NCBI GenBank assembly: GCA_963717145.1
Contig: OY970325.1
Location: 4,704,001 to 4,768,000, forward strand
Length of the DNA stretch: 64,000 nt
Reading direction: 5' to 3'
Origin: an uncultured Armatimonadetes bacterium
Lineage (GTDB): Bacteria; Armatimonadota; UBA5829; DTJY01
This document shows positions 1-64,000 of the stretch, one piece after another. The stretch's first letter is position 1. Each line of letters begins with the position of its first letter. A model generated the notes under the pieces. That model saw nothing but the letters and a program-made list of their open reading frames with translations, was not told the origin of the DNA and ran no database searches. The position numbers and the translations under genes are program-made.

Positions 1-894
1 CTTCCTCGGTACGTTCTCCGCCTCGGACAGCGAAAGCTGACCCTCCCGAATAGCATCCCGGTCAATATTGAAGTTCGCCTCGCCCGTGACTTTGTCCTTG
101 TTCCAGCAGACTCTCAGGAACTTCTCGAGTCCCAGCAGGCTGCCACTGCCGAAGATCAGTCCGTAGATGTTCCCCGACTCATCCTTTTTTATCGAGAACG
201 GGGCAAGGTAATATTCCCTGTCCTTCGGAATCCACCGCTGGTAGTAGTCTGCGATGAACCGATGGATGTCATTCGGTGGGACGGCCTGTATATCTTCCCT
301 GGGAATCGGGAAGCGCTGCTGGGTCGATTCCTCATCCACAAACCGTCTTATGAAGGAGGAGGAGATGAAGATTATGATGTCAGTTGTTGAACAGCCGGCT
401 AGTTTCGAGAATACCGCCTTGTCAATCTGACTGTACCCGCACTGGTCCAAGATCACAAGATTGGCGCTGTCTTTGGCTTCGATATCGGCCAGTTCCTGTG
501 CCAGAGCCTGCTGAAAATCCATGTTTTCGACACAAACGGAGAATACGGGGTGCTTTCCGATCTTCGCCAACTCATGCTTCAGTCGATCGGTATTCTCACG
601 CTTTGCATCGTTGAAGAACAAGCCTACCTGTACACCGGCCGTCTTTTGCCTCGCGGGATCATCCAGATACCGCGTGATCTCATCGATGATGATCAGCGGG
701 CTGCCTGGATTGCCGCTAGCGTCACATCCAGGACCTGAAAAGAAATCGTAGATATTGACATGTTTCCACCGACTCGATGGAGTGAGGAATACGGGAATCC
801 ACTCCTGCAGATATCCCCGGAATATCTCCAGCTTCAGTCTAGTGGCACTGTCGAACTGCCTGTCATGGAACCTGCCCTGCGCAATACGCGTCAT
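1..894 (-). CDS. tcmP: Three-Cys-motif partner protein TcmP-like (methyltransferase fold), 3' end runs off the window
   Basis: Not in the ORF track because no stop lies in the window. Manual translation from ATG at 894 gives MTRIAQGRFHDRQFDSATRLKLEIFRGYLQEWIPVF...IYDFFSGPG...GSPL, matching the KLxxxxxYL / D.F.GPG / GSP motifs of TcmP. Confidence 0.8.
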   Translation of the reverse strand, partial: MTRIAQGRFHDRQFDSATRLKLEIFRGYLQEWIPVFLTPSSRWKHVNIYDFFSGPGCDASGNPGSPLIIIDEITRYLDDPARQKTAGVQVGLFFNDAKRENTDRLKHELAKIGKHPVFSVCVENMDFQQALAQELADIEAKDSANLVILDQCGYSQIDKAVFSKLAGCSTTDIIIFISSSFIRRFVDEESTQQRFPIPREDIQAVPPNDIHRFIADYYQRWIPKDREYYLAPFSIKKDESGNIYGLIFGSGSLLGLEKFLRVCWNKDKVTGEANFNIDRDAIREGQLSLSEAENVPRK

Positions 895-1206
895 GCAAAC
901 CGCTCCGTTCCGGAAGTGGCTTGTTCCTCGAAGATCGAACGCTCACAACCTAACTCCCCGTATTATAGCACACCGCTGATAGCACATGCGACTGTTGCAC
1001 AGAGCACGGGCGCATTTCCGTAGAGTGGGTCAGCCTCTCGTTATGCCACCAGAGTGGCTACTCGAGGAGAACGGTTGGGTGGTCTGCCAAGGTTCCCAAG
1101 CCCCAACCGTCTAGTCTCGAGTAGGTTTCTCTGGAAACCATAACGAGAGACGGTCGCCACCCACTCAACTCGAATGCACCCACAGAGCACGGGCGATGCC
1201 CGTCTG

Positions 1207-4200
1207 CTATCCCGTTCGCTCGATCACGATGATCGCCGTGTCGTCCCGGCGATCTCCGCCTGACCACTCGGTCGATGCCTGGACGAGCGCCTGAACGATC
1301 TCCTCGGGGGGACGCCCGCCGTTCTCCTTCACCACGCGCTCGATGCCTTCGCGCCCGAAGAGGTCCGAGGTGCGTCTCGCCTCGTGCAGGCCGTCGGTAT
1401 ACAGGACCAGCTTGTCCCCGACCTCCATGTGCGCGCAATCCTCCTCGTACCGATGCTGATCCAGCACCCCGAGGATCAGCCCCGCCGTCTTCGAGCCAGT
1501 GCACCTCACCCGTCCCCGCATGATAGATGGCGGGCGGGGGATGTCCCGCGCTGGAATAACACATGCGCCCGTCGGAGTCCAGTGTCACGAGGAGGAGAGT
1601 GAGGAACAGCGACGGGTCTTCCTTCGCGTCCTTGAGCACGTTGTTCGTATGACTGAGCGCCTCGTCGGTAACGTTGAGGTCATAGGTGAAGGCCCGAGCC
1701 GTGCTGCGGGCGGCGGCGGCAAGCGAGGCGGCGGGTATCCCCTTGCCGGATACATCGCCGATGAGGGCGGCCATCAGGCCTTTCTCGGTCGGGAAGAGAT
1801 CGTAGAAGTCGCCGCCGATCTCCGCTCCGGGTATCGGCAGGTATGTCGAGGCGATCTCGTAGCCGGGGAACTTCGGCGTCTTATCGGGCAGGAGCGCCCG
1901 CTGGAGGAGCGAGTAGTTGCGCGCCAGCGCCTCCTCGGTCCGCTTGCGCTCGGTGATGTCCTCCACAACGACGTTGATGGCGATCACCTCGCCGGACTCG
2001 TCCTTGATCGGCATCCATTGCTCGACGAACGTGCGCATCACGCCCGGCTGGGCCGGCGTCGTTCCGCTCAACTCAAAGTCGGCAACGCCTTCGCCTGACT
2101 CGAAGATGCGGCCCGCAAGCTCCTCGAACAACGAGGCGATATTCGGCAGCACTTCGCGTACCGTCCTGCCGATATGGTCACTGGCAGGAATGCCGTTGAG
2201 TCCCGCCAGCCGCTCATTTATGCGCACATAGCGCAAGTCTCGGTCAAATATGGCCAGCCCGACATGCGCGCCATCATAGATGGACTCGATCTCCTTTAGC
2301 TGTGCCCGGCTTCGTTCCTCGCTCTCCCTCAGCGCCTCCTCGGCCTCCCTGCGCTCCTCTTCGCGCAGCTTGCGTTGAATCCAGGCGTAGAGCACGGGCG
2401 CAACCCGGGCGGCAAGAGCGTCCAGGCTCTCACGGTCTTCTTCGGTGTATCCGCCTTCCTTGTTGGCCAGGTTCAGGAGTCCGATCGCCTCCCCTTGGAA
2501 CAAGATGGGCGTGGCCAGATTGCTGTAGATGATCGGATGACCGGGCGGCACACGCGGCGCCTTGTTCGTGAAGAGCGAGCGCTTCTCCGTCAGCGCGCGG
2601 GCCCACAGGCCGTTCCATTTCTCGGGCGGGTAGTGAATGCACTTGCCCTCGATCTCGCACTCATCCAGCATCTTCGACAGGCTCGGGCAAGTCAGATGGC
2701 CGGGCTCCGAGATATAGCCGAAGACTCCGTGCGTGCTGTCCATCTCCTCCTGAACCACGGCCAGCGCATGGTCGAATATGGCGTCCCCCTCATACTCGAC
2801 AAACGCGCGCAGGACGCGGTTGGCGAACAGTGTCCCGTCATGCTCCTTCCGCTCTCTCTCCTCGGCCTTCTTTCGCTCGGAGATATCAGAGACGTTGAGC
2901 GTCGCCATCAGCGGATTGCCGCTATCATCCTTCACCAGGCCGCCATAATAATCGAAGATACGCTGCCAATCCCTGTCGATACGCCGGACTCGTATCTCCC
3001 GGTTACGTATCTGCTCGCCGCGCAGTATCCGTGCCATAGGCCACTGATCCACTGGTATGAGCCTGCCGTCCAACTCCGAGAGCACGAAGGTATCGTCAAG
3101 CTCTGTCAGCAGCCGCTCTCCTTCTTCCGCGTTGGAGTATCCATGCATAGTTACTGAGGCCGGGTTCCAGTAGACCAGGCGGCCGTCGAGGTCGGCTACG
3201 ATCAGGCCTTCGGCGAGGCTATCAAGTACCGTCTGGAGCTTGGCCTTTTCCTCCTGGACGGCGGCTCGGACGGCCGCCTCGCGATCATACGCGGCGGCCT
3301 TCAGCCGGCCCCGACGATACGACTCGGCGACGGCGCTCATGAACAGCCCCATGCCGGTGAAGACGATCAAGCCCAGACGGTCCACAGGAGCTATTATGCC
3401 GAACTGACCGGTCGGCGGCAGGACCCAATACCACACCAGCGCGCCCGCCAGGGCCGTCGCCAGCAACCCCGGCCGGAAGCCGGCCATGACCGCCACCGCC
3501 ATGACCGCCGGGTAGAACGTGATGTATGTGGGCAATCCGGTGCCGACGCTCTCCGTCAGCGCCACCCGCAGTCCCATAGCGAGGCAGACCATCACGATCG
3601 CCAGCCCGTAGCGCAGGACCCATCCCAGAGTCGTGGGCTGCTCGAGGCTCGCCAGGAGACCACGCTCTCGCCAGGCTTCCTCGATATGCTCCATCGGGAT
3701 TCGCTTGGTACTGCTCCCTCTCAGCGAGGCCAGCACTGCGAAGACCATGTACAGCGTGCCCACGAACTGCGTGGACCGCGTGACCCATTGCAGGGGAGAG
3801 TCTACGATGGCAATCAACGCGGACCCCCCGAGACCCGTGGCCAGCAACACCAGGCCCAGCGCGTACCACTGGAGGAATGGGGAGGGCTTATGGCGATTCG
3901 TCTGCCGGAGAATGCCCGCCGTCACGAGAAAGAGCATCACGGCCAGGCCGACAACAACGGTGCGCAGGAGCGTCCCGCCCTGGCCCTCGACGAAGAAGGC
4001 CGGCATCCGGCCCGTGAACGCGAGCCGGACGATCAGGGCCATAACCGCCATGCTGCCCGCATAGGCGACTATCAACCAGGGAACGGCCCGCGTCGCTCGT
4101 ATCTTGCGGCGGGAGGCAACGACCACGCCGGTGAAGTGGCAGAGGGCGCCGAGTAGGGTAGATGTGTTGTAGACCGCGAAGCCCGCGCTCATCTCCCCCG

Positions 4201-4498
4201 TACCCAATGCCACCCGTATGGCGACCACCCCGATGTCCATCATCAGGATGCCGCAGCCGAGCATCAGGACGCTGGGCTGCCGACCAGACAGAAAACTATA
4301 CGCCGCCGGAATGGCAATGAACGCAATCCCTATTGCCACCGACCCATAGTGGAGGAGCCAGATCATGGCGGGCGAATGCCCGACAACCTGCAGGTTCGCC
4401 ACCCAAAGCGCCAGGATCGCCGCCAGGAGTATCGGGATCGGAAGCCACGCCCATCGGCTCAGACGGCTCATCTTATTGCTCGCGGGCTCGATGCTCAT
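1207..4498 (-). CDS. Membrane sensor with PAS/GAF/PAS and SpoIIE/RsbU-type PP2C phosphatase; split by one extra base at 1480-1483
   Basis: TM helices, PAS and GAF, then GGDFYD, IGDVSGKG and SAGHPP in ORF 1058..4498. LVLYTDGL and DDTAIIVI lie in another frame (ORF 1207..1521). Removing one C from the C4 run restores LEDGGLILGV and a protein of about 1096 aa. Confidence 0.85.
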
Positions 4499-7400
4499 GA
4501 CGCCGCCTTCTCAATCAGCAGCGGCTCGGCCGTGACGGGCTCGAGGCTGATCTCGATGCCGACGGTCGTGCCGCTCTCGTCCGTCGCAAGGTAGATCTTG
4601 TCAACGAACTGGATCATCATCTTGTAGCCCATCCCCAGAGTCCCCGCCGTCGAGTATCTGTTCCGCAGCGCCACATCCGGCAAGGCGAGCGCCGGGATGC
4701 CCGGTCCCCGATCGGATACAACTACTATAAGCGAATCCCCGGTCTGATGCAAGGACGCTTCTCCGCCGCTTGCATGCTTTACGGCATTGGTGGTGGCCTC
4801 GCCGACCGCGACTATCAGCTTCCCGAGCCTCGGCTCCTCGATGCCCGCTGAGACGGCGATCTCCTGGACCCCATGCCGCACCGTTCCGATATCCTTCGGG
4901 CTGCGAATCTCCCACGATGCCACGCTCGGCCCGGCGATCCGCTCGATCTCCGTCCTGTCCGCGATCGAGAGCTTGCCGTCGGTGGCCGCGAGGATCGTGC
5001 GCTGATAGAACTCGAGCTTGTGATCCTGCTCCTCTCTCACCGCGGCCTCGGCTTGCCGCAGCTTCGTCGAGTCGTAGTAATAGCAGACTACGCCGTATTC
5101 CCCGCTGGGCAGCTTCATGCGATGAAGCTCCCACTCGTATGACTCGACGATCTCCACGTCGTGGCGCGGGTTGGTGAAGCGCGGCGAGTAGTAGGGTTCG
5201 CCGGTCTCAAGGGTGTGGCGGAACAGAGCGAGGATGCCCTCGGCAACGTCGTCGGGCCACAGGATGTGCATCGCCTCGGTGAAGTCTCGCCCGATCACAG
5301 GCCGCACGTTTCGGAACGCGTCGTCCTGCGAGTTGGTGTTCATCTGCGCTATTCGGAACTGAGAATCAATCAGATAGACTCCGAACGGTGCGCGCTCGAT
5401 CAGCTCCGAGAAGGTCTGCTCGCTCTGCCTGAGCGCTTCCTCCGCCTTCTTGCGCTCGGTGATCTCGCGGCATGCCACGATCGCGCCGACGATCTTTCCG
5501 TCCTCGTCCTTGATCGGCGCGAAGTTGTAGCTGCCCCACCAAGTCTCCCCGCTCTCCTTGCGCCGCAGCATGTACTCGACATCGGATGCCATCTCTCCCC
5601 GGAGGGCGCGGGGCATTGCCCACATCTCCGGCGGCGCGGGGGTCCCGTCCTGGAAATAGGCTTCGAGATACTTGGGGCAGTCAGCGATCGTCCTGCTGCA
5701 CTCTTCCCGGTCCTTGAAACGATGGTAGCGGACGAATCCCTCGTTGAACTCGACTAGACGCCCCTCCGTATCGGCGATGAAGATCGCCTCAGTCATGCTC
5801 GCGAAGGCCGCCTGCAGTTTCGTTCGGCTCTCCCTCAACGCGTCCTCGGTCTTCTTGCGGTCGGAGATGTCGGCGGTGATACCGCCTACCGCGTATATCG
5901 TCCCCTGCGCGTCGCGAAGCGGGAACTTCGTCGTAAGCCAGGTAATCGAGCGGCCTGGTAGCTCGCTGTACTCCTCGAACTCCAGGGCTTTCCCCGCCTC
6001 GATCGCCTGCCGATCGTTTGCCTCGTGCCGGTCCGCGTCGGCCTTGGGCATGAACTCGTGCCGTCTTCTTCCGATCATCTGCTCCGGCGTGGAGTCCAGC
6101 AGCTCTGCGAGTGCCCTATTCACCATCAGAAAGCGCTCTTCGAGATCGAGGGCATAGACAAGAGACGTGGCGTTGTCGATTATGCTCTGGATCTGCCTCT
6201 GAGCCGCGGCGAGCGCCTCCTCCGCCTGCTTGCGCTCGGTGATATCGCGGACCGAGGTCACGCCGAGAATAATTTTGCCATTCGCATCCCGAACCGGACG
6301 GCCGCTATTACTTCCGATGAACCGCTTGTTGATCGAGGGAATGTATTGTTCCAGTTCCCAGTCTGAAAAAGTTTCACCTCGCAACACGCGAGAGGGAGGC
6401 CATTCCTCCGGAGGAAGCTCACAGCCATCCATCGTCCGCACTTGTACATCCGCATAGTCACTCAGATGTCTAAGCATCTGCTCTTTCATTTCGTAGCCAT
6501 ACAGCTTCGCAGTTGCATCGTTAATCAGCGCCAAACTGCCATCCGTATTCCAAACCCCGACCGCCTCATCCAGGCTCTCGATGATGGCCAACAACTGCTT
6601 CCGTTCCTTTTCAAGCTCTTCCTCGGCCTGCTTGCGGTCGGTGATATCCATGTTGACGCCGATCATGCGGAGCGGCTCGCCGGATTCATCCCTGAACACC
6701 TGCCAGCGTGCGGCCAGCCAGTGGATGCTGCCGTCGGGCCAGACAACTCGCCATTCACCTTCCGTCGTCTCGCCCGTCTGGATGGAATGCTCTACGAGGC
6801 GCGTGGCATTGGCGCGGTCGTCGGGATGGATGAACTCCTGCCAGGCACTCGCCGTCCCGGCGAAGCCGCCCGGTCGGAGGCCGTACATCGCCTCCAACTC
6901 CGGCGTCCATGTGTTCGTGTCCGTCCGAATGTTCCACTCGAACGCGCCGAGGCGGGCCGCCGAGTGCGCCAACCTCAGCCGCTCCTCGCTCTCCCTCAGC
7001 GCCTCCTCGTCCTGGCGGTGCGCGGTGTCCGAGCGGCTGAGGTCGCGGGCGCTCCGCCAGAGGACGGCGGAGAAGATCAGGATCAACGCGACGACAAGCA
7101 GCCCGGTCCTCGATCCTGTTATCCCGAGCCCGGCGTACTCGAACTGCATCTTCGCGTGGCCGAGTACCAGGGGAACGACGATCAACCACGGGAGCATCCG
7201 GCGGAGGAGCTTCCCGCCCGCATCGTCCCGCAGGAGGAGCGCCATCGGGCCGCCGTCCGTCCGGCTGAATACCAGCCCGATGCCCAGGGATATCAGCGCG
7301 ATGACCGTCGGCCAGGCGATGTGCGTCAAACGGGGTTGCGCGAAGAAGGTTCCGACGCCGTAGAGGAAACCGACCGCCGGGATCAGGTTGATCATGGAGA

Positions 7401-7881
7401 TCGCCAAGCCCAGATACGGCGCGATCCTGCGCCTTCCGGACGCAAGACCCAGCAGGCCGATGCCGAGGAGAGTGAAACTCACCGATGCCGGTGGGCCGGG
7501 TCGGTTCGGGCTGCTTGTGGAGACCGCCCCGGGCGCTTCCGTCGCCAGGAGCTGGTCTATCCCGAGATTCCAGCCGAAAAGGTGCTGGCTCAGAGTGAGG
7601 GCGCCGATCAGAAGGATTACGACCGCGGCCACGGTCCCCACCGTCCGCCGCGCGGTATTCGGTCGTCCCGCGCTCAGGAGCACCAGGGCCAGACCGCCGA
7701 GAAACAGCGCGAGGGCAGTGTTCGTCTTGACGGTGAGAACCCCGCCCGCCGACCAATGAGCGCCGTACCCGGTGAACCACGCGACGAGCCAGAAAGCGCC
7801 GATGAGGATGGCGATCGTGCCTGCGAGGCGGATTCCCCAGCGGACGACCGGCGGCTGCGATGGTTGATCAGTCGAGTTCAT
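4495..7881 (-). CDS. Membrane multi-PAS sensor with C-terminal RsbT/RsbW-like HATPase (Ser/Thr kinase or anti-sigma) domain
   Basis: N-terminal TM region, about 5 PAS/PAC repeats (DIT.RK motifs), C-terminal EATTNAVKHA, DRGPGI and GTLGMG with no HisKA H-box. 4-nt overlap with the phosphatase gene. Confidence 0.85.
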   Translation of the reverse strand: MNSTDQPSQPPVVRWGIRLAGTIAILIGAFWLVAWFTGYGAHWSAGGVLTVKTNTALALFLGGLALVLLSAGRPNTARRTVGTVAAVVILLIGALTLSQHLFGWNLGIDQLLATEAPGAVSTSSPNRPGPPASVSFTLLGIGLLGLASGRRRIAPYLGLAISMINLIPAVGFLYGVGTFFAQPRLTHIAWPTVIALISLGIGLVFSRTDGGPMALLLRDDAGGKLLRRMLPWLIVVPLVLGHAKMQFEYAGLGITGSRTGLLVVALILIFSAVLWRSARDLSRSDTAHRQDEEALRESEERLRLAHSAARLGAFEWNIRTDTNTWTPELEAMYGLRPGGFAGTASAWQEFIHPDDRANATRLVEHSIQTGETTEGEWRVVWPDGSIHWLAARWQVFRDESGEPLRMIGVNMDITDRKQAEEELEKERKQLLAIIESLDEAVGVWNTDGSLALINDATAKLYGYEMKEQMLRHLSDYADVQVRTMDGCELPPEEWPPSRVLRGETFSDWELEQYIPSINKRFIGSNSGRPVRDANGKIILGVTSVRDITERKQAEEALAAAQRQIQSIIDNATSLVYALDLEERFLMVNRALAELLDSTPEQMIGRRRHEFMPKADADRHEANDRQAIEAGKALEFEEYSELPGRSITWLTTKFPLRDAQGTIYAVGGITADISDRKKTEDALRESRTKLQAAFASMTEAIFIADTEGRLVEFNEGFVRYHRFKDREECSRTIADCPKYLEAYFQDGTPAPPEMWAMPRALRGEMASDVEYMLRRKESGETWWGSYNFAPIKDEDGKIVGAIVACREITERKKAEEALRQSEQTFSELIERAPFGVYLIDSQFRIAQMNTNSQDDAFRNVRPVIGRDFTEAMHILWPDDVAEGILALFRHTLETGEPYYSPRFTNPRHDVEIVESYEWELHRMKLPSGEYGVVCYYYDSTKLRQAEAAVREEQDHKLEFYQRTILAATDGKLSIADRTEIERIAGPSVASWEIRSPKDIGTVRHGVQEIAVSAGIEEPRLGKLIVAVGEATTNAVKHASGGEASLHQTGDSLIVVVSDRGPGIPALALPDVALRNRYSTAGTLGMGYKMMIQFVDKIYLATDESGTTVGIEISLEPVTAEPLLIEKAAS

Positions 7882-8065
7882 GGTTCATCCGTGCTCTGAG
7901 CGAGAAAGCGCATCCGGCGCTGATGGCCTGGATGCATCGGCGGCGCTGGGATGGCTGGTGTGTCGCCTACTCCTTTACCCGCGAACTGCACACCCGAAAC
8001 CGCTGAGTCTGAAGATGACTGACGGTGGGCTCGCAGACCACGCCTTGGGTACTGCAAACCGGGAC

Positions 8066-8195
8066 CCGTCAGTCCTGAGTATGCCGGTGAATGACGGCAT
8101 GTAACGAAGGACGGCCTTGCTGCACCGAGGTTGGGTGGAGATGCGACCGCCCTTCGTTACATGCCGTCATTCACCGGCATACTCAGGACTAGCGG
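8066..8195. repeat. Long palindromic REP/REPIN-like element, family A, copy 1
   Basis: Arm agtcctgagtatgccggtgaatgacggcatgtaacgaagg followed by its reverse complement. Homologous to 10621, 26320 and 62025. Confidence 0.9.
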
Positions 8196-8222
8196 TGTGC
8201 TTGTTCGCGGCATACTCAGGAC

Positions 8223-9005
8223 TCACTTGCCTGGCACGCCTATGACCACCACCGTCGGGCGATGATCCGAAGTCCCATCCGTCAGCTTGGCCGGGATCTC
8301 GCTGCCTTCCCTAATGTCGTCCGCGAGCGACTTGGAAGTCCAAATCTGGTCAATCCGCTGTCCGACCGGTGGAGCGATGACAAACCCTGAAGCCCGAAGC
8401 GCGTCAGTGCTCTCTCTCTGGACCCCGTACTGGAAGTTCGCGTCGCCCATCATCACTGCCAGATGGGATGAATGCGGCTTCATCTGCTCGGCGAGATACC
8501 GTATCTCGCTCAACTGGCTCTTTGGTGACCGCAGGAGGTTGAAGTGCGCCACGAAGACATCGAGCGTGCGTCCGTCGGGAAGCTTCAGTCGTGCCTGCAG
8601 GGCCGCGCGGGTGAAATGGTCGGGAAACCCCTTCGCCGAGATGATGGGAAGCTTGCTGAACAGCGCGACGTTGAAGCGGCTCTTGCCGGATTTCGCCACG
8701 TAATAACGCATGCCCAGTTGCTTTGCGACCTGCTTTGCCACAGCATTGTCGTTCTTCTCCCACGAGCAGGCCTCCTGGATGCCCACTATGTCGGGGTTCA
8801 CGTACTTGATGACCGAGATCACCCGGTCCAGGCGGTTGCCGATCAGCTTACCCACGGTGTCTCGCTCGACGATCTTCGCCTCCGCCGGATCGACCCCCGC
8901 CCCGTACGCCACGTTGTAGGCCATCACGGTGAGCTTTGTGCCGTCGGAGGCATATGCCGACACGGAGAGAATAACGAGCATGATGAAAGCAAGATATCGC
9001 CCCAT
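8223..9005 (-). CDS. Secreted endonuclease/exonuclease/phosphatase (EEP) family protein
   Basis: Signal peptide from ATG 9005 (MGRYLAFIML), with motifs MAYNV, PDIVGIQE, MGDAN, RIDQIW and SDHRP. Confidence 0.85.
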   Translation of the reverse strand: MGRYLAFIMLVILSVSAYASDGTKLTVMAYNVAYGAGVDPAEAKIVERDTVGKLIGNRLDRVISVIKYVNPDIVGIQEACSWEKNDNAVAKQVAKQLGMRYYVAKSGKSRFNVALFSKLPIISAKGFPDHFTRAALQARLKLPDGRTLDVFVAHFNLLRSPKSQLSEIRYLAEQMKPHSSHLAVMMGDANFQYGVQRESTDALRASGFVIAPPVGQRIDQIWTSKSLADDIREGSEIPAKLTDGTSDHRPTVVVIGVPGK

Positions 9006-9058
9006 AACCTGTTCCTTTCCCGCCTGTTGGAACGATACGGCCCCGAGGTGAGGCGGCC

Positions 9059-9835
9059 CTAGACCGAGATCGAGAGCAGACCTGCCAGGTTTGATGCGTA
9101 GATGCGCCGGCGGTCGTCGTCGGAGAGGTTGCCGTAGTCGATCTTGTACCGCGCGGGGAGTGCGTACTGGAGCATCAACTCCGTGCCGAAGAGCAGCCGC
9201 TCGGATCCCACCTCCGCGACGAGCTTCCTCATGCAGTTCGTCGGGCCCTGGACCCCCGCGATGTCGGCGAAGAGGTTGCCCGAAGCGGATGTCTCCTTCA
9301 ACGCAGACACTATCTCCCCGAAGCGCCCCATGCTCAGCACGAACTTCGTCGCCGGATGCGCAATCGCCAGGTCCGCGACATCCCCAGCGGGAACAGCCGG
9401 GACCATGCATATCGGCGGATGATGTCGTTCGTCCCAGAGCCGGATGCTCACGAACACCGGCAGTCCCATCTCCGCCGCCTGATCCGCCAGCGCCGAGACC
9501 TCCGGTGAGGTCAATGTGTACTTGTGGTAGCCCGGGAAGATGCGGATCGCCACCGCACGGAGCGGCCCCGCAGAGCGCACCAGGTCCCGATCCCATCCGG
9601 GGTACGCCGGGTTGATCGCCGCCATCAGCATCAGGCGGTCATTCTTTCGCCATATTTCCTGTCGGATCTCCTCGTTCGCTTCATGGGCGTTCGAGTAGAA
9701 GGCGCCGGAGAGCGGGGTGACCAGTGCGCGGTCGATCCCGGCCCTGTCCATGAGCCGCACGAGGTCCGGCACGCTGCTGTTGCGCGAATGTACGAACGGC
9801 CGCCTGCCGACGAAAGCGCATGCATCGAAGCTCAT
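9059..9835 (-). CDS. Amidohydrolase_2 family protein with degenerate metal motif
   Basis: FDACAF in place of DxHxH; AAINP and ERLLFGT motifs; overlaps the upstream paralog by 4 nt. Confidence 0.75.
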   Translation of the reverse strand: MSFDACAFVGRRPFVHSRNSSVPDLVRLMDRAGIDRALVTPLSGAFYSNAHEANEEIRQEIWRKNDRLMLMAAINPAYPGWDRDLVRSAGPLRAVAIRIFPGYHKYTLTSPEVSALADQAAEMGLPVFVSIRLWDERHHPPICMVPAVPAGDVADLAIAHPATKFVLSMGRFGEIVSALKETSASGNLFADIAGVQGPTNCMRKLVAEVGSERLLFGTELMLQYALPARYKIDYGNLSDDDRRRIYASNLAGLLSISV

Positions 9836-10584
9836 CGGCGCGCCCTCCTCCTGAGAAGCCTCTGCATATTGCCGCCCAGGATCATCTCGCGGTCGGAATC
9901 GGAGATCTCCGCGCCGATGATCTTCGCCAGCGCGACGGGTAGATCGACCCCATGTGCGTCCGAGCCGAAGAGCACGCGTTCCGCGCCGAGTTCCTCCACC
10001 GCGTGTTCGATCATCCCGGCCTCGATGATGCTCCCGCTCGTGTCCACGTAGACGTTCGGGTAATCCCTGACCGTCTCGATCCCGCGCTCCCAGTCGCCGG
10101 CGATGTGGGCCATGATGATAGTGGCCCAGGGATACCTCCGCGCCAGTTCCGCGACGTGATGGGGCTTAGACTCGTGGGGCAGGTTGCCGGTCGCCTTGTG
10201 CCATGCATGCTGGAGGATGGGAATGCGGTACTGGATCGCCTTCTCGACGAGCGGGAAGACGCGCGGATCGTCGGCATATGCGGCGACCCAGAGCTTGATG
10301 CCCACCATGCCGAGTTCTTCGATGCACCGGCGCATCTCATCCAGCGATTCCTTGGGATAGACCGGGTTGAGGTAAGCGAATCCGAGCACCAGGCCGGGAT
10401 AGCGCTTCATGCACTTCGCGACATCGTCGTTCGCCTTGATGAAGACCTCGGGCGTCGGCTCGTAGGACCATTTTCGTCCGAGCGACGACGCGCACAACTG
10501 ATCGACCCCGAGCGCGGAGGCACTCTCGATCAGTTCCGGCTCGATCCCGGCGCCCTGCAGGTGGATGTGGCAATCGATGATCAT
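9832..10584 (-). CDS. Amidohydrolase_2 family protein
   Basis: IIDCHIH, IMAH, VYVDTS and RVLFGSD motifs. Confidence 0.85.
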   Translation of the reverse strand: MIIDCHIHLQGAGIEPELIESASALGVDQLCASSLGRKWSYEPTPEVFIKANDDVAKCMKRYPGLVLGFAYLNPVYPKESLDEMRRCIEELGMVGIKLWVAAYADDPRVFPLVEKAIQYRIPILQHAWHKATGNLPHESKPHHVAELARRYPWATIIMAHIAGDWERGIETVRDYPNVYVDTSGSIIEAGMIEHAVEELGAERVLFGSDAHGVDLPVALAKIIGAEISDSDREMILGGNMQRLLRRRARR

Positions 10585-10620
10585 GCGTTCTCTCTCCGGG
10601 TATTCCTGGGAAAGTCACCC

Positions 10621-10735
10621 ACCGTCAGTCCTGAGTGCGCCGGTGAATGACGGCGTGTAACGAAGGACGGCCTTGATGCACCGAGCCGTCCTTCGTTACA
10701 CGCCGTCATTCACCGGCGCACTCAGGACTAACGGT
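10621..10735. repeat. Palindromic element, family A, copy 2
   Basis: About 50-bp near-perfect inverted arms around a 13-nt loop. Confidence 0.9.
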
Positions 10736-10752
10736 ATCGGCTTTCTTGCCGA

Positions 10753-11880
10753 TCAGCCAAGCAGTCGCACGGCATCGTGGAGCAGCGAATTGCCATCGCA
10801 CCGGTAGCAGTGATTGTCATCTCCCCGGGGGACGCCCGCCCCACGGACGATCTCGGCGGCTTCCAGAATCGTATCTGCATACCATTCAGCGCACGGGGCG
10901 CGATGTCCTTCCAGCTTCGAGCCGGGGTTCGGACTCCACACGAACGGCACGATATTCGCGCCGACATCCGACAGCGCGCGTATCCCCTCGATGAAGGTGC
11001 CTCGCGGCTCCAGCCCCATCACCAGCACGCCGTAGACGTTGCCCGCGCCGAACACCTTGACCGCCCGCCCGATCGCATCGAAGAACGTGTCGTGCGAGAC
11101 GCTCTTTGCCTTCCCGGGACAGATCGCTTTGTAGTAGCCCTCGTCCCAAAGCTCCATGCTGTAACCGATCGCGCCGATTCCCGCATCCCTGTACCGCCGC
11201 ATGTCGTCCTCATCGATGGTCGCGGAGGGGAGAATCGTGCCGGGGATGGTGGTGACCCCGAGGGCGGACCGGATGCTCTCCAGGATGCTTATCACCAGCG
11301 AGACTTCCTTCTCATGGCTGAAGCAGCCCCCTGTCAACAGGATATGCTTGCACATCCCCTCGGCAAATGCCGCCGCGGCCACCTCGCCGATGTCATGGAT
11401 ATCCTTCCTGGTCAGCACCGAGTCGTAGGTCTTCTTCGTGTCAACGAGGTTGCAGAACGCGCATTCCTCTTGTTTGGCGAAATGGGAGCAGTAGTTCTGG
11501 TAGCAGATGAAGAAGCAGTCCTCACCGCCGATCTGGGCGATCTGACGCATGGTCGCGCCGCTCTCGGTCTGCTGATCGTAATACGTGGGCCTCGGGATCA
11601 GGCTCACCCGATCCAATGCCTCACCGTCTCTGGCAACCTGATGATCGGCGGTGATCTTGTAGCGAGACGATGGGTTGTAGCGGAACTGGGTGACCGTCCC
11701 GTCGGAGAGGACGAAATCGTCCGGCAGCTCGGTTCCCTTGTGGTTCACGAAATCCCAGCCGAAGAGACCGTGATTCTGCTCCTTGAACCGCGCCCCGACC
11801 TCATCGAACGCACCCGGCTCGAAGCTGATCCCCTCCACAAGCAGGTCCGCTTTCAGTCTCAGAAGTCTGTGATCCGTCAT
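10753..11880 (-). CDS. Radical SAM protein with CX8CX2C motif
   Basis: ATG 11880 with GGAGG RBS; CSHFAKQEECAFC, LTGG and ICPGK motifs; C-terminal CYRCDG. Confidence 0.8.
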   Translation of the reverse strand: MTDHRLLRLKADLLVEGISFEPGAFDEVGARFKEQNHGLFGWDFVNHKGTELPDDFVLSDGTVTQFRYNPSSRYKITADHQVARDGEALDRVSLIPRPTYYDQQTESGATMRQIAQIGGEDCFFICYQNYCSHFAKQEECAFCNLVDTKKTYDSVLTRKDIHDIGEVAAAAFAEGMCKHILLTGGCFSHEKEVSLVISILESIRSALGVTTIPGTILPSATIDEDDMRRYRDAGIGAIGYSMELWDEGYYKAICPGKAKSVSHDTFFDAIGRAVKVFGAGNVYGVLVMGLEPRGTFIEGIRALSDVGANIVPFVWSPNPGSKLEGHRAPCAEWYADTILEAAEIVRGAGVPRGDDNHCYRCDGNSLLHDAVRLLG

Positions 11881-12000
11881 TTCTTCCTCCGCGACGCTCA
11901 GGCGCTTTCGTGCAGCGTATAACGAAATATACCGCACGAAGGGCCGGAGTGTCAATGCCAGGGAATCCAGGTAAGAGTTCACGATCAAGGATAGTCGGGT

Positions 12001-12088
12001 GTCATTCTGAGCGCAGCGTATGTCATTCTGAACGCAGTGAAGAATCTGTTTGCGCACGGCCAGATTCTTCACTGCGTTCAGAATGACA
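12001..12088. repeat. Palindromic REP-like element, family B (gtcattctga.cgcag.gaagaatct)
   Basis: Inverted arms at about 12020-12088 plus a partial extra arm. Same motif occurs at 26091 and 43919. Confidence 0.85.
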
Positions 12089-12153
12089 TACGCGCAGCGC
12101 AGCTATCAGCGATCGTGAACTCTCACGAATACGGATTCCGCGTCGAATACCAA

Positions 12154-12400
12154 TATTCCGGCCGGAGACATCCTCCAATCGCCCGGGGGAAAGATCTTCC
12201 AGCCCGGAAGCAAGTTGTCAATCCCCCGCAACAATCTCTTCCCGCCCGGAAGCAAGTTGTCAATCCCCCGCAACAATCTCTTCCCGCCCGGAAGCAAGTT
12301 GTCAATCCCCCGCAACAATGTCTTCCCGCCCGGAGACATCTTCCTGATCCCCCGCAGCAATCTCTTCCCGCCCGGAAACAACTTCCTTCCGCCCGGAAAA
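12154..12400. repeat. 42-bp tandem repeat, 3 near-identical plus 2-3 degenerate units
   Basis: Unit cttcccgcccggaagcaagttgtcaatcccccgcaacaatct starts at 12196, 12238, 12280, 12322 and 12364. Confidence 0.9.
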
Positions 12401-12536
12401 CCGGGACGGAGAGCCGGGAAAGGCACAGTTACTACAGAATGGTCACACTCGGGCCGCAGTCCTGTCATAGAGAGTGTTCTCCGGCAGCAGAGGTCCCAAA
12501 AGAAGGAATAGAGGTATAGGCATCGAATGAGGAAGC

Positions 12537-12734
12537 ATGCCGAGAACCGCTCGATCAGTGCTGGAGGGCATTCCCTATCACGTCACCCAGAGGGGCAACC
12601 GCAGAGGGGAACGCACGAGGGTCGGGTTTCCCTGCGGGGATGAGGCGTTTGTGGGAAGGATCTCAAACCTGTTTGGGAGGGAGCTTATCCTTCGTCGAGG
12701 CGGTCGCCCGAGGAAAATCCATGACGGCGGGTAG
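12537..12734 (+). pseudogene. Internally deleted REP-associated tyrosine transposase (RAYT / IS200-like Y1)
   Basis: MPRTARSVLEGIPYHVTQRGNRR (typical RAYT N-terminus) is joined directly to GFPCGDEAFV...RRGGRPRK (typical C-terminus). The HUH/Tyr core is missing. Confidence 0.8.
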
Positions 12735-12790
12735 ACGTAATCGTGAACCAATCGTAAATACCGCGCCTGTCCCTGGTTTCTCTGGTTTCC
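12719..12790 (+). repeat. About 70-bp direct repeat, copy 1 (RAYT right end)
   Basis: ccatgacg...gacgtaatcgtgaa.caaatcgtaaa...gcctgtccctggtttc.ctggtttcc, repeated at 13406-13477. Confidence 0.85.
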
Positions 12791-12814
12791 AGAAAGGTTC
12801 TACAGGTGGTCTAT

Positions 12815-13351
12815 ATGTTAAGCAATGCTCGCAAGAAACGATCCATTGCCATCATTGCGGCAGTACTCTTGGCGGTCGCGATCGTGGTCGCAGTCCTCTA
12901 TGCCGCACACAGCCGTTCAGGGTCTCGGCCCGAAGCCTTCGTTGTTCTGCCGAACGCTGAGAAAGCTGCGTTCGTGACCTTCCACGGCACCAGACAGATG
13001 AGGTATGAGTTCGTTGAGCCGTATCCGGCGAAGACGGCTCTCAAGAGCATCTCAGACCGACTGGACAGCCTGGGCTGGAAGCCGCTGAAGAATAGCTATC
13101 TGCAACCAGACCGTCCATCGTCCCATGTGACCGGTTGGAAGGAGTTCCAGGACGGCACCAAGACGCCTTGGGTGAAAGTCAAGCAGTGGATGGCCGAGTG
13201 GAGGAGTCCTAGCGGCGATGTCGTTTCGTATATCTTGCGGTACGAGTGGCCAAATGACGCATCGGTTCCAAATACGGACAGGGTGCGCTTGAACAGCGTA
13301 CTCATACCTGCGAAAGCCGCAGCGTCGGGAAAAGGGGGACAGGCGCAATGA
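12815..13351 (+). CDS. Hypothetical exported or membrane-anchored protein
   Basis: 178-aa ORF with a basic N-terminus and one hydrophobic helix, lying between the 70-bp direct repeats. Confidence 0.65.
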   Translation: MLSNARKKRSIAIIAAVLLAVAIVVAVLYAAHSRSGSRPEAFVVLPNAEKAAFVTFHGTRQMRYEFVEPYPAKTALKSISDRLDSLGWKPLKNSYLQPDRPSSHVTGWKEFQDGTKTPWVKVKQWMAEWRSPSGDVVSYILRYEWPNDASVPNTDRVRLNSVLIPAKAAASGKGGQAQ

Positions 13352-13405
13352 CCGCAGTCTGTTCATCAGTTTGACCCAACGGCAACATAGCTGACCCGCC
13401 AACCG

Positions 13406-13477
13406 CCATGACGACAGGTGGACGTAATCGTGAACAAATCGTAAACACTGTGCCTGTCCCTGGTTTCCCTGGTTTCC
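13406..13477 (+). repeat. About 70-bp direct repeat, copy 2
   Basis: Near-identical to 12719-12790. Confidence 0.85.
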
Positions 13478-13804
13478 CCCTGTGCCTACTCCCATGTTCC
13501 CATATACTACCGATGGCTGCCGCACCCAATCAGCGGCGTTTCCTTGCAGCTACAATGGCTTCGAGAGCCTTTTCTATGCGGCCACGCAGACCACCAAGGG
13601 CTTTCTGTTCGCCATAGGACAATACCCTGAAATGACTATTTATCGAAATACAGTTTGCAGGCTACTTGTAAGAGGAATCGTTTGCTAGTTCCCCCCAAGA
13701 ACATGCCTTACCCGGGTCTCACATCACGTTCCTACGGGCATCGATCTTGTCCGCAGTCAGGAATGCGTAAGACACGCACAAGATGCTCAGTGCGAGACAG
13801 GGAT

Positions 13805-16553
13805 TCACTTCAGACGTTGTAGAAAACTCTGAGCCGTCTTGACAAGCGGTTCGTCCAGATCCAGTTCATCAGCTACCGACTTCGCATCGGCTGATAGGAA
13901 AGCCTCCACGGTCATATATGCATCGGTGATTGCCTCAATCACATTCTGAGCGAGTCCGCTGTTTGCTAGCAAAATTGCCGATAGGAATCGCTTGCCACCC
14001 TTCAGACCAGACAACTGCGCGTTCTTCTGAATCTCATTCCTAAGATGACTAGCAAGTTTACTCACATCGGTGGCGGAGTCAACAAGGGGATACTCGATGT
14101 AGATCCAACCTTGGAGATCGCTTGGCACAGGCTTTCCCTTCCTCACACGAAGCAATGCTGAAGGCCGCTCTGGAAGCATCCTCAGCATGCCCACCTCCAT
14201 CATAACGTTCGCGTTCTGATCAGAGATCTCCGCCAGGTAGCAATGGGCATTCTTGATGTGGTCCATCACATTTCCGGACACTGTGGGATCATGTGTTAGA
14301 TCGCGCGCTGTGATCACCTGCCAATAATAGGGAGGCGACTGAAGCGCAGCGCGCACCGCCTCAAGGAAAGGGTCATACTTATCGTCGAACGGATACGCCA
14401 GAAAGCATGTCACGTGGTCAGAAAGCTCGGGCTGGGCCAACTTGCAGCGCAGTTCCGTCATCTCATGATCGAACGCCATCTGAGCCTTCTTGAACTCAGC
14501 TTGGAAGGCGTCCAGTTCACGCGCTACTCTCGCAGCCTTTTCTTCCTGCTGTTTGGCGTATTGCCGGAGTTCCTCTAGAGCGTCATCATGCTCCAGTTTC
14601 CGCCGGGTCAGTTCAGCCTCGACCTCCAGGAGACTCTGATGCTTCGCCATCAGTTGCTCAATAGCCATATTGGTACCGCGGAACATGACCTGCGCGTTCT
14701 CAGGTGTCACTGAGTGAGATTCGAATAGCACAGCGTTGTTGTAGAGGACAGTCATCGCCAGGTTGCGGACGGGATACCTCCCTGTCGGATGCGGCAAGTA
14801 GCTGGATTATGGGATTAGACGCGTTCAAATGAAGAACCGTCCCGCCGGTCAGCGAACCCTTGCGGTAGCGATCTCGTTCCTGCAGAAGTTGCGTGAAGAA
14901 CTTCCTTAGCTCCGGATTGACGTCTGTATCCTCAGCCAGCTTGCGGACTGTGTTCTCGTGTTCGGCATCTTCCTCAACCTGCAGCAGGATTGCGGGGATA
15001 TCAGTCGGCCGAAACTTTACCACTCGAGCAGCCATATTCCTGAGCGCAAAATCCTCTTCAAGCTTCGACCATCGGCCGTCCACATCGTCCACTGGTTCAA
15101 AGATATAGCCGGCGGCGGCATCCAGCTTCTTCACATCCACGTCCTCATGGCGCTCGTCATATTTCTCGAGAAACGCCTGTTCAGCTCCATAGCTTGCATC
15201 GATCACGCATAGTCCGGCTTCACGGAACAGAATCTTCTGCTGCGTTCCACTGCCAACGTCGCTGAAGTAATGAATGGTCTTGCGAGGTGTCTCCCCTTCC
15301 GCCGGCGTCTCACCGGCCTCAGTGCTCGCCAGAGCCTTGGGGTCAGACCCAACAAAGCGCTGGAGGTACGCGGGAATGTTCATCTTTCCATACTCGGTGT
15401 CCACAAGCACCAGATCACAGATCTTGTCGAAGAAGCTGTCGTCCTCCAGTGACCACGCCTTTATCAATGTGTTGTGGCTCGTCACAACCTCCCGCAGTTG
15501 CTGAGGATCGTCCGATGCAAGTCGGTCCAGATGCTTCAGGATTGACTGGGCCACCACCTCGCGCACGCGGTGGTATTTTTCGTCCTTTCGGACGCTCTCG
15601 CGAGACAGGGTCGGAGTAAGGGAAGAGCTATCCACTATTCCACGCACGAACTTCGCCCACACTGGGAGCAACTCCTGATCTCCGTTGCAGATAAACATCC
15701 GCGAGATATAGATGTCCAGGTCCCCATATTCCTTGATGGATACCATTGCATGGCGAGGAATGTAGAGTACCCCGTGAACAGAAAGGTCGCCTTCCTCGTA
15801 TTCCAGTGGAATGACTTCGAGCGGTGGTGTATCTTGGTACCGGTTTTTCACGTATTCCAAGTACTCCGATCTAGTCGCGTGCCGGTGCCACGGGGCATCC
15901 ATCACGTTCACAGGGAGCTTCGCCTGATTGAGGTAGATCGGCAACGACAGGAAGTCTGCATAGGTCTTGACTACCTTTGTGAGCACTTCCTCGTTGAGCA
16001 TGGTCGCCACATGATCCGGCGATACCGTGATGATGACTTCCGTGCCGACATCCTTCTTGTCGGCTTCCGCAAGTGTGTAGGTAACATTGCCGTCGCATTC
16101 CCAGCAGTATCCTCGCGATTCTGGCTGATATGACCGGGTAAGAATCTGTATCTTCTCCGCTATGATAAACGCCGAGAGCAGGCCGAGCCCGAACTGACCG
16201 ATCAGCTTCTCAGCGATGTCGCGATTCTTCTCGGAAAGCGCCTTCCTCAGCTCGGCCGTGTATCCTTTCCCTACAGTGGACAGAAACTCGTGGATCTCTG
16301 ACTCCGTCATCCCAGAGCCATTGTCACGGAAGGTTAGGGTCCGCGCATACGCATTTGCCTCGATGCCGATGCGTGGGTTCTTGAAGCTCTTGTCTTCTGC
16401 CATCCGACGCAGGCACGAGTCATGAGCGTTCTGGATCATCTCCCGCACGGAGACCTCCGGCTCCGAGTATAGTGTCTCGCCCAGGATTTTAATCAGTCCC
16501 GGGAGGTGAATCTGGATTTCATGCTCCTTTGCAGCCGTGTGCTCGGTTGTCAT
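13805..16553 (-). CDS. HtpG/Hsp90 paralog 2 fused (via a +1 frameshift at about 14771-14783) to a coiled coil, a TIR-like/nucleoside 2-deoxyribosyltransferase-like domain and a C-terminal helical domain
   Basis: REMIQNAHDS, DNGSGM, IGQFGLG and LSRE motifs; AGGAGG RBS. Removing one base joins ORF 14700..16553 to ORF 13805..14797, and the join aligns without gaps to paralog 1. The downstream part has CFLAYPF...AEISDQNANVMMEVG...VPSDLQG. Confidence 0.8.
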
Positions 16554-16584
16554 GCTGTTTCCTCCTATCCTAACGCCTCATCCC

Positions 16585-18048
16585 TCAGATCATAGTGGCA
16601 ATCGTTTCCACCAATTCCTGTATGGCCGATGGAAATCGCATCTGCCGTAGATGGCTGATCACCCATCGAATATCCTCCAGGCCGGGCCCCGCACGAGATG
16701 GCTCTTGCACAATCAGATCGCGAAGCTGCTCCAGGCTACGCTGAAGACAGTCTTCCGCTGGACTTGAGACACCATCGGCACGCGGAGATGACTCGTCAAG
16801 CTGCGAGTACTGCCTAGCAGCCAAACGAAGTAGTTCGTGCAGGAAGGTATCCCGATTCTCCAAGCAAGATCCGTCACTCAGCATGTTAGCTATCGCCGTG
16901 ATCACCACCAGCAGAAGCTGGCTCCTATTGGGCTCAACAAGTATAGATGCAATCACATCTGTCGCCTCCAGCCGATTGCTGGACGACAACTTCGTGAGAA
17001 ACCTGCGCCACAACCACAGCCTGGCGCTAGTCGCCTCTACACCATGCTTATCGAGTAAGTCATCTAGCAGGAATATGCTTCCCGACTTGAGCAAGACCTC
17101 GACGTCTTCGGTGTTGATGATAGTCACAACCTGTTCTTCGGATACCGACTGGCCCAGCTTCTCGGCTCGAAGCAATGAGAGGAGATTACCTACGTGCGTC
17201 CTGTCCCACTTGCCATTGGTATACCTGGCTACCCCATCTGCGCGAGTGAGAATCTCCTCAGCACTTGAGAGGTGTTCATTGGTGTGAAGACCCTGTCCGC
17301 CGTGCCGATTGCGCACAACGCTCTTCAGGATGAACTCACCGTAGCTGACACAACACTCAAAGAGGCAGGAGAAATACTCTCCTGTTATCGTCTGATTCGC
17401 GATATTGGTTATCTCCTTATGCAGCGCTTGACTATCGAAGCCCAGAACCCCCATTGCACCCTCGCTGCTGCGACCGTCAGGTAAACCAGGTGGCAGCAAG
17501 AGCGCAATGCTTGCGCTGAGCATGTGCTGTAGCTCGGTCACCGGCCAAAGCGCCAGATCGTGGAGCATATGACTGTCAGCGCATTCCCTCAGCACCTGCG
17601 CAGCAAGCACCACCTCGTCCAAGCGATCACCAGCGTCAAGAGACCACAGCTTAGCTTGTAGCAGCCCCCACTCCTGCGACCCAAGCGGCGGCGGGCCAAA
17701 GCGCGCAATGTTGGCGGCAACACCCGCATTCCGTTCTATCTCCCGCCACGCTCCGTGCAGACATCTGATCGCGTCATCTTCGTTCCCCGCCACTCGAAAC
17801 AGCCGACCAGTGAGCAACGGTATACGCACGGCAGCGTCATGACTGCCCATTACTACTTGCGGAGCGTTATTCATGTAGAAATCGATACTGACAGCAACGT
17901 GTCTGGCGACCCGCCGTTCAAGACGAGACTGTTTCGCAGGAACCATTCGTGCCAGGTAAACGAGTCCTTCCCGCTTCTTTCTGGGATCCGGTGAGAGCAG
18001 GTTCCGGACAGCAGCGGCAACGCTGCGATCAAGATCAACTCCGTTCAT
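16585..18048 (-). CDS. Hypothetical 487-aa, probably all-helical protein in the Hsp90-SIR2 operon
   Basis: ATG 18048 preceded by GGAGG, overlapping the SIR2 gene by 14 nt. Leu/Ala-rich with no motif I recognise. Confidence 0.7.
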   Translation of the reverse strand: MNGVDLDRSVAAAVRNLLSPDPRKKREGLVYLARMVPAKQSRLERRVARHVAVSIDFYMNNAPQVVMGSHDAAVRIPLLTGRLFRVAGNEDDAIRCLHGAWREIERNAGVAANIARFGPPPLGSQEWGLLQAKLWSLDAGDRLDEVVLAAQVLRECADSHMLHDLALWPVTELQHMLSASIALLLPPGLPDGRSSEGAMGVLGFDSQALHKEITNIANQTITGEYFSCLFECCVSYGEFILKSVVRNRHGGQGLHTNEHLSSAEEILTRADGVARYTNGKWDRTHVGNLLSLLRAEKLGQSVSEEQVVTIINTEDVEVLLKSGSIFLLDDLLDKHGVEATSARLWLWRRFLTKLSSSNRLEATDVIASILVEPNRSQLLLVVITAIANMLSDGSCLENRDTFLHELLRLAARQYSQLDESSPRADGVSSPAEDCLQRSLEQLRDLIVQEPSRAGPGLEDIRWVISHLRQMRFPSAIQELVETIATMI

Positions 18049-19306
18049 CCCAGTACCTCCACACCTGATCATAGGACGGCTCCCAACTCGGGCGGTCACC
18101 TACAGCGTCCGAGCGAGTCATATGGTCGAGCAGGCCCCGCCGCACCCCAGATGAGAACGTCAGACACGGTCCTCGCAGTCCATACACATGACACAGCATT
18201 CCATTGTGCAGCCACTTGCTTAGTCGCTGCTGCTTCTCCGCCTTACCGTCGCCCTCCTCGCGCCCTAGGACAAACTCGGCGTCGAACTCTCCTTTGAGAA
18301 CAGCAGCGAATACAGCAACTGGGAACGAGCCATCTTGTTTCCTCAGCCAATAATCGTGAAGGTCTCTTCGCAGGTCGGCCGCATCAGGAATGATCTGCTG
18401 GCTAAGAAGCTCGCGCTTCAGCTGCTCTAGGAAGCCCTGGATATCGTGTGCGTATATGTCGACCCCGCGTTCCTCCCAAAAACTCTGATCCACAGGATCA
18501 GGATCATTCATTATGGCCCAGGACGGCGGCATGTTGTCCTCTTGCCTGGCTTCCTGGAGGATACGCTGGAAGTTCAGGTCCCTCATGCTGTAGCCCAGTA
18601 TCAACAGAGGTCGCGTGGCAAACCAGAGTCTGAGTTGGCACGCGATCAGCGGTCGATTCCTAAAAAAGACGGCGTACTGCGAGGTACTTAGTACGTAGTC
18701 GTCCAGGAGTTCCGCCCTATCGATCGAGGTGGGGACTCGTATTCTTCTCTGAATCGCGTTCAAGCAGCCGTGCATCTTGACGATCTGTGTGCGGTCTACC
18801 TGCCCTTGGTCATTCGGAGGCTGGGAAAGATCGCTATCGCCGGCAATGCACCAGGGCCACAGTAGCGTTGCATCGTAGATTGCAGTTTCGAGCAGTGTGT
18901 CATAATTTGTCGTCGCAATAGCTCGGAAAGGTATTTCTGCAATGAGTGAGTGGATCTCACCATATCCCGCTCTTAGCCCTGTTGCCGCACCGATGTGGAG
19001 CCTGTTTAGTACGTCGTCATCGAGATGGGCTTCAAAGGCACGCAAAAAAGCACGATTCAGCCTGCCGGGCCCGTGGTGTCTATCAACGCGGCGGAGTCGT
19101 TCCGCTGTCCTGTGAAGATCTTCGTTGCCTCTGGCTGCAAGCTCAGCCTGCGCTCCATCATGCTTTCTGATCTCGTCTATCAGTGTCTTGCGCAGTTCCT
19201 CCGTACTTGGTGCACACCCACTGGAGATACCGGCCCCCACCAGCAACACACACCTTCCCGACAGGATGCTCTCGGCTATCAGGTCCACAGGAATGGTACC
19301 GGGCAC
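18035..19306 (-). CDS. SIR2-like (SIR2_2 family) protein, probable NADase effector
   Basis: VLLVGAGIS, TTNYD, KMHG and LILGYSMRD motifs. GTG start 1 nt after the Hsp90 paralog 1 stop. Confidence 0.9.
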   Translation of the reverse strand: MPGTIPVDLIAESILSGRCVLLVGAGISSGCAPSTEELRKTLIDEIRKHDGAQAELAARGNEDLHRTAERLRRVDRHHGPGRLNRAFLRAFEAHLDDDVLNRLHIGAATGLRAGYGEIHSLIAEIPFRAIATTNYDTLLETAIYDATLLWPWCIAGDSDLSQPPNDQGQVDRTQIVKMHGCLNAIQRRIRVPTSIDRAELLDDYVLSTSQYAVFFRNRPLIACQLRLWFATRPLLILGYSMRDLNFQRILQEARQEDNMPPSWAIMNDPDPVDQSFWEERGVDIYAHDIQGFLEQLKRELLSQQIIPDAADLRRDLHDYWLRKQDGSFPVAVFAAVLKGEFDAEFVLGREEGDGKAEKQQRLSKWLHNGMLCHVYGLRGPCLTFSSGVRRGLLDHMTRSDAVGDRPSWEPSYDQVWRYWDERS

Positions 19307-19307
19307 G

Positions 19308-21224
19308 TCAATCCCTCCGCTGTCTCAAGAACCAAGATCTTAGTCCCCGTCCGGTCTGCCTTGTATCCTCGGCTAGGCTTGCGGACAGCCGCAGCAACAT
19401 TGCCACGGTCTGCGTATGCATCTCGGCCATCTTCTCGACCTCCTGAATGGAAAGACCCTTGGTGGCGACCAGATAGGCCGAGTTATAGACTTCCTTCATG
19501 CATTGCAGACCGACCTCATCGCTCTCTTCCAAGACTGACAATAGCCGTATCACTTCGTTTCCGGAATTGAGATACAGCGTCCAGCCGGACCCCTTCTGCC
19601 CCATCCGTCCGCTGAGTGCAGCCTCGAACAACTCTCGGAGCAGATCGGGGATGTCGGGATCGTCACCGAGTTCCTCTAATAACCGGCCAGCCGCAGGCCT
19701 ATCGCTACGCACCAGCAGGGATGGGATAGAGACCGGTTTGAAGCTCACTGCTTTGGCCACTATGTCCATGTCGGCATAACGCCCGATCAAGGCCTCCAGG
19801 GTGCCCGGGGGGACTGAGTCAAAGAGAGCATCCGCAGCCTCATCGATCATCTTTGCCCGCAGTCCGCGCTCTCCTTCGGCATACTTCTCGATGAACGCCC
19901 GATCGATCTTCTCCTCAGCGTCAATCACAGGAACCCCATTCGCCGCAAAGAGGAGCTGATGCTGTCGGCTTTCGACCCCGCCGGAATGGAAGTAGATCGT
20001 CTTCTCACCCCTCGGGACGCGTCTTGAAGCTCGTTCGAGATAGACAGGAATAGTGGTCTTTCCGGAGTCGGAGTCGAACTGCACATGGTTCTTCACCATG
20101 CCAAAGAAATGATCATCCTCCAACGCACCCATTTTCACGGCAAGCTCATGTGCCCTGAGAATCGCATTGAATCGCGATGGCTCAGATATGGCCAGTTCGG
20201 TGATGAAACCGGCAAGTCGCTCTCCGATCAGCGCTTGGGCTCTCTGGAATCTCGTGTTGCGGACCACGCTCTCACGGCTGGTCGTAACGTCCAGTTCGGA
20301 TGTTTCGATCACGCCTCCTACGAATCTGGCCCAATCCGGCAGCAGTTCGCGCTCTTTTCCTATATACATCCTGGAGACGTAGAGTTCCAAAGCCGGGGGT
20401 TCCCCGGTTCCAGATTGCGGGATGAAGAGAGCGCCGCCTATATCGAAGCCATCCGCTCTCCTATCCAGAGGAATGACCTCCATCGGCGGCTGGTGGAAAC
20501 GATTGGCAATGTAGTCGGCGCACTCCATGGTCGATCCCCTGCTGTACCATGGAGCTGTCTGAGCGTTCACGGGCAAAGGCTTGTCACCGATGTAGATCGG
20601 GAATTCGATGAAGTCGGCATAACGCCGTACCAACTCGATGACGTGATCCGGGCTCGTGAATCCGTCGGTTGTGCTCTTCACATCAAGGATGATTGTGCTG
20701 CCGATCGGAAGGCCTGGGGTCTTCTGCAGAGTGTATTCTGCGCCGCCATCACATCTCCATGTGAAACCTGTGCTATCACCTCTGAAAGATCGTGTGCGGA
20801 TCTCGACAGACTCTGCTATCACGAAGGCGGAGAGTAGGCCCATGCCGAAGCGCCCAATCAGCCGCCGTGCCTCCTCCCGATTCTCCTGTTCCAACACCTT
20901 ACGGAACTCAGCCGTTCCACTTCTGCCTACAGTCGACAAGTAGTCCATGATCTCGGCCTCGGTCATACCTGCGCCGTTATCTCGGATCACGAGAAGATCA
21001 TTGCCCGTATCACACTCGATGCCTATGCGCAAGTCCTGTGGACAACTCGGATCAGTCAACTGCCGGTTGACAAGTGAATCGTTGGCATTCTGGATCAACT
21101 CACGGATGGCGACGGATCTGTCGGAATAGAGGTGTTGTCCGAGGGTCTTGATGATCCCGGGCAGGTAGATGCCTATCTGGCTGCGTTTGACACCTTCCTC
21201 AGACGATGGATCCAGTGAAGACAT
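19308..21224 (-). CDS. HtpG/Hsp90 paralog 1 (638 aa)
   Basis: ATG 21224 with AGGAGG; LYSD..VAIRELIQNANDS, DNGAGM, IGRFGMG and middle-domain TSRE motifs. Confidence 0.9.
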   Translation of the reverse strand: MSSLDPSSEEGVKRSQIGIYLPGIIKTLGQHLYSDRSVAIRELIQNANDSLVNRQLTDPSCPQDLRIGIECDTGNDLLVIRDNGAGMTEAEIMDYLSTVGRSGTAEFRKVLEQENREEARRLIGRFGMGLLSAFVIAESVEIRTRSFRGDSTGFTWRCDGGAEYTLQKTPGLPIGSTIILDVKSTTDGFTSPDHVIELVRRYADFIEFPIYIGDKPLPVNAQTAPWYSRGSTMECADYIANRFHQPPMEVIPLDRRADGFDIGGALFIPQSGTGEPPALELYVSRMYIGKERELLPDWARFVGGVIETSELDVTTSRESVVRNTRFQRAQALIGERLAGFITELAISEPSRFNAILRAHELAVKMGALEDDHFFGMVKNHVQFDSDSGKTTIPVYLERASRRVPRGEKTIYFHSGGVESRQHQLLFAANGVPVIDAEEKIDRAFIEKYAEGERGLRAKMIDEAADALFDSVPPGTLEALIGRYADMDIVAKAVSFKPVSIPSLLVRSDRPAAGRLLEELGDDPDIPDLLRELFEAALSGRMGQKGSGWTLYLNSGNEVIRLLSVLEESDEVGLQCMKEVYNSAYLVATKGLSIQEVEKMAEMHTQTVAMLLRLSASLAEDTRQTGRGLRSWFLRQRRD

Positions 21225-21363
21225 CGCTGTTCCTCCTGGTGAGTTAGTATGCTCAGTGCAACAGTTCAAGGCAGAGCGTAGGACACCTAGTGGTTGCGAT
21301 GGTCATTAGCTCTACTCTAACGATGACCGTAGTATGAAGATGCCACCGCCTACCCGTCGATAT

Positions 21364-21392
21364 AGTATACCACGGCATAACTGGTTGCGCAA
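21364..21392 (-). promoter_or_regulatory. Predicted sigma70 promoter of the Hsp90-SIR2 operon
   Basis: TTGCGC, 17 nt, TATACT, with an extended -10 TG. Confidence 0.65.
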
Positions 21393-21400
21393 GTCCCCGA

Positions 21401-22867
21401 GTAACAGTTCACGCTTGGGGATAACGAGTTTGATCAGGCAGGGAAGAGGACAGACTTGCCTGCGAGCAGTTGCCTGCATGATTCGAGCATGTCCAGACCC
21501 CTGACGTGCCATGTGCCAAACAGACTCATGAGCGTCATCTTTGTCTCGGAACCCTTCGCGCTTCGTGTGCCTCCGCATACCTTGCGGGCGATCACACACG
21601 GCCTCAGCGCTCGTTCTGCGCCATTGTTGTCCGACGGTACTTCCGGGTACTCTACGAACATGAACAACTCGTGCAAGCGATCTATGAATCTCTTTGCCAG
21701 CGTCTGCTGTGGAGCATCTGAGCCGACATACGGACCTGAGAGCGCCTCTACCTCTTCCTCGAAGAGTACTCGCTTCCACTTGCGAACCTCCGCCTTCTTG
21801 CTCCGGAACTCCTTTGCCCGATCGTAAACACCCTTCACCGCATCCGCCCATGCGATGACGCCCGTGTCGTCCGCGTTCCTCTCCTTCAGTTTGTGCAGAT
21901 CCCTGGCCAGATGTGCCCAGCATATCTGGCGGTCTGCAACTACCGGGTTGTATCCGGCATAGCAATCCGTTACCACTACCCCTTCGTAGTCGCCGCCTAT
22001 CGTTTCCTTCGGGATCTCTCCACTCCGACTCCGCCGGTAGATGAAGTATCGCACGTTCTTAGTGGAGAAGGTCCAGATGTATCCGTTCAGCCCATCCTCT
22101 CTCCAGCCCGTCTCGTCTGCGTTTATGTATGGGCTTCCACGTACAAGCGAGAGTAGCCGCTCTTTCTCTTTTTTGCCACAGTCTGCCACCGTGTGCAATA
22201 TCTCGCTTATCTCTCCCACAGAGAGCTGAAGACCATACAGAGCCTTCAGCAATCCCTGTATCGTCCGCTTTGTCATGCGACCTACCGTCGAAAGATACGA
22301 TATCAGGCTCATCAGGTTCACGCCTACCCGATGCTTGCCTACAACCTGGCCGGAAAGGTCAACCTTCGGCACATGACTCTTGCCACAGTATCCGCATCTT
22401 CTGGCGATGAACCTGTGCTCGACTACGTCCACAGGCACGATGGGGATGTCGATGACTTGGCGGAGTCTCTTTACCGTGCCCCCTGTGAGCGCTCGGCCGC
22501 AGTCCGGACACTTCGAGTGCGCGTGCTCGACTACACGGGTGGGTGTCTCCCGCCTGCGCACGAACGACTTCTTGCGCTTCTTTCGTTCAGCTGCCCGGCG
22601 CTCTTTGCGGTTCGGCTTCACCCAGTCAGGCACGGATGGGGAACTGCCATCACCGCCGGAAAGCCTGGCGCGAAGGTCTTCGTTCTCCTTCTCCAGGTCG
22701 CCGATACGCGCCACGAGTTGGGGAACTAGACCTTCCAACTGGCTGACCCTGGCCTCAAGCTCCTCGTATGTCGGCTTGGATTGCTCGCTCACACTCCTTG
22801 GTTCGAGACGCTCCCAGCAGGTTCCTTCTTCTTACAGACAAAATAATCCCTAAGCCTGAACTGTTAC
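21401..22867 (-). mobile_element. IS66-family element (single-ORF, ISBst12-like), copy 1 of a tandem dimer
   Basis: 1467 bp; terminal inverted repeats gtaacagttcacgcttgggg / gtaacagttcaggcttaggg; preceded by gtccccga (21393-21400). Confidence 0.9.
21434..22792 (-). CDS. IS66 transposase
   Basis: Coiled coil, zinc finger CPDC...CGYC, and ADETGW, CWAHL and NNGAERALR motifs. Confidence 0.92.
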   Translation of the reverse strand: MSEQSKPTYEELEARVSQLEGLVPQLVARIGDLEKENEDLRARLSGGDGSSPSVPDWVKPNRKERRAAERKKRKKSFVRRRETPTRVVEHAHSKCPDCGRALTGGTVKRLRQVIDIPIVPVDVVEHRFIARRCGYCGKSHVPKVDLSGQVVGKHRVGVNLMSLISYLSTVGRMTKRTIQGLLKALYGLQLSVGEISEILHTVADCGKKEKERLLSLVRGSPYINADETGWREDGLNGYIWTFSTKNVRYFIYRRSRSGEIPKETIGGDYEGVVVTDCYAGYNPVVADRQICWAHLARDLHKLKERNADDTGVIAWADAVKGVYDRAKEFRSKKAEVRKWKRVLFEEEVEALSGPYVGSDAPQQTLAKRFIDRLHELFMFVEYPEVPSDNNGAERALRPCVIARKVCGGTRSAKGSETKMTLMSLFGTWHVRGLDMLESCRQLLAGKSVLFPA

Positions 22868-22875
22868 CCCTGAAA

Positions 22876-24342
22876 GTAACAGTTCACGCTTGGGGATAAC
22901 GAGTTTGATCAGGCAGGGAAGAGGACAGACTTGCCTGCGAGCAGTTGCCTGCATGATTCGAGCATGTCCAGACCCCTGACGTGCCATGTGCCAAACAGAC
23001 TCATGAGCGTCATCTTTGTCTCGGAACCCTTCGCGCTTCGTGTGCCTCCGCATACCTTGCGGGCGATCACACACGGCCTCAGCGCTCGTTCTGCGCCATT
23101 GTTGTCCGACGGTACTTCCGGGTACTCTACGAACATGAACAACTCGTGCAAGCGATCTATGAATCTCTTTGCCAGCGTCTGCTGTGGAGCATCTGAGCCG
23201 ACATACGGACCTGAGAGCGCCTCTACCTCTTCCTCGAAGAGTACTCGCTTCCACTTGCGAACCTCCGCCTTCTTGCTCCGGAACTCCTTTGCCCGATCGT
23301 AAACACCCTTCACCGCATCCGCCCATGCGATGACGCCCGTGTCGTCCGCGTTCCTCTCCTTCAGTTTGTGCAGATCCCTGGCCAGATGTGCCCAGCATAT
23401 CTGGCGGTCTGCAACTACCGGGTTGTATCCGGCATAGCAATCCGTTACCACTACCCCTTCGTAGTCGCCGCCTATCGTTTCCTTCGGGATCTCTCCACTC
23501 CGACTCCGCCGGTAGATGAAGTATCGCACGTTCTTAGTGGAGAAGGTCCAGATGTATCCGTTCAGCCCATCCTCTCTCCAGCCCGTCTCGTCTGCGTTTA
23601 TGTATGGGCTTCCACGTACAAGCGAGAGTAGCCGCTCTTTCTCTTTTTTGCCACAGTCTGCCACCGTGTGCAATATCTCGCTTATCTCTCCCACAGAGAG
23701 CTGAAGACCATACAGAGCCTTCAGCAATCCCTGTATCGTCCGCTTTGTCATGCGACCTACCGTCGAAAGATACGATATCAGGCTCATCAGGTTCACGCCT
23801 ACCCGATGCTTGCCTACAACCTGGCCGGAAAGGTCAACCTTCGGCACATGACTCTTGCCACAGTATCCGCATCTTCTGGCGATGAACCTGTGCTCGACTA
23901 CGTCCACAGGCACGATGGGGATGTCGATGACTTGGCGGAGTCTCTTTACCGTGCCCCCTGTGAGCGCTCGGCCGCAGTCCGGACACTTCGAGTGCGCGTG
24001 CTCGACTACACGGGTGGGTGTCTCCCGCCTGCGCACGAACGACTTCTTGCGCTTCTTTCGTTCAGCTGCCCGGCGCTCTTTGCGGTTCGGCTTCACCCAG
24101 TCAGGCACGGATGGGGAACTGCCATCACCGCCGGAAAGCCTGGCGCGAAGGTCTTCGTTCTCCTTCTCCAGGTCGCCGATACGCGCCACGAGTTGGGGAA
24201 CTAGACCTTCCAACTGGCTGACCCTGGCCTCAAGCTCCTCGTATGTCGGCTTGGATTGCTCGCTCACACTCCTTGGTTCGAGACGCTCCCAGCAGGTTCC
24301 TTCTTCTTACAGACAAAATAATCCCTAAGCCTGAACTGTTAC
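22876..24342 (-). mobile_element. IS66-family element, copy 2 of the tandem dimer
   Basis: 1467 bp with the same protein; separated from copy 1 by 8 bp (ccctgaaa); followed by gtccccga (24343-24350). Confidence 0.9.
22909..24267 (-). CDS. IS66 transposase
   Basis: Translation identical to 21434..22792. Confidence 0.92.
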   Translation of the reverse strand: MSEQSKPTYEELEARVSQLEGLVPQLVARIGDLEKENEDLRARLSGGDGSSPSVPDWVKPNRKERRAAERKKRKKSFVRRRETPTRVVEHAHSKCPDCGRALTGGTVKRLRQVIDIPIVPVDVVEHRFIARRCGYCGKSHVPKVDLSGQVVGKHRVGVNLMSLISYLSTVGRMTKRTIQGLLKALYGLQLSVGEISEILHTVADCGKKEKERLLSLVRGSPYINADETGWREDGLNGYIWTFSTKNVRYFIYRRSRSGEIPKETIGGDYEGVVVTDCYAGYNPVVADRQICWAHLARDLHKLKERNADDTGVIAWADAVKGVYDRAKEFRSKKAEVRKWKRVLFEEEVEALSGPYVGSDAPQQTLAKRFIDRLHELFMFVEYPEVPSDNNGAERALRPCVIARKVCGGTRSAKGSETKMTLMSLFGTWHVRGLDMLESCRQLLAGKSVLFPA

Positions 24343-24347
24343 GTCCC

Positions 24348-25709
24348 CGAATTGCTTCACGAACGATGTTACCGAAACGGAAACGTTGCCTCAGATAAGA
24401 ATGTTACCGAAACTGAGGCATGGAGAAGATGACAACTGCATCCGTAAGAGAAGTCGTGAGGCGCAAACGCAAAGAATATGGCAAAGCCACCAAATCGGAG
24501 AAGAAGCTGGTATTGAGTGAAGTCCAGGGATTGACCGGTTACCACAGGAAGTCGCTGGTGAGGCTGTTCGCGAAAGGAGTTCCACCAGCGAGGAGTCCAG
24601 TGAGACGCGCAAGGAAGTCGAAATACGAGCCGATAGCCCACAAGCTGAAGACACTCTGGGCTGCGAGTTTCTACGCGTGCGGTAAGCGTCTGCAGCCGTT
24701 TCTGACTGAGTTTCTACCCATACTGGAGTCATTCGGGGAGATAACGGTTACACCAGAAGAAGAGAGGCTGCTTAACTCGATCAGCGCGTCGAGCATCGAC
24801 AGGTTGATGAAGAAGGAGCGGTCTGCCCTATCGCTAACAGGGAGGACCTTAACAAAGCCGGGGACACTGCTTCGGTCTCAGATCCCGGTGAGGACGTTTG
24901 CCGACTGGGATGAAGCTGAGCCTGGGTTCTTCGAGATGGACTTGGTGGGTCATTGCGGAGGTGACGGGAGCGGAGAGTTCCTGTATACTTTGACTATGAC
25001 TGATGTAGCGACCGGATGGGTAGCGCTTGATGGAATGAAAGGCCGAGGGGAGCACGGAACCGTGCTTGCGGTGCAGTCCGCGTCCAAGAGCGCACCGTTT
25101 GCAGTCAGAGGCATAGATACCGACAACGGCGGCGAGTTCATCAACCATCACATGAACAAGTACTGTCGAGCGCACAGGATCACGTTTACGCGCAGTCGGC
25201 CTTACAAGAAGAACGATCAATGTCATGTAGAGCAGAAGAACTGGAGCGTAGTCCGGCAGTTTATAGGTTACCGGCGATTCGAGACGGACGAGCAGCTTGC
25301 GGTACTAAAGGCGATATATCCGCTGATCGTGGCGTATCACAACTTCTGTCAGCCCATGATGCGTCTTAAAGAAAAGGAGCGGATTGGGAGTAAAGTGATC
25401 AAACGCTATGAGCCTGCGATGACGCCGTACCGCAAGCTGATAAGTGTTGAAGGATGGCTTGACGATGAAGCAAAGGATCGCCTCGATAAAGAACGTAGAG
25501 CGACGAACCCGGTGGAGCTACTAAGACGCATCCACAGGCTATCATCAAAGCTTGACAGGATGCCGAATAAAGACAGATCGAAAGCGAGCAAGGCGCGGCC
25601 CTGAGCGGCGATCAAGAGCCGATCTGACATACTTGAACACACTACTTGGTAACATTATCAATGACGCAACGAATGGCGTTTCGGTAACAAAGCTAAATGA
25701 GGCAACACG
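24348..25709 (+). mobile_element. 1362-bp IS with integrase-core (rve) DDE transposase, copy 1; family unassigned (ISNCY-like)
   Basis: Ends defined by identity with 54715..56076; 5-bp target duplication gtccc; imperfect ends cgaattgcttca / cgtgttgcctca; repeated subterminal tgttaccgaaac boxes. Confidence 0.9.
24420..25604 (+). CDS. Integrase-core DDE transposase
   Basis: N-terminal HTH-like TGYHRK; EMDLVGH, DTDNGGEF and HVEQKN motifs. Confidence 0.9.
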   Translation: MEKMTTASVREVVRRKRKEYGKATKSEKKLVLSEVQGLTGYHRKSLVRLFAKGVPPARSPVRRARKSKYEPIAHKLKTLWAASFYACGKRLQPFLTEFLPILESFGEITVTPEEERLLNSISASSIDRLMKKERSALSLTGRTLTKPGTLLRSQIPVRTFADWDEAEPGFFEMDLVGHCGGDGSGEFLYTLTMTDVATGWVALDGMKGRGEHGTVLAVQSASKSAPFAVRGIDTDNGGEFINHHMNKYCRAHRITFTRSRPYKKNDQCHVEQKNWSVVRQFIGYRRFETDEQLAVLKAIYPLIVAYHNFCQPMMRLKEKERIGSKVIKRYEPAMTPYRKLISVEGWLDDEAKDRLDKERRATNPVELLRRIHRLSSKLDRMPNKDRSKASKARP

Positions 25710-25875
25710 GTCCCGCCGACAACGTGCCATGCTGAGAGCCATGGTGGACGAGGGGTCGGCGCTGGGAGGAAGAAACTGGGGACAAGGGACTCGGGATAGG
25801 CACAATAACTCAGGAGCGACGACAACTGTGCAGGTGACGCAAGTCATGCCACTGCTTATCCTCCGTGCGCATCGT

Positions 25876-26090
25876 TCATACCGGCGGTTCGAGCTTGGGA
25901 GGCTCGAGGGCGGGGGCTTTCTTCGTTGTCTTGCCGGCGGTGACGAGTGCGTCCGCCAGGCCGTAGATGTAGGCCAGGAAGAAGACGACTCCCGTCACCA
26001 GTACCGCCGGGCTCGTGACGTAGACGAACATCCGGAGCGTATTGACATTCCTCGGGTACGGCGGCTGCAGGAAGGCCCAACTCAGCAGGG
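25876..26090 (-). pseudogene. Probable 3' remnant of a membrane protein gene, cut off by family-B repeats
   Basis: Hydrophobic ORF with host-like codon use whose only start codon comes from the repeat sequence. Confidence 0.35.
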
Positions 26091-26187
26091 CCAGATTCTT
26101 CACTTCGCTCAGAATGACAGACGGTCAGATTCTTCACTTCGCTCAGAATGGCAGACGGCCAGATTCTTCACTGCGTTCAGAATGACA
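26091..26187. repeat. Three direct 34-bp copies of the family-B arm
   Basis: cagattcttcact.cg.tcagaatg.ca repeated three times. Confidence 0.85.
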
Positions 26188-26319
26188 CCCGCTGCACTTG
26201 ATTGTGAACTCTTACAGTCTCCATTCTGCATTCCCCCTCCCCGATTCTGAGTTCGACTTGGATGGTTGCCTCTGTTATAATACCTGTAACAGCGCAGGGT
26301 GGGGTGACCCGAGAGAGGA

Positions 26320-26515
26320 ACCGTCAGTCCTGAGTGCGCCTCTGGGCGTGTATCGAAGGACGGCCTTGTGCCACGAGCCGTCCTTCGATACACGCCCAGA
26401 GGCGCACTGAGGACTGACGGTCGAGGTGGGAGTGAACACCAGGACTGACGGTCGAGGTTGGAGCGAATACTCAGGGCTGACGGTCGAGGCTGGAGTGAAC
26501 AGCCAGGGCTGTCGG
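26320..26515. repeat. Family-A palindrome variant followed by about 31-bp tandem half-arm repeats
   Basis: accgtcagtcctgagtgcgcctctgggcgtgtatcgaaggacggc with its inverted arm ending at 26421, then repeated agg.ctgacggtcgagg units. Confidence 0.85.
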
Positions 26516-26535
26516 TTCGGTGATCTGAAATCAGC

Positions 26536-27612
26536 ATGAAAACACTGGACAAGTACGTCCTCAAAGAGATGATCGCGCCGTTCATGATCAGCATGTTCGC
26601 ATTCGTCGTGCTGCTGATCGGGCGCGTCATTTTCGACAATATCGACCAGATGATCAAGCTGGGCGTTCCACTCGGCCTGGCCGCCAGACTGATCGCATTC
26701 CGCATCCCCTGGGTGATGGGGATGGTCCTCCCGCTCGCGGTCCTCTTTGCCACGTCGCTCTGCGTCAACCGGCTCGCGAGGGACAGCGAACTGACCGCGA
26801 TCCGAATGGCCGGGACGCCGCTCCGTCGCATATTCCTGTCTATCTTCGTCGTCGGATTCGCATGCAGTCTGCTCGCACTGTGGTTCGGCGAGAGGGTCAC
26901 CCCGTGGGCGAATCGGGAGTCCGAGCGGACCATTCGCACGATCTACGGCATGCAGGCCATTCCGATCATCCAGGAGCAGGTCTTCTTCGAGTCGGAAGGC
27001 TACTGGTTCTACGTCGGCAGAGTCGAGCGCCCGAGCCGTGAGAAGACGATCCTGCGCGACGTGATGATCTACGAGCCTTCACCCGCCGGCTTCCCGACCC
27101 TCATCACGGCGGCGGAGGCATCGAACGACAAGAACCTCTGGACGCTCAGAAAGGGCGTGTTGCACAAGCTGGACAAGGACGGCGTGATGCAGTACGAGAT
27201 GTCGTTCCCTTCGATGCAGCTCAATCTCAGGCGGATAGCGAGCGATCTTTGGGCGACGCAGCGGACATCCGAGGAGATGAGTCTCGGCGACCTGAAGCAG
27301 CAGATTTCCGCCTTCGGTGGCCTGGGCAGGGACGTGCGGGAGATGCAGGTGAACTACCACTTCAAGCTCTCGATCCCGCTCTCGTGCCTGGTGTTCGCGC
27401 TCTGTGCGGCCCCCCTGGGGCTCAGGTTCGCCCGGAGTGGGAGCTACTCGGGGATACTGCTCGGGATCATCGTCATGTTTCTCTACCAGAACAACATCTG
27501 GCTGGGCAAAGCGCTCGGCATGGGGGGAATGGCGCCGCCCTTCCTCGCCGGCTGGTCCCAGAATATCGTGTTCGGACTGATCGGCATCTACCTGATCTGG
27601 CGCGAAGAGTGA
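26536..27612 (+). CDS. LptF/LptG family LPS export permease
   Basis: MKTLDKYVLKE start, SELTAIRMAG motif, 3+3 TM arrangement, KLSIPLSC. Confidence 0.9.
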   Translation: MKTLDKYVLKEMIAPFMISMFAFVVLLIGRVIFDNIDQMIKLGVPLGLAARLIAFRIPWVMGMVLPLAVLFATSLCVNRLARDSELTAIRMAGTPLRRIFLSIFVVGFACSLLALWFGERVTPWANRESERTIRTIYGMQAIPIIQEQVFFESEGYWFYVGRVERPSREKTILRDVMIYEPSPAGFPTLITAAEASNDKNLWTLRKGVLHKLDKDGVMQYEMSFPSMQLNLRRIASDLWATQRTSEEMSLGDLKQQISAFGGLGRDVREMQVNYHFKLSIPLSCLVFALCAAPLGLRFARSGSYSGILLGIIVMFLYQNNIWLGKALGMGGMAPPFLAGWSQNIVFGLIGIYLIWREE

Positions 27613-27635
27613 GATCAGCATTGATACACGGTCGC

Positions 27636-29813
27636 ATGCGTATTCCGTCGCTCTTTATCCTGGCGATCCTCACGGCGTCCATCGCATCGAGCGCGGTGGC
27701 GGCCGAACGCGCCATCACGCTGACCGCCGATGTCACGCGCTGGGGGGAGGACAAGGTGACCGCCAGCGGAAACGTCGTGGCGGTCTTCGAGGACTACAAG
27801 GTCACCTCTGATTCCGCCAACGCCGACCTTAGGACGAACATCGCAGTGTTCGAGGGAAACGTCAACTTCACCACGAACAACCGAAGCGTCCAGGGCGATC
27901 GGATCACCATCAACCTCAAGACCAAGGACTGGTCATTCGAGAGTGCGGTCACGCATCTCGGCGCCGAGACATTCGGCGACAACCCGAACGCCCGCGCGGT
28001 CATTCGTACCAGGGAATTGACCGGCAACGAGACGGAGATATCCGTCCATTCGGGGAGCTTCACGACCTGCCTTCTCGATCACCCGCACTGGAGCATCAAT
28101 GCCAGGCAGATCGACATCTACCCCGAAAGCCGCATAGTCGCCCACGGTGTCTCATTTGTCGCGCTCGACAAGCGGCTCTTCAGTGTGGATTCGCTCGTCA
28201 TCCCGATGCGTGGACTGGCCAGGAATATCCTGCCGCAGGTCGGATCGAGCGCCGAAGAGGGCATGTTCCTCAAGACTACCTATGCCTACATGGCGACCCA
28301 GCGCGCGCAGGGCTTCCTCAAGCTCGATCTCATGACCAGACGAGGAGTCGGCGTCGGCGCGGAACAGTCCTACGGATGGGGAAGCGCATCCGGCTTGCTG
28401 AACCTCTACTTCCTGCACGACCGGGAACTCGGGACGAACAACGTCACGGGCAGTCTCCAACATCAGCAGCAGTTCGGTGATATCAATCTGAACCTTCGGG
28501 GCGACTATCGGACGAACAACTACCTGTTTTTCTCGTCCAGCCGGTACTCGGACTACCAGGTCGGACTCTCGAGAGCGGTCGGCCCGTCGACAAGCGCACT
28601 GACATTCCACAACAGCCGCGTTGACAGCGTCGGGAATAGCAGCACCAGTCAGGCATCGTTGAGGCATACCCAGCAGTTCTCGCCGAAGTTCACCGGCCGG
28701 ATCTCGATGGATATGAAGACCAACAGCTCGTCGTTCTTCCCGGGCGTCGACAAGGAGTTGGAATCGGAGCTGCAGTTCAGCAACCAGGCTGATCGGTTCG
28801 ACAGCTTGCTCGTGTTCAGCAATCGCAATGACCTGGACGGCAACTCCTTCACGGGCGATCAGTTCTACAGCAGCATCGACCGCATGCCGGAACTCATCCT
28901 GGAGACGGACTCGTATCGTCTGACCGACAAGCCTCTGCTCGATCTCCCCGTAAGGCTGAAGCTCGGGGTGGGGCGCTACCACGAGATGCCGTCCGACGCC
29001 ACCCACGAGCGTCTGCTCTTCCAGGCCGACCTGCTGAACAAAGTCTTCCCGATCCGCGACAATACTGACCTCAGCCTTTCGACCGGGTTCAGGCAGACGA
29101 TCTACGCGGCGGACATGGCCCAGCAGGTACTTCGGGCCAATGCCCTGCTGACAACGCGGTACAACGACTACCTGACAACGAGAGTCACCTATGCCTTCCA
29201 GCAGCCCGACGGGTTCACGCCATTCCGCTTCGACTACGCGGGGAGATACAACTACACTCGGGCGATCATGGACTACCAGGATGAGCAGCGGCTGAGATGG
29301 ACGCTGTCGACGGGTTACGATCTCAACAGGAAGAGGAACCCCTGGCAGGACATGAGCCTCAGGCTCTCCGCCAACCCGAGCAAGTATTTCGCCGGCTCGT
29401 TCTCCACCGGGTTCGACTTGAACCGAGGGGAGTGGAGGTCGCTCAACAGCCGGATCAGGTATGCCGCGCCGGATTGGCTCTCCCTCGATCTGGGGTCGAG
29501 GTACAACATAAAGAGCGGCAACATGGACGCGCTGAGGAGCAGATTGGCGCTGAAGATCGGCAAGAAGTGGAGCGCCGATGCGCTTGTGGGCTGGAACGGA
29601 TCGACTAACAGCTTCGATTACCGCGCGCTCAGGATCACGCGAGACTTGCACTGCTGGGAGGCATCGCTTGTCTTCACGGATGAGGTTGGCTTCCGGAAGG
29701 ACAAGGCGATCATGCTCGATCTGCGGCTGAAGGCATTCCCCGGGGAGGATCGCTTCGGGATTGGTCAGTTCGGCCAGGCATTCGACACGAGCATGGGAGA
29801 GTATTTCTACTAA
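27636..29813 (+). CDS. LptD-like LPS assembly outer-membrane protein
   Basis: Signal peptide, OstA-like N-terminus, FTTC...PHW motif, beta-barrel pattern, RDLHCWE near the C-terminus; directly after lptF/G. Confidence 0.8.
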   Translation: MRIPSLFILAILTASIASSAVAAERAITLTADVTRWGEDKVTASGNVVAVFEDYKVTSDSANADLRTNIAVFEGNVNFTTNNRSVQGDRITINLKTKDWSFESAVTHLGAETFGDNPNARAVIRTRELTGNETEISVHSGSFTTCLLDHPHWSINARQIDIYPESRIVAHGVSFVALDKRLFSVDSLVIPMRGLARNILPQVGSSAEEGMFLKTTYAYMATQRAQGFLKLDLMTRRGVGVGAEQSYGWGSASGLLNLYFLHDRELGTNNVTGSLQHQQQFGDINLNLRGDYRTNNYLFFSSSRYSDYQVGLSRAVGPSTSALTFHNSRVDSVGNSSTSQASLRHTQQFSPKFTGRISMDMKTNSSSFFPGVDKELESELQFSNQADRFDSLLVFSNRNDLDGNSFTGDQFYSSIDRMPELILETDSYRLTDKPLLDLPVRLKLGVGRYHEMPSDATHERLLFQADLLNKVFPIRDNTDLSLSTGFRQTIYAADMAQQVLRANALLTTRYNDYLTTRVTYAFQQPDGFTPFRFDYAGRYNYTRAIMDYQDEQRLRWTLSTGYDLNRKRNPWQDMSLRLSANPSKYFAGSFSTGFDLNRGEWRSLNSRIRYAAPDWLSLDLGSRYNIKSGNMDALRSRLALKIGKKWSADALVGWNGSTNSFDYRALRITRDLHCWEASLVFTDEVGFRKDKAIMLDLRLKAFPGEDRFGIGQFGQAFDTSMGEYFY

Positions 29814-29820
29814 CCAGAAC

Positions 29821-29915
29821 AGTGGCTGTAGGGGCGTGCCTTGTGCCGCCCGCGGCTACCTGTTAGGCTCGGTGGCCATATGTTGGGCGGCACAAGGCAC
29901 GCCCCTACAGCCACT
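29821..29915. repeat. GTAG-type REP doublet between convergent genes
   Basis: 31-bp perfect inverted arms agtggctgtaggggcgtgccttgtgccgccc. Confidence 0.9.
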
Positions 29916-29922
29916 CGGGAAC

Positions 29923-30597
29923 TCAGATGTCGATGTCGATTCTCCAGCCCGGGATCATGTCGAGGGAACGCGTGGTGTCCGTCGTCAGAACGCCTGTGCC
30001 GTTCTCGTTCAGCAGGTCGTTCGGTTGCTCAGCGTCCCCGAGCCGCGCATTGTTGAACGTGTCATCCCTGGTGATGTCCACGGGGAACACCGATGCTGAG
30101 CCCACAAGGAGCGCGTCGATAGTCCGATGCTGGCCGAGCGGGTCGTCAACGGTTATGAAGTTCACGTTGATCAACTGGCCGGTTGCCGCGATGTCGTTGA
30201 GGTCGATGGTGAAGCTCAGGGTGTTACCTTGAGCGCTCGAACGGATCGGCGCCCCGATTCGCACGGCATTCTGAAACTGCCCCTTGGGGAGGAACTCATA
30301 GAGTGTGAACTGCCCGCCGGTGTACTCGACGTAATGCGTCGCCGCACCGGTCACCCATCCCTGCCCGGGGATGATGCCCGGGAACACGGGGACTGGCCCT
30401 GTGATGCCGCCGTCAACATCGATGGCGGTGTAGTAGTGCACGGCGTTATTGATCGGTCCGGCGAGCGTCAGTTCGACCGTGAATGCTCTCACTGCAACGA
30501 TCGGGCCACCCTTGGGCGCCCGCGCGCATCCTGAGAGCATGACGAGCGTCAGGACCACTATCAGCAGCGCCGTAAGTCTGACAGGCTTGAGCTTCAT
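29923..30597 (-). CDS. Hypothetical lipoprotein
   Basis: MKLKPVR, a hydrophobic stretch and an LSGC lipobox; promoter-like TTGAAC-17-TAGAAT at 30605-30633. Confidence 0.7.
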   Translation of the reverse strand: MKLKPVRLTALLIVVLTLVMLSGCARAPKGGPIVAVRAFTVELTLAGPINNAVHYYTAIDVDGGITGPVPVFPGIIPGQGWVTGAATHYVEYTGGQFTLYEFLPKGQFQNAVRIGAPIRSSAQGNTLSFTIDLNDIAATGQLINVNFITVDDPLGQHRTIDALLVGSASVFPVDITRDDTFNNARLGDAEQPNDLLNENGTGVLTTDTTRSLDMIPGWRIDIDI

Positions 30598-30717
30598 ATG
30601 ACTCATTCTATCAGGACTTGCCGTTCGGTTCAAGCGATCCCCGTCGGATTTGCGGATCGGAGCGCTGCTCGGCTATAATGCAGTCCCGGTCCGTGGTCGC
30701 CCGCGTGGATTGACAAC

Positions 30718-32207
30718 ATGATTCTATCACTGCTCATATCTCTCATATCGGGCCTGGTTCTGACCCTGGCGTTTCCCAGGACGGACATATACCTGGTCGC
30801 CTGGATCGCACTCGCGCCGCTCTTCTACCTCACGGTCCGCAGGGGATGGCTGATGGCGACGCTCTGCGGTTTCGTCTTCGGGCTCGGGTTTTTCGGAAGC
30901 CTGCTCTGGTGGATCGGGATATTCGGCACACTGCCCTGGGTGCTGCTGACGATCATCCAATCGCTCTACACCGCCGTGTTCGGCCTGAGCGCGAACCTGA
31001 TCGCCGGACGCCTCAATGCGTGGGGCAGGCTGATCATTATGCCCGCGCTCTGGGTCGCATTCGAGTGGATCCGCTCCCAGGGACTGCTCGGGTTCACGTG
31101 GGGCGATGTCGGCTACTCCCAGGCCTATGCGCTGCCGGTCATCCAGATTGCATCGATCACGGGCGTGTGGGGAGTCTCGTTTCTCGCGGCGATCGTCAAT
31201 TCCATGCTGGCGAATATCGGCGGGTACTGGGCGAATAATCGCAGCATCCGGGGATCATACGCCCAGCTCTTGGTGACCGCCGCAGTCCTGGCAGTCACGA
31301 TCGGGTATGGCCTGGTCGCCATGGATGCGCCGGTACACGGCAAGTCATTCCGCGCGGCCGTGATCCAGGGGAACATCAATCAAGATGCCGAGGAGGACCT
31401 CGACTACTACGACCGAACCATGCAGACCTACCGCCGGATGACGCTCGACGCCGCTTCGAAGGGCACCGGGCTCATCATCTGGCCCGAAACCTCGATGCCC
31501 GGCTCGCCGGGTTACGAGCCGTATCTGCAGGGCTGGCTGTCGGCTCTCTCCCAGCAGGCGAAGGCCCCCTGATCGTCGGTGGTCGGGATGAGGATCTGCG
31601 TGGTCACGTATTCAACTCCGCGTTTCTCGTCGGTCCTGGGAAGGGGATACTCACTCGGTATGCGAAGGTCAGACTCGTGCCGTTCGGGGAGTTCGTTCCC
31701 GCGCGCAAGTACCTCCCGCTGCTTGCCAACTACCGGGTGACACCGATGGACGTGACCCCCGGTCGCGGCTTCAACCTGCTCGACGGCGGGCCTTGCAGGA
31801 TCGGCGTGGCGATATGCTTCGAGTCGACCTTCCCGTACATATCCCGAACGCTGACCGCTTCCGGGGCGCAACTGCTCTGCGTCATCACGAACGACGTCTG
31901 GTTCGGCCGTTCCGCCGCCGCCGAACAGCATGCCGAGATGTCGGTGCTCCGGGCGGTCGAGAACCGGCGGTACCTGTTGAGAGGCGCGGCAACCGGGGTG
32001 TCCTGCATAATCGATCCCAGGGGCAGAGTGCTCGAGGGCCTTCCGATATTCGAGCAGGGCTCCATCTCGGCGACAGTGGAGTGCCTCGGTGGGAAGACGT
32101 TCTACACGCGGCACGGAGACTGGTTCGCTTACGCGATGCTGTTGCTCGTGGGACTGGCCTGCGCCGTCGCCATCGGAAAGGGCAGATGCCGGGAGGTGAA
32201 GCCGTGA
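30718..32207 (+). CDS. lnt: Apolipoprotein N-acyltransferase, split by a missing C at about 31565-31569
   Basis: QGNI and WPET in the first ORF; YAK..LVPFGE, ICFES, TNDVWF and RAVENRR in the second frame. Adding one C to the C5 run restores about 496 aa. Confidence 0.9.
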
Positions 32208-32845
32208 GAATCTACGATGTTTCCGTGATCATTTCGGACGAGATGCCGATCTACGGCGACGATCCGGCGGTCGAGATCGAGCTGATCAGCGCCATAGCCA
32301 GGGGAGACGGGGCGAATGTCTCCCTGTTGAAGCTCGGATCGCACACCGGCACGCACGTCGATGCGCCATTCCACTTCGTCGAAGGCGGCATGACGATCGA
32401 CCGCGTGCCGCTCGATGTGCTCGTGGGAGAGTGCTACGTCTGTGAGATTCCGCCAACATCATCGGGTGGGGGCGCCATCACCGTGTCCGACCTCGAATCG
32501 TGCGGCTTGCCTCAGGGATGCCGCAGGATCCTCTTCAAGACCTCCAACTCCCGTCTGTGGGAGGACAACCAGTTCCACACGGATTTCGTGTACCTCGATC
32601 CGGACGCCGCGACGTGGCTCGTCGATCGGGGCATTCAACTCGTCGGCGTCGATTATCTCTCGGTGGACCGCTTCAAGTCCGGCACGCACCCCACTCATAT
32701 GCGACTTCTTGGATCGGGGGCGGTGGCCATCGAAGGTTTGGATTTGAGGGAGGTGACTCGGGGTACATACTTCCTGGTGTGCCTCCCGCTCAAGATCCGG
32801 GAGGGGGACGCCGCTCCGGCCCGCGTGATTCTCATCGAGATGTAG
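32204..32845 (+). CDS. Cyclase family metal-dependent hydrolase (kynurenine formamidase-like)
   Basis: HTGTHVDAPFH, GVDYLSVD and PLKI...APAR motifs; GTGA overlap with lnt. Confidence 0.88.
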   Translation: MRIYDVSVIISDEMPIYGDDPAVEIELISAIARGDGANVSLLKLGSHTGTHVDAPFHFVEGGMTIDRVPLDVLVGECYVCEIPPTSSGGGAITVSDLESCGLPQGCRRILFKTSNSRLWEDNQFHTDFVYLDPDAATWLVDRGIQLVGVDYLSVDRFKSGTHPTHMRLLGSGAVAIEGLDLREVTRGTYFLVCLPLKIREGDAAPARVILIEM

Positions 32846-32942
32846 TGGCCGTGCCTCCGTGCCGGCCTTCGGGTATCATTGCCGTGCCTCCGTGCCGGCT
32901 TCGCTGTCTTGGATGGCCGGCACAGAGGCACGGCCACTACAT
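32840..32942. repeat. GTAG-type REP element, family C
   Basis: tgtagtggccgtgcctccgtgccggcc ... ggccggcacagaggcacggccactaca; it supplies the cyclase TAG stop codon. Confidence 0.88.
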
Positions 32943-32964
32943 GGTTGGTTATCAGAGGTAGACA

Positions 32965-33519
32965 ATGGCAGAGAAGATATGCCTCCAGCCGCTGGGCCGG
33001 GTAGATGACGATGTGCTCGAGAGCATACGTCAGGCGGTCACTAGCGACCTGGGCCTCCACGCGGAGAGCCTGAGCCCATTCGAAGTCCCAAGCCGCGCAT
33101 TCAGCCCCGAGAGAGCCCAGTACCACTCTACGGCGGTGTTGGCATATCTGATGGGGCAAGTCCCGGACGATGCGTTCCGAGTGCTCGGGGTTACAGATGT
33201 GGACCTGTTCGTGCCGCAGCTCAATTTCGTCTTCGGCGAGGCGACGGTCGAGGGCGCCGTCGGCATCATCTCCCTGCACCGCCTCCGTCCGGAGTTCTAC
33301 GGTGAGATCCCCGACGAGGACCTCTTGGGCGAGCGCGCGGTGAAGGAAGCAGTGCATGAACTGGGGCATACCTTTGGGCTCAGGCACTGCTCGGATTCGG
33401 AGTGCGTGATGTACTTCTCGAACACCATAGCGGATACCGACCGTAAGTCAACCTGCTTCTGCGGTAACCACGCTGATCAACTGGCGGACAGGCTCGGGCC
33501 GCTTCGGGCAGCAGCGTAA
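32965..33519 (+). CDS. Archaemetzincin (peptidase M54) zinc metalloprotease
   Basis: HELGHTFGLRHC....CVM and FC..H motifs; NFVFGEA. Confidence 0.9.
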   Translation: MAEKICLQPLGRVDDDVLESIRQAVTSDLGLHAESLSPFEVPSRAFSPERAQYHSTAVLAYLMGQVPDDAFRVLGVTDVDLFVPQLNFVFGEATVEGAVGIISLHRLRPEFYGEIPDEDLLGERAVKEAVHELGHTFGLRHCSDSECVMYFSNTIADTDRKSTCFCGNHADQLADRLGPLRAAA

Positions 33520-33661
33520 GACACGGACTCCCCTCCTTGATAAGGAGACGTCGGCTTGGCGTCTTTGGCGGTTCCATCTCCGGGTGACACCGCCGTGCAA
33601 ACCCCCTCGGCCGAGAGGCCGGTCCCCCTTCGTAAGGGGGACATGTCTCGCCGCAGTCTGA

Positions 33662-35317
33662 CTAAGCGGCCATCGGAAGCTCGTCGTCGGTCGAAGTGTA
33701 GAACCGATCGAGTACCCCCGACGACAGAAGACCTTTCAGCACCTCGACGACCACCGGGTCGAACTCCGACCCCGCTCCTCTGTTCAACTGCTCGACTCTC
33801 TGCGCGGCTGACAGCGCCTTGCGGTACGGCCTGTCGGAACTCATCGCATCGAGAGAGTCCACGGCGCAGATAATCCTCAGCGGCAGAGGCTGCTGGTCGG
33901 ACGGAAGCTGGTCCGGGTAGCCGGTCCCGTTCAGGCGCTCCTGATGGTGTCGGATCAGGAAGAGCGCCTCCTGGCCGAGATCGAGCGGCCGGCAGATGTT
34001 CTCGCCCATGGTCGGATGCGTATGGATGATGATACGCTCCTCGGGGGTGAGCTTGCTCGGCTTCTGAAGCACGGAGTCCGGCACCCCGATCTTCCCGATG
34101 TCGTGAAGAAGCGCCGCGTTCTTGATGATCTCGATCACATGGTCCGGGAGGCCGAGTTCGGTCGCCACGATGCTCGATATCTCGGAGACGCGGTAGGAAT
34201 GGCCCTGCGTGTACGGGTCTCGCGCCTCGAGACTCCTCGCCAATGATTGCAGGACCTTCAGGAAGGTCGATCGCAGTTCGCGGTAGAGATTCGAGTTCAC
34301 TATGCCCATCGATGCATGGATCGCCAGTGTCCGGAGCAGATCGAGGTCCTCCTGTCCGAATACGGCGCCCGCGACGTCGGAATAGACGCTCAGCGTGCCT
34401 ACGATCTTGACGTCGCCGACCCTGCGAGAGCCCACGGCCTGACTCGTTCGCTCGACCAACGGTACGCACATCATCGGCCTTTCGCGAGCGCCCGGCACTC
34501 CGGCCGCCTCCTCCGCCGTCCCGGTCTGCAGCATCACGGCCTGACCCGTTGCGACCACTGAGCGCTCCACCACGAAGTCGTCAGCCTCAGTACCCTCCGG
34601 CACATCGCCGGCCGCGTGTCTTGACACGGACTGGCGAAGCTCTCCCGAGACTGGATCCACCAGGACTATTCCACCGCCGGACGATCCGGTCTCGCATACC
34701 GCGGTATCGAGCACGTGGTTGAGCAACTGATCGAGATCACCCGCTGTGGTGAACTTTGTGCCGCATTCGAACAGGGCCGAGAGCTTTTTCTCCTTCATGC
34801 GCATGTTCTCGTCCTGCCTGCGAAGAGCGATGATGTAGGTTGCCACGAGCGTCGACGCCAGCAGGGCCACCACATCCTGGGTCATCTCGCTGACGAAGTT
34901 GCCCATCATGTGACCGGCGGACAGAGTGTAGAAGACGCAGCCGATGTCAAGCACGAGCGTCCCGACGAGAGCGACCAGAGTTGCCATGAAGCGGTTGTAC
35001 GAGTAGGCGGTCGCGACAATTACGAATGCATACAGCAGGCAGAGGTCCGCGCCGGCGGAGCCGTGCGCGCAGGAGGCCAACGTGATGACGCCCGCATCCA
35101 GCACCCGGGTCACGGGTATCATGGTCCGGCCGTAGCGGATGTAGGCCTCTTTGTCCGAGGCTATCTGCGAGGCGATCGCGTTGTAGACGAACACGCCTCC
35201 CATCACCACGAGGGATGCGAGCTTGAGCGCATGATCATCCACCATGAGCGCGCCGGCGATGAGGACCGCCCATCGCAACCTGACAACGAGAAGCTCTGCT
35301 CTGCGTCTTTCTTCCAT
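33662..35317 (-). CDS. Membrane GAF + HD-GYP cyclic-dinucleotide phosphodiesterase
   Basis: TM N-terminus; RDPYTQGHS, LHDIGK and HHQERLNGTGYP motifs. Confidence 0.9.
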   Translation of the reverse strand: MEERRRAELLVVRLRWAVLIAGALMVDDHALKLASLVVMGGVFVYNAIASQIASDKEAYIRYGRTMIPVTRVLDAGVITLASCAHGSAGADLCLLYAFVIVATAYSYNRFMATLVALVGTLVLDIGCVFYTLSAGHMMGNFVSEMTQDVVALLASTLVATYIIALRRQDENMRMKEKKLSALFECGTKFTTAGDLDQLLNHVLDTAVCETGSSGGGIVLVDPVSGELRQSVSRHAAGDVPEGTEADDFVVERSVVATGQAVMLQTGTAEEAAGVPGARERPMMCVPLVERTSQAVGSRRVGDVKIVGTLSVYSDVAGAVFGQEDLDLLRTLAIHASMGIVNSNLYRELRSTFLKVLQSLARSLEARDPYTQGHSYRVSEISSIVATELGLPDHVIEIIKNAALLHDIGKIGVPDSVLQKPSKLTPEERIIIHTHPTMGENICRPLDLGQEALFLIRHHQERLNGTGYPDQLPSDQQPLPLRIICAVDSLDAMSSDRPYRKALSAAQRVEQLNRGAGSEFDPVVVEVLKGLLSSGVLDRFYTSTDDELPMAA

Positions 35318-35351
35318 ACTATCAGTACTTCCTTTCAGCGGGATCCGCCGG

Positions 35352-36464
35352 CTAATCGGTCACAACGACCTGGTTGCCGGCATCCGATGTGTCGGCCGTC
35401 TCATAGCCGGGCAGGTGCATTCGGTACCCGAGGTCCGACGTCTTGTAGTCCGGATCAGCGGTGAACCTCAGCCTTCTCACGCTGCTGAACGAGTCCGCGG
35501 CGAGGCCGCCCTTCCTGAAAGTCATGTCCCAGTCCGCCTTGAACCAGGCCGTTCCCGCGTTGTTGTGAACGAAATAGAACCCATCAACCATATTATTGGC
35601 AATCCTGGTCCAGAGACCACCCGTTATCACCATTGCTAGCTTGTCCGTGGACGAGTTGGCGTAGAGAAGCTCGTCCGTAACTTCGACATTGCCGTTCACG
35701 ACGATCAAGCCTTTGCCCGATATGGCGCCCTTAATAGTCAGTCTGCCGTTGATATAGACGACCTCGTATGGAACGTTGAACGTCAGGCCGCTGTTGAATG
35801 TCTGGTCGCCGTTGAATGTGCGGTTTGCCCGCGAGGCGTAGTACGACAAGTCGACTGATGGAAGCTGGTAGTACCCGCTTACGGTGAGTTGGGATGCGGA
35901 TGCAGAGAGCAGGTAGCTGCTGTAGAGGTAACCTGCTATGCACACTCTTCCGTTCACCGCCATTCCGGCGTTAAGGTCCAGTGAGCCGTTGATGTACACG
36001 TCGCCGTTCTGCCCTCCACTGCCGGTATCGATGGACCACCAACTCGTGTACCCGGAGTCGAGCATCAGCGCCCATTCGGATGGTCGTATGCGACTCCGCA
36101 CGATCCGCTGTCTGCGCTGAGAGAGATTGTCCGACTGGCCGGTGCAGGCGATCTGGACCGTGTCCCGCAGGCCGGCATTGTCGGATATCGTGACGGTGAA
36201 CGAGCCCTTCCCGAGCTGCCTTGTCTCTGTGTAAGGCAGTGTGACGCCGCAGTATCGGTACTTCCAGTATCCATAGTTGATGCCGGCATCTGCCAGGTAG
36301 ATGGCGCGATCTGCATCGACTCTGTTGCCACCCTGGAGCGTTGCCCCGCCAACCATGCGCAAGAGCGCGATGCCGAGCATGAAGCCAACGATCAGAGTGA
36401 TCATCGCCATCAGATACGCGGCGCCGCTGTTCTTATTCCTAGTTGTGATTGCGCAGATAGACAT
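35352..36464 (-). CDS. PilX-like minor pilin with C-terminal beta-rich domain
   Basis: SG|AAYLMAM prepilin-like start and AIYLADAGI motif. Confidence 0.7.
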   Translation of the reverse strand: MSICAITTRNKNSGAAYLMAMITLIVGFMLGIALLRMVGGATLQGGNRVDADRAIYLADAGINYGYWKYRYCGVTLPYTETRQLGKGSFTVTISDNAGLRDTVQIACTGQSDNLSQRRQRIVRSRIRPSEWALMLDSGYTSWWSIDTGSGGQNGDVYINGSLDLNAGMAVNGRVCIAGYLYSSYLLSASASQLTVSGYYQLPSVDLSYYASRANRTFNGDQTFNSGLTFNVPYEVVYINGRLTIKGAISGKGLIVVNGNVEVTDELLYANSSTDKLAMVITGGLWTRIANNMVDGFYFVHNNAGTAWFKADWDMTFRKGGLAADSFSSVRRLRFTADPDYKTSDLGYRMHLPGYETADTSDAGNQVVVTD

Positions 36465-37047
36465 AACGCTTGAGAGTCAGGCTCTCGGTATCCTTGCCGT
36501 GCTTCTGCTGGGCCGTCATCGTCACCTGTACGAGCTTGCGTGTGCCCGAGGTGTAGATCACCTGAAGTGAAAGAGACTGGACCGGCGATACGCGCCCGAT
36601 CCGCGAATTCGGCAGCAGACTCCAGCCTGCGTCAGGACTGCCATTGACGCGCTTCCAAAGGATGTCACCTTTGGTCGATGGTGAACCGGTGTAGTTCGAC
36701 AGGTAGAAGATCACCTCGTCGCCGGTGTGATATCTAAGCTCAGCGTTGCTCTCCCAGCAGGGTAGATAGTCCCCGCCGCTATCCTTGTCCCTCGGGACCC
36801 AAATCTTGAAGGTGCCGTAAATGTCCGTATCGGCATTTGCAGCCAGATCGATCACCTTGCACATGCGAGTCATCCCGAGCGAGGCTGTCATATACGTGCT
36901 GCTTGCCGCCTGTCCCCGGTCCCATAGCTGCAAAGCATACACGTAGACGCCACAGACAGCCGTCACTATGAGAGCCGTGAGTCCGCAGGCGATCATCAGC
37001 TCGATCAGTGTCATGCCGGAGCGATGGTTGCGGCTAGATATCGCCAT
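36439..37047 (-). CDS. Minor pilin (PilW/GspJ-like)
   Basis: G|MTLIELMIA N-methylation motif. Confidence 0.85.
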   Translation of the reverse strand: MAISSRNHRSGMTLIELMIACGLTALIVTAVCGVYVYALQLWDRGQAASSTYMTASLGMTRMCKVIDLAANADTDIYGTFKIWVPRDKDSGGDYLPCWESNAELRYHTGDEVIFYLSNYTGSPSTKGDILWKRVNGSPDAGWSLLPNSRIGRVSPVQSLSLQVIYTSGTRKLVQVTMTAQQKHGKDTESLTLKRYVYLRNHN

Positions 37048-37498
37048 AGGTCATGCTTCCCTCTTTGAAGGGCCTGGCGATCAAGGTACGGTAGACGACC
37101 CTCCCTGCCAGGTACTTGGCTCTGTCATTCCCGGGCCATGAGATCTGGACGGTCACGAGCTTCAGGTACTTGGAGTCGGTTGTCGGGTAGCATTGTACCT
37201 GCACGGTCTTGGAATTGCCCGCAGGAAGCTCGTCCACGGTGTACGTCGTGCTGCCGACCTGGAGGGTGTCGTAAGTGACGGTCATCGCGCCGTCCAGCGT
37301 ACCCTGGGCATCGAGCGATGCGATTCGCTCGTATGTGGCCTTCTTCTGGTAGTTGATCGCTACGGGAAACAGGCTGGCGAGCACGACCACGGCAATCGAT
37401 AGAATGCTTACGGCTACGAGGATCTCGACCAGGGTCATGCCTCGGTTACCGATTGCCCGCCTGGAGGCCTCTGACTCGGGTCTGCTCAGTGGAAGCAT
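37034..37498 (-). CDS. Minor pilin (PilV/GspI-like)
   Basis: RG|MTLVEILVA motif; start codon uncertain. Confidence 0.85.
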   Translation of the reverse strand: MLPLSRPESEASRRAIGNRGMTLVEILVAVSILSIAVVVLASLFPVAINYQKKATYERIASLDAQGTLDGAMTVTYDTLQVGSTTYTVDELPAGNSKTVQVQCYPTTDSKYLKLVTVQISWPGNDRAKYLAGRVVYRTLIARPFKEGSMTYGDI

Positions 37499-37513
37499 GG
37501 TACCTTCCGTCCA

Positions 37514-37574
37514 CAAAAACAAAGGGGGTCCTGACCGCCGGCACCGACTCGCGGTTCCGGCTGTTCAGGACCCC
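37514..37574 (-). terminator. Intrinsic terminator after the major pilin gene
   Basis: On the minus strand, ggggtcctga...tcaggacccc stem followed by tttgtttttg. Confidence 0.7.
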
Positions 37575-37592
37575 ACGTCTCACGGATTCAGA

Positions 37593-38030
37593 CTACCAGG
37601 TGTTGTAGTCTGTCCCGTCTGCACCTTTTCCTGTCGCACTCGCCGTGACCTTACCGACCGAGCCGTCTGCCGTGCTGTAAGTGAATGCACTGCCGGACAC
37701 CGGATCGTTCGGGATGGTATCCAGATACGGTCCATGCCAGTCGGTGGCCGTGATGGACTTGGCGGTTCCATCGGCGGCAAGTCCCGATGCTGGGGCGCTC
37801 GTGGCACTCAGGGCCGCGAGGGATGCGGGATGTGCACCTGTGTCTGTGTAGAACAGGGTCACCGCGTTTCGGATCAGCTTGAGGTCACTCCTGAGGGCCG
37901 ATTCCTTGCTCCTCGTGCCTGCGCCGACGAACTTCGGCAGGACTATGGCTGCCAGTACCGCCAGGACGACAATGACCACGAGCAGTTCTACCAGCGTGAA
38001 GCCCTTTCTCGATTTGCGTAAGAGATACAT
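37593..38030 (-). CDS. Major (pseudo)pilin, GspG/PilA-like
   Basis: KG|FTLVELLVVIVVLAVLAAIVLP and WHGPYL..IPNDP motifs. Confidence 0.9.
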   Translation of the reverse strand: MYLLRKSRKGFTLVELLVVIVVLAVLAAIVLPKFVGAGTRSKESALRSDLKLIRNAVTLFYTDTGAHPASLAALSATSAPASGLAADGTAKSITATDWHGPYLDTIPNDPVSGSAFTYSTADGSVGKVTASATGKGADGTDYNTW

Positions 38031-38180
38031 ACTAACGTTTCACCTCCCCGTCTGAAACGGATTCGCGCTTTCGCGCGAGAGATAGTTTCTGCTGGACTTC
38101 CGTCGTCCTGCAGTGGTAGCAGACCGAACCCCCGGAATTCTACCAGTCTTTATCATTGTCGGTGTTGAATTTTGGATTCT

Positions 38181-38285
38181 GTAGGGGGCCTTCAACGGCC
38201 TCCCGGTGTTTCCATATCCCGGGAGGCCGTTGAAGGCCTCCCCTACGGGTGCGCCCGCCGGGAGGCCGTTGAAGGCCTCCCCTAC
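38181..38285. repeat. GTAG-type REP cluster, three arms
   Basis: gtagggggccttcaacggcctcccgg plus two inverted copies. Confidence 0.85.
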
Positions 38286-38287
38286 GG

Positions 38288-39508
38288 TCAGTGTTGCCCG
38301 CCTACGAGCGAGTAGATCGGCGCTATGATCGAGATCGCGATGAACCCAACCAGCGCTCCGAGTATGACTATCAGTACCGGCTCGATGATCGACGTGAGCC
38401 CCTTGATCCGTGCGTCGGCTTCCTGATAGTAGAACTGGGAAACCCTGAGGAGTAGATCGGGGAGCTGGCCGGTGCGTTCGCCTACGGACGTCATCTGGAT
38501 GAGCAGAGGCGGGAACTCCGGGCTCGACTTGAATGCTTCGGCGATCGAGCTTCCGCTCTCCACACTGCTTCTCGTGAACCGGTAGACTGCGCCGATGATC
38601 TGATTCCCGGACGCCTCTGCCGCCGTCTCGAGCGCGACCATGAGCGGCACCCCTCCGTTCAGTAGCGTGCCGAGCGCAAGGAGTGATCTCGATAGTACGA
38701 TCTTCCGCACGAGGTCGCCCGCGGGCGGCGCATGGAGTTTCAGCCAGTCGAGCCATCTGCGCCCGCTCTTGCTGTTCGCCACTACTCTGAGCGCAAAATA
38801 GGCGATCACCACACCGATGATGAGGGCGTACCAGTAGGCGAGCGTGAACCGACTGATCGCGAGAAGAGCTTTTGTCGTAGGTGGCAGTTCGGCGCCCATC
38901 TGCTTGAAGAGTGTCATGAACCGCGGCAGTACGAAGGTCACCAGCGCGACGACTGTGATCAGCGAGGCGACGACGACGATGATCGGGTACATCATCGCCG
39001 ATTTGACCTTGCGGATGATCTCCAGGTTGCTCTCCAGGTACTGGGCGAGCTGGTCCATCACCTGAGCAAGCTCACCGCCGGCCTCAGCCGTCTTCACCAT
39101 GTCCACGTAGAGCTGCGAGAAGACGCTCGGGTGCCGTGCCAGCGACTGGCTGAGGCTGTGTCCCTGGAGCACCTGCTGCCTCAGATCATTGACCACCGCC
39201 TGGAATGAGGGCGTCTTGACCTGCAGTTCCAGCGATTCGAGCGCTTCGATGATCTGCACGCCGGATGCGATCATGATGGCAAGCTGGCGGCTGAACATCG
39301 CCAGTTCTTCCAGCTTGACCTTGGTCTTTCTTGACCTGCGAGCGGCGACCGATCTGTGACGTGACTTCGAATGGGCGGACGAGAGCGATATCAACTGCAG
39401 TCCCATCTCCTGGACGCGGTCGATCGCGGCGGACTCTCCGTCCACCTCCACCTCGCCGGTCTGAACCTGTCCCCCGGCGCCTATGGCTCTATATGCGTAT
39501 GCGGGCAT
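38288..39508 (-). CDS. pilC: PilC/GspF inner-membrane platform protein
   Basis: FSRQLA, AEAGGEL, YP and IIEP motifs; start MPAYAYRA. Confidence 0.9.
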   Translation of the reverse strand: MPAYAYRAIGAGGQVQTGEVEVDGESAAIDRVQEMGLQLISLSSAHSKSRHRSVAARRSRKTKVKLEELAMFSRQLAIMIASGVQIIEALESLELQVKTPSFQAVVNDLRQQVLQGHSLSQSLARHPSVFSQLYVDMVKTAEAGGELAQVMDQLAQYLESNLEIIRKVKSAMMYPIIVVVASLITVVALVTFVLPRFMTLFKQMGAELPPTTKALLAISRFTLAYWYALIIGVVIAYFALRVVANSKSGRRWLDWLKLHAPPAGDLVRKIVLSRSLLALGTLLNGGVPLMVALETAAEASGNQIIGAVYRFTRSSVESGSSIAEAFKSSPEFPPLLIQMTSVGERTGQLPDLLLRVSQFYYQEADARIKGLTSIIEPVLIVILGALVGFIAISIIAPIYSLVGGQH

Positions 39509-39544
39509 ACTCTCTCCTATCTGTGCAGGGTCACCCTTCCACCG

Positions 39545-39611
39545 TGGATGCTGAACCAAGTTCAGCATGACGCTTGCCCGATACGTCATGCTGAACTCGG
39601 TTCAGCATCCA
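39545..39611. repeat. Palindromic element (gtcatgctgaactcggttcagcatcc type)
   Basis: Inverted arms, each with an internal hairpin; related half-site inside the secretin 3' end at about 41370-41392. Confidence 0.8.
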
Positions 39612-39635
39612 TGCAGGAGGGTGAACCTGCACAGA

Positions 39636-41348
<1,713 letters not shown>

Positions 41349-41350
41349 CG

Positions 41351-42706
41351 TTACTTGGCCTCCGGTCCTGACCCTGAACTTGATTCAGGGGATTCAGGAT
41401 CGCCTATTATCTGAGGTGTTATGACGATAACGATCTCGGACCTCGTCTTGTTGTTCTTGCGGAACTTGAACAGCTCGCCGAGGATCGGCACGTCGGACAG
41501 GAGAGGGACCCTGGACATGGACTGGATGTCTTCCTCCCTGAACAGGCCGCCGATCGCGATCGCCTCGCCGCTCTTCACTCTGAGCGTCGTCTGGGTTTCC
41601 CGCGTGCTGATCTGAGGGTAGCTCCCGACATCAGTCTTCAGGTAGCCGGTGACCGTGCTGACCTGCGGGTAGATGCCCAGCGTGATGTAGCCGTCCGAGC
41701 TGATCTTCGGGATTATCTGGAGGTAGATGCCGACTTTCTCCTCGGCCTTGTCAAAGATGGGAGTGCCGAGTTGTGTGTAGCCGATCAGAATCGGGTAGAG
41801 CAGCCGGTCACCGATGAGGATGCTCGCCCGCTCGGAATCCATGGCTGACAGACTTGGCTTGGCGAGAAGGCGCGCGTTTCCGTTGGTCACGAGGGCGCTG
41901 ATCGTTGCTTCCAGACTCATGCCCGACCGCGAGAACTTGCCGAACTGCATGACGCCGGGAGCAGGGCTCTCCTCGGTGAGGCCCACTTTGTTCCATGACC
42001 ACTGCACTCCGAGTTCCTTCAGCCCGGTTTCCGTTACGTCGAGTATCATCGCCTCGACGCGAGCCTGGGGGCGGGGCGTATCGAGCCGACGGCAGAGATC
42101 GATCGCCTCCTGCACCTGTGCCTTCGATCCCCTGATGATGAGTGTCTGCGATGCGGACGTATGTTGACTCTGGGCTGCCGAACCACCGGCGGCCGAGTCG
42201 CCGCCCGGATACGGACGGTCCGATCCGGATGCGAGCGTCGGGGTGATCGTGTCCGGCGCGCATGCGACGGTGAGGCCGGATATCATCAAACCGAGGGTCT
42301 CCTTCAGCTTATCAGGGCTGAGATAGTTGGACGTATAGAGCGCCATGACCGGTGGATCCGGCGTCACAGGAGGCGTGACCGCGTCCGGGTAGGCGTTCTT
42401 CAGGCTCTCAGGCTTGGCGACCACATACGCCGAGCCTTCCTTCTGCCAGCCGAACCCCTGCATCTTGACGATATAATCGAGTGCGTTCTCGAATGATACC
42501 TGCTTGAGCTGCACGGTGATCGTGCCCTTGACGTCGCTGCTCACGACGACATTCCGGCCCGACTGCAGTGACAGCGCATTCAGCACGTCGGAGATGTCCG
42601 TGCTGACCGCCTGCACATCGTGAAGCTGATCCGCCCGGCAAAAGCCGGACAGGATGAGCAACGCTACTCCAATGACTATCGAATCCCTGCTACTCAGTTT
42701 TCTCAT
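41351..42706 (-). CDS. Secretin (PilQ/GspD family)
   Basis: Signal peptide; LDTPRPQARVEA, AIGGL, VPLLSDVPILGELFK and EIVIVITP motifs. Confidence 0.9.
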   Translation of the reverse strand: MRKLSSRDSIVIGVALLILSGFCRADQLHDVQAVSTDISDVLNALSLQSGRNVVVSSDVKGTITVQLKQVSFENALDYIVKMQGFGWQKEGSAYVVAKPESLKNAYPDAVTPPVTPDPPVMALYTSNYLSPDKLKETLGLMISGLTVACAPDTITPTLASGSDRPYPGGDSAAGGSAAQSQHTSASQTLIIRGSKAQVQEAIDLCRRLDTPRPQARVEAMILDVTETGLKELGVQWSWNKVGLTEESPAPGVMQFGKFSRSGMSLEATISALVTNGNARLLAKPSLSAMDSERASILIGDRLLYPILIGYTQLGTPIFDKAEEKVGIYLQIIPKISSDGYITLGIYPQVSTVTGYLKTDVGSYPQISTRETQTTLRVKSGEAIAIGGLFREEDIQSMSRVPLLSDVPILGELFKFRKNNKTRSEIVIVITPQIIGDPESPESSSGSGPEAK

Positions 42707-43298
42707 GTACTCCAGATCCTCTCTCAATACTGAGGATTGAGAACGTGCCGCCATACCGAATGGCGACCGTTCCACTTATGATCTTGGCGACGATGACTCC
42801 GTCGCCGAGTTGATCTCCCTCATGGACAAAATGTGTCTTGCCCGAACCGTCTTTGATGATGGCCAGAGGCGCATCGCCGGATATCACCGCCTGGAGCTTC
42901 CAGCTCGGCGGTTGGGCTCCAGGCTTATCGGACGCCGGCCTCGATGTCTGCCCGGGTGGCAGAGGGTTGATCGGCCTCATCCCCTCGACCTTCAGCGGCG
43001 GCATCGGCAGCAGGTTGCCCGGCGGCAACTGCAGGCCGTTTGGCGCTCCCGTCTGCTTGGATCCCGGCATCGGCGGCGTGAAGAGCACCGGATGCCCGAA
43101 TGGATCTCGCGCGGGCGGGATGTCATCGAGCGCCGGAGCCGACCCGGTCTGCGCGGCCGATTGTGCTTCCTGTACGGCTGCACGGTTGCCGGCGCTGGCT
43201 GCTCCTCCCCTGATGCGCATCCACGTGACCGCCAGTGCTCCGATCAGGATGACGATCAGGGCGATTGTGACCGCGGGATTGTTCTTTGCGTCTTTCAT
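42690..43298 (-). CDS. PilP/GspC-like protein
   Basis: TM helix, RDPF, Pro-rich linker and LQAVISG...VHEGD; position after pilMNO. Confidence 0.65.
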   Translation of the reverse strand: MKDAKNNPAVTIALIVILIGALAVTWMRIRGGAASAGNRAAVQEAQSAAQTGSAPALDDIPPARDPFGHPVLFTPPMPGSKQTGAPNGLQLPPGNLLPMPPLKVEGMRPINPLPPGQTSRPASDKPGAQPPSWKLQAVISGDAPLAIIKDGSGKTHFVHEGDQLGDGVIVAKIISGTVAIRYGGTFSILSIERGSGVHEKTE

Positions 43299-43900
43299 AT
43301 CGTCTTCCCCCCGGGCTCGATCATGCAGAGCGTCAACGTGAGCTTTGCATCGAGCAGAGCGCGGTGAGTCTTACAGTCGACCGACCGTCGGGACAGCTCG
43401 ATTTGGGTCACTTTCATCACCTTGGGCAGCTTCGAGAGCCCGGCGATGAAATCGTTCACCCCACGGTAATCCGTGAGCATCTCGATGGTGACCTCGATCG
43501 GTTTGTACTTGATCGCCTCCTTGTTCGGCGCGTTCGGATCGGTGATGACCTCGATCGGCTTCGGTTTGATCGTGTTCAGCTTGCACCCCGTTCGGACGGA
43601 CAGGTCGGTGATCTGTCGAATGAAGGTGGACATGAACTTGCCGCCGTCGAGTGGGACCTCCACTGGCATCACGGCCTCGCTCAGGCCTGTGGTTGACGCC
43701 ATCTCGGCAGTCAGGCCCTCGATCGTCTTCGTCTGCTGGGCCATCGCGATCTGCGTGCTTCTGACGCCGGTCACATTCACATAGAACCGGTAGCCGTGAT
43801 AGCAGACGGCGAGCGCCATGGCGAGAATCATCGCCAGTCTCATCCCGCTGAGCACGGATATGTACTGTTTTCCGAAGGAGCACTTGGGAAATCGTCTCAT
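43295..43900 (-). CDS. pilO: PilO-like protein
   Basis: TM, coiled coil and a Y.....FI..LSKLPK domain; gene order. Confidence 0.75.
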   Translation of the reverse strand: MRRFPKCSFGKQYISVLSGMRLAMILAMALAVCYHGYRFYVNVTGVRSTQIAMAQQTKTIEGLTAEMASTTGLSEAVMPVEVPLDGGKFMSTFIRQITDLSVRTGCKLNTIKPKPIEVITDPNAPNKEAIKYKPIEVTIEMLTDYRGVNDFIAGLSKLPKVMKVTQIELSRRSVDCKTHRALLDAKLTLTLCMIEPGGKTI

Positions 43901-43918
43901 TCTTCACCTATCCGCCGA

Positions 43919-43986
43919 TGTCATTCTGAGCGCAGCGAAGAATCTGTTTCCCGAGGGCCAGATTCTTCGCTTCGCTCAGAATGACA
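43919..43986. repeat. Family-B palindrome between pilN and pilO
   Basis: tgtcattctgagcgcagcgaagaatctg ... cagattcttcgcttcgctcagaatgaca. Confidence 0.88.
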
Positions 43987-43993
43987 GTGATCG

Positions 43994-44560
43994 TTACTTC
44001 TTCTTCGATTTTGCGATCAACGCATAGCAGCGAAAACCGACCGTGGGCAGGCCGTTGATCTCGCCGGCCTGCGTGGATTCGAGCTGTACTGAGCCGAACC
44101 GGGATGATCTCGACAGGTTGCTGATGAGCAGCGCCACCTGTTCCAGGGACATCGCCGTGCCCGAGATCTTCAGACACTCTCCCTTGGGAGTCTTCTCAGT
44201 GACCACCTGGTTCAGAAAGACGCCGTCCGGTGTGCTCCTGCCAAGCGCGAATAACGTGCCACGCCATTGCCTGTTCACCTCTCGAATCTCGACCGCCCAT
44301 TTGAACTCCCCGTATTCTTGAGTCTGGCGGTCCTTCGTCGCCTGCAGGTACTTCTCGCGCTGGTCTAGCACTCGCTTCTGGGCGGTCACTGCCTGAAGTC
44401 GCCCGGCAGCTCTGGCACTCGCCACGTGGAACACTGAAGTCAGAATGCAAGTCAGCAGCACACACGCCAGGCATGTGGCTATGATGCGCATCGCCTGGTC
44501 TCTCAGCGATATGCGCTCGGCCAGCTTATCCTCTATGAGGTTGACGGGTCGCATTGCCAT
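43994..44560 (-). CDS. pilN: PilN-like protein
   Basis: VNLI motif, TM helix, TPDGVFL, ISGTA and F.SVQL. Confidence 0.8.
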   Translation of the reverse strand: MAMRPVNLIEDKLAERISLRDQAMRIIATCLACVLLTCILTSVFHVASARAAGRLQAVTAQKRVLDQREKYLQATKDRQTQEYGEFKWAVEIREVNRQWRGTLFALGRSTPDGVFLNQVVTEKTPKGECLKISGTAMSLEQVALLISNLSRSSRFGSVQLESTQAGEINGLPTVGFRCYALIAKSKKK

Positions 44561-44571
44561 TGGTTAGTGCC

Positions 44572-45696
44572 TCAGGATGCCACGTGAGCGGCGATCAGCC
44601 CCGCGCTGACTATGAATGACATACGCTTTCCATTCAGTCTGTCCAACGCACCGCCGACGTTGCTGAGCGGGAGCGTTGACAGCGGATCGGCGATCTCGAT
44701 AGGTATGTCGAGTTCGCTGGACAGATGCCTGCTGAGCCCGGGAAGGGACGCAAGTCCTCCGCCCACGGACAGCTTCGACACTATCCCTTCGTAGCTGCCC
44801 TCTGGGAAAAGCGATTGATAGTAACTGCACGATCGCCGGATCTCCTGGTCGAGTCGCGCGATTTCGCCGCGCAGGCCCTCCAGCAAGTCCGGCTGTCCCT
44901 GTGATAACATCAGAGCGCCTTCGTCGTCGAAACTCATCAGCGCCAGGAGTTCGTGTTCGTCCATCCGACTGCTGTCCGCGCCGATGTTCTCGGCAATGAG
45001 ACGAGCAAGATTGCCTCCCCCGATCGGAATGCGGCGAGAGAACTCCAGTTCGCCGTCTTTCGTGACATAGAAATCGGTTCCAGCCGAGCCGAGCACCAGG
45101 ACCGCCTGCGGCTGAGTCCCCCATGACAACTCGCTCTTCGGCGCGGATTGTGCGATGGCTCGCACGGCTGCAAGCGGCTCGATGTCCATGCCGGCGGGAT
45201 CGAGTCCTGCCATCTCCGCGGCCTCGAAGCGACTGTCCACAATAGTGCGGGGGACGGCGATCAGCAGCACGCGCATCTTGTCGTCGGCTTGTCTGGCTCG
45301 TCGGCTGAGAATTCGGCAGTCGATCACCGCATGGTCCGCCGAGAACGGCAGATGCTTTCGAGCCTCGAACCGGATCGCCTCCTTGAGGTCCGACTCGGAC
45401 ATCAACGGCATCTCGATCCACTTGAGCGCGAGACTCGGGCCGCCGACCGCAAGGAGCACCCGTCCGCTGCCCACGCTATTGCGGTCGAGTGCCGTGCGAA
45501 GCGCATCCGCGACGGCGTGCTTGTTTTTCACCATGCCGTTCTCGATGGCGCCCTTAGGCGTCGGCCACGAATCTGCGTTGCGCAATATCGGAAGACCGCC
45601 GGTCTGCTCGATCTGCAGCACCTTCAGCGTGCTCGATCCGATGTCCAGTGCCAGTACGGATTTCGGGCCTAGAAACTTGGTAAACAACCCATTCAA
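44572..45696 (-). CDS. pilM: Type IV pilus assembly protein PilM
   Basis: LALDIGSSTLK, EARKHLPF, DIEPLA and GGGLA actin-fold motifs. Confidence 0.9.
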   Translation of the reverse strand: MNGLFTKFLGPKSVLALDIGSSTLKVLQIEQTGGLPILRNADSWPTPKGAIENGMVKNKHAVADALRTALDRNSVGSGRVLLAVGGPSLALKWIEMPLMSESDLKEAIRFEARKHLPFSADHAVIDCRILSRRARQADDKMRVLLIAVPRTIVDSRFEAAEMAGLDPAGMDIEPLAAVRAIAQSAPKSELSWGTQPQAVLVLGSAGTDFYVTKDGELEFSRRIPIGGGNLARLIAENIGADSSRMDEHELLALMSFDDEGALMLSQGQPDLLEGLRGEIARLDQEIRRSCSYYQSLFPEGSYEGIVSKLSVGGGLASLPGLSRHLSSELDIPIEIADPLSTLPLSNVGGALDRLNGKRMSFIVSAGLIAAHVAS

Positions 45697-45852
45697 GTGC
45701 GAATACTCCGGGCGGAAGTCTCCGTTGACGTGCTGAGACCGCTGTCGCCGCCATTATCAATTATGGTAGAAATACCTGCCCGGCTTTAGCCGAGCGGATC
45801 GGGTATAATAGGGAGAGTCGGGGCTGAGCGCTCTGACAGGGGGTTTCCGGGG

Positions 45853-46806
45853 TTGAGTTGGCTGGATATCGCCATACCGATCGTGATAGTCCTGTTCGCG
45901 TATCTTGGGACGAGGAACGGCTTCCTTGTGGGCCTGCTGGAGCTTGTCGGACTTGCTGCCTCGATTGCTATCCCACTGTTCACCTATGTACCTGTGAGCA
46001 AGCTTGCGGTCGGTCTGGGCGTGCCCAGGGGCTATGCCGGCGCCGTCACCTATTTCGCGATCTGGCTGATCATCTCGAACGCATACTTCATCCTGGCACG
46101 CCGGTTCTATCGCCGCCTGCCCCGGGGGGTACGTCAGTCGCGCATCAATCGTGCCCTCGGCGTGATTCCCGGCATCGCTCGCGGATTGGTCATCATCACG
46201 CTGCTCCTCGCCGTCGCCTCCACTCTGGTGGTCCCGTTTCTCAGCGACCGGGCCATAGATGACTCGGTGATTGCCCGCCCGCTACTCAGATCAAGTGTTA
46301 TTGTCTCCAAATACGCCATCGATGTCTTCGGTGAGGCGATTCAGTCCGCGTTCGGGTTCTTGACCGTACATCCGGGGTCAGGTGAGATAGTCAAGCTTCC
46401 CTATACGGTCGCGTCCCCCGAGATCGATCCCAGGGCCGAGGTCGAGATGCTTCGTCTGGTCAATAAGGAGCGCGTCAGCAGGGGGTTGGTGCCGCTGAAG
46501 ATGGACACCACGATCCGAGCGGTGGCCCGGAAGCATTCGAGCGATATGTTCAGGCGAGGGTATTTCGCGCACACGACACCGGATGGAGTCGATCCATTCC
46601 AACGCATGAAGCGGGGCAGGGTGCGTTATGCCGAAGCAGGGGAGAACCTCGCGCTCGCACGCAACGTCAAGATCGCCCACGCGGGCCTGATGAAGAGTCC
46701 GGGCCACAGGGAGAACATACTGCACAGGGGGTACCGCAGGATCGGCATTGGAGCGGCCTCCAACCGCCGATACGGAACCATGTTCACCCAGAACTTCGCG
46801 AACTAG
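45853..46806 (+). CDS. CvpA family membrane domain fused to a CAP/SCP domain
   Basis: WLDIAI...G..NG and NRALG in the N-terminal half; LVNKER, ARKHSSDM, GENLA, SPGHRENIL and TQNF in the C-terminal half. Confidence 0.88.
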   Translation: MSWLDIAIPIVIVLFAYLGTRNGFLVGLLELVGLAASIAIPLFTYVPVSKLAVGLGVPRGYAGAVTYFAIWLIISNAYFILARRFYRRLPRGVRQSRINRALGVIPGIARGLVIITLLLAVASTLVVPFLSDRAIDDSVIARPLLRSSVIVSKYAIDVFGEAIQSAFGFLTVHPGSGEIVKLPYTVASPEIDPRAEVEMLRLVNKERVSRGLVPLKMDTTIRAVARKHSSDMFRRGYFAHTTPDGVDPFQRMKRGRVRYAEAGENLALARNVKIAHAGLMKSPGHRENILHRGYRRIGIGAASNRRYGTMFTQNFAN

Positions 46807-46817
46807 CCGCTACGAAG

Positions 46818-48134
46818 TCAGAATGTCACCACACCGAGCGCTCGTTGAAGCCGAGCATAGGCGACGCTGTACTTGAACCGCGACTTATCCAGGTTCGTGC
46901 GAGCCGCCGCCAAGGATGCGAGGGCGTCCGCCACCTCGACCGCCGTGCCGACACCGGCCTCGTACCTGACACCTGAGATGTCGTATGCCTCTTGAGCCTG
47001 GGTCAAGCGCGTCTCAGCAGTGCTGATCGTCAACCGGGCGGTCCGGAGGTCGAGGTACTGCTGCCTGACATCCTGCTCGACTTCGAGGAGACTCTCCTCC
47101 AGGTTCGAGTGCGCCTCGTCACGTGCCGACTTGGCCTTCGAGACGTTGGAGCTGATCCTGCCGCCATCGTAGATCGGCAGGCTCGCGGTTGCGCCGAATG
47201 TCATGCCGGACGACAACACGGGCGATTCCCTGCTGACCTGCTGATAGCTCGCGGTAACGGCGATCCTCGGCCGGCGCTCCGACCTCGCGGCCTCGATCGC
47301 GGCCTCATTGGCTGACAACTGCGCTCGTGCCGCCAGGACCTCCCCTCGCCGATCGAGAGCCTTCTTGACGAGCGCGTCGACGTCCTCCGCGGGGAACGTC
47401 ACCATCGGCGGTTGGACCAGCTGCTGGTCCTGTGCGATCGGCGATGCGATCAGCCGATTGAGATTGAACACCGCCGAACGGGCCTGGCTGCGGGCCTCCT
47501 CGAGGCTTTGCTCGGCCTCGGATACCGTCGTCTGTGCGCGGAGGACGTCGAACCTGGCCGCCGTGCCAACCTCGAACTTGTCCTGTGCGACCTTCAGATG
47601 CTGCCGGGCCGCTGCCAGGTTCAGCTCCTGAGAGACGATCAGGCTCTGGGCAAGCAGCGCGCTGTAGTACGACTCCCGAGTCTGCAGCGCCGTTTGAGCC
47701 TCCGTGGCTGCCAGGCTCTCGAGTGCGACGTCATAGAGAGCGTTCGCCTGCGACGTTCGGTATGCGAACAGACCGCCCGCATAGACCGCCTGGCGCACCT
47801 CGATCGTAGCAGTCGTGTTTTCGGCCGAATAGACGGTGACGGTCTGTGGGGGCACCCCGGGAGCGATAGATGGAATGTCGAATGCCCCGCCTGCCGGATT
47901 GCGCTCATACTCGGCACGCAGCTCGATCGACGGCAGGCGTCCCAAGCGCACGATCCCGATCTGCGCCCGGGCCTGATCGACTCGCTCATGGGCGGCTTGC
48001 ACTGACAGGTTCCGGGCGATGGACTTCTTCACCGCGTCATCGATGGTCAGAGGCTCCTGCGCCATCGATGGCATCAGGAGTATGCATACAAGCCCGAGCG
48101 ATATGCTGATCTTCCGACATGTCATGTGAATCAC
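46818..48134 (-). CDS. TolC family outer-membrane efflux protein
   Basis: LTIDDAV, two OEP repeats, LPIYDGG and YEAGVGT motifs. Confidence 0.9.
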   Translation of the reverse strand: MIHMTCRKISISLGLVCILLMPSMAQEPLTIDDAVKKSIARNLSVQAAHERVDQARAQIGIVRLGRLPSIELRAEYERNPAGGAFDIPSIAPGVPPQTVTVYSAENTTATIEVRQAVYAGGLFAYRTSQANALYDVALESLAATEAQTALQTRESYYSALLAQSLIVSQELNLAAARQHLKVAQDKFEVGTAARFDVLRAQTTVSEAEQSLEEARSQARSAVFNLNRLIASPIAQDQQLVQPPMVTFPAEDVDALVKKALDRRGEVLAARAQLSANEAAIEAARSERRPRIAVTASYQQVSRESPVLSSGMTFGATASLPIYDGGRISSNVSKAKSARDEAHSNLEESLLEVEQDVRQQYLDLRTARLTISTAETRLTQAQEAYDISGVRYEAGVGTAVEVADALASLAAARTNLDKSRFKYSVAYARLQRALGVVTF

Positions 48135-48146
48135 CGTCTTGACCGG

Positions 48147-48226
48147 CTATCGTTGGGGATGGAGTTGGACTCCATCCCCCTGGCTTAGTTACCGGGGATG
48201 GAGTCCAACTCCATCCCCAACGATAG
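48147..48226. repeat. REP-like doublet
   Basis: 33-bp perfect inverted arms ctatcgttggggatggagttggactccatcccc. Confidence 0.88.
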
Positions 48227-48250
48227 TTGCGAATCATCATGCAGGACGAA

Positions 48251-49198
48251 CTACCGGGCCGGCTGTTCCGAGTATATGACCTCAGCCACCGTTTCGCCCA
48301 CAATCCGCAGGGATTCCGGGCTGCACTTGTCCACCGTATCCTCGAGCGTATGCCAGTAGGCATAGTCGAAGTCGATGATGTCGATACACGGGATGCCGCG
48401 CTCGATCAGCGGCAGATGGTCGTCCGCGATCGCGTATTTCGGCTTGTCGATGAACTGCTTCTCATAGCCCAACCTGGCCGCGGTCTTCCACACCTTGGTC
48501 ACGATCTCCGGGGCGGACCCATTCGAGTTGCGCTCGCGGTAGATCTGCAGGTCCTTGTCGCCGACCATGTCGAGGAGGATGCCGTACCTGATCCTCTCGG
48601 GCTTATCCAGCTTCGACGCGAAGTACCGCGCGCCGAGGAGCATATCTTTGCCGGTGGGACCGAGATCCTCGCCGTCGAAAAGCATAATAGTGACCGGAAC
48701 CTTGGCGCACTGCTGCTTGAACATCCGCGCGAGTTCGAGAAGGACCGCCACGCCGGATGCGCCGTCATTCGCGCCGATGATCGGTTTCCTCTGATCGGCG
48801 GGATCGAGTTCCTGATCGGCTGTCGGGCGCGTATCCCAGTGGGCGCACAGGAGGATTTCCTTGCCCTCGGTCGGCCCGAACGAGGCGATCACATTCCACA
48901 TCTGGAACTTCTCGTTCCCGCGCTTGTGCTCGAAGCTCTGGACGGCCACGCGGTTGGAACACGCCTTCATGTCTGCGACCAGGCAATCCTTGAGCTTCCT
49001 GTGAGCTTCCGAGCCGGGCGGTCGCGGGCCGAAGTCGCACTGCTTCTTCAGGGCGGCGAAGGACTTCTCGGCGTCGAACTTCGGACGGCTGGTCCCGGCC
49101 GCGCACCCGGTCAAGAGGAGAGTGGTGAGGGCAAAGAGCAGTACCAGTGCCGCGCGCACGCGGATGGTCTGGAGCCGGAAATGAATATGCAAAGCCAT
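48251..49198 (-). CDS. M28 peptidase / glutaminyl cyclase-like lipoprotein
   Basis: LTGC lipobox; AHWDTR, GANDGASG, FDGED, DDH and WHT motifs. Confidence 0.88.
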   Translation of the reverse strand: MALHIHFRLQTIRVRAALVLLFALTTLLLTGCAAGTSRPKFDAEKSFAALKKQCDFGPRPPGSEAHRKLKDCLVADMKACSNRVAVQSFEHKRGNEKFQMWNVIASFGPTEGKEILLCAHWDTRPTADQELDPADQRKPIIGANDGASGVAVLLELARMFKQQCAKVPVTIMLFDGEDLGPTGKDMLLGARYFASKLDKPERIRYGILLDMVGDKDLQIYRERNSNGSAPEIVTKVWKTAARLGYEKQFIDKPKYAIADDHLPLIERGIPCIDIIDFDYAYWHTLEDTVDKCSPESLRIVGETVAEVIYSEQPAR

Positions 49199-49252
49199 TG
49201 ACTGCCCTTTCGATGTTGCGCACAGCAAACCGTTCGTCACCGGTATAAAAGC

Positions 49253-49642
49253 CTACATTCGGCACTGGACACGGACTGCCGCTACGCCATAGGAAGCGGC
49301 CACCCCGCCGACCAATGCGAATGCCCACACCATAATAAGCTTCGATGAAACGTATGGCTCGGTTGCGAACCGGAAGGCGACGTAGCTCATCACGGCCATT
49401 GGCAGCACGTATGCAACTCTGCCGGGGAGCGACCTGCTGCGCCGGATCCCCGCGAGTATAAGCGGCGCCCACCACAGCATTGTAACCACCAGTGGTCCGT
49501 GAAGTGAGCGCTCCGGAGGAGTGCCGACCCTCACGATCACGGAAGCCGCGAAGAAGAGCAGTATCCCGACAGTTGCGCTTATACATCCAAGAGCCAGTGC
49601 TCGGTTGTCCTTTGGAGTAGGGTTTTCGACAGGGTCGTTCAT
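49253..49642 (-). CDS. Hypothetical membrane protein with about four TM helices
   Basis: Hydrophobic ORF co-oriented between prfB and the M28 gene. Confidence 0.55.
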   Translation of the reverse strand: MNDPVENPTPKDNRALALGCISATVGILLFFAASVIVRVGTPPERSLHGPLVVTMLWWAPLILAGIRRSRSLPGRVAYVLPMAVMSYVAFRFATEPYVSSKLIMVWAFALVGGVAASYGVAAVRVQCRM

Positions 49643-49722
49643 CTGGATGCCGCATCTCCCGGGCTGAACTACTTGCCGTTCGCTACAATGCAACGTCTCA
49701 TATCACTATACTCCAGATCGAG

Positions 49723-50836
49723 CTATTCGGTTTCAGTCGACAGCCGCCACCGCAGATACGCATCGATGAACATGTCGAGGTCTCCGTCCATGACCGCGAT
49801 GATGTTGCCCGTTTCGGTATCCGTCCGCAGGTCTTTGACCAACTGATACGGTTGGAAGACGTATGAGCGAATCTGACTTCCCCATTCGATCGCCCGCTTT
49901 TCGCCTCTCAACTCCGCGAGCCTGGCCTCGCTCTCACGCCGCTCCAATTCGAGGAGTCGCGCCTTCAGGACCTTCATCGCCACTTCGCGATTCTGGTGCT
50001 GAGAGCGTTCGTTCTGGCAGCTCACGATGATCCCGCTCGGGATGTGCGTGATACGGACCGCCGAGTCCGTCTTGTTGACGTGCTGGCCGCCCGCGCTGCT
50101 CGCACGGTAGGTGTCGATCCTCAGGTCGTCCGAGTTGATCTCGATGTCTTCGGTCTCGGCGATCTCCGGCACGATGTCCACCGACGCAAACGACGTGTGC
50201 CGCCGTTTGTTCGAGTCGAACGGCGAGATGCGCACCAGCCGGTGGACGCCCCGCTCCGACTTGAGGTAGCCGTATGCATTCAACCCGCGCACGGTGAACG
50301 TGACGCTCTTCAGGCCGGCGACGTCGCCTTCCACGGAGTCGATGACCTCGGTCGTGTAGCCCCGACGCTCTCCCCAGCGCAGGTACATGCGGAGGAGCAT
50401 CTCGACCCAGTCGCACGACTCGGTGCCGCCCGCGCCGGAGTTGATCTCGACGATCGCATCCGACGAATCGTGCACCTCGTTCAGCATGGTGGACAGCTCG
50501 AGGTCGTCCATCCGACGCCTGGCAACGTCGAGGTCGTTTCGGATCTCGACCTCGTATTCGCCACCATCCTCTTCGTCGGCCGCCAACTCGACGTATGCGT
50601 CGAGGTCGCCGATCTTCTTCTCGAGGTCGATCCACGGATCGACCGATTGCCGCAGTTGTGTGAGCTGTCGGAGCACGCCCTGCGCCTTCTCCTGGTCGTC
50701 CCAGAAGCCCGGCTGAGCGGTCTGCGCCTCGAGCTTGGTTATCTCATCCTGCCTCTGGGCGAGGTCAAAGATGCCTCCTAAGCTCTTCTGACTTCTCCTT
50801 CAGAGCATCCAGTTCTTTTTTCAGATCTGCTAGCAA
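49723..50836 (-). CDS. prfB: Peptide chain release factor 2 with programmed +1 frameshift
   Basis: TTG start at 50836 after AAGGAG gives MLADLKKELDALKEKSEELRRHL, then CTT TGA C. SPF and GGQ motifs follow in the +1 frame. Confidence 0.96.
50764..50779 (-). promoter_or_regulatory. prfB autoregulatory frameshift site
   Basis: AGGAGG CAT CTT TGA C: an internal SD, 3 nt, the slippery Leu codon and UGA. Confidence 0.95.
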
Positions 50837-50848
50837 ATCGGTTACTCC

Positions 50849-51067
50849 TTAGCTTCTCCACTCGGAGTCTGGGATCTCCGCATTGGAGAGGATTGCGTGT
50901 AGTGTACCAGCAGGCAAGACGCGTCCCGCATGCTCGGGGACAGTTACCTGCAGATGCCGCGCGGGATGCCGCCACTTGCGATGGCTGCCCTTCTGCGACA
51001 CAAGCCGGAAGTCGTGACGGCGAAGGATAGCCTCGACCTCACGGCTTGTCATGTGCCGGATACCCAT
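50849..51067 (-). CDS. hicA: HicA family toxin
   Basis: QKGSH, VTVPEH and GTLHAIL motifs. Confidence 0.9.
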   Translation of the reverse strand: MGIRHMTSREVEAILRRHDFRLVSQKGSHRKWRHPARHLQVTVPEHAGRVLPAGTLHAILSNAEIPDSEWRS

Positions 51068-51267
51068 CAGGCGGCGACCTCTCGAATGATCGAGCCAGGT
51101 TCCAGGTCGATCGGATCGGGCTGCAGGTACAGAGCGATGGCCTCCCGGATGTTGTCCATCGCTTCTTCCTCAGTCCGTCCGGCGGACGCACACCCCGGCA
51201 ACTCCGGGACCCAGATCGCCCAGTCGCCGGTCTCGGAATCTTGCTCCAGTACAACTCTCCAAGTCAT
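51067..51267 (-). CDS. hicB: HicB family antitoxin
   Basis: VPELPGCASAGRTEEEAMDNIREAIALYL. Confidence 0.9.
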   Translation of the reverse strand: MTWRVVLEQDSETGDWAIWVPELPGCASAGRTEEEAMDNIREAIALYLQPDPIDLEPGSIIREVAA

Positions 51268-51479
51268 TGTTGCACCTCTTTCCTACTCAGACGGAGGTCT
51301 ATCTCAAAAGGTTCAGCGGTTTCCAGGAACAGCTCAACTGCTTCGTTAAGGTTGCCCTGAGCTTCTTCAGGGGTGCTCCCTTGACTGGCGATATCGAACT
51401 CAGGGCAGAGCGCGACGTACGTATCGCCTTCGCGCTCAATCACCACTGCCAGTTGTCTGTTGCGCACCTCATAGCTCAC
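51264..51479 (-). CDS. Second HicB-like antitoxin, no adjacent cognate toxin
   Basis: YVALCPEFDIASQGSTPEEA..NL.EAVELFLE. Confidence 0.8.
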   Translation of the reverse strand: MSYEVRNRQLAVVIEREGDTYVALCPEFDIASQGSTPEEAQGNLNEAVELFLETAEPFEIDLRLSRKEVQQ

Positions 51480-51682
51480 AGTCGGCCCGCCTGCTTCAGC
51501 TCGGACTGAACCTCCTCATAGGGCTTCGACCCAGTCGAGGTTCGTCTGGCCTCATCGAGTTCGAGCGCATCCTCCAAGTCCTCCAGGCGTTCCATGAGCC
51601 GGCGGTACTCGCGCACAGGGAGTACCACAGCGGTCTTCCGTCCTCGCTCATCGATCAAGTACTTCTCGCGCACCTTGAGCAT
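51476..51682 (-). CDS. Orphan type II antitoxin-like protein
   Basis: DERGRKTAVVLPVREYRRLMERLEDLED pattern typical of RelE/ParE-partner antitoxins. Confidence 0.65.
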   Translation of the reverse strand: MLKVREKYLIDERGRKTAVVLPVREYRRLMERLEDLEDALELDEARRTSTGSKPYEEVQSELKQAGRL

Positions 51683-51684
51683 TC

Positions 51685-54645
51685 TTACTCTCCCTCATCC
51701 TTCAAGCAGCAGCGTTTGTACTTCTTCCCGCTTCCGCAGGGACACGGGTCGTTCCGGCCGACTTTGGCGCGCGTCTTCATCGGCGCCAGCTTCCTCGGGC
51801 GGGGCAGCCCCTCGTCGAAGTCGCTGTACGGCCCCGGCTCGTCGAACCCCTGGGCCGGAGACGGCGCACCCATCGGTGTCAACTCGCTCGTGTTCATGCT
51901 CACGTTTCGATACGGATTCCGATATGGCTCGTTGACGACCTGCACCTGCACGCGGAACATCCACCGAACGATCTCGTCCTGGATGCCCTGCTGCATCTGG
52001 TCGAACATCTCGAAGCCTTCCTTCTTGTAGGCCATCAGCGGGTCGATCTGCGCATATCCACGCAGGCCGATGCCCTCCAGAAGGTAGTCCATCCCGTCCA
52101 GGTGCTCGAGCCACTTGTTGTCGATCGCGCGGAAGGCGATCTGGCGCTCCAGGTCGCGCATCAACTCCGAGCCGATCTGCTTCTCGCGGTCCTCGTAGGC
52201 CTTCTCCGCAAGCTCGGTGAGCAGGTCCTCGATCTCGAGCCGCCTCTTGCCGTGCAAATCTGTGGCACTGATGTAGAGCGAGAGTGGGAATATCTCGTTC
52301 AGCATCTCGAACAGCGTGTCGGTATCCCAATCGCTCGAACTCTCGGGGCAGTACGTGGCGATCGTGTCGAGCACCGTCTGGTTCAGATAGCTCGTGATCG
52401 TCGGCTTGAGGTCCCTGCCCTCCAGGATCTTCCTGCGCTCGCCGTAGATGATCTCGCGCTGGACGTTCATCACGTCGTCGTACTGGAGGACCTGCTTTCG
52501 GATGCCGAAGTGGTAGGTCTCCATCTTCTTCTGCGTGCGCTCGATCATCCTCGAGAGCAGCTTGGCGTCCATCGCCATCTCCTCCGGCCACGACGCGAGC
52601 CACGGGCTCTGCATCCGATCGCCGAACACCCGCCATAGCTCATCTTCCAGCGAGACATAGAACCGCGACATGCCCGGGTCGCCCTGACGACCGGCACGTC
52701 CTCTGAGCTGATGGTCGATTCGCCGGCTCTCATGCCGCTCGCTGCCCAAAATCGCCAGACCGCCGGTCCCGACGACCACATCGGCCTCGGGATTCCGGCC
52801 GGTCGAGCCCTCGGGCTTCCCGCCGAGGATGATGTCGACGCCACGGCCCGCCATGTTGGTGGCGATCGTCACCGCGCCGAGTCCTCCGGCGTCTGCGATG
52901 ATCTCCGCCTCGCGCTCGTGCTGTTTCGCATTCAAAACGTTATGCCCGATGCCCTGCGAGAGGTTCTCGAGCAGTCTCTCGATCTCCTCAGGCGCATCGA
53001 GTTCCATGATCTTCGCGAGCCGCTTCACGTTATCGTCCCTGAGCATATCGAGCGATGCGCCAACCGACCGCGCGACCTCGGACAGCTTGCTGAGGGTAAG
53101 CTCGCCGAACTTCAGGTTCAGAAGCTGATTGAACTGCTTCTTCATTTCGCCGTCGAAATTCTTCGACTCATCCATCATCGAGCGGAGGACGAAAATCGCC
53201 GCCAGAAGCTGCAGTTTGTCGGCTTCGATCCGCCCGCTCAGGCGTTCCGATGTCTCGATAGAGCGAGTGCCGACCAGTATCGGCTGGAGCTTGCAGTGGA
53301 GCTTCAGGATCTCGAGCGTCAGCCCGCGGAGCTTCGCCTCTTCGGACTTGTAGATCACGTCCGGGTAGTCGGCGCGGACCATCGGCATGTTCGTCGGGAC
53401 GACGACCACGTCGAGGCCGTAGATCTTGCGGAACTCCTCTTCCTCGGTCTTGGCCGTACCGGTCATGCCGCCGAGCTTAGTGTAGAGGCGGTAATAATTC
53501 TGGTGAGTGATCTTCGCGAGCGTCTGGCTCTCGTGCTCGATCTTGACGCCTTCCTTCGCCTCGATTGCCTGGTGGAGGCCGTCGCTGAGCCGGCGTCCGA
53601 ACATCAGGCGGCCGGTGAACTCATCGACGAGGATGACCTGATTGTCGCGCACGACGTAATCTATGTCGCTCTTGAACATCGTCCGCGCCTTGAGGGCCGC
53701 GTTGGCGTGGTGCATCAGGTCCACATCCTCGGTGAGGTTGTCGACGCCGAGCGCCTCTTCGACGCGCCGGGTGCCGTCCTCGGTCAGCATCGCGGTCTTG
53801 GCCTTCTCATCGATGGTGTAGTCGCGCTCGTGCATCAGGCGCGCCACGACCCTGTCCATCTTGTAGTACATCTCGTTCGATTCGGCGGCCTGCCCCGAGA
53901 TGATCAACGGGACGCGCGCTTCGTCGACCAGGATCGAGTCCACCTCGTCGACGATCGCGTAGTTCAACTCGCGCTGAACGAGTTCCTCCTTGGAATGGGC
54001 CATGTTGTCGCGCAGGTAGTCGAACCCGAAGACGTGGTTCGTGCCATAGGTGATGTCGGCCAGATAGGATTCCTGCTTGTCACATCGTTTCAGGTTGCGG
54101 TAGGTCGGCTCGTCCTCGTTGAAGTAGTCCGGGTCGTAGAGGTACGATGCCTCCATCTCGCCGGTCTCGATATTCGACCCCTGGATCGCGCCGACGCTCA
54201 TCCCGAGGAAGTTATAGACGCCGCCCATCCACTGAGCGTGGAATTTGCCGAGGTAGTCGTTGACCGTGATCAGGTGCGCGCCCTTGCCTTCGAGGGCGTT
54301 CAGATACAGCGGGAGAGTAGCCGTAAGGGTCTTTCCCTCACCGGTTCTCATCTCCGCGATACGCCCCTCATGGAGCACCATGCCGCCGATCATCTGCACG
54401 TCGAAATGCCTCTGCCCGATGACGCGTCTGGCCGCCTCCCTGACGGTCGCGAACGCCTCCGGGAGGATGTCATCGAGCGTCTCTTCGTTGGCGAGTCGGC
54501 CCTTGAACTCTTCCGTCTTGGCCCGAAGTTGGTCGTTCGAGAGCGCCTCCATCTCCGGTTCGAGGTCGTTGATCTTCTCCGCGACCTTCCGGAACCGCCC
54601 GACTTCGCGCTCGTTGCTGCTGAAAATCCAGTTTAGAACATTCAT
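51685..54645 (-). CDS. secA: Preprotein translocase subunit SecA
   Basis: MRTGEGKT, DEVDSIL, ATNMAGRGVDI, QLRGRAGRQGDPG and SEC-C GRNDPCPCGSGKKYKRCC motifs. Confidence 0.98.
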   Translation of the reverse strand: MNVLNWIFSSNEREVGRFRKVAEKINDLEPEMEALSNDQLRAKTEEFKGRLANEETLDDILPEAFATVREAARRVIGQRHFDVQMIGGMVLHEGRIAEMRTGEGKTLTATLPLYLNALEGKGAHLITVNDYLGKFHAQWMGGVYNFLGMSVGAIQGSNIETGEMEASYLYDPDYFNEDEPTYRNLKRCDKQESYLADITYGTNHVFGFDYLRDNMAHSKEELVQRELNYAIVDEVDSILVDEARVPLIISGQAAESNEMYYKMDRVVARLMHERDYTIDEKAKTAMLTEDGTRRVEEALGVDNLTEDVDLMHHANAALKARTMFKSDIDYVVRDNQVILVDEFTGRLMFGRRLSDGLHQAIEAKEGVKIEHESQTLAKITHQNYYRLYTKLGGMTGTAKTEEEEFRKIYGLDVVVVPTNMPMVRADYPDVIYKSEEAKLRGLTLEILKLHCKLQPILVGTRSIETSERLSGRIEADKLQLLAAIFVLRSMMDESKNFDGEMKKQFNQLLNLKFGELTLSKLSEVARSVGASLDMLRDDNVKRLAKIMELDAPEEIERLLENLSQGIGHNVLNAKQHEREAEIIADAGGLGAVTIATNMAGRGVDIILGGKPEGSTGRNPEADVVVGTGGLAILGSERHESRRIDHQLRGRAGRQGDPGMSRFYVSLEDELWRVFGDRMQSPWLASWPEEMAMDAKLLSRMIERTQKKMETYHFGIRKQVLQYDDVMNVQREIIYGERRKILEGRDLKPTITSYLNQTVLDTIATYCPESSSDWDTDTLFEMLNEIFPLSLYISATDLHGKRRLEIEDLLTELAEKAYEDREKQIGSELMRDLERQIAFRAIDNKWLEHLDGMDYLLEGIGLRGYAQIDPLMAYKKEGFEMFDQMQQGIQDEIVRWMFRVQVQVVNEPYRNPYRNVSMNTSELTPMGAPSPAQGFDEPGPYSDFDEGLPRPRKLAPMKTRAKVGRNDPCPCGSGKKYKRCCLKDEGE

Positions 54646-54680
54646 AGTATTAGATCATAGCCTGCTTTCGTAAACGGCTA

Positions 54681-54709
54681 ATTCTACCACTTGAGGGCCA
54701 TATTGTCAA
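54681..54709 (-). promoter_or_regulatory. Predicted sigma70 promoter of secA
   Basis: TTGACA, 17 nt, TAGAAT, with an extended -10 TG. Confidence 0.8.
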
Positions 54710-54714
54710 AGCCG

Positions 54715-56076
54715 CGAATTGCTTCACGAACGATGTTACCGAAACGGAAACGTTGCCTCAGATAAGAATGTTACCGAAACTGAGGCATGGAGAAGATGAC
54801 AACTGCATCCGTAAGAGAAGTCGTGAGGCGCAAACGCAAAGAATATGGCAAAGCCACCAAATCGGAGAAGAAGCTGGTATTGAGTGAAGTCCAGGGATTG
54901 ACCGGTTACCACAGGAAGTCGCTGGTGAGGCTGTTCGCGAAAGGAGTTCCACCAGCGAGGAGTCCAGTGAGACGCGCAAGGAAGTCGAAATACGAGCCGA
55001 TAGCCCACAAGCTGAAGACACTCTGGGCTGCGAGTTTCTACGCGTGCGGTAAGCGTCTGCAGCCGTTTCTGACTGAGTTTCTACCCATACTGGAGTCATT
55101 CGGGGAGATAACGGTTACACCAGAAGAAGAGAGGCTGCTTAACTCGATCAGCGCGTCGAGCATCGACAGGTTGATGAAGAAGGAGCGGTCTGCCCTATCG
55201 CTAACAGGGAGGACCTTAACAAAGCCGGGGACACTGCTTCGGTCTCAGATCCCGGTGAGGACGTTTGCCAACTGGGATGAAGCTGAGCCTGGGTTCTTCG
55301 AGATGGACTTGGTGGGTCATTGCGGAGGTGACGGGAGCGGAGAGTTCCTGTATACTTTGACTATGACTGATGTAGCGACCGGATGGGTAGCGCTTGATGG
55401 AATGAAAGGCCGAGGGGAGCACGGAACCGTGCTTGCGGTGCAGTCCGCGTCCAAGAGCGCACCGTTTGCAGTCAGAGGCATAGATACCGACAACGGCGGC
55501 GAGTTCATCAACCATCACATGAACAAGTACTGTCGAGCGCACAGGATCACGTTTACGCGCAGTCGGCCTTACAAGAAGAACGATCAATGTCATGTAGAGC
55601 AGAAGAACTGGAGCGTAGTCCGGCAGTTTATAGGTTACCGGCGATTCGAGACGGACGAGCAGCTTGCGGTACTAAAGGCGATATATCCGCTGATCGTGGC
55701 GTATCACAACTTCTGTCAGCCCATGATGCGTCTTAAAGAAAAGGAGCGGATTGGGAGTAAAGTGATCAAACGCTATGAGCCTGCGATGACGCCGTACCGC
55801 AAGCTGATAAGTGTTGAAGGATGGCTTGACGATGAAGCAAAGGATCGCCTCGATAAAGAACGTAGAGCGACGAACCCGGTGGAGCTACTAAGACGCATCC
55901 ACAGGCTATCATCAAAGCTTGACAGGATGCCGAACAAAGACAGATCGAAAGCGAGCAAGGCGCGGCCCTGAGCGGCGATCAAGAGCCGATCTGACATACT
56001 TGAACACACTACTTGGTAACATTATCAATGACGCAACGAATGGCGTTTCGGTAACAAAGTTAAATGAGGCAACACG
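54715..56076 (+). mobile_element. 1362-bp integrase-core IS, copy 2
   Basis: 5-bp target duplication agccg (54710-54714 and 56077-56081); differs from copy 1 at least at 55270, 55935 and 56060. Confidence 0.92.
54787..55971 (+). CDS. Integrase-core DDE transposase
   Basis: Same protein as 24420..25604 except one D-to-N change (FADWD to FANWD). Confidence 0.9.
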   Translation: MEKMTTASVREVVRRKRKEYGKATKSEKKLVLSEVQGLTGYHRKSLVRLFAKGVPPARSPVRRARKSKYEPIAHKLKTLWAASFYACGKRLQPFLTEFLPILESFGEITVTPEEERLLNSISASSIDRLMKKERSALSLTGRTLTKPGTLLRSQIPVRTFANWDEAEPGFFEMDLVGHCGGDGSGEFLYTLTMTDVATGWVALDGMKGRGEHGTVLAVQSASKSAPFAVRGIDTDNGGEFINHHMNKYCRAHRITFTRSRPYKKNDQCHVEQKNWSVVRQFIGYRRFETDEQLAVLKAIYPLIVAYHNFCQPMMRLKEKERIGSKVIKRYEPAMTPYRKLISVEGWLDDEAKDRLDKERRATNPVELLRRIHRLSSKLDRMPNKDRSKASKARP

Positions 56077-56306
56077 AGCCGACCGCCTGTGCCACATGCT
56101 TATCTACGCCTGGTGGTACCGTCCGGTTCCACCGTGTGCCGGGCGACTGAAGTCACGGCTACAAGAGCACGAAGTGTCCCTGCGGACACTGGAGACAGGG
56201 GACACCAGTCCGCGGAGGTGGCCTTCGTGCACTTGTTGCCGCGGTTTCAACCGCCAGGGACCTGATGCCGTACCTGTACTATATGACACGCGAGCCCGAC
56301 GTTTGG

Positions 56307-56334
56307 TTGACATTACCCAGAGCGGATGTATAAT
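56307..56334 (+). promoter_or_regulatory. Predicted sigma70 promoter
   Basis: TTGACA, 16 nt, TATAAT upstream of the ANT(6)-family gene. Confidence 0.7.
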
Positions 56335-56371
56335 GGCTGAGAAGCCGTGCAGGAAGTGTGAGGTAGGGAAG

Positions 56372-57334
56372 ATGCGATCTGACTACGAGAATGCAATCAT
56401 CCGGAAGTTCATCGAGTTTGGGGAGAGGAATGATCCGGTCAGGGCCATGGTGCTGACCAGCTCCCTCTGCAATCCCAATGCGCCTGCCGACATACTCTCG
56501 GACTTTGATATCGAGATCTTTTTCGAGGACCCAACGCCCTTTGCTGAGAGAGACGACTGGATCGAAGAGATGGGTTTCGGCCCCATCATGGCTCTCTGGC
56601 ACTTTCCGAACGAGTGGGACTGGGAGCCGGGCAACGGCCGCCACTGGATGCCCATGTGCTACTTCCAGGATGGCACGAAGATGGATATCTGTCTGGGATA
56701 CCTGGACGACCTGCGCGCGATCGCCAAGGCGGATTCTCTACCCAAGGGCTATGATGTCGGCTACGAGGTGCTGCTGGACAAAGACGGCGTGACCCAGGGC
56801 ATGAAGCCCCCGACCTTCACGGCATTCATCCTGAAGCCTCCCTCCGAACCTCAGTATCAATCGAGAATCGAGTCGTTTTGGATGGATTCCACTTATGCTG
56901 CGAAATACCTCTGGAGGGACGACATCGTGGCCGTGAAGTTCAGGTTGGGCTTCCCGGACAACAAGTTCGGCGGTCTGGCAGGTTACGTCCGCGAGATGCT
57001 CGAGTGGTCAGTCGGAGCGGACAGCGGCTGGACGTGGAAACCGAAGTCATGCGGCAGACACCTGGACAAAGCGCTGGATGCCGAGATGCGCCGGGAGATG
57101 ATAGCCACCTATGCCGGCGGAGACATGGATGAGCTGTGGGAGTCGCTTTTCCGCACGACCGCGCTCTTCCGCAAGGCAGCCATCAAGGTCGGGGAGCACC
57201 TGGGATACACCTATCCCCATGACCTCGACCGCCGGGTCTCTGCCTTCCACCAGACGCTCAGAGATCTGGACAAGTCTGCCACGAGAGAGGAACTGGCCGA
57301 CCTCCTGTCTGCAAGTTACGAGAGTCGCCGCTAG
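56372..57334 (+). CDS. Aminoglycoside 6-adenylyltransferase (AadK/ANT(6)) family protein
   Basis: VRAMVLTSS..NPNAPADILSDFDIE, DGTKMD, VLLDKDG, FW....AKYLWR and LGYTYP motifs. Confidence 0.8.
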   Translation: MRSDYENAIIRKFIEFGERNDPVRAMVLTSSLCNPNAPADILSDFDIEIFFEDPTPFAERDDWIEEMGFGPIMALWHFPNEWDWEPGNGRHWMPMCYFQDGTKMDICLGYLDDLRAIAKADSLPKGYDVGYEVLLDKDGVTQGMKPPTFTAFILKPPSEPQYQSRIESFWMDSTYAAKYLWRDDIVAVKFRLGFPDNKFGGLAGYVREMLEWSVGADSGWTWKPKSCGRHLDKALDAEMRREMIATYAGGDMDELWESLFRTTALFRKAAIKVGEHLGYTYPHDLDRRVSAFHQTLRDLDKSATREELADLLSASYESRR

Positions 57335-57394
57335 CGCCCGTTGCATCCACGCACTCGTTCCGCTATACTGGATCCCTCGAAGGCGGTGGCACGC

Positions 57395-57925
57395 ATGAAC
57401 GCACTCATCGCGGCCGGGCTGTTCGCGATCATCGCGACAGGCGACACATCATCTCGTCGAATCCGTATCCGAGGTAGCCTGATGGAGCGAAGCTCGCGAA
57501 CAAGTCTTGCCCAACTCGGTCTCGATGTGCTCATTCTGCTGCTGGCCGTCTGCGTCACGGCGGGCACGTCACTGGCGGTCTATATCGTGTTCGATCTCAT
57601 CGCGAGTGGGCGGGACGGCTCGTGGGAGGGCCTGTTGCTGTCACCTCACCTGGAGTTGTGGATTCTGGGGAGTGTGCTCGTGGGGCTGCTCGCAGGTGGA
57701 TTTGTGCTTGGCGCATATGCCCGACGCCCGTGGCTTCTGGGGACGATGCTTCCAGTCGCGTTCGTGGCGGCGGTGCTGCCATTCGCGCTGCCGGTCGTCA
57801 GACACCCCGACTTCATTGGTCTTCAGCCGGTGACCTGGGTTGCTGGGTTGGCCACCATTCCATTTGCCGGCTTGGCGGGCGTCGCTCTGGCTCGACGGCG
57901 TGACAGAACGGCTGTCCAGAAGTGA
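57395..57925 (+). CDS. Hypothetical membrane protein; start at 57395 or 57482
   Basis: Four hydrophobic segments; N-terminus duplicated from the downstream gene. Confidence 0.6.
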   Translation: MNALIAAGLFAIIATGDTSSRRIRIRGSLMERSSRTSLAQLGLDVLILLLAVCVTAGTSLAVYIVFDLIASGRDGSWEGLLLSPHLELWILGSVLVGLLAGGFVLGAYARRPWLLGTMLPVAFVAAVLPFALPVVRHPDFIGLQPVTWVAGLATIPFAGLAGVALARRRDRTAVQK

Positions 57926-58067
57926 TAGCCATGCAGCCCCTCCTGCTCCCTTCGCTCTTCCGTCTCACACGCCCCCCATTCGAGTACGATTAGGAGTACG
58001 AGCACGAGCGCCCGTTGCATCAACATCCTCGTTCCGCTATACTGATTCCCTGGAAGGCGGTGGCCCT

Positions 58068-59087
58068 ATGAACATGCTCATCGCGGCCGGGATACTCGCG
58101 ATCATCGCAGCGGTCCCGGCGACTAACGATAATAAGGAAACCAAGCCCATGCTGGATGCGAAATCCCCCGAGTTCTGGAAACTCGTCCCCAAGGACGCCG
58201 TGGTCGAGAAGGTCGCGGACGGATTCCATTTCACCGAAGGCCCGCTCTGGAGCAAGGCCGGATTCCTGGTCTTCAGCGACATCCCCGGCGACAACATCGT
58301 GAAGGTTACGTGGGACAAGGCCGGGAAGCCGGAGGTCGGCGTCCACCGCAAGGTGAGCGGCAACTCGAACGGCCTGACCTACGACATGCAGGGCCGCCTC
58401 GTCGCCTGCGAGCACGGAAACCGCCGGGTCACGCGCGAGGAGAAGGACGGCACGATCACCGTCCTCGCGTCGCACTTCGAGGCCGGCGCAGAGGCACGGC
58501 CACTACAGGCCGGCGCAGAGGCACGGCCACTACAGGGGAAGCGGCTCAACAGCCCGAACGATGTCGTCGTGAAGTCCGACGGCAGCATCTACTTCACCGA
58601 TCCGCCCTACGGATGCCCCGATCCTCAGCGCGAAATCAAGTTCCAGGGCGTCTTCCGCCTCTCGCCCGACGGGAAGCTCACCGTCGTGGCGGACGACTTC
58701 GACCGTCCGAACGGCCTCACGTTTTCGCCCGATGAGAAGACGCTCTACATCGCAGATTCGTCCTCCCGCCTGCATATTCGCGCGTTCGACGTGAAGCCCG
58801 ACGGCACGCTGGCGAACGGCCGCGTCTTCGTCAAGATGGATATCGGCGAGCCGGGCGGCCCCGACGGCATGAAGGTCGACGAGAAGGGCAACCTGTGGAC
58901 GACCGGCCAGGGCGGGGTATGGGTGCTCGACCCCAAGGGCAAGCTGCTCGGCATCATTCGCGTGCCCGAGTTGCCGGCGAACTGTGCGTGGGGCGACAAG
59001 GACGGAAAGACGCTGTATATGACCGCGCGCACCGGCCTGTACCGCATCCGAACGAGCGCGAAGGGCGTCAGGCCGTGGATGAAGTGA
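58068..59087 (+). CDS. SMP-30/gluconolactonase family protein with an 18-aa REP-derived insertion
   Basis: FTEGP, SNGL, LNSPND, PNGL.FSPD and PDGMKVD motifs; AGAEARPLQ twice. Confidence 0.92.
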   Translation: MNMLIAAGILAIIAAVPATNDNKETKPMLDAKSPEFWKLVPKDAVVEKVADGFHFTEGPLWSKAGFLVFSDIPGDNIVKVTWDKAGKPEVGVHRKVSGNSNGLTYDMQGRLVACEHGNRRVTREEKDGTITVLASHFEAGAEARPLQAGAEARPLQGKRLNSPNDVVVKSDGSIYFTDPPYGCPDPQREIKFQGVFRLSPDGKLTVVADDFDRPNGLTFSPDEKTLYIADSSSRLHIRAFDVKPDGTLANGRVFVKMDIGEPGGPDGMKVDEKGNLWTTGQGGVWVLDPKGKLLGIIRVPELPANCAWGDKDGKTLYMTARTGLYRIRTSAKGVRPWMK

Positions 59088-59095
59088 GACGCCCT

Positions 59096-59195
59096 CAAAC
59101 CCGTTGGGCCGATGTAGTGGCCGTGCCTCCGTGCCGGCCAGTGGCGTCGCAGGCCGGCACGGAGGCACGGCCACTACATCGGCCCAACGGGTTTG
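59096..59195. repeat. Family-C REP palindrome
   Basis: 44-bp perfect arms around a 12-nt loop. Confidence 0.92.
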
Positions 59196-59215
59196 GATTG
59201 TCCAGGAGTGATCGG

Positions 59216-62038
59216 ATGCGTTTGATACTTATGCTCGCATTGTTCGGCCTGTGTGCCGGCCGCGCACTCACGGAGACCACCATAGTGAACCCACTCATCA
59301 CGATCCCCAGGACATCGTCCGCGCCGACCGTCGACGGCAAGCTGTCGGAAGGCGAGTGGACCTCGGCCGCCTTCATCCCGTACTTCGTCACCGTGGGCGG
59401 CGAAGCGCCCGATCAGGCGACGACGGCCCGCATCTGTTACACCGACCGCGCGATCTACATGTCGATCGTCTGCCATGAAGACCTGATGTCGAAGCTCGTG
59501 GCGGAGGAGGAGGAGCACGACGGCATCGTCTGGCGCGATGACTGCGTCGAGTTGTTCATCCAGCCCGGCAGCGACCTCCCGTACTACCACATCGCGATCA
59601 ATGCCCTCGGGACGACCTACGATGCGTCTTACGCGAAGGTGCTTGAGCCGGACACTTCATGGAATCCGGCGCTCAAAGTCGCAGCTTCGAAGCGCGCGGA
59701 TTCATGGTTCGTCGAGATCGAGATGCCGATCAGCGCCTTCGGCATAGAATCCGTCAAGGCGGGGGACGCATGGCGACTGAACATCTGTCGGGAGAGGAAG
59801 CCGTGGGTCGAGAACAGCTCGTGGTCGCCGCTGCTCTTTGGCGAGAGCACATTCCGCGATCCCGAGCGCTTCGGGACGATGGTCTTCGGCGATGAATCCG
59901 TTCCCCTGGTCGATGTGACTCAGTTCCTGGGCCTGCCAAATGGGATCATCAGGCGATCGGGCCAGGTGCGCAATCCCTCGGGTCAACCCGTCAACATATC
60001 GCTCAACACGCTGATCGTGGGGGGAAAGAGCAAACCGATCGCTCGCCCCATGACTATCGACGCCGAAGAGCCGCTGGCGTTCGACCTCGTGGACAGCATT
60101 GCCGATGAGGGCGCGCTCACCGCCGTTCTCGAATGCTCGGTCGCGGGCAAGACGGTCTACCGCGCGGTGCGACCGTTCTACGTGCCCCCGGTCAGGTCGC
60201 GGCTCCGGGAACTGACCGCCAGACTCGAGTCGGTCGAGGCATCAGTCGCCGGCGTGCCGGAGGACTCGGCGTTGGCGCACTCGGTCCGGTCTCTCAGAGC
60301 CGAGGTCGACCTGGTCGCGAGTGGAATCGCTACGGCATATCAGCACGCGCCTGAGCGGGTGGGGCAGATGATGCGAACGCTCGCGGAGATCGAACGCGGC
60401 ATTCTCGCCGCGCGGGTGGCGTTTGAGATGGACCCCAAGGGCGGTCAGTCGCCGGCGTTTGTCGTATGGGCGACCGATCCCTGGGTGCAGTTGAAGCCCG
60501 GCGACCTCCCTCCGCAGGGTCGGCTTCCGGGTGAGACTTGGGCGATCGCATACCGGGGCGAGAGGGCCTACGCCGCCGTGAACGTCACCAATCTGAGCGG
60601 GCGCACCCTGGACCTCCGCATTGTCCCCGGCCCGTTCGCGAGAAAAGGCGGAGGGATCCCGCCGGGCCAGGTCGAGCTTCACACCTGTGCATTTGTGCCC
60701 GAGGAAGCCGGATCGAGCGATCTCATCGGCGACGCGCTTCCTCTGTCCGACAGTGCGGGCAGGGAGGTTGTCCCGCCCGGCGAGACGCGACAGGCGTTCG
60801 TCGTCATCCGAACCGAGGGCCTGCAGGCCGGGGACTACTCGGGCTCGGTCAAGGTTGGTCCGACGAACGGTGGCTCGGCCCAGGAGGTCGCCCTCCACGT
60901 CAAGGTCTATCCGCTCGACCTGCCCGATGAGCCGAAGCCCTGGATATGCACGTGGGGCGGCCTGCTCAACATGCCGTGGACCAGGCCCAGTAGCCGCGCC
61001 TACTTCGAGGATGCGCTCGATCGCGGGGTCAACGTATTCCTGATGAACCCGGCCTCGGTTGCGCCGAAGCTCGATAGAAACGGAAACTTCAAGTCGATCG
61101 ACTACTCGGACCTCGACCGTCAGTTCCGCGAGCATGAGGGGATTTCGTTGGCGATCGGCGCATACAATATCTCCATCCAGTACTCCGACTGGGCGAAGGA
61201 CGCCGGCATCGCGTACATGAGCGATGCCTACCGGAAGGGGTTCATCGCCTGGATCCGCGACTGGGTACGTCACCTCAAGAGCCTTGGTCTCTCGTATGAC
61301 GACTATGCCTTCGAGCTGGTCGATGAGCCGGCGCCGGATGAGAAGCTTCAGATGCACATCGATACCGGCAGATTGATGCGCGAGGCCGACCCGAAGGCCC
61401 GCATCGTTACTACCACCAACTTCATCGAGCCGGACAAGCTCGAACGGATCAGCCCTTACGTCGATATCTGGGTCCCTCAGAGCAGGGTACTGGAGGATGC
61501 CGCCGCGCGGGAGTTCATGAAGCGGACCGGCAAGGAGATGTGGATGTACGTCTGTGCGGGCGACTCGAAGCGCCTCAGTCCGATCGCATACTATCGGGTC
61601 CTCCCCTGGCAGGCATTTCGATATGACCTCCAGGGCTGGGGATTCTTCGCCCATATGTGGCCGGGTGAGGACCCGTGGGAGTCGACCAACATGCGAGGCA
61701 AGTATCTCGGTACCTATTCGACCATCTACCCCGGCGTGAATGGCCCGGTAACGTCGCGCCGGTGGGAATGCTATTTCAAAGGCCATGAGGACTTCCGCGC
61801 GCTCCATCTGCTCAAGTCGCTCGTCGCGCGCGCAGAGAAGGCGGGGCTCAGTGTATCCGAGGCCCGCTCCGTCCTGAAAGAAGCCGTGAATGGGAGCGCG
61901 GGCCTGCAGGAGATGACGAAGAACAACCGGACCGCCGCCGAGGAGTCCGCATTTCTGACCGACATCCGCCGCAAAGTCGCGGAGGCGAGCATCAAGCTAT
62001 CGAGTGCTTTGTCTAGTAAGCAAGACCGTCAGTCCTGA
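59216..62038 (+). CDS. Secreted carbohydrate-active protein: CBM9/DOMON-like domain plus a glycoside hydrolase-like (GH123/DUF4091-like) domain
   Basis: Signal peptide; PTVDGKLSEGEW and DDCVELFI motifs; later DEP, VDIW, WMY and SRRWE...GHED. Confidence 0.65.
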   Translation: MRLILMLALFGLCAGRALTETTIVNPLITIPRTSSAPTVDGKLSEGEWTSAAFIPYFVTVGGEAPDQATTARICYTDRAIYMSIVCHEDLMSKLVAEEEEHDGIVWRDDCVELFIQPGSDLPYYHIAINALGTTYDASYAKVLEPDTSWNPALKVAASKRADSWFVEIEMPISAFGIESVKAGDAWRLNICRERKPWVENSSWSPLLFGESTFRDPERFGTMVFGDESVPLVDVTQFLGLPNGIIRRSGQVRNPSGQPVNISLNTLIVGGKSKPIARPMTIDAEEPLAFDLVDSIADEGALTAVLECSVAGKTVYRAVRPFYVPPVRSRLRELTARLESVEASVAGVPEDSALAHSVRSLRAEVDLVASGIATAYQHAPERVGQMMRTLAEIERGILAARVAFEMDPKGGQSPAFVVWATDPWVQLKPGDLPPQGRLPGETWAIAYRGERAYAAVNVTNLSGRTLDLRIVPGPFARKGGGIPPGQVELHTCAFVPEEAGSSDLIGDALPLSDSAGREVVPPGETRQAFVVIRTEGLQAGDYSGSVKVGPTNGGSAQEVALHVKVYPLDLPDEPKPWICTWGGLLNMPWTRPSSRAYFEDALDRGVNVFLMNPASVAPKLDRNGNFKSIDYSDLDRQFREHEGISLAIGAYNISIQYSDWAKDAGIAYMSDAYRKGFIAWIRDWVRHLKSLGLSYDDYAFELVDEPAPDEKLQMHIDTGRLMREADPKARIVTTTNFIEPDKLERISPYVDIWVPQSRVLEDAAAREFMKRTGKEMWMYVCAGDSKRLSPIAYYRVLPWQAFRYDLQGWGFFAHMWPGEDPWESTNMRGKYLGTYSTIYPGVNGPVTSRRWECYFKGHEDFRALHLLKSLVARAEKAGLSVSEARSVLKEAVNGSAGLQEMTKNNRTAAEESAFLTDIRRKVAEASIKLSSALSSKQDRQS

Positions 62039-62140
62039 GTTCGCCGGTGAATGACGGCGCGTAACGAAGGACGGGTCATTGCACGCAAGGCCGTCCTTCG
62101 TTACGCGCCGTCATTCACCGGCGAACTCAGGACTAGCGGT
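62025..62140. repeat. Palindromic element, family A, copy 4
   Basis: About 45-bp inverted arms; supplies the TGA stop of the upstream gene. Confidence 0.9.
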
Positions 62141-62153
62141 TGGAGGTGTGCCA

Positions 62154-63242
62154 ATGAACGCGCGGGAACGATTCCTGAAAGTATGCAAGTTCGAGCCCGT
62201 CGATCATCCGCCCTACTGGGACTGCCTGGGGTTTTGGGGGCCAACGATCGAGCGCTGGCGGCGCGAGGGCCTTCCGCCGGATGTTCCACCGGAGGAGCAT
62301 TTCGGGATGGACATGTGGCACATGCTGCGCGTCGATTCCGGGATCACCCATGTCCCCTACCGACCTCCCTTCGAGCACAAGATCATCGAGGAGGACGAGC
62401 GAACGGTTACCTACCGAGATGGATGCGGCATCACCAAGCGTGACAGGAAAGACCGGCCGGAGCTGTCGATGTCGCAGTTCCTCGACTTCCCGGTCAAGTG
62501 CCGCAAGGACTGGGAGGATCTCAAATGGCGGCTCGACCCATCCGATCCGGGCCGATACCCCAATTGGGAGGAGACCCGGGAGCAGTTCGCCCACCGCACG
62601 ATGCCCCTCAGTCTGTACATATGCGGCGGTTACGGTTGGCCGAGGAACTTCTTCGGCGAGGAGCATCTCGCGTACATGTACTACGACGATCCGGGTCTGA
62701 TGCACGACATCATGCGGCACTGGATGGAGTTCTACAAGGGCATCTGCGATGCCACGCTTCCGAACATCGACCTCGATTTCATCTACATCTGGGAGGACAT
62801 GGCGTTCAAGAACGGCCCACTGATCGGCCCGAACCTGTTCAGGGAGTTCATGCTCCCCTACTACAAGGAGGTCGTCGGCTGCATGCGGGGACACGGCGTC
62901 GAAAACATAGTGGTGGACTCGGACGGCGACAACCGCCCGATCTTCGACCTGTTCATCGAGGCCGGGGTGAACGTCTTTCTCCCGCTCGAGATCGCGGCGA
63001 ACATGGAGCCGGTCGAGATCAGGGAGAAGTATGGCCGGAAGCTCGTTCTCTGGGGCGGAATCGACAAGCGTGTGCTCTCGAAGGACAAGGCGGCGATCGA
63101 GCACGAACTGATGCGCAAGGTCCCGCAGATGATCGACTCCGGCGGATTCATCCCCGCGATCGATCACTCCGTTCCGCCGGACGTCCCGTTCGAGAACTAT
63201 GTGTTCTATACGAAGCTTCTTCATGAGCTGGTGCAGAGGTAG
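62154..63242 (+). CDS. Uroporphyrinogen decarboxylase / methyltransferase (URO-D) family protein
   Basis: MNARERF, EDMAFKNGPLI, DSDG, GGIDK and GGFIP..DHSVPPDV motifs. Confidence 0.85.
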   Translation: MNARERFLKVCKFEPVDHPPYWDCLGFWGPTIERWRREGLPPDVPPEEHFGMDMWHMLRVDSGITHVPYRPPFEHKIIEEDERTVTYRDGCGITKRDRKDRPELSMSQFLDFPVKCRKDWEDLKWRLDPSDPGRYPNWEETREQFAHRTMPLSLYICGGYGWPRNFFGEEHLAYMYYDDPGLMHDIMRHWMEFYKGICDATLPNIDLDFIYIWEDMAFKNGPLIGPNLFREFMLPYYKEVVGCMRGHGVENIVVDSDGDNRPIFDLFIEAGVNVFLPLEIAANMEPVEIREKYGRKLVLWGGIDKRVLSKDKAAIEHELMRKVPQMIDSGGFIPAIDHSVPPDVPFENYVFYTKLLHELVQR

Positions 63243-63248
63243 GCTCTC

Positions 63249-64000
63249 ATGTCAGTTGTAGGAAAGGGAGCAACAGTAGTGGCGGACTCTGCAGATATTG
63301 GGCACACGCGCGTTCGTGATCTCCAGGCGATCGGTATCATCGCGGCTGTCTGGATCGCAATGGTGATTATCACAGATCCGATCGGCGAGTTTCCGCTGAA
63401 TGATGACTGGTGCTATGCGGTATCTGTCCGGTCGCTCGTCCAGGAAGGAGCATTTCGCCTCGTCTCCATAGTTACGATGACTCTTGTGACGCAGGTGTTC
63501 TGGGGCGCCTTATTCTGCCTGCCGTTCGGTTTTTCCCACAACGCGTTGAGATTCTCCGGACTGGCCGCCGGCTTCCTTGGGTTGATTGGTACCTATCTTC
63601 TCCTGAAAGAGCTTGGCGCCAGCCAACGAATCGCTCTCATAGGCGCCCTTTTGGTTGCCGTCAACCCGATTTACTTTGGCCTCTCGAATACCTTTATGAC
63701 CGACGTGCCGTTCTACACGCTTGCGGTCTTCGCCATCTATGCGGCCGTCCGCGCCCTGAACCGCTTATCAAGCACGTACTACGCGGCGAGCATAGTGCTG
63801 GCGGTCCTTGCGATCCTGCTCAGGCAATCAGGCCTGGCGCTTCCTATCGCATTCGGCGCCGCGTATCTTGTCAAGGACGGCCTACGTCTTCGCGCAGTCG
63901 TGAAAGCCGGACTGCCGCTGGTTCTTGGAGCAGGTGCTCTGATAGCATACCAGTCCTGGCTGAACTCGCGGGGCAATCTCTCGGAGACTTTTGGGCTTCA
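63249..64000 (+). CDS. GT-C (ArnT/PMT-like) membrane glycosyltransferase, runs off the window
   Basis: Manual translation shows DPIGEFPLNDDWCY, NP...LSNTFMTDVPF and LRQ motifs, with multiple TM helices. Confidence 0.7.
   Translation, partial: MSVVGKGATVVADSADIGHTRVRDLQAIGIIAAVWIAMVIITDPIGEFPLNDDWCYAVSVRSLVQEGAFRLVSIVTMTLVTQVFWGALFCLPFGFSHNALRFSGLAAGFLGLIGTYLLLKELGASQRIALIGALLVAVNPIYFGLSNTFMTDVPFYTLAVFAIYAAVRALNRLSSTYYAASIVLAVLAILLRQSGLALPIAFGAAYLVKDGLRLRAVVKAGLPLVLGAGALIAYQSWLNSRGNLSETFGL

Follow-up and report, generated by a model that had tools for sequence, protein, structure and literature searches.

HtpG is normally encoded by one stand-alone gene, and Hsp90-TPR is a classical chaperone/co-chaperone pair. 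In eukaryotes the HSP90-SGT1-NLR axis ties the chaperone to an immune receptor with a TPR protein, SGT1, as the partner of Hsp90. In bacteria, sensing by the bNACHT25 receptor has been described as DnaJ-dependent, deletion of htpG being without effect on bNACHT25 (PMC12169576). HtpG proteins themselves have been described as falling into groups A-C (Chen et al. 2006, PMC1525184). A 2026 preprint has also put forward that Hsp90-like NTPase domains can replace STAND NTPases in tripartite effector-switch-sensor systems (10.64898/2026.10.19.760177). Whereas in the HSP90-SGT1-NLR and bNACHT25 cases a housekeeping chaperone serves a separate receptor, in the locus analysed here the effector is fused to a dedicated Hsp90 paralog, and its comparison with sequence relatives points to an Hsp90/effector gene module, widespread and unnamed, that may be a bacterial immune system.

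ORF calling on the 64-kb window, i.e. the whole stretch of DNA analysed, identified five minus-strand ORFs corresponding to four genes, arranged 5' to 3' as Hsp90 paralog A, the SIR2_2 protein B, the orphan C and Hsp90 paralog B, the latter read from the two frames D and E (Table 1). The tight coupling of co-oriented genes given in a preliminary description of this DNA was reproduced from the sequence: 1 nt separates A from B, C begins inside B with an overlap of 14 nt and 31 nt lie between C and D, with GGAGG or AGGAGG strings placed 7-9 nt ahead of each start codon, that of A included, as expected from the strong ribosome binding sites that had been claimed. Both paralogs are like HtpG and the 'HSP90 family protein' (PRK05218, PRK14083) in their three-domain architecture, ATP-binding motifs and middle-domain Arg; these motifs, already attributed to both proteins, were all located in A and D as RE(L/M)IQNA, DNG(A/S)GM, G(R/Q)FG(M/L)G and (T/L)SRES. 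Unlike HtpG, however, they remain below the curated cut-offs of the NCBIfam PRK14083/HtpG models, which they match over their full length, they belong to a separate, phylum-mixing clade, and one of them is fused and the other coupled to effector enzymes. Paralog A contains all three Hsp90 domains and no effector fusion; it matches Pfam HSP90 (7.3e-15) and HATPase_c_3 (7.6e-10) as well as PRK14083 (298.8 bits over residues 31-624; cut-off 455), its residues 40-602 align to TRAP1, motifs included, and its best relative is 39% identical. Frame D matches Pfam HSP90 at 1.6e-18, HATPase_c_3 and PRK14083 (310.2 bits), and is 72-76% identical to the relatives P0006 and P0009.

Table 1. Features of the Hsp90/SIR2 operon and its surroundings, with positions in the window.
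Feature	Position	Strand	Remarks
REP-like palindromes, one family	12007-12126 and 26085-26198		ends of the lower-GC stretch; repeat search (D3, I2-I5)
Lower-GC stretch	12100..26100	.	holds operon and IS copies; approximate boundaries (composition profile, repeats)
rve-integrase IS	24385..25706	+	29-nt inverted ends (I6); Pfam rve 1.9e-9
Two tandem IS66-family copies	21400..24349	-	each with a 452-aa transposase; DDE_Tnp_IS66 3.8e-37 both
Operon upstream region	21225..21399	-	AGGAGG ribosome binding site, TGgTATACT string; ends at first IS66 copy
ORF A	19308-21269	-	ATG 21224
Hsp90 paralog A	19308..21224	-	638 aa from ATG 21224; frame open from 21269
Paralog A motifs	21078-21104, 20964-20981, 20838-20855, 20268-20282	-
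ORF B, SIR2_2 protein B	18035..19306	-	423 aa
Protein B motifs	18899-18913; 18764-18778	-	TTNYD; KMHGC
ORF C, orphan protein C	16585..18048	-	487 aa
ORF D, Hsp90 paralog B, first frame	14700..16553	-	N-terminal, middle and most of C-terminal domain
Frame D motifs	16419-16445, 16308-16325, 16182-16199, 15594-15608	-
Frameshift site	14774..14777	-	four bases where relatives have one codon; +1 shift
ORF E	13805-14797	-
Frame E, first part	14423..14773	-	last Hsp90 C-terminal helices (VRNLAMTVLYNNAVLFESH...), then long helical linker
Effector domain	14000..14419	-	three-layer alpha/beta, NDT/DNPH1/TIR-like; NANVMMEVG at 14189-14215
(HhH)2-like domain	13808..13993	-	C-terminal; VIA-align and AF2

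A tree of 87 Hsp90 cores grouped all fused forms together with window proteins A and D in a 28-row clade (SH-aLRT 100), in which A forms a long branch and which mixes some ten phyla with a single archaeon; the remaining 59 rows are 'plain' Hsp90s broadly tracking taxonomy. Intact Hsp90-effector fusions, continuous proteins such as P0006-P0008, come from many phyla and were found at 16 of the 80 genome loci and at 45 of the 80 from metagenomes. A TPR-like ORF lies within 4 kb at 18/21 fused-clade loci versus 6/59 plain loci, and at 35 of the 38 fused loci assessable in metagenomes; all ten partners tested matched Pfam TPR, three of them weakly. On these sequence comparisons the conserved unit is an Hsp90-effector fusion followed by a TPR protein, which the earlier reading had overlooked. 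By sequence and position in the tree, paralog B (D+E) is a member of this unnamed group, whose Hsp90 core, coiled coil, NDT/TIR-like domain and N-x-N-V-x-x-E-x-G motif it shares. It differs in that the gene is frameshifted and has no adjoining TPR gene, none being found next to E and no remnant by tblastn downstream of it, and in that the upstream part of the operon holds another Hsp90 together with the SIR2 gene and the orphan, a combination seen at none of the 160 loci. The order Hsp90-SIR2-unknown-Hsp90, whose conservation elsewhere the preliminary description had set as a test of its reading, is not conserved: SIR2-like or C-like ORFs are present at 0/80 genome and 0/80 metagenome loci. 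Twin Hsp90 genes were found at a single one of the 80 genome loci (L005) and at a metagenome look-alike (L112), in both cases with a plain Hsp90 directly ahead of the Hsp90-effector gene. In the archaeal member of the clade Hsp90 is unfused and its neighbours are a DUF4062-TPR protein and a pair of TPR proteins, and therefore split versions of the Hsp90/effector theme do exist; DUF4062 is termed a TIR-like NADase in two 2026 preprints.

Beyond the frameshift, paralog B goes on with a putative coiled coil, followed by an NDT/DNPH1/TIR-like N-glycosidase domain and a (HhH)2 domain. The effector had been called TIR-like/NDT-like; its sequence is nearer NDT/DNPH1 N-glycosidases than classical TIR, and the (HhH)2 tail had gone unmentioned. 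E itself gives a weak match to the Pfam CAP12/Pycsar-TIR family (21.1 bits; cut-off 24.7), and among the 13 members of the effector alignment Nuc_deoxyrib_tr was matched by eight and CAP12-PCTIR_TIR by five, the window sequence being one of the five. The family profile matches DNPH1/Rcl at 7.4e-5, the family Glu being aligned to the Glu of GYELG. An AF2 model built from the same 13 sequences (pLDDT 80.3) yielded middling fold matches (TIR Z 7.6, NDT Z 6.7, P-loop kinases up to 8.8) and no Foldseek match at E <= 1e-3. The window effector aligns with DNPH1/Rcl, nucleoside 2-deoxyribosyltransferases and the CAP12/Pycsar TIR in the strand, acidic-loop and Glu region, and its predicted three-layer alpha/beta fold is also theirs; on the other hand, only about 60 of its residues align, the Asp mutated in DNPH1 structures is not conserved and, unlike DNPH1/NDT enzymes, it is fused to Hsp90 and a (HhH)2 domain. 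The latter part was modelled at pLDDT 94-98 and resembles in VIA-align the N-terminal domain of a RAD51 paralog (Z 8.4, rmsd 2.2, 60 residues), the C-terminal half of UvrC (Z 7.6) and DisA (Z 7.4), with a weak Pfam HHH_5 match in one member of the effector alignment.

Protein B, judged by its sequence, is a sirtuin of the kind met in defence systems. It matches Pfam SIR2_2 at 7.2e-24 (84.9 bits; cut-off 24.5), carries the TTNYD and HG His motifs claimed for it, the latter as KMHGC, and matches the PADLOC models ThsA (4.8e-12, over the SIR2 part) and PDC-S25 (3.7e-10), its score against Dsr2 being 18.3 bits for a cut-off of 1400. Its likeness to Thoeris, DSR and SIR2-HerA thus consists of the SIR2_2 domain with its Asn and His motifs and the ThsA match; unlike these systems, the locus lacks a sensor domain of the SLOG or Macro kind, a ThsB-type TIR gene and HerA. 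The C-terminal ~135 aa match no named kind. The sole relatives of protein B are SIR2 proteins of 23-29% identity, whose fusion partner is nSTAND5, nSTAND1 or a TPR-like tail; its closest relatives include SIR2-nSTAND fusions of the Avs5 type. By sequence, such SIR2-STAND and SIR2-TPR-like fusions are an immune-type architecture. Orphan C found nothing in Pfam, PADLOC or NCBIfam, only itself in 5.8 billion clusters and among 1.84 billion representatives, and no copy in 60 related genomes, in which relatives of A and B were likewise not found. It is predicted to be all-alpha (AF2 single-sequence model with 23 helices, pLDDT 43.5), and its GC1/2/3 of 0.64/0.43/0.60 is like that of the neighbouring genes. 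Against the TPR partner profiles it reached hhalign E values of 0.06 to 0.28 only, whereas the two TPR partner families match each other at 2e-11.

The operon lies in DNA of GC 0.52-0.58 (~12 to 26 kb) compared to 0.60-0.65 outside, and GC3 is 0.60-0.65 in all five of its ORFs versus 0.76-0.86 in five large window ORFs outside the operon. The description of this DNA as AT-rich and flanked by IS elements holds for the composition, the IS copies being on the upstream side only; the two IS66-family copies are identical at 1469 of 1475 positions, with a repeat spacing of 1475 nt. No Y1_Tnp match was obtained in the region (7 genome-wide) and the ORFs at 12.0-13.5 kb had no Pfam or PDB-sequence match, which leaves the RAYT remnant unconfirmed, and a consensus scan gave none of the predicted promoter 5' of A, its one site in the region (4.6 expected by chance) being inside E. 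An extended -10-like string, TGgTATACT, was spotted by eye near 21360. A genome search revealed no other Hsp90 in this genome; none of 10 genomes searched from its family has one, and across the phylum Hsp90 was found in 19 of 401 genomes, this one counted. We read the low GC and GC3, the adjoining IS copies and the rarity of Hsp90 in the phylum as signs of a horizontally acquired locus. Altogether, the gene content, coupling and foreign composition originally observed, and the namelessness of the arrangement, withstood the analysis; the RAYT remnant and the predicted promoter were not confirmed, and the four-gene order is not conserved. A heterodimer, client sensing and NAD depletion had been suggested there as further possibilities.

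The account we favour, to which we would give slightly better than an even chance, is that the locus is a composite, horizontally acquired copy of a widespread unnamed conflict-type module with an Hsp90 switch and an N-glycosidase-type output; the module probably degrades NAD or nucleotides, and the window version would be a one-off, possibly broken, that may be decaying. The standard form is a single protein made of Hsp90, coiled coil and NDT/DNPH1/TIR-like domain, with a TPR protein encoded by the next gene, and the operon would hold this theme twice: once split, as Hsp90 A with SIR2 for a separate NADase-type effector and with the all-alpha orphan C, and once fused, as Hsp90 B and the NDT/TIR-like and (HhH)2 tail attached to it, without the TPR gene. 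It can be speculated that the Hsp90 dimer works as an ATP-driven clamp, that a trigger such as a phage protein or a folding disturbance is bound or presented by a helical-repeat protein, at other loci the TPR partner and in this one possibly C, and that clamp closure would re-arrange the effector domains hanging from the C-terminal dimer via the coiled coil. These would then cleave NAD+, nucleotides or, in view of the (HhH)2 domain, DNA bases, SIR2 would remove NAD+, and the infected cell would stop growing. Such logic is like that of STAND/NLR-like tripartite proteins, including SIR2-STAND, in joining an effector, an NTP-driven switch and a helical-repeat sensor; unlike them, the switch would be a GHKL-type Hsp90 dimer instead of a P-loop STAND and the parts are spread over several genes. 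Against this account, the four-gene order is unique to the window locus, which makes a joint function of A, B, C and D-E conjectural, the window effector is below the Pfam TIR cut-off with middling fold matches, and orphan C shows no detectable similarity to the TPR partners.

The frameshift bears on whether anything still works. D and E are taken as one gene split by it because relatives of 866-917 aa run continuous across the site, where alignment to P0006, P0007 and P0009 reveals one extra base; homology of D to its relatives stops near 14778, and its final 26 codons are out-of-frame read-through that ends with the stop codon at 14700. The first part of E was assigned by aligning it to P0006-P0009 over their C-terminal domain and linker, the linker being putatively coiled-coil-like. 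The shift falls inside the dimerisation domain of paralog B and deprives D of the last dimerisation helices, and therefore the locus may be inactive; if it is real, the paralog B half, perhaps the whole system, would be out of action. A once-active pseudogene cluster eroded by IS activity, with no present function, is the strongest competitor, although we think it less than evenly probable. Besides the position of the frameshift, it would account for the absence 3' of E of the near-universal TPR gene, for the three IS copies abutting the operon start, for the lack of a consensus promoter in the scan and for the absence of relatives of A, B and C from related genomes and elsewhere. Nonetheless, the frames of A, B and C are long and unbroken and show the GC periodicity of coding DNA, every catalytic-type motif is kept, and D-E, compared with its relatives, has no stop codons or deletions but this single frameshift, which could be an assembly error; the one public run found to carry parts of the locus does not cover the site. 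Short contigs nearly identical to A, B and C occur in one soil metagenome run, so that their sequence exists beyond this assembly.

It is also conceivable, and only slightly less probable, that two independent modules, A-B-C and D-E minus its TPR partner, were brought into one operon by island shuffling and form no A-D heterodimer. Elsewhere the fused gene needs just a TPR neighbour, and the identities of 72-76% for D-E relatives, with A reaching 39% at best and B and C having no relative so close, suggest different histories. Moreover, the Hsp90 part of D groups with short-effector relatives although the effector it carries is the kind that ends in a (HhH)2 tail, hence parts have been swapped. 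One genome of this phylum has a SIR2_2 gene at ~2.9 kb from, and on the strand opposite to, an Hsp90-effector/TPR-like pair (L093). Two independent modules are nevertheless disfavoured by the short C-D gap with its strong ribosome binding site and no terminator-like site found between both genes on the coding strand, by one composition common to all five ORFs, and by L005 and L112, which also place a plain Hsp90 directly before the Hsp90-effector gene.

A defence role for the composite module is inferred from its kinds of domains, patchy distribution and mobility; a defence-island context around the fused clade and the window is not convincing. Only one of the 38 other window ORFs matches a PADLOC model at 1e-8. 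Within ±5 kb of the fused-clade genes, 120 ORFs matched 89 PADLOC models, many of them redundant kinase models on one protein; TPR aside, what was left comprised a single type I restriction enzyme, a single dGTPase and a handful of 'mad' matches; control flanks (124 ORFs, 17 plain loci) matched 14 models, mad2 and mad3 being common to both sets. Several fused loci adjoin ordinary genes, e.g. those of beta-galactosidase or thioredoxin-like proteins. As stated in the preliminary description, no named system with this architecture was recognized, since PADLOC returned weak single-domain matches only and a description was not found in the literature. A non-immune system for stress or metabolic control, in which Hsp90 and a TPR co-chaperone mature or regulate a DNPH1-like hydrolase and a deacylase of the sirtuin type, would suit the metabolic nature of DNPH1 and NDT enzymes, the classical Hsp90-TPR pairing, the weak PADLOC context, the ordinary neighbours at many loci and the lack of a second Hsp90 in this genome, but it is improbable in view of a fused clade scattered over phyla as the plain clade is not, a fused gene on a mobilizable plasmid near TIR, helicase and methylase genes, a window copy in low-GC DNA with IS elements, a SIR2_2 protein whose STAND-fused relatives mark it as an immune-type sirtuin and not of the deacetylase type, and the absence of Hsp90 from most of the phylum, which is therefore not a housekeeping need. 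In such a system the attached hydrolase would be a nucleotide-salvage or nucleotide-sanitising enzyme. The plasmid gene is cyanobacterial (WP_126390531.1), labelled 'ATP-binding protein' in RefSeq; it is followed by a hypothetical gene and then the TPR gene, with the TIR protein, a large helicase and an N6-methylase nearby.

On sequence grounds, the core of the operon is placed in a widespread, unnamed Hsp90-based module, and its four-gene architecture is a singleton. The five long ORFs on the minus strand at 13805-21269 account for four genes, which are coupled exactly as the preliminary description had claimed (A and B lie 1 nt apart, B and C overlap by 14 nt, and 31 nt separate C from D); a GGAGG-type site precedes every start, in agreement with the strong ribosome-binding sites that it listed. 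Both Hsp90s have the motifs that it reported, those for ATP binding as well as the middle-domain Arg, and TTNYD and HG were located in B; no promoter could be confirmed where it had predicted one ahead of the operon. The stretch is indeed AT-richer than its surroundings, its GC content being 0.52-0.58 against a background of 0.60-0.65, and GC3 amounts to 0.60-0.65 in all five ORFs compared with 0.76-0.86 in the other genes of the window. As to the IS elements and the RAYT remnant proposed as flanks, two tandem IS66 copies and an rve-type IS do adjoin the upstream end of the operon, and a search for the RAYT remnant near the operon found none.

Features of the Hsp90 operon and of the insertion sequences at its upstream end (window positions)
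Feature	Position	Strand	Description
A	19308-21269	-	ATG at 21224, AGGAGG before the start; full-length Hsp90-family protein
B	18035-19306	-	SIR2_2 protein
C	16585-18048	-	487 aa, without family
D	14700-16553	-	Second Hsp90
E	13805-14797	-	Other frame, overlapping D
IS66-family tandem pair	21400-24349		1469 of 1475 positions identical
rve-type IS	24385-25706		29-nt inverted ends

We conclude that both Hsp90 paralogs arrived with this island, since the window's genome contains no other Hsp90 and searches with P0006, a database relative of the second paralog, recovered Hsp90 in 19 of 401 genomes of the phylum (the window's included), in 0 of the 10 genomes searched from the family to which the window belongs and in no member of families f2-f5, labelled as the same class. 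Each end of the low-GC stretch carries REP-like palindromes, all from one family (12007-12126 and 26085-26198). A 42-nt tandem array of about six units (12153-12404) and a hairpin with a 45-nt perfect stem (26320-26421) were also noted. As for the IS elements, a second 394-aa ORF of equal length lies near 54.8 kb (about 54787-55968), and tblastn returned paired matches at 24.4-24.6 kb and 54.7-55.0 kb. Just outside the island there is a radical SAM ORF (10753-12072); an HSP90 / radical SAM / PAACC neighbourhood is mentioned in a preprint (Li, Burroughs, Aravind, bioRxiv 10.64898/2026.10.19.760177), the resemblance to which is probably a coincidence.

Comparison with its relatives identifies D and E as one gene. 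In the related proteins P0006-P0008 (866-917 aa), one unbroken frame comprises Hsp90, then a helical linker and, at the C terminus, a domain matching E. D tracks them to ...LLAASDRE and E resumes at PVRNLAMTVLYNNAVLF..., still within the Hsp90 C-terminal dimerisation domain; at 14774-14777, four bases stand in place of one codon of the relatives, which amounts to a +1 frameshift. The coiled coil and the NDT/TIR-like domain are present and collinear with P0006-P0008, but out of frame with the Hsp90. Programmed frameshifting seems unlikely, since 14774-14777 contains neither a stop nor a slippery run and the relatives are continuous. If the shift were an assembly error, effector and Hsp90 would be fused in the same frame. 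Public sequencing runs include one soil metagenome run with five contigs of 151-182 nt, of which four are nearly identical to stretches of A, B and C and one matches only 33 nt at the A-B junction; these contigs span neither the frameshift site nor D-E, and the public listing names no RNA run with the locus. The four-gene locus may be a damaged one.

Both A and D match Pfam HATPase_c_3 and HSP90, and the GHKL motifs (Glu...Asn, DxGxG, GxxGxG) were located in each. The alignment of A with TRAP1 covers residues 40-602 and runs through the ATP-binding motifs, with TSRES of A aligned to LSRE of TRAP1, and both the middle-domain Arg and the C-terminal dimerisation domain are present; D keeps the Arg motif, its last C-terminal helices lying in another frame past the frameshift. 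In full-length alignments A and D scored 298.8 and 310.2 bits against NCBIfam PRK14083 (curated cut-off 455) and 267.4 and 294 bits against NCBIfam HtpG (curated cut-off 371), and they are best classed as members of the Hsp90 superfamily, not as equivalogs. The two are 37% identical to each other. In a tree of 87 Hsp90 cores D clusters with the database relatives P0006, P0007 and P0009 at 72-76% identity, and A forms a long branch (1.9) of unsure exact placement, its best identity being 39%. When the contigs of P0006, P0007 and P0009 were sought in our genome and metagenome scans, nothing above 52% identity came back. No P-loop STAND NTPase domain was detected in A-E with Pfam, PADLOC or NCBIfam; nSTAND occurs only in relatives of B.

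The effector was modelled (pLDDT 80.3) from residues 110-330 of E after alignment with twelve C-terminal regions taken from relatives. In the model, residues 127-266 form a three-layer alpha/beta domain and residues 269-330 a small helical domain matching (HhH)2 modules, the latter aligning by VIA-align with the N-terminal domain of a RAD51 paralog (Z 8.4, rmsd 2.2 A, 60 residues), UvrC (Z 7.6) and DisA (Z 7.4). Foldseek retrieved nothing from the PDB at E <= 1e-3. With VIA-align, the alpha/beta domain reached at most Z 8.8 against P-loop kinases, 7.0-7.6 against TIR domains and 6.5-6.7 against NDT enzymes, the NDT values being not higher than those of unrelated Rossmann-like folds. The sequence is more telling than these fold comparisons: the family profile matches DNPH1/Rcl (E 7.4e-5 over about 60 residues), and an invariant Glu of the family (NANVMMEVG in E, 14189-14215) aligns with the Glu of the DNPH1/Rcl GYELG motif. 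Pfam Nuc_deoxyrib_tr matched 8 of 13 family members, E of the window not being one of them, and CAP12-PCTIR_TIR (PF10137) matched 5 of the 13 at E <= 0.05. Of the TIR-like/NDT-like label first proposed, the NDT-like part rests on the family matches just given, and the TIR part remained under the gathering cut-off, with E scoring 21.1 bits against 24.7 over the last 45 positions of the PF10137 profile only. We therefore place the putative effector in the NDT/DNPH1/TIR-like N-glycosidase assemblage, with NAD+, nucleotides or DNA bases as candidate substrates. Its relatives fall into a short form and a form with an (HhH)2 tail, to which E belongs, and motif loss occurs among them, the Glu being gone in locus L018 and the whole motif in loci L079 and L082.

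B is a clear SIR2_2 protein (84.9 bits in Pfam, gathering score 24.5), with TTNYD at residues 132-136 and the HG motif at residues 177-181; by analogy with the ThsA and sirtuin literature, the Asn of the former and the His of the latter are presumably catalytic. The PADLOC models of ThsA match B only across the SIR2 part (residues 116-274). Thoeris differs from the window locus in that ThsA has a SLOG or Macro sensor, which B lacks, and in its ThsB TIR gene, to which only the weak domain of E could correspond here. Relatives of B were limited to three distant proteins (23-29% identity) whose SIR2_2 domain is joined to nSTAND5, nSTAND1 or a TPR-like tail; the tail of B itself showed no match to the profiles of the TPR partners described below. 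The orphan C has no Pfam match and retrieved only itself from a word-indexed collection and from a phmmer pass over 1.84 billion representatives, was absent from 60 related genomes and gave no lead in the ESM Atlas (best score 0.88, low recognition). AF2 run without alignment predicts C as all-helical in a poor model (pLDDT 43.5), and C does not resemble the TPR partner profiles. A predicted complex of B and C scored 0.00 in a run without controls, which speaks neither for nor against binding.

The evidence for a wider module comes from Hsp90 loci of other genomes and metagenomes. Scanning one genome per species yielded 80 Hsp90 loci, 16 of which had an E-like stretch directly after the Hsp90, with ORF lengths that agree; among 80 loci returned from metagenome contigs, an Hsp90-effector ORF longer than 600 aa was present in 45, most of the others lying on short contigs. 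The 87-core tree splits into two clades of 28 rows (SH-aLRT 100) and 59 rows. The smaller one gathers all fused forms, i.e. an Hsp90 core with coiled coil and effector domain, together with A and D of the window, and extends over Chloroflexota, Actinomycetota, Cyanobacteriota, Acidobacteriota, Planctomycetota, Pseudomonadota, Hydrogenedentota, Thermodesulfobacteriota, Gemmatimonadota and one archaeon; the larger one consists of unfused Hsp90s whose branching broadly tracks taxonomy.

Fused genes have a TPR protein as their constant neighbour, in most cases encoded by the next gene on the same strand. These neighbours belong to two families of 10 and 8 members that are related at the profile level (2e-11), and TPR Pfam matches were obtained in all 10 partners tested, three of them weak. 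Within 4 kb, 18 of 21 fused-clade loci have a TPR-like ORF, compared with 6 of 59 plain ones, a count favoured by queries taken from fused loci. As for the three misses, the contig of L011 ends just past the gene, the Hsp90 match of L063 is partial (query residues 9-458 only) and the small neighbour of L079 fell under the threshold. The metagenome fused loci had a TPR-like ORF in 35 cases and none in 3, with no contig room in 7. Near E, tblastn with 18 partner proteins detected neither a TPR gene nor a remnant of one. Mobile carriage is illustrated by a mobilizable Pseudanabaena plasmid on which the fusion, annotated as 'ATP-binding protein', is followed by a hypothetical gene and the TPR protein, in the neighbourhood of a TIR protein, a 1417-aa helicase and an N6-methylase. 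An archaeal MAG contig (L074, 6228-18851) carries, in this order, a DUF4062-TPR protein of 1070 aa, an Hsp90 that belongs to the fused clade yet is unfused, a pair of TPR proteins, and then one TrkA_N-RyR and one RyR-domain protein, which looks like a split, multi-gene version of the Hsp90/effector/TPR theme; DUF4062 is reported to be a TIR-like NADase in two 2026 preprints.

The four-gene order fared differently. The conserved Hsp90-SIR2-unknown-Hsp90 arrangement that had been anticipated did not recur, a SIR2-like or C-like ORF being found in 0 of the 160 loci (80 genome and 80 metagenome), and a second Hsp90 beside the fused one was seen in 1 of the 80 genome loci (L005) and in a metagenome look-alike (L112). 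The sole SIR2 co-occurrence with the module seen outside the window, a single case, comes from a genome of the same phylum (L093, G141:C1, 2654-9785), where an Hsp90-effector gene (923-aa frame, effector profile 6e-31) is followed by a TPR-like gene (1.1e-5), and a SIR2_2 gene (2.7e-34 with the SIR2 profile) lies about 2.9 kb off in convergent orientation. Within the loci seen, the window locus alone adds a SIR2 enzyme and a second Hsp90, a hint at module recombination.

A role in defence is suggested by the kinds of enzyme involved (SIR2_2 and NDT/TIR-like), the logic of a switch with a repeat partner, a patchy spread that mixes phyla and carriage on a plasmid and in an IS island. Evidence from the direct gene context is weak. 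PADLOC gave no system-level match for A-E; besides the ThsA matches of B, what it returned was weak, namely GHKL models for A and D and TIR and PDC-S35 models for E. A single one of the 38 other ORFs in the window matches a PADLOC model at 1e-8. The flanks of fused-clade loci (+-5 kb, 120 ORFs) matched 89 PADLOC models at 1e-10, many of them redundant kinase models, compared with 14 models for 124 ORFs from 17 randomly drawn plain loci, mad2 and mad3 being shared; these counts refer to models, not proteins, and hence come without an enrichment statistic. Besides TPR proteins (9 ORFs), a type I restriction enzyme, a dGTPase and a PDC-M26A match turned up once each in the fused-clade flanks, together with some 'mad' matches. 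The suggestion that the architecture has no named counterpart agrees with the PADLOC result and with the literature, in which neither Hsp90-effector fusions nor a pairing of Hsp90 with SIR2 turned up in our searches; the main text of two Aravind-group eLife papers lacks 'Hsp90', 'GHKL' and 'HtpG', though supplements may hold an earlier tabulation. The closest published statement to the locus is that of Li, Burroughs and Aravind (bioRxiv 10.64898/2026.10.19.760177), with an Hsp90-like NTPase in place of the STAND switch. The general kind of system, an NTPase switch with effector and repeat partner, is already known, and the window locus is a variant of it.

How such a module might work can be outlined conditionally. 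N-glycosidases of the effector kind are usually switched on by the distance or order of two domains. The effector would be suspended from the Hsp90 C-terminal dimer via the coiled coil, so that ATP-driven closure and opening of the clamp could set the spacing or order of two effector domains, the TPR protein acting as adaptor or sensor. At the window locus, C would take the role of the TPR protein, or the partner would simply have been lost; the SIR2 protein would add NAD+ removal, and paralog A would pair with paralog B or drive the SIR2 half alone. In its full form, this would be an Hsp90 and helical-repeat immune switch whose clamp senses infection and fires the attached N-glycosidases, with a heterodimer of the paralogs coupling NAD+ removal by SIR2 to a DNPH1-like, (HhH)2-guided cleavage of nucleotides or DNA bases, a reading that we hold to be improbable as a whole. 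Under it, the eukaryotic HSP90-SGT1/TPR-NLR axis would have a prokaryotic counterpart in this switch. Since the molecule name of the matched structure gives hydroxymethyl-dUMP as the DNPH1 substrate, modified nucleotides of the phage type might even be the target.

To our knowledge, bacterial Hsp90 is commonly described as devoid of co-chaperones and with few known clients. The fused clade, widespread, horizontally mobile, fused to a domain of the NAD- or nucleotide-cleaving type and nearly always paired with a TPR protein, challenges this picture and points to a second role of Hsp90 as a signalling switch, and the module would offer a bacterial test system for the control of an enzyme by the Hsp90 clamp. 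If it is an immune system, it would represent a new class of NTPase switch, with a GHKL-type Hsp90 instead of STAND, and would connect with the reliance of plant and animal NLR immunity on Hsp90/TPR. The main interest resides in the family and less so in the window copy; being unique and frameshifted, the latter lends itself less well to testing than its intact relatives.

Other Hsp90 layouts came up in the same searches. A locus of the window's phylum (L092, G385:C5, 6037-11716) has tandem Hsp90-like genes 25-28% identical to A and D, the first with an N-terminal extension of ~580 aa, and an Hsp90 in L094 (G175:C3, 5507-8146) has a 275-aa N-terminal extension and a core 34% identical to D. 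Many plain Hsp90s of Chloroflexota and Abditibacteriota are directly followed 3' by an ORF of ~350-365 aa (L041:11811-12866, L026:11839-12933, and similar ones in L084, L039, L034 and L072), possibly a partner conserved in the plain clade; the two that were checked had no Pfam match at E <= 1e-6. Finally, loci from Ktedonobacteria and Chloroflexia (L017, L022, L025, L036, L043 and L080) form a separate, well-supported Hsp90 group with C-terminal tails of 120-165 aa.

Follow-up and report, generated by a model that had tools for sequence, protein, structure and literature searches.

The 1362-bp insertion sequence (IS) that occurs twice in the window (the whole stretch of 64,000 nucleotides from an uncultured Armatimonadetes bacterium analysed in this work) inserts at predicted promoters, making a 5-bp staggered cut directly upstream of the -35 hexamer and 27–30 nt upstream of the -10 hexamer. 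We think it rather probable that this is an active single-gene element whose rve/DDE transposase picks promoters of the housekeeping sigma factor, most likely while they are occupied by the RNA polymerase holoenzyme. The original prediction, drawn from the two copies of the window, had proposed looking for a promoter at a fixed offset in all copies and in related elements, and the outcome was positive, with such a promoter beside 22 of the 22 copies in the host genome and in 69 of 75 flanks of relatives, always at the left end. Further copies without a promoter at this offset, the result it had named as speaking against promoter targeting, did not appear in the host genome.

Copy 2 (54715–56076, plus strand), whose ends are the same in all 22 genomic copies, has the left terminus CGAATTGCTTCA and, on the right, the reverse complement of CGTGTTGCCTCA, and lies between two 5-bp target duplications agccg, at 54710–54714 and, as read from the sequence, at 56077–56081. 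The left duplication directly adjoins the -35 hexamer TTGACA (54704–54709, minus strand) of the predicted secA promoter, which is followed, 17 nt away, by the extended -10 TGG-TAGAAT (54681–54689, minus strand, TAGAAT at 54681–54686). The secA ORF (51685–54645, minus strand, SecA_DEAD match with E 7e-122) starts 35 nt beyond TAGAAT. Copy 1 (24348–25709, plus strand, transposase ORF 24420–25604) is enclosed by gtccc duplications at 24343–24347 and 25710–25714, and its original left flank is found at 21364–21397 (minus strand), including gtccc at 21393–21397. Here the predicted promoter, also on the minus strand, consists of the -35 TTGCGC (21387–21392), a 17-nt spacer and TGG-TATACT (-10 at 21364–21369), upstream of an Hsp90-family (HtpG-like) gene (19308–21269, minus strand). 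Reading the window thus bore out that the two copies have differing duplications, and that each of these adjoins the -35 of a 17-nt-spaced, extended -10 promoter in the same orientation. Between copy 1 and its promoter there now stands a tandem IS66-family dimer of 2942 bp (21401–24342, minus strand, 2 × 1467 bp plus an 8-bp spacer), with the 8-bp repeat gtccccga on both sides. This repeat is made of the older 5-bp duplication gtccc and the first 3 nt of the 1362-bp IS, and so the dimer arrived later than copy 1, just as had been supposed.

The secA site is empty in a related genome (G023), where a single pentamer is present in place of the duplication of copy 2, and where TTGACA and TGGTAGAAT are both kept despite divergence of the intervening spacer. 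The secA promoter therefore predates the insertion, and the core promoter was left intact, in line with the original prediction. The Hsp90-gene flank of copy 1 had no match in G023, and for the flank of the phosphoenolpyruvate carboxykinase (PEPCK) gene the coding part alone was matched there, beside a contig end, with no empty site seen.

The host genome contains 22 near-identical copies of the IS, all with identical termini (CGAATTGC... and ...GCAACACG as the outer ends in 22/22). The 5-bp duplications are perfect at 17 of them, match in four of five positions at one and are replaced by unmatched flanks at four. A -10-like hexamer, required to agree with TATAAT in at least 4/6 positions, A2 and T6 among them, and to lie at offsets 26–31 from the IS end, was found beside all 22 copies vs 3.8% of 100,000 random positions, and it lies at an offset of 27 (one copy), 28 (11 copies), 29 (seven) or 30 (three) from the left IS end. 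Directly after the duplication, at offset 5, 17 copies have TTG (1.1% of random positions), and the two features combined are seen at only 0.056% of random positions. The first base of the -35 is T in 22/22 and the third is G in 20/22. As a control, sequences of the same genome that match the IS-end motif by chance had the -10 in 3/32 cases and TTG in 0/32. The orientation is also invariable, the left, transposase-proximal end facing the promoter in 22/22 copies, so that the transposase and the host gene point in opposite directions and the insertion spares the core promoter; the transposase does face away from the host gene, as claimed for the two copies of the window. No near-identical IS DNA was found in plasmids, and no miniature derivatives were detected in the genome (searched as paired ends 80–1000 bp apart with a 5-bp duplication), where a BLAST search for solo IS ends gave only a 69% relative.

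The sites that flank the IS look like real promoters: ORFs or tRNA genes begin shortly downstream, and at the empty secA site of G023 both hexamers are kept. Among the downstream genes recognised by Pfam are secA, an Hsp90-family gene, ThyX, Iso_dh, iPGM, the E2 subunit of a 2-oxoacid dehydrogenase, glutamate dehydrogenase, PEPCK and an MFS transporter. Three tRNA genes also lie downstream of such sites. These downstream genes are unrelated, the spacers differ from site to site as the genes do, and the duplication stands between IS and promoter.

Promoter targeting is common to the clade of 40–66%-identical transposases, found in many phyla. We kept 80 of these relatives out of at least 568 found, and the analysis covered 75 distinct flanks from 14 taxon groups. 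The -10 was present, by the same definition, in 69 of these flanks (at offset 28 in 46) and absent from six, against 6–10 of 75 in six control windows placed on the same flanks. The positions conserved in this hexamer are A2 and T6, and the conservation of both is the signature of sigma recognition. On the opposite strand 40/75 flanks passed, but as TATAAT is almost its own reverse complement this control tells nothing. TTG at offset 5 was seen in just 27/75 flanks, the -35 being often absent. In a Chloroflexia genome (G003), 8 of the 11 copies have TATAAT or TATACT at offset 28, and the -35 position is not conserved; a Mycobacterium riyadhense plasmid carries a single full copy.

The transposase gene (54787–55971, plus strand) codes for 394 amino acids with an rve/DDE core, and rve is the sole Pfam match above threshold (38.2 bits vs a cut-off of 32.6). 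Residues D174, D235 and E271 do not vary among 90 sequences, and the E lies 36 residues after the second D, which gives the DD(35)E triad of the rve/DDE (retroviral integrase) superfamily. The top Foldseek matches are PFV integrase, IstA and TnsB, and the predicted fold comprises N-terminal helical DNA-binding domains, an RNase H core and a small beta-barrel, the usual architecture of such integrases and transposases, with nothing sigma-like. A Mutator-like (p-MULT) transposase could be ruled out from this single Pfam match and these fold similarities. The IS481 family was also rejected (NF033577 equivalog, 46.6 bits vs a cut-off of 224), and so were the IS3 family (NF033516 equivalog, 26.5 bits vs 160; one ORF and no frameshifted pair) and the IS1202 family, given that the ends are not TGT ... 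ACA and that E271+7 is a nearly invariant V278, followed by an invariant R279, and not Q. On these scores the transposase is an rve/DDE enzyme under the cut-offs of all named IS families and, by sequence comparison, distantly related to the ISNCY elements ISBj12 and ISLbi1.

The nearest named relatives are indeed the unclassified ISNCY elements ISBj12 (Bradyrhizobium) and ISLbi1 (Leptospira biflexa), with 35–40% identity over most of the transposase; tblastn recovered this identity over 82–95% of the query at loci annotated as ISBj12 or ISLbi1 family. The ISBj12 locus has CGCATTGCCTC, similar to the termini of the 1362-bp IS, and the terminus CGCATTGCCTCG is present in the locus L187, so that homologous transposases and similar termini are shared with ISBj12/ISLbi1-type elements, as judged by the annotation of the loci. 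The transposases of this type are longer (443–635 aa in the four more distant loci inspected), and no promoter was seen at the offset in these four loci. Insertions of ISLbi1 have been reported inside coding regions (PMC2229662).

In the left end of the IS (54715–54780, plus strand) a bipartite repeat (TTGC[T/C]TCA ... ATGTTACCGAAAC) occurs twice in direct orientation, matched in the right end by GTTTCGGTAAC; these repeats are probably binding sites of the transposase. The terminal motif CGnnTTGCCTCA is conserved among relatives. TTGC[C/T]TCA appears 4 nt from each IS tip, mirroring the target TTG 5 nt from the junction. The two ends differ constantly at base 3, where the left one has A or C and the right one T in 18/18 pairs with clear ends (this IS included). 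Inspection by eye gave no convincing promoter, either at a junction of abutted ends or, for the transposase, in the left end.

Textbook promoter geometry places the transcription start about 7 nt past the -10. With a start at this distance the duplication would cover about -41 to -37, where the DNA contacted by sigma region 4 would have its upstream limit. The original prediction had named promoter-bound RNA polymerase/sigma or promoter structure as the guide, and we infer guidance by the bound polymerase: the transposase–DNA complex would most likely recognise a promoter occupied by the holoenzyme, through contact with sigma region 4, with a neighbouring polymerase surface or with the DNA bend made there, and the orientation would probably be set by the difference at base 3 of the ends. 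The IS would benefit from sites that abound, that every bacterium has and where an insertion does the host no harm. Co-folding of the transposase with region 4 of the host sigma-A, carried out without control runs, gave a median score of 0.26 against a mark of 0.32 and counts neither way.

The main competitor is a transposase that reads both hexamers by itself, which we judge less likely than recognition of a polymerase-occupied promoter, and on the whole unlikely. Its own DNA-binding domains, which would also bind TTGCCTCA in the IS ends, would recognise TTGNCN and perhaps an A/T-rich -10, the target would be similar to an IS end and RNA polymerase would play no part. The strictness of the -35 agrees with this, as the invariable first T and the nearly invariable third G exceed what is seen in 198 host promoters of the extended -10 type, crudely predicted (first base T in 63%, TTG at any spacer of 16–18 in 46%), and the transposase of this particular IS may read part of the -35. 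Also favourable are the distance from IS to -35, fixed in the host genome while that to the -10 varies, and the TTGC[C/T]T near the IS tips, which by mirroring the target TTG leaves room for recognition of targets like the IS's own ends. However, a -10 (at least 4/6) at a spacer of 16–18 accompanies only 5.8% of the 33,279 TTG[AC][AC] sites of the genome, vs 14/14 of the IS sites with TTG[AC][AC], and a second hexamer 17 nt away across a flexible spacer is sigma's way of reading DNA, whereas the predicted fold has nothing of this kind. Moreover, the relatives keep the -10 in 69/75 flanks but TTG in just 27/75, and the G003 copies keep it without a conserved -35, which points to the polymerase rather than to plain sequence reading.

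Many DDE enzymes favour bent targets, and the signal tracks promoter geometry and not one fixed sequence, as would be expected if bent, under-wound or transiently melted promoter DNA were preferred for its shape alone, with no specific protein contact. We regard this as quite doubtful, given that single-base placement and strict orientation (22/22 plus 69/75 sites) are hard to get in this way; it also overlaps in part with polymerase reading, because the bound polymerase makes the bend. Finally, intergenic insertions are generally better tolerated, and one could imagine untargeted insertion with survival only in harmless sites upstream of promoters, or a promoter carried along by the IS. Both are scarcely credible and untargeted insertion is already contradicted by the evidence: selection cannot yield one exact base position and one orientation, and the 22 near-identical copies indicate a recent spread with little time for selection. 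As for a carried promoter, the duplication separates it from the IS, spacers and downstream genes all differ, and the promoter was already present at the empty site of G023.

The proposed recognition of the occupied promoter by an integrase-type enzyme has parallels outside bacteria. In the yeast elements Ty3 and Ty1 such an enzyme is tethered to the transcription initiation complex at RNA polymerase III genes, which provides a safe and plentiful target; unlike the 1362-bp IS, these are retroelements of eukaryotes, with Pol III factors as their target and cDNA as the form that is integrated. The Ty analogy of the original prediction is apt, and a closer, bacterial precedent is found in TnGBS, the ISLre2 family and the ISKra4 group, with Mutator-like transposases and published promoter targeting (Guerillot et al., 2014, PMC3942029, where Brochet 2009 and Guerillot 2013 are cited as earlier work). 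As described there, these elements resemble the 1362-bp IS in having a set orientation and a fixed distance upstream of housekeeping-sigma promoters, the same kind of targeting that we find for its 22 copies and 69/75 relatives' flanks. They differ in the transposase (Mutator-like vs rve) and in the insertion site, which is separated from the -35 by 15–17 bp on its upstream side (PMC3942029), with the duplication of the 1362-bp IS directly abutting the -35. Both orientations occur among those ISKra4-group elements whose inverted repeats are near-perfect (PMC3942029), vs only one here. The same source proposes that end asymmetry sets the orientation and, by analogy with Ty3 and TFIIIB, that there is contact with the transcription initiation complex.

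Another similar strategy is that of the ISAjo2/ISAba32-type IS1202 members, the "dif-site hunters" (Harmer et al., 2023, PMC10132070; Siguier et al., preprint 10.1101/2022.12.17.520857), for which the authors propose contact with a bound host protein. They share with the 1362-bp IS a single rve-type DDE transposase, the 5-bp duplication, a second, internal copy of the end repeat, a left end adjoining the target and one orientation; their left end is always 5 bp from a protein-binding site (PMC10132070). However, they insert at the XerC side of dif/pdif sites and not at promoters, their ends are TGT...ACA instead of CG...CG, and their transposases (441–457 aa) have Q seven residues past the catalytic E, where the 1362-bp IS has V278 and then R279 (PMC10132070).

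In the open-access literature text we found no rve-type or ISNCY promoter-targeting IS, only the Mutator-like cases. Hence, a group with an integrase-type transposase is added to the few promoter-seeking transposons known in bacteria. To our knowledge bacteria offer few examples of targeted transposition, and each of these (Tn7, CRISPR-associated transposons, IS110 bridge RNAs, dif hunters) has taught new biology. Here the same promoter strategy appears in an enzyme unrelated to the Mutator-like ones, with another cut position, base-pair precision and a presence in many phyla, and this conservation suggests that the enzyme recognises a universal feature of the transcription initiation complex. 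We are evenly divided on the broadest reading, namely that a widespread integrase-type clade (14 taxon groups, from Armatimonadota to Proteobacteria) would use the holoenzyme as a target-selecting cofactor, docking on a universally conserved surface at sigma region 4 and cutting at about -41/-37, as an independent, convergent counterpart of Ty3 at Pol III genes and of TnGBS. If this were true, such elements would lend themselves to the labelling of occupied promoters in nearly all bacteria. With its one protein, the IS is a simple system in which the reading of a protein-occupied site by a transposase can be studied, and a possible route to promoter-directed DNA insertion. Each copy of these elements also marks a likely promoter, of use for annotation in poorly studied phyla such as Armatimonadota or Chloroflexota.

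The window sequence bears out the original prediction in all the elements it described, that is, the two copies of the 1362-bp insertion sequence (IS), their duplications, the abutting -35 hexamers with 17-nt spacers and the IS66 dimer. Copy 2 is complete as read from the sequence (54715–56076) and has the 5-bp direct repeat agccg on either side (54710–54714 and 56077–56081), and its sole ORF encodes a transposase of 394 aa on the plus strand (54787–55971). Adjoining the left duplication, on the strand opposite to this ORF, there is a TTGACA (54704–54709) followed, after a 17-nt spacer ending in TGG, by the TAGAAT (54681–54686) of the predicted secA promoter, with the secA ORF starting 35 nt past this -10. 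Copy 1 (24348–25709) has gtccc on both sides, its left flank being displaced by a tandem IS66-family dimer (21401–24342; 2 × 1467 bp with an 8-bp spacer, CCCTGAAA), the units of which are identical at 1469/1475 positions (per 1475-bp unit). The dimer inserted at the exact junction of copy 1 with its duplication, and it must be the younger of the two, since the 8-bp repeat that bounds it, gtccccga, is the old 5-bp duplication plus the first three IS bases. The original flank of copy 1, ending at 21397, reads TTGCGC, a 17-nt spacer and TGG-TATACT, and then comes the Hsp90-family gene. To the right of copy 2, a listed 471-aa ORF (55919–57334) begins within the right IS end and has a Pfam match only at residues 157–445; therefore, the real gene start lies well downstream of the IS and this ORF is a read-through artefact. 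The region 56100–56240, upstream of an Adenyl_transf family (PF04439) gene, is well conserved in the related genome G023 and includes a GC-rich hairpin, GTGTCCCTGCGGACAC.

G023, which belongs to the same family, has a homologous secA upstream region without the IS, in which the left flank runs directly into the right one across a single pentamer. This empty site confirms the IS boundaries and the duplication, and indicates that the predicted secA promoter is older than the insertion. TGTCAA and ATTCTACCA (i.e., TTGACA and TGGTAGAAT) are kept in G023 and the 17-nt spacer has diverged, the comparison being a small phylogenetic footprint for both predicted hexamers.

The single 5.37-Mb contig of this genome (C1) contains 22 full-length IS copies with ca. 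100% identity, plus one 69% relative. We have taken both flanks of the 22 copies, with the restored left flank for copy 1. Perfect 5-bp duplications, each with a different sequence, were found in 17/22, one copy matches at 4/5 positions (4343689) and four are unmatched (C1:905202, 1232065, 1424173, and 2240983). GTGCT occurs both at 905202 (left flank) and at 1424173 (right flank), and copies 2240983 and 2674755 have the same right flank across the 50 nt compared. Such unmatched or shared flanks suggest rearrangement via recombination between IS copies, or a repeated flank.

Reading the strand that leaves the left IS end, the first base past the duplication is T in all 22 copies, followed by T (17/22) and G (20/22). 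Offsets were counted outward from the left (transposase-proximal) end into the host flank, and a -10 was scored as at least 4/6 matches to TATAAT, with A2 and T6 required, at offsets 26–31. All 22 copies have such a hexamer, at offset 27 (one copy), 28 (11), 29 (seven), or 30 (three); TTG at offset 5 was found in 17/22 and TGn before the -10 in 13/22. Among 100,000 random genome positions, the -10 appeared in 3.8%, TTG in 1.1%, and both in 0.056%. The signal is not an artefact of motif-defined ends, since IS-end motif matches that occur by chance at other genomic positions gave 3/32 for the -10 and 0/32 for TTG. The 69% relative lies outside the window (C1:4942316–4943674; duplication catga), within the 8-bp spacer of two abutted IS66 ends. 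Its left end adjoins a TTGTAA at the IS66 terminus, and its target appears to have been a promoter-like site at the IS66 end nearest to the IS66 transposase.

At most sites, the promoter direction leads to the start of an ORF (60 aa or longer) within about 25–100 nt of the -10. By Pfam, these downstream genes are mutually unrelated: SecA and the Hsp90-family protein at the two window sites and, elsewhere, ThyX, isocitrate/isopropylmalate dehydrogenase, an HNH protein, cofactor-independent phosphoglycerate mutase, a 2-oxoacid dehydrogenase E2 subunit, a HAD hydrolase, a polysaccharide deacetylase, glutamate dehydrogenase, a flavin reductase, PEPCK, an MFS transporter, a MEDS-domain protein, a BpsA-like protein, and a C39-like peptidase. 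Three sites have no convincing ORF, and tRNA genes are found there 12–49 nt downstream.

Transposase homologues number in the thousands, chiefly on short metagenome contigs, the named ones coming from Armatimonadota and Bipolaricaulota. A scan of species-representative genomes confirmed at least 568 relatives among at least 588 pattern matches, from which 80 loci (40–66% identity) were kept. The relatives have the conserved terminus CGnnTTGCCTCA at both ends, and this motif was used to place their left ends; loci near a contig end or lacking the motif (15 such lines) were not counted. Seventy distinct flanks, minus seven that were internal second copies or non-terminal matches, left 63, in which TAnnnT peaks at offset 28 (36/63), with 9, 11, and 8 at offsets 27, 29, and 30 and 0–5 elsewhere, and TTG is at offset 5 in 23/63. 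Once copies from a Chloroflexia (nine), an Acidobacteriota (six), and a second Chloroflexia genome (eleven with left end) were added, 69 of the 75 distinct flanks had the -10 (offset 27, 9; 28, 46; 29, 13; 30, 1), against 6–10/75 in six control windows of the same flanks. The opposite-strand control (40/75) is uninformative, the -10 motif being nearly self-complementary. Positive flanks span 14 taxon groups, as labeled in record titles, with Chloroflexota (41/47), Acidobacteriota (6/6), Actinomycetota (6/6), Atribacterota (3/3), and Armatimonadota (2/2), several proteobacterial classes and others. Of these 69, 22 have TGn before the -10. TTG stands at offset 5 in only 27/75 flanks, and the copies in the second Chloroflexia genome show no conservation at the -35 position, with TATAAT or TATACT at offset 28 in 8/11. 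In the Acidobacteriota relative (G002; L032/L114–L119), the 60 nt of the left end recur in inverted form ca. 220 bp past the assumed end, so this element is longer than assumed, with extra sequence downstream of the transposase gene.

Thus, a -10 at a fixed offset, the pattern predicted from the two window copies, was found throughout this genome and in most relatives' flanks, which supports promoters as the targets, as originally read. The insertion position is fixed to the base, with a 5-bp duplication and one orientation, the core promoter is kept and the pattern crosses phyla. With a start site about 7 nt past the -10, as in standard promoter architecture, the duplication would cover about -41 to -37, where the sigma region 4 footprint ends on its upstream side, adjacent to the positions of class II activators and the alpha C-terminal domains.

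Preference for the -35 word alone does not account for the pattern: of the 33,279 genomic TTG[AC][AC] sites, only 5.8% are followed by a -10 (4/6 matches or better) at a spacer of 16–18, versus 14/14 IS sites with the word. The transposase of this IS may nevertheless contribute some direct reading of the -35, as the first -35 base is T in 22/22 IS sites versus 63% of 198 crudely predicted host promoters, and the IS ends have a mirrored TTGC motif. Some hosts show the -10 without a -35, and in our genome the distance from the IS to the -35 is fixed while that to the -10 varies (27–30 nt), which indicates that the signal tracks the whole promoter and not one word. For these reasons we favor as guide the capture of a polymerase-occupied promoter, which could work via protein contact or a polymerase-imposed bend. 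Orientation may be set by a constant asymmetry at base 3 of the ends (A/C left, T right in 18/18 end pairs examined), an argument with a parallel for Mutator-like elements in PMC3942029.

In that study (Guerillot et al., 2014), TnGBS, the ISLre2 family, and the ISKra4 group are described as inserting upstream of sigma-A promoters, 15–17 bp from the -35. The authors term this behavior unusual for prokaryotic transposases and propose, with Ty3 as analogy, that the initiation complex is contacted. Those enzymes are Mutator-like, unlike the rve-type one studied here. The IS1202-family "dif hunters" (PMC10132070 and the preprint 10.1101/2022.12.17.520857) resemble our IS in the rve fold, the 5-bp duplication, a left end adjoining a protein-binding site and duplicated end repeats, but differ in target, termini, and catalytic-site signature. 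At the copy at C1:751274–752635 (C1:751268 region), the right duplication cccgg is followed at once by CGAATTGCCTCACG, a 14-nt match to the family left terminus past which there is no further IS similarity. This match may be what remains of an earlier insertion at that promoter, comparable to the tandem insertions of dif hunters. Our searches of the openly accessible literature yielded no report of an rve-type or ISNCY element that targets promoters.

The only Pfam domain above threshold in the 394-aa ORF is the integrase core domain rve, and all NCBIfam matches are sub-threshold (IS481, 46.6 bits with a cut-off of 224; IS3, 26.5 bits with a cut-off of 160; and IS21). All 90 aligned sequences keep the catalytic D174, D235, and E271. 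An AlphaFold model (mean pLDDT 85.8) has helical domains at the N-terminus, an RNase H core, a small beta-barrel, and helices at the C-terminus, its closest structural matches being the PFV and HIV integrases, IstA of IS21, and TnsB. The nearest relatives in plasmids of cultured bacteria (35–43% identical) are annotated as ISNCY, or ISNCY-like ISBj12 or ISLbi1 family transposases. The 43%-identical Mycobacterium element has TTGCAT and TAAGCT at the expected offsets. ISLbi1 insertions are reported within coding regions (PMC2229662). Four distant elements of this ISNCY kind, found in S. meliloti, M. japonicum, L. biflexa, and B. ottawaense and encoding longer transposases, lack a promoter at the expected offset, each type being represented by a single locus, and on these grounds promoter targeting seems to be a trait of one clade within a larger unclassified family.
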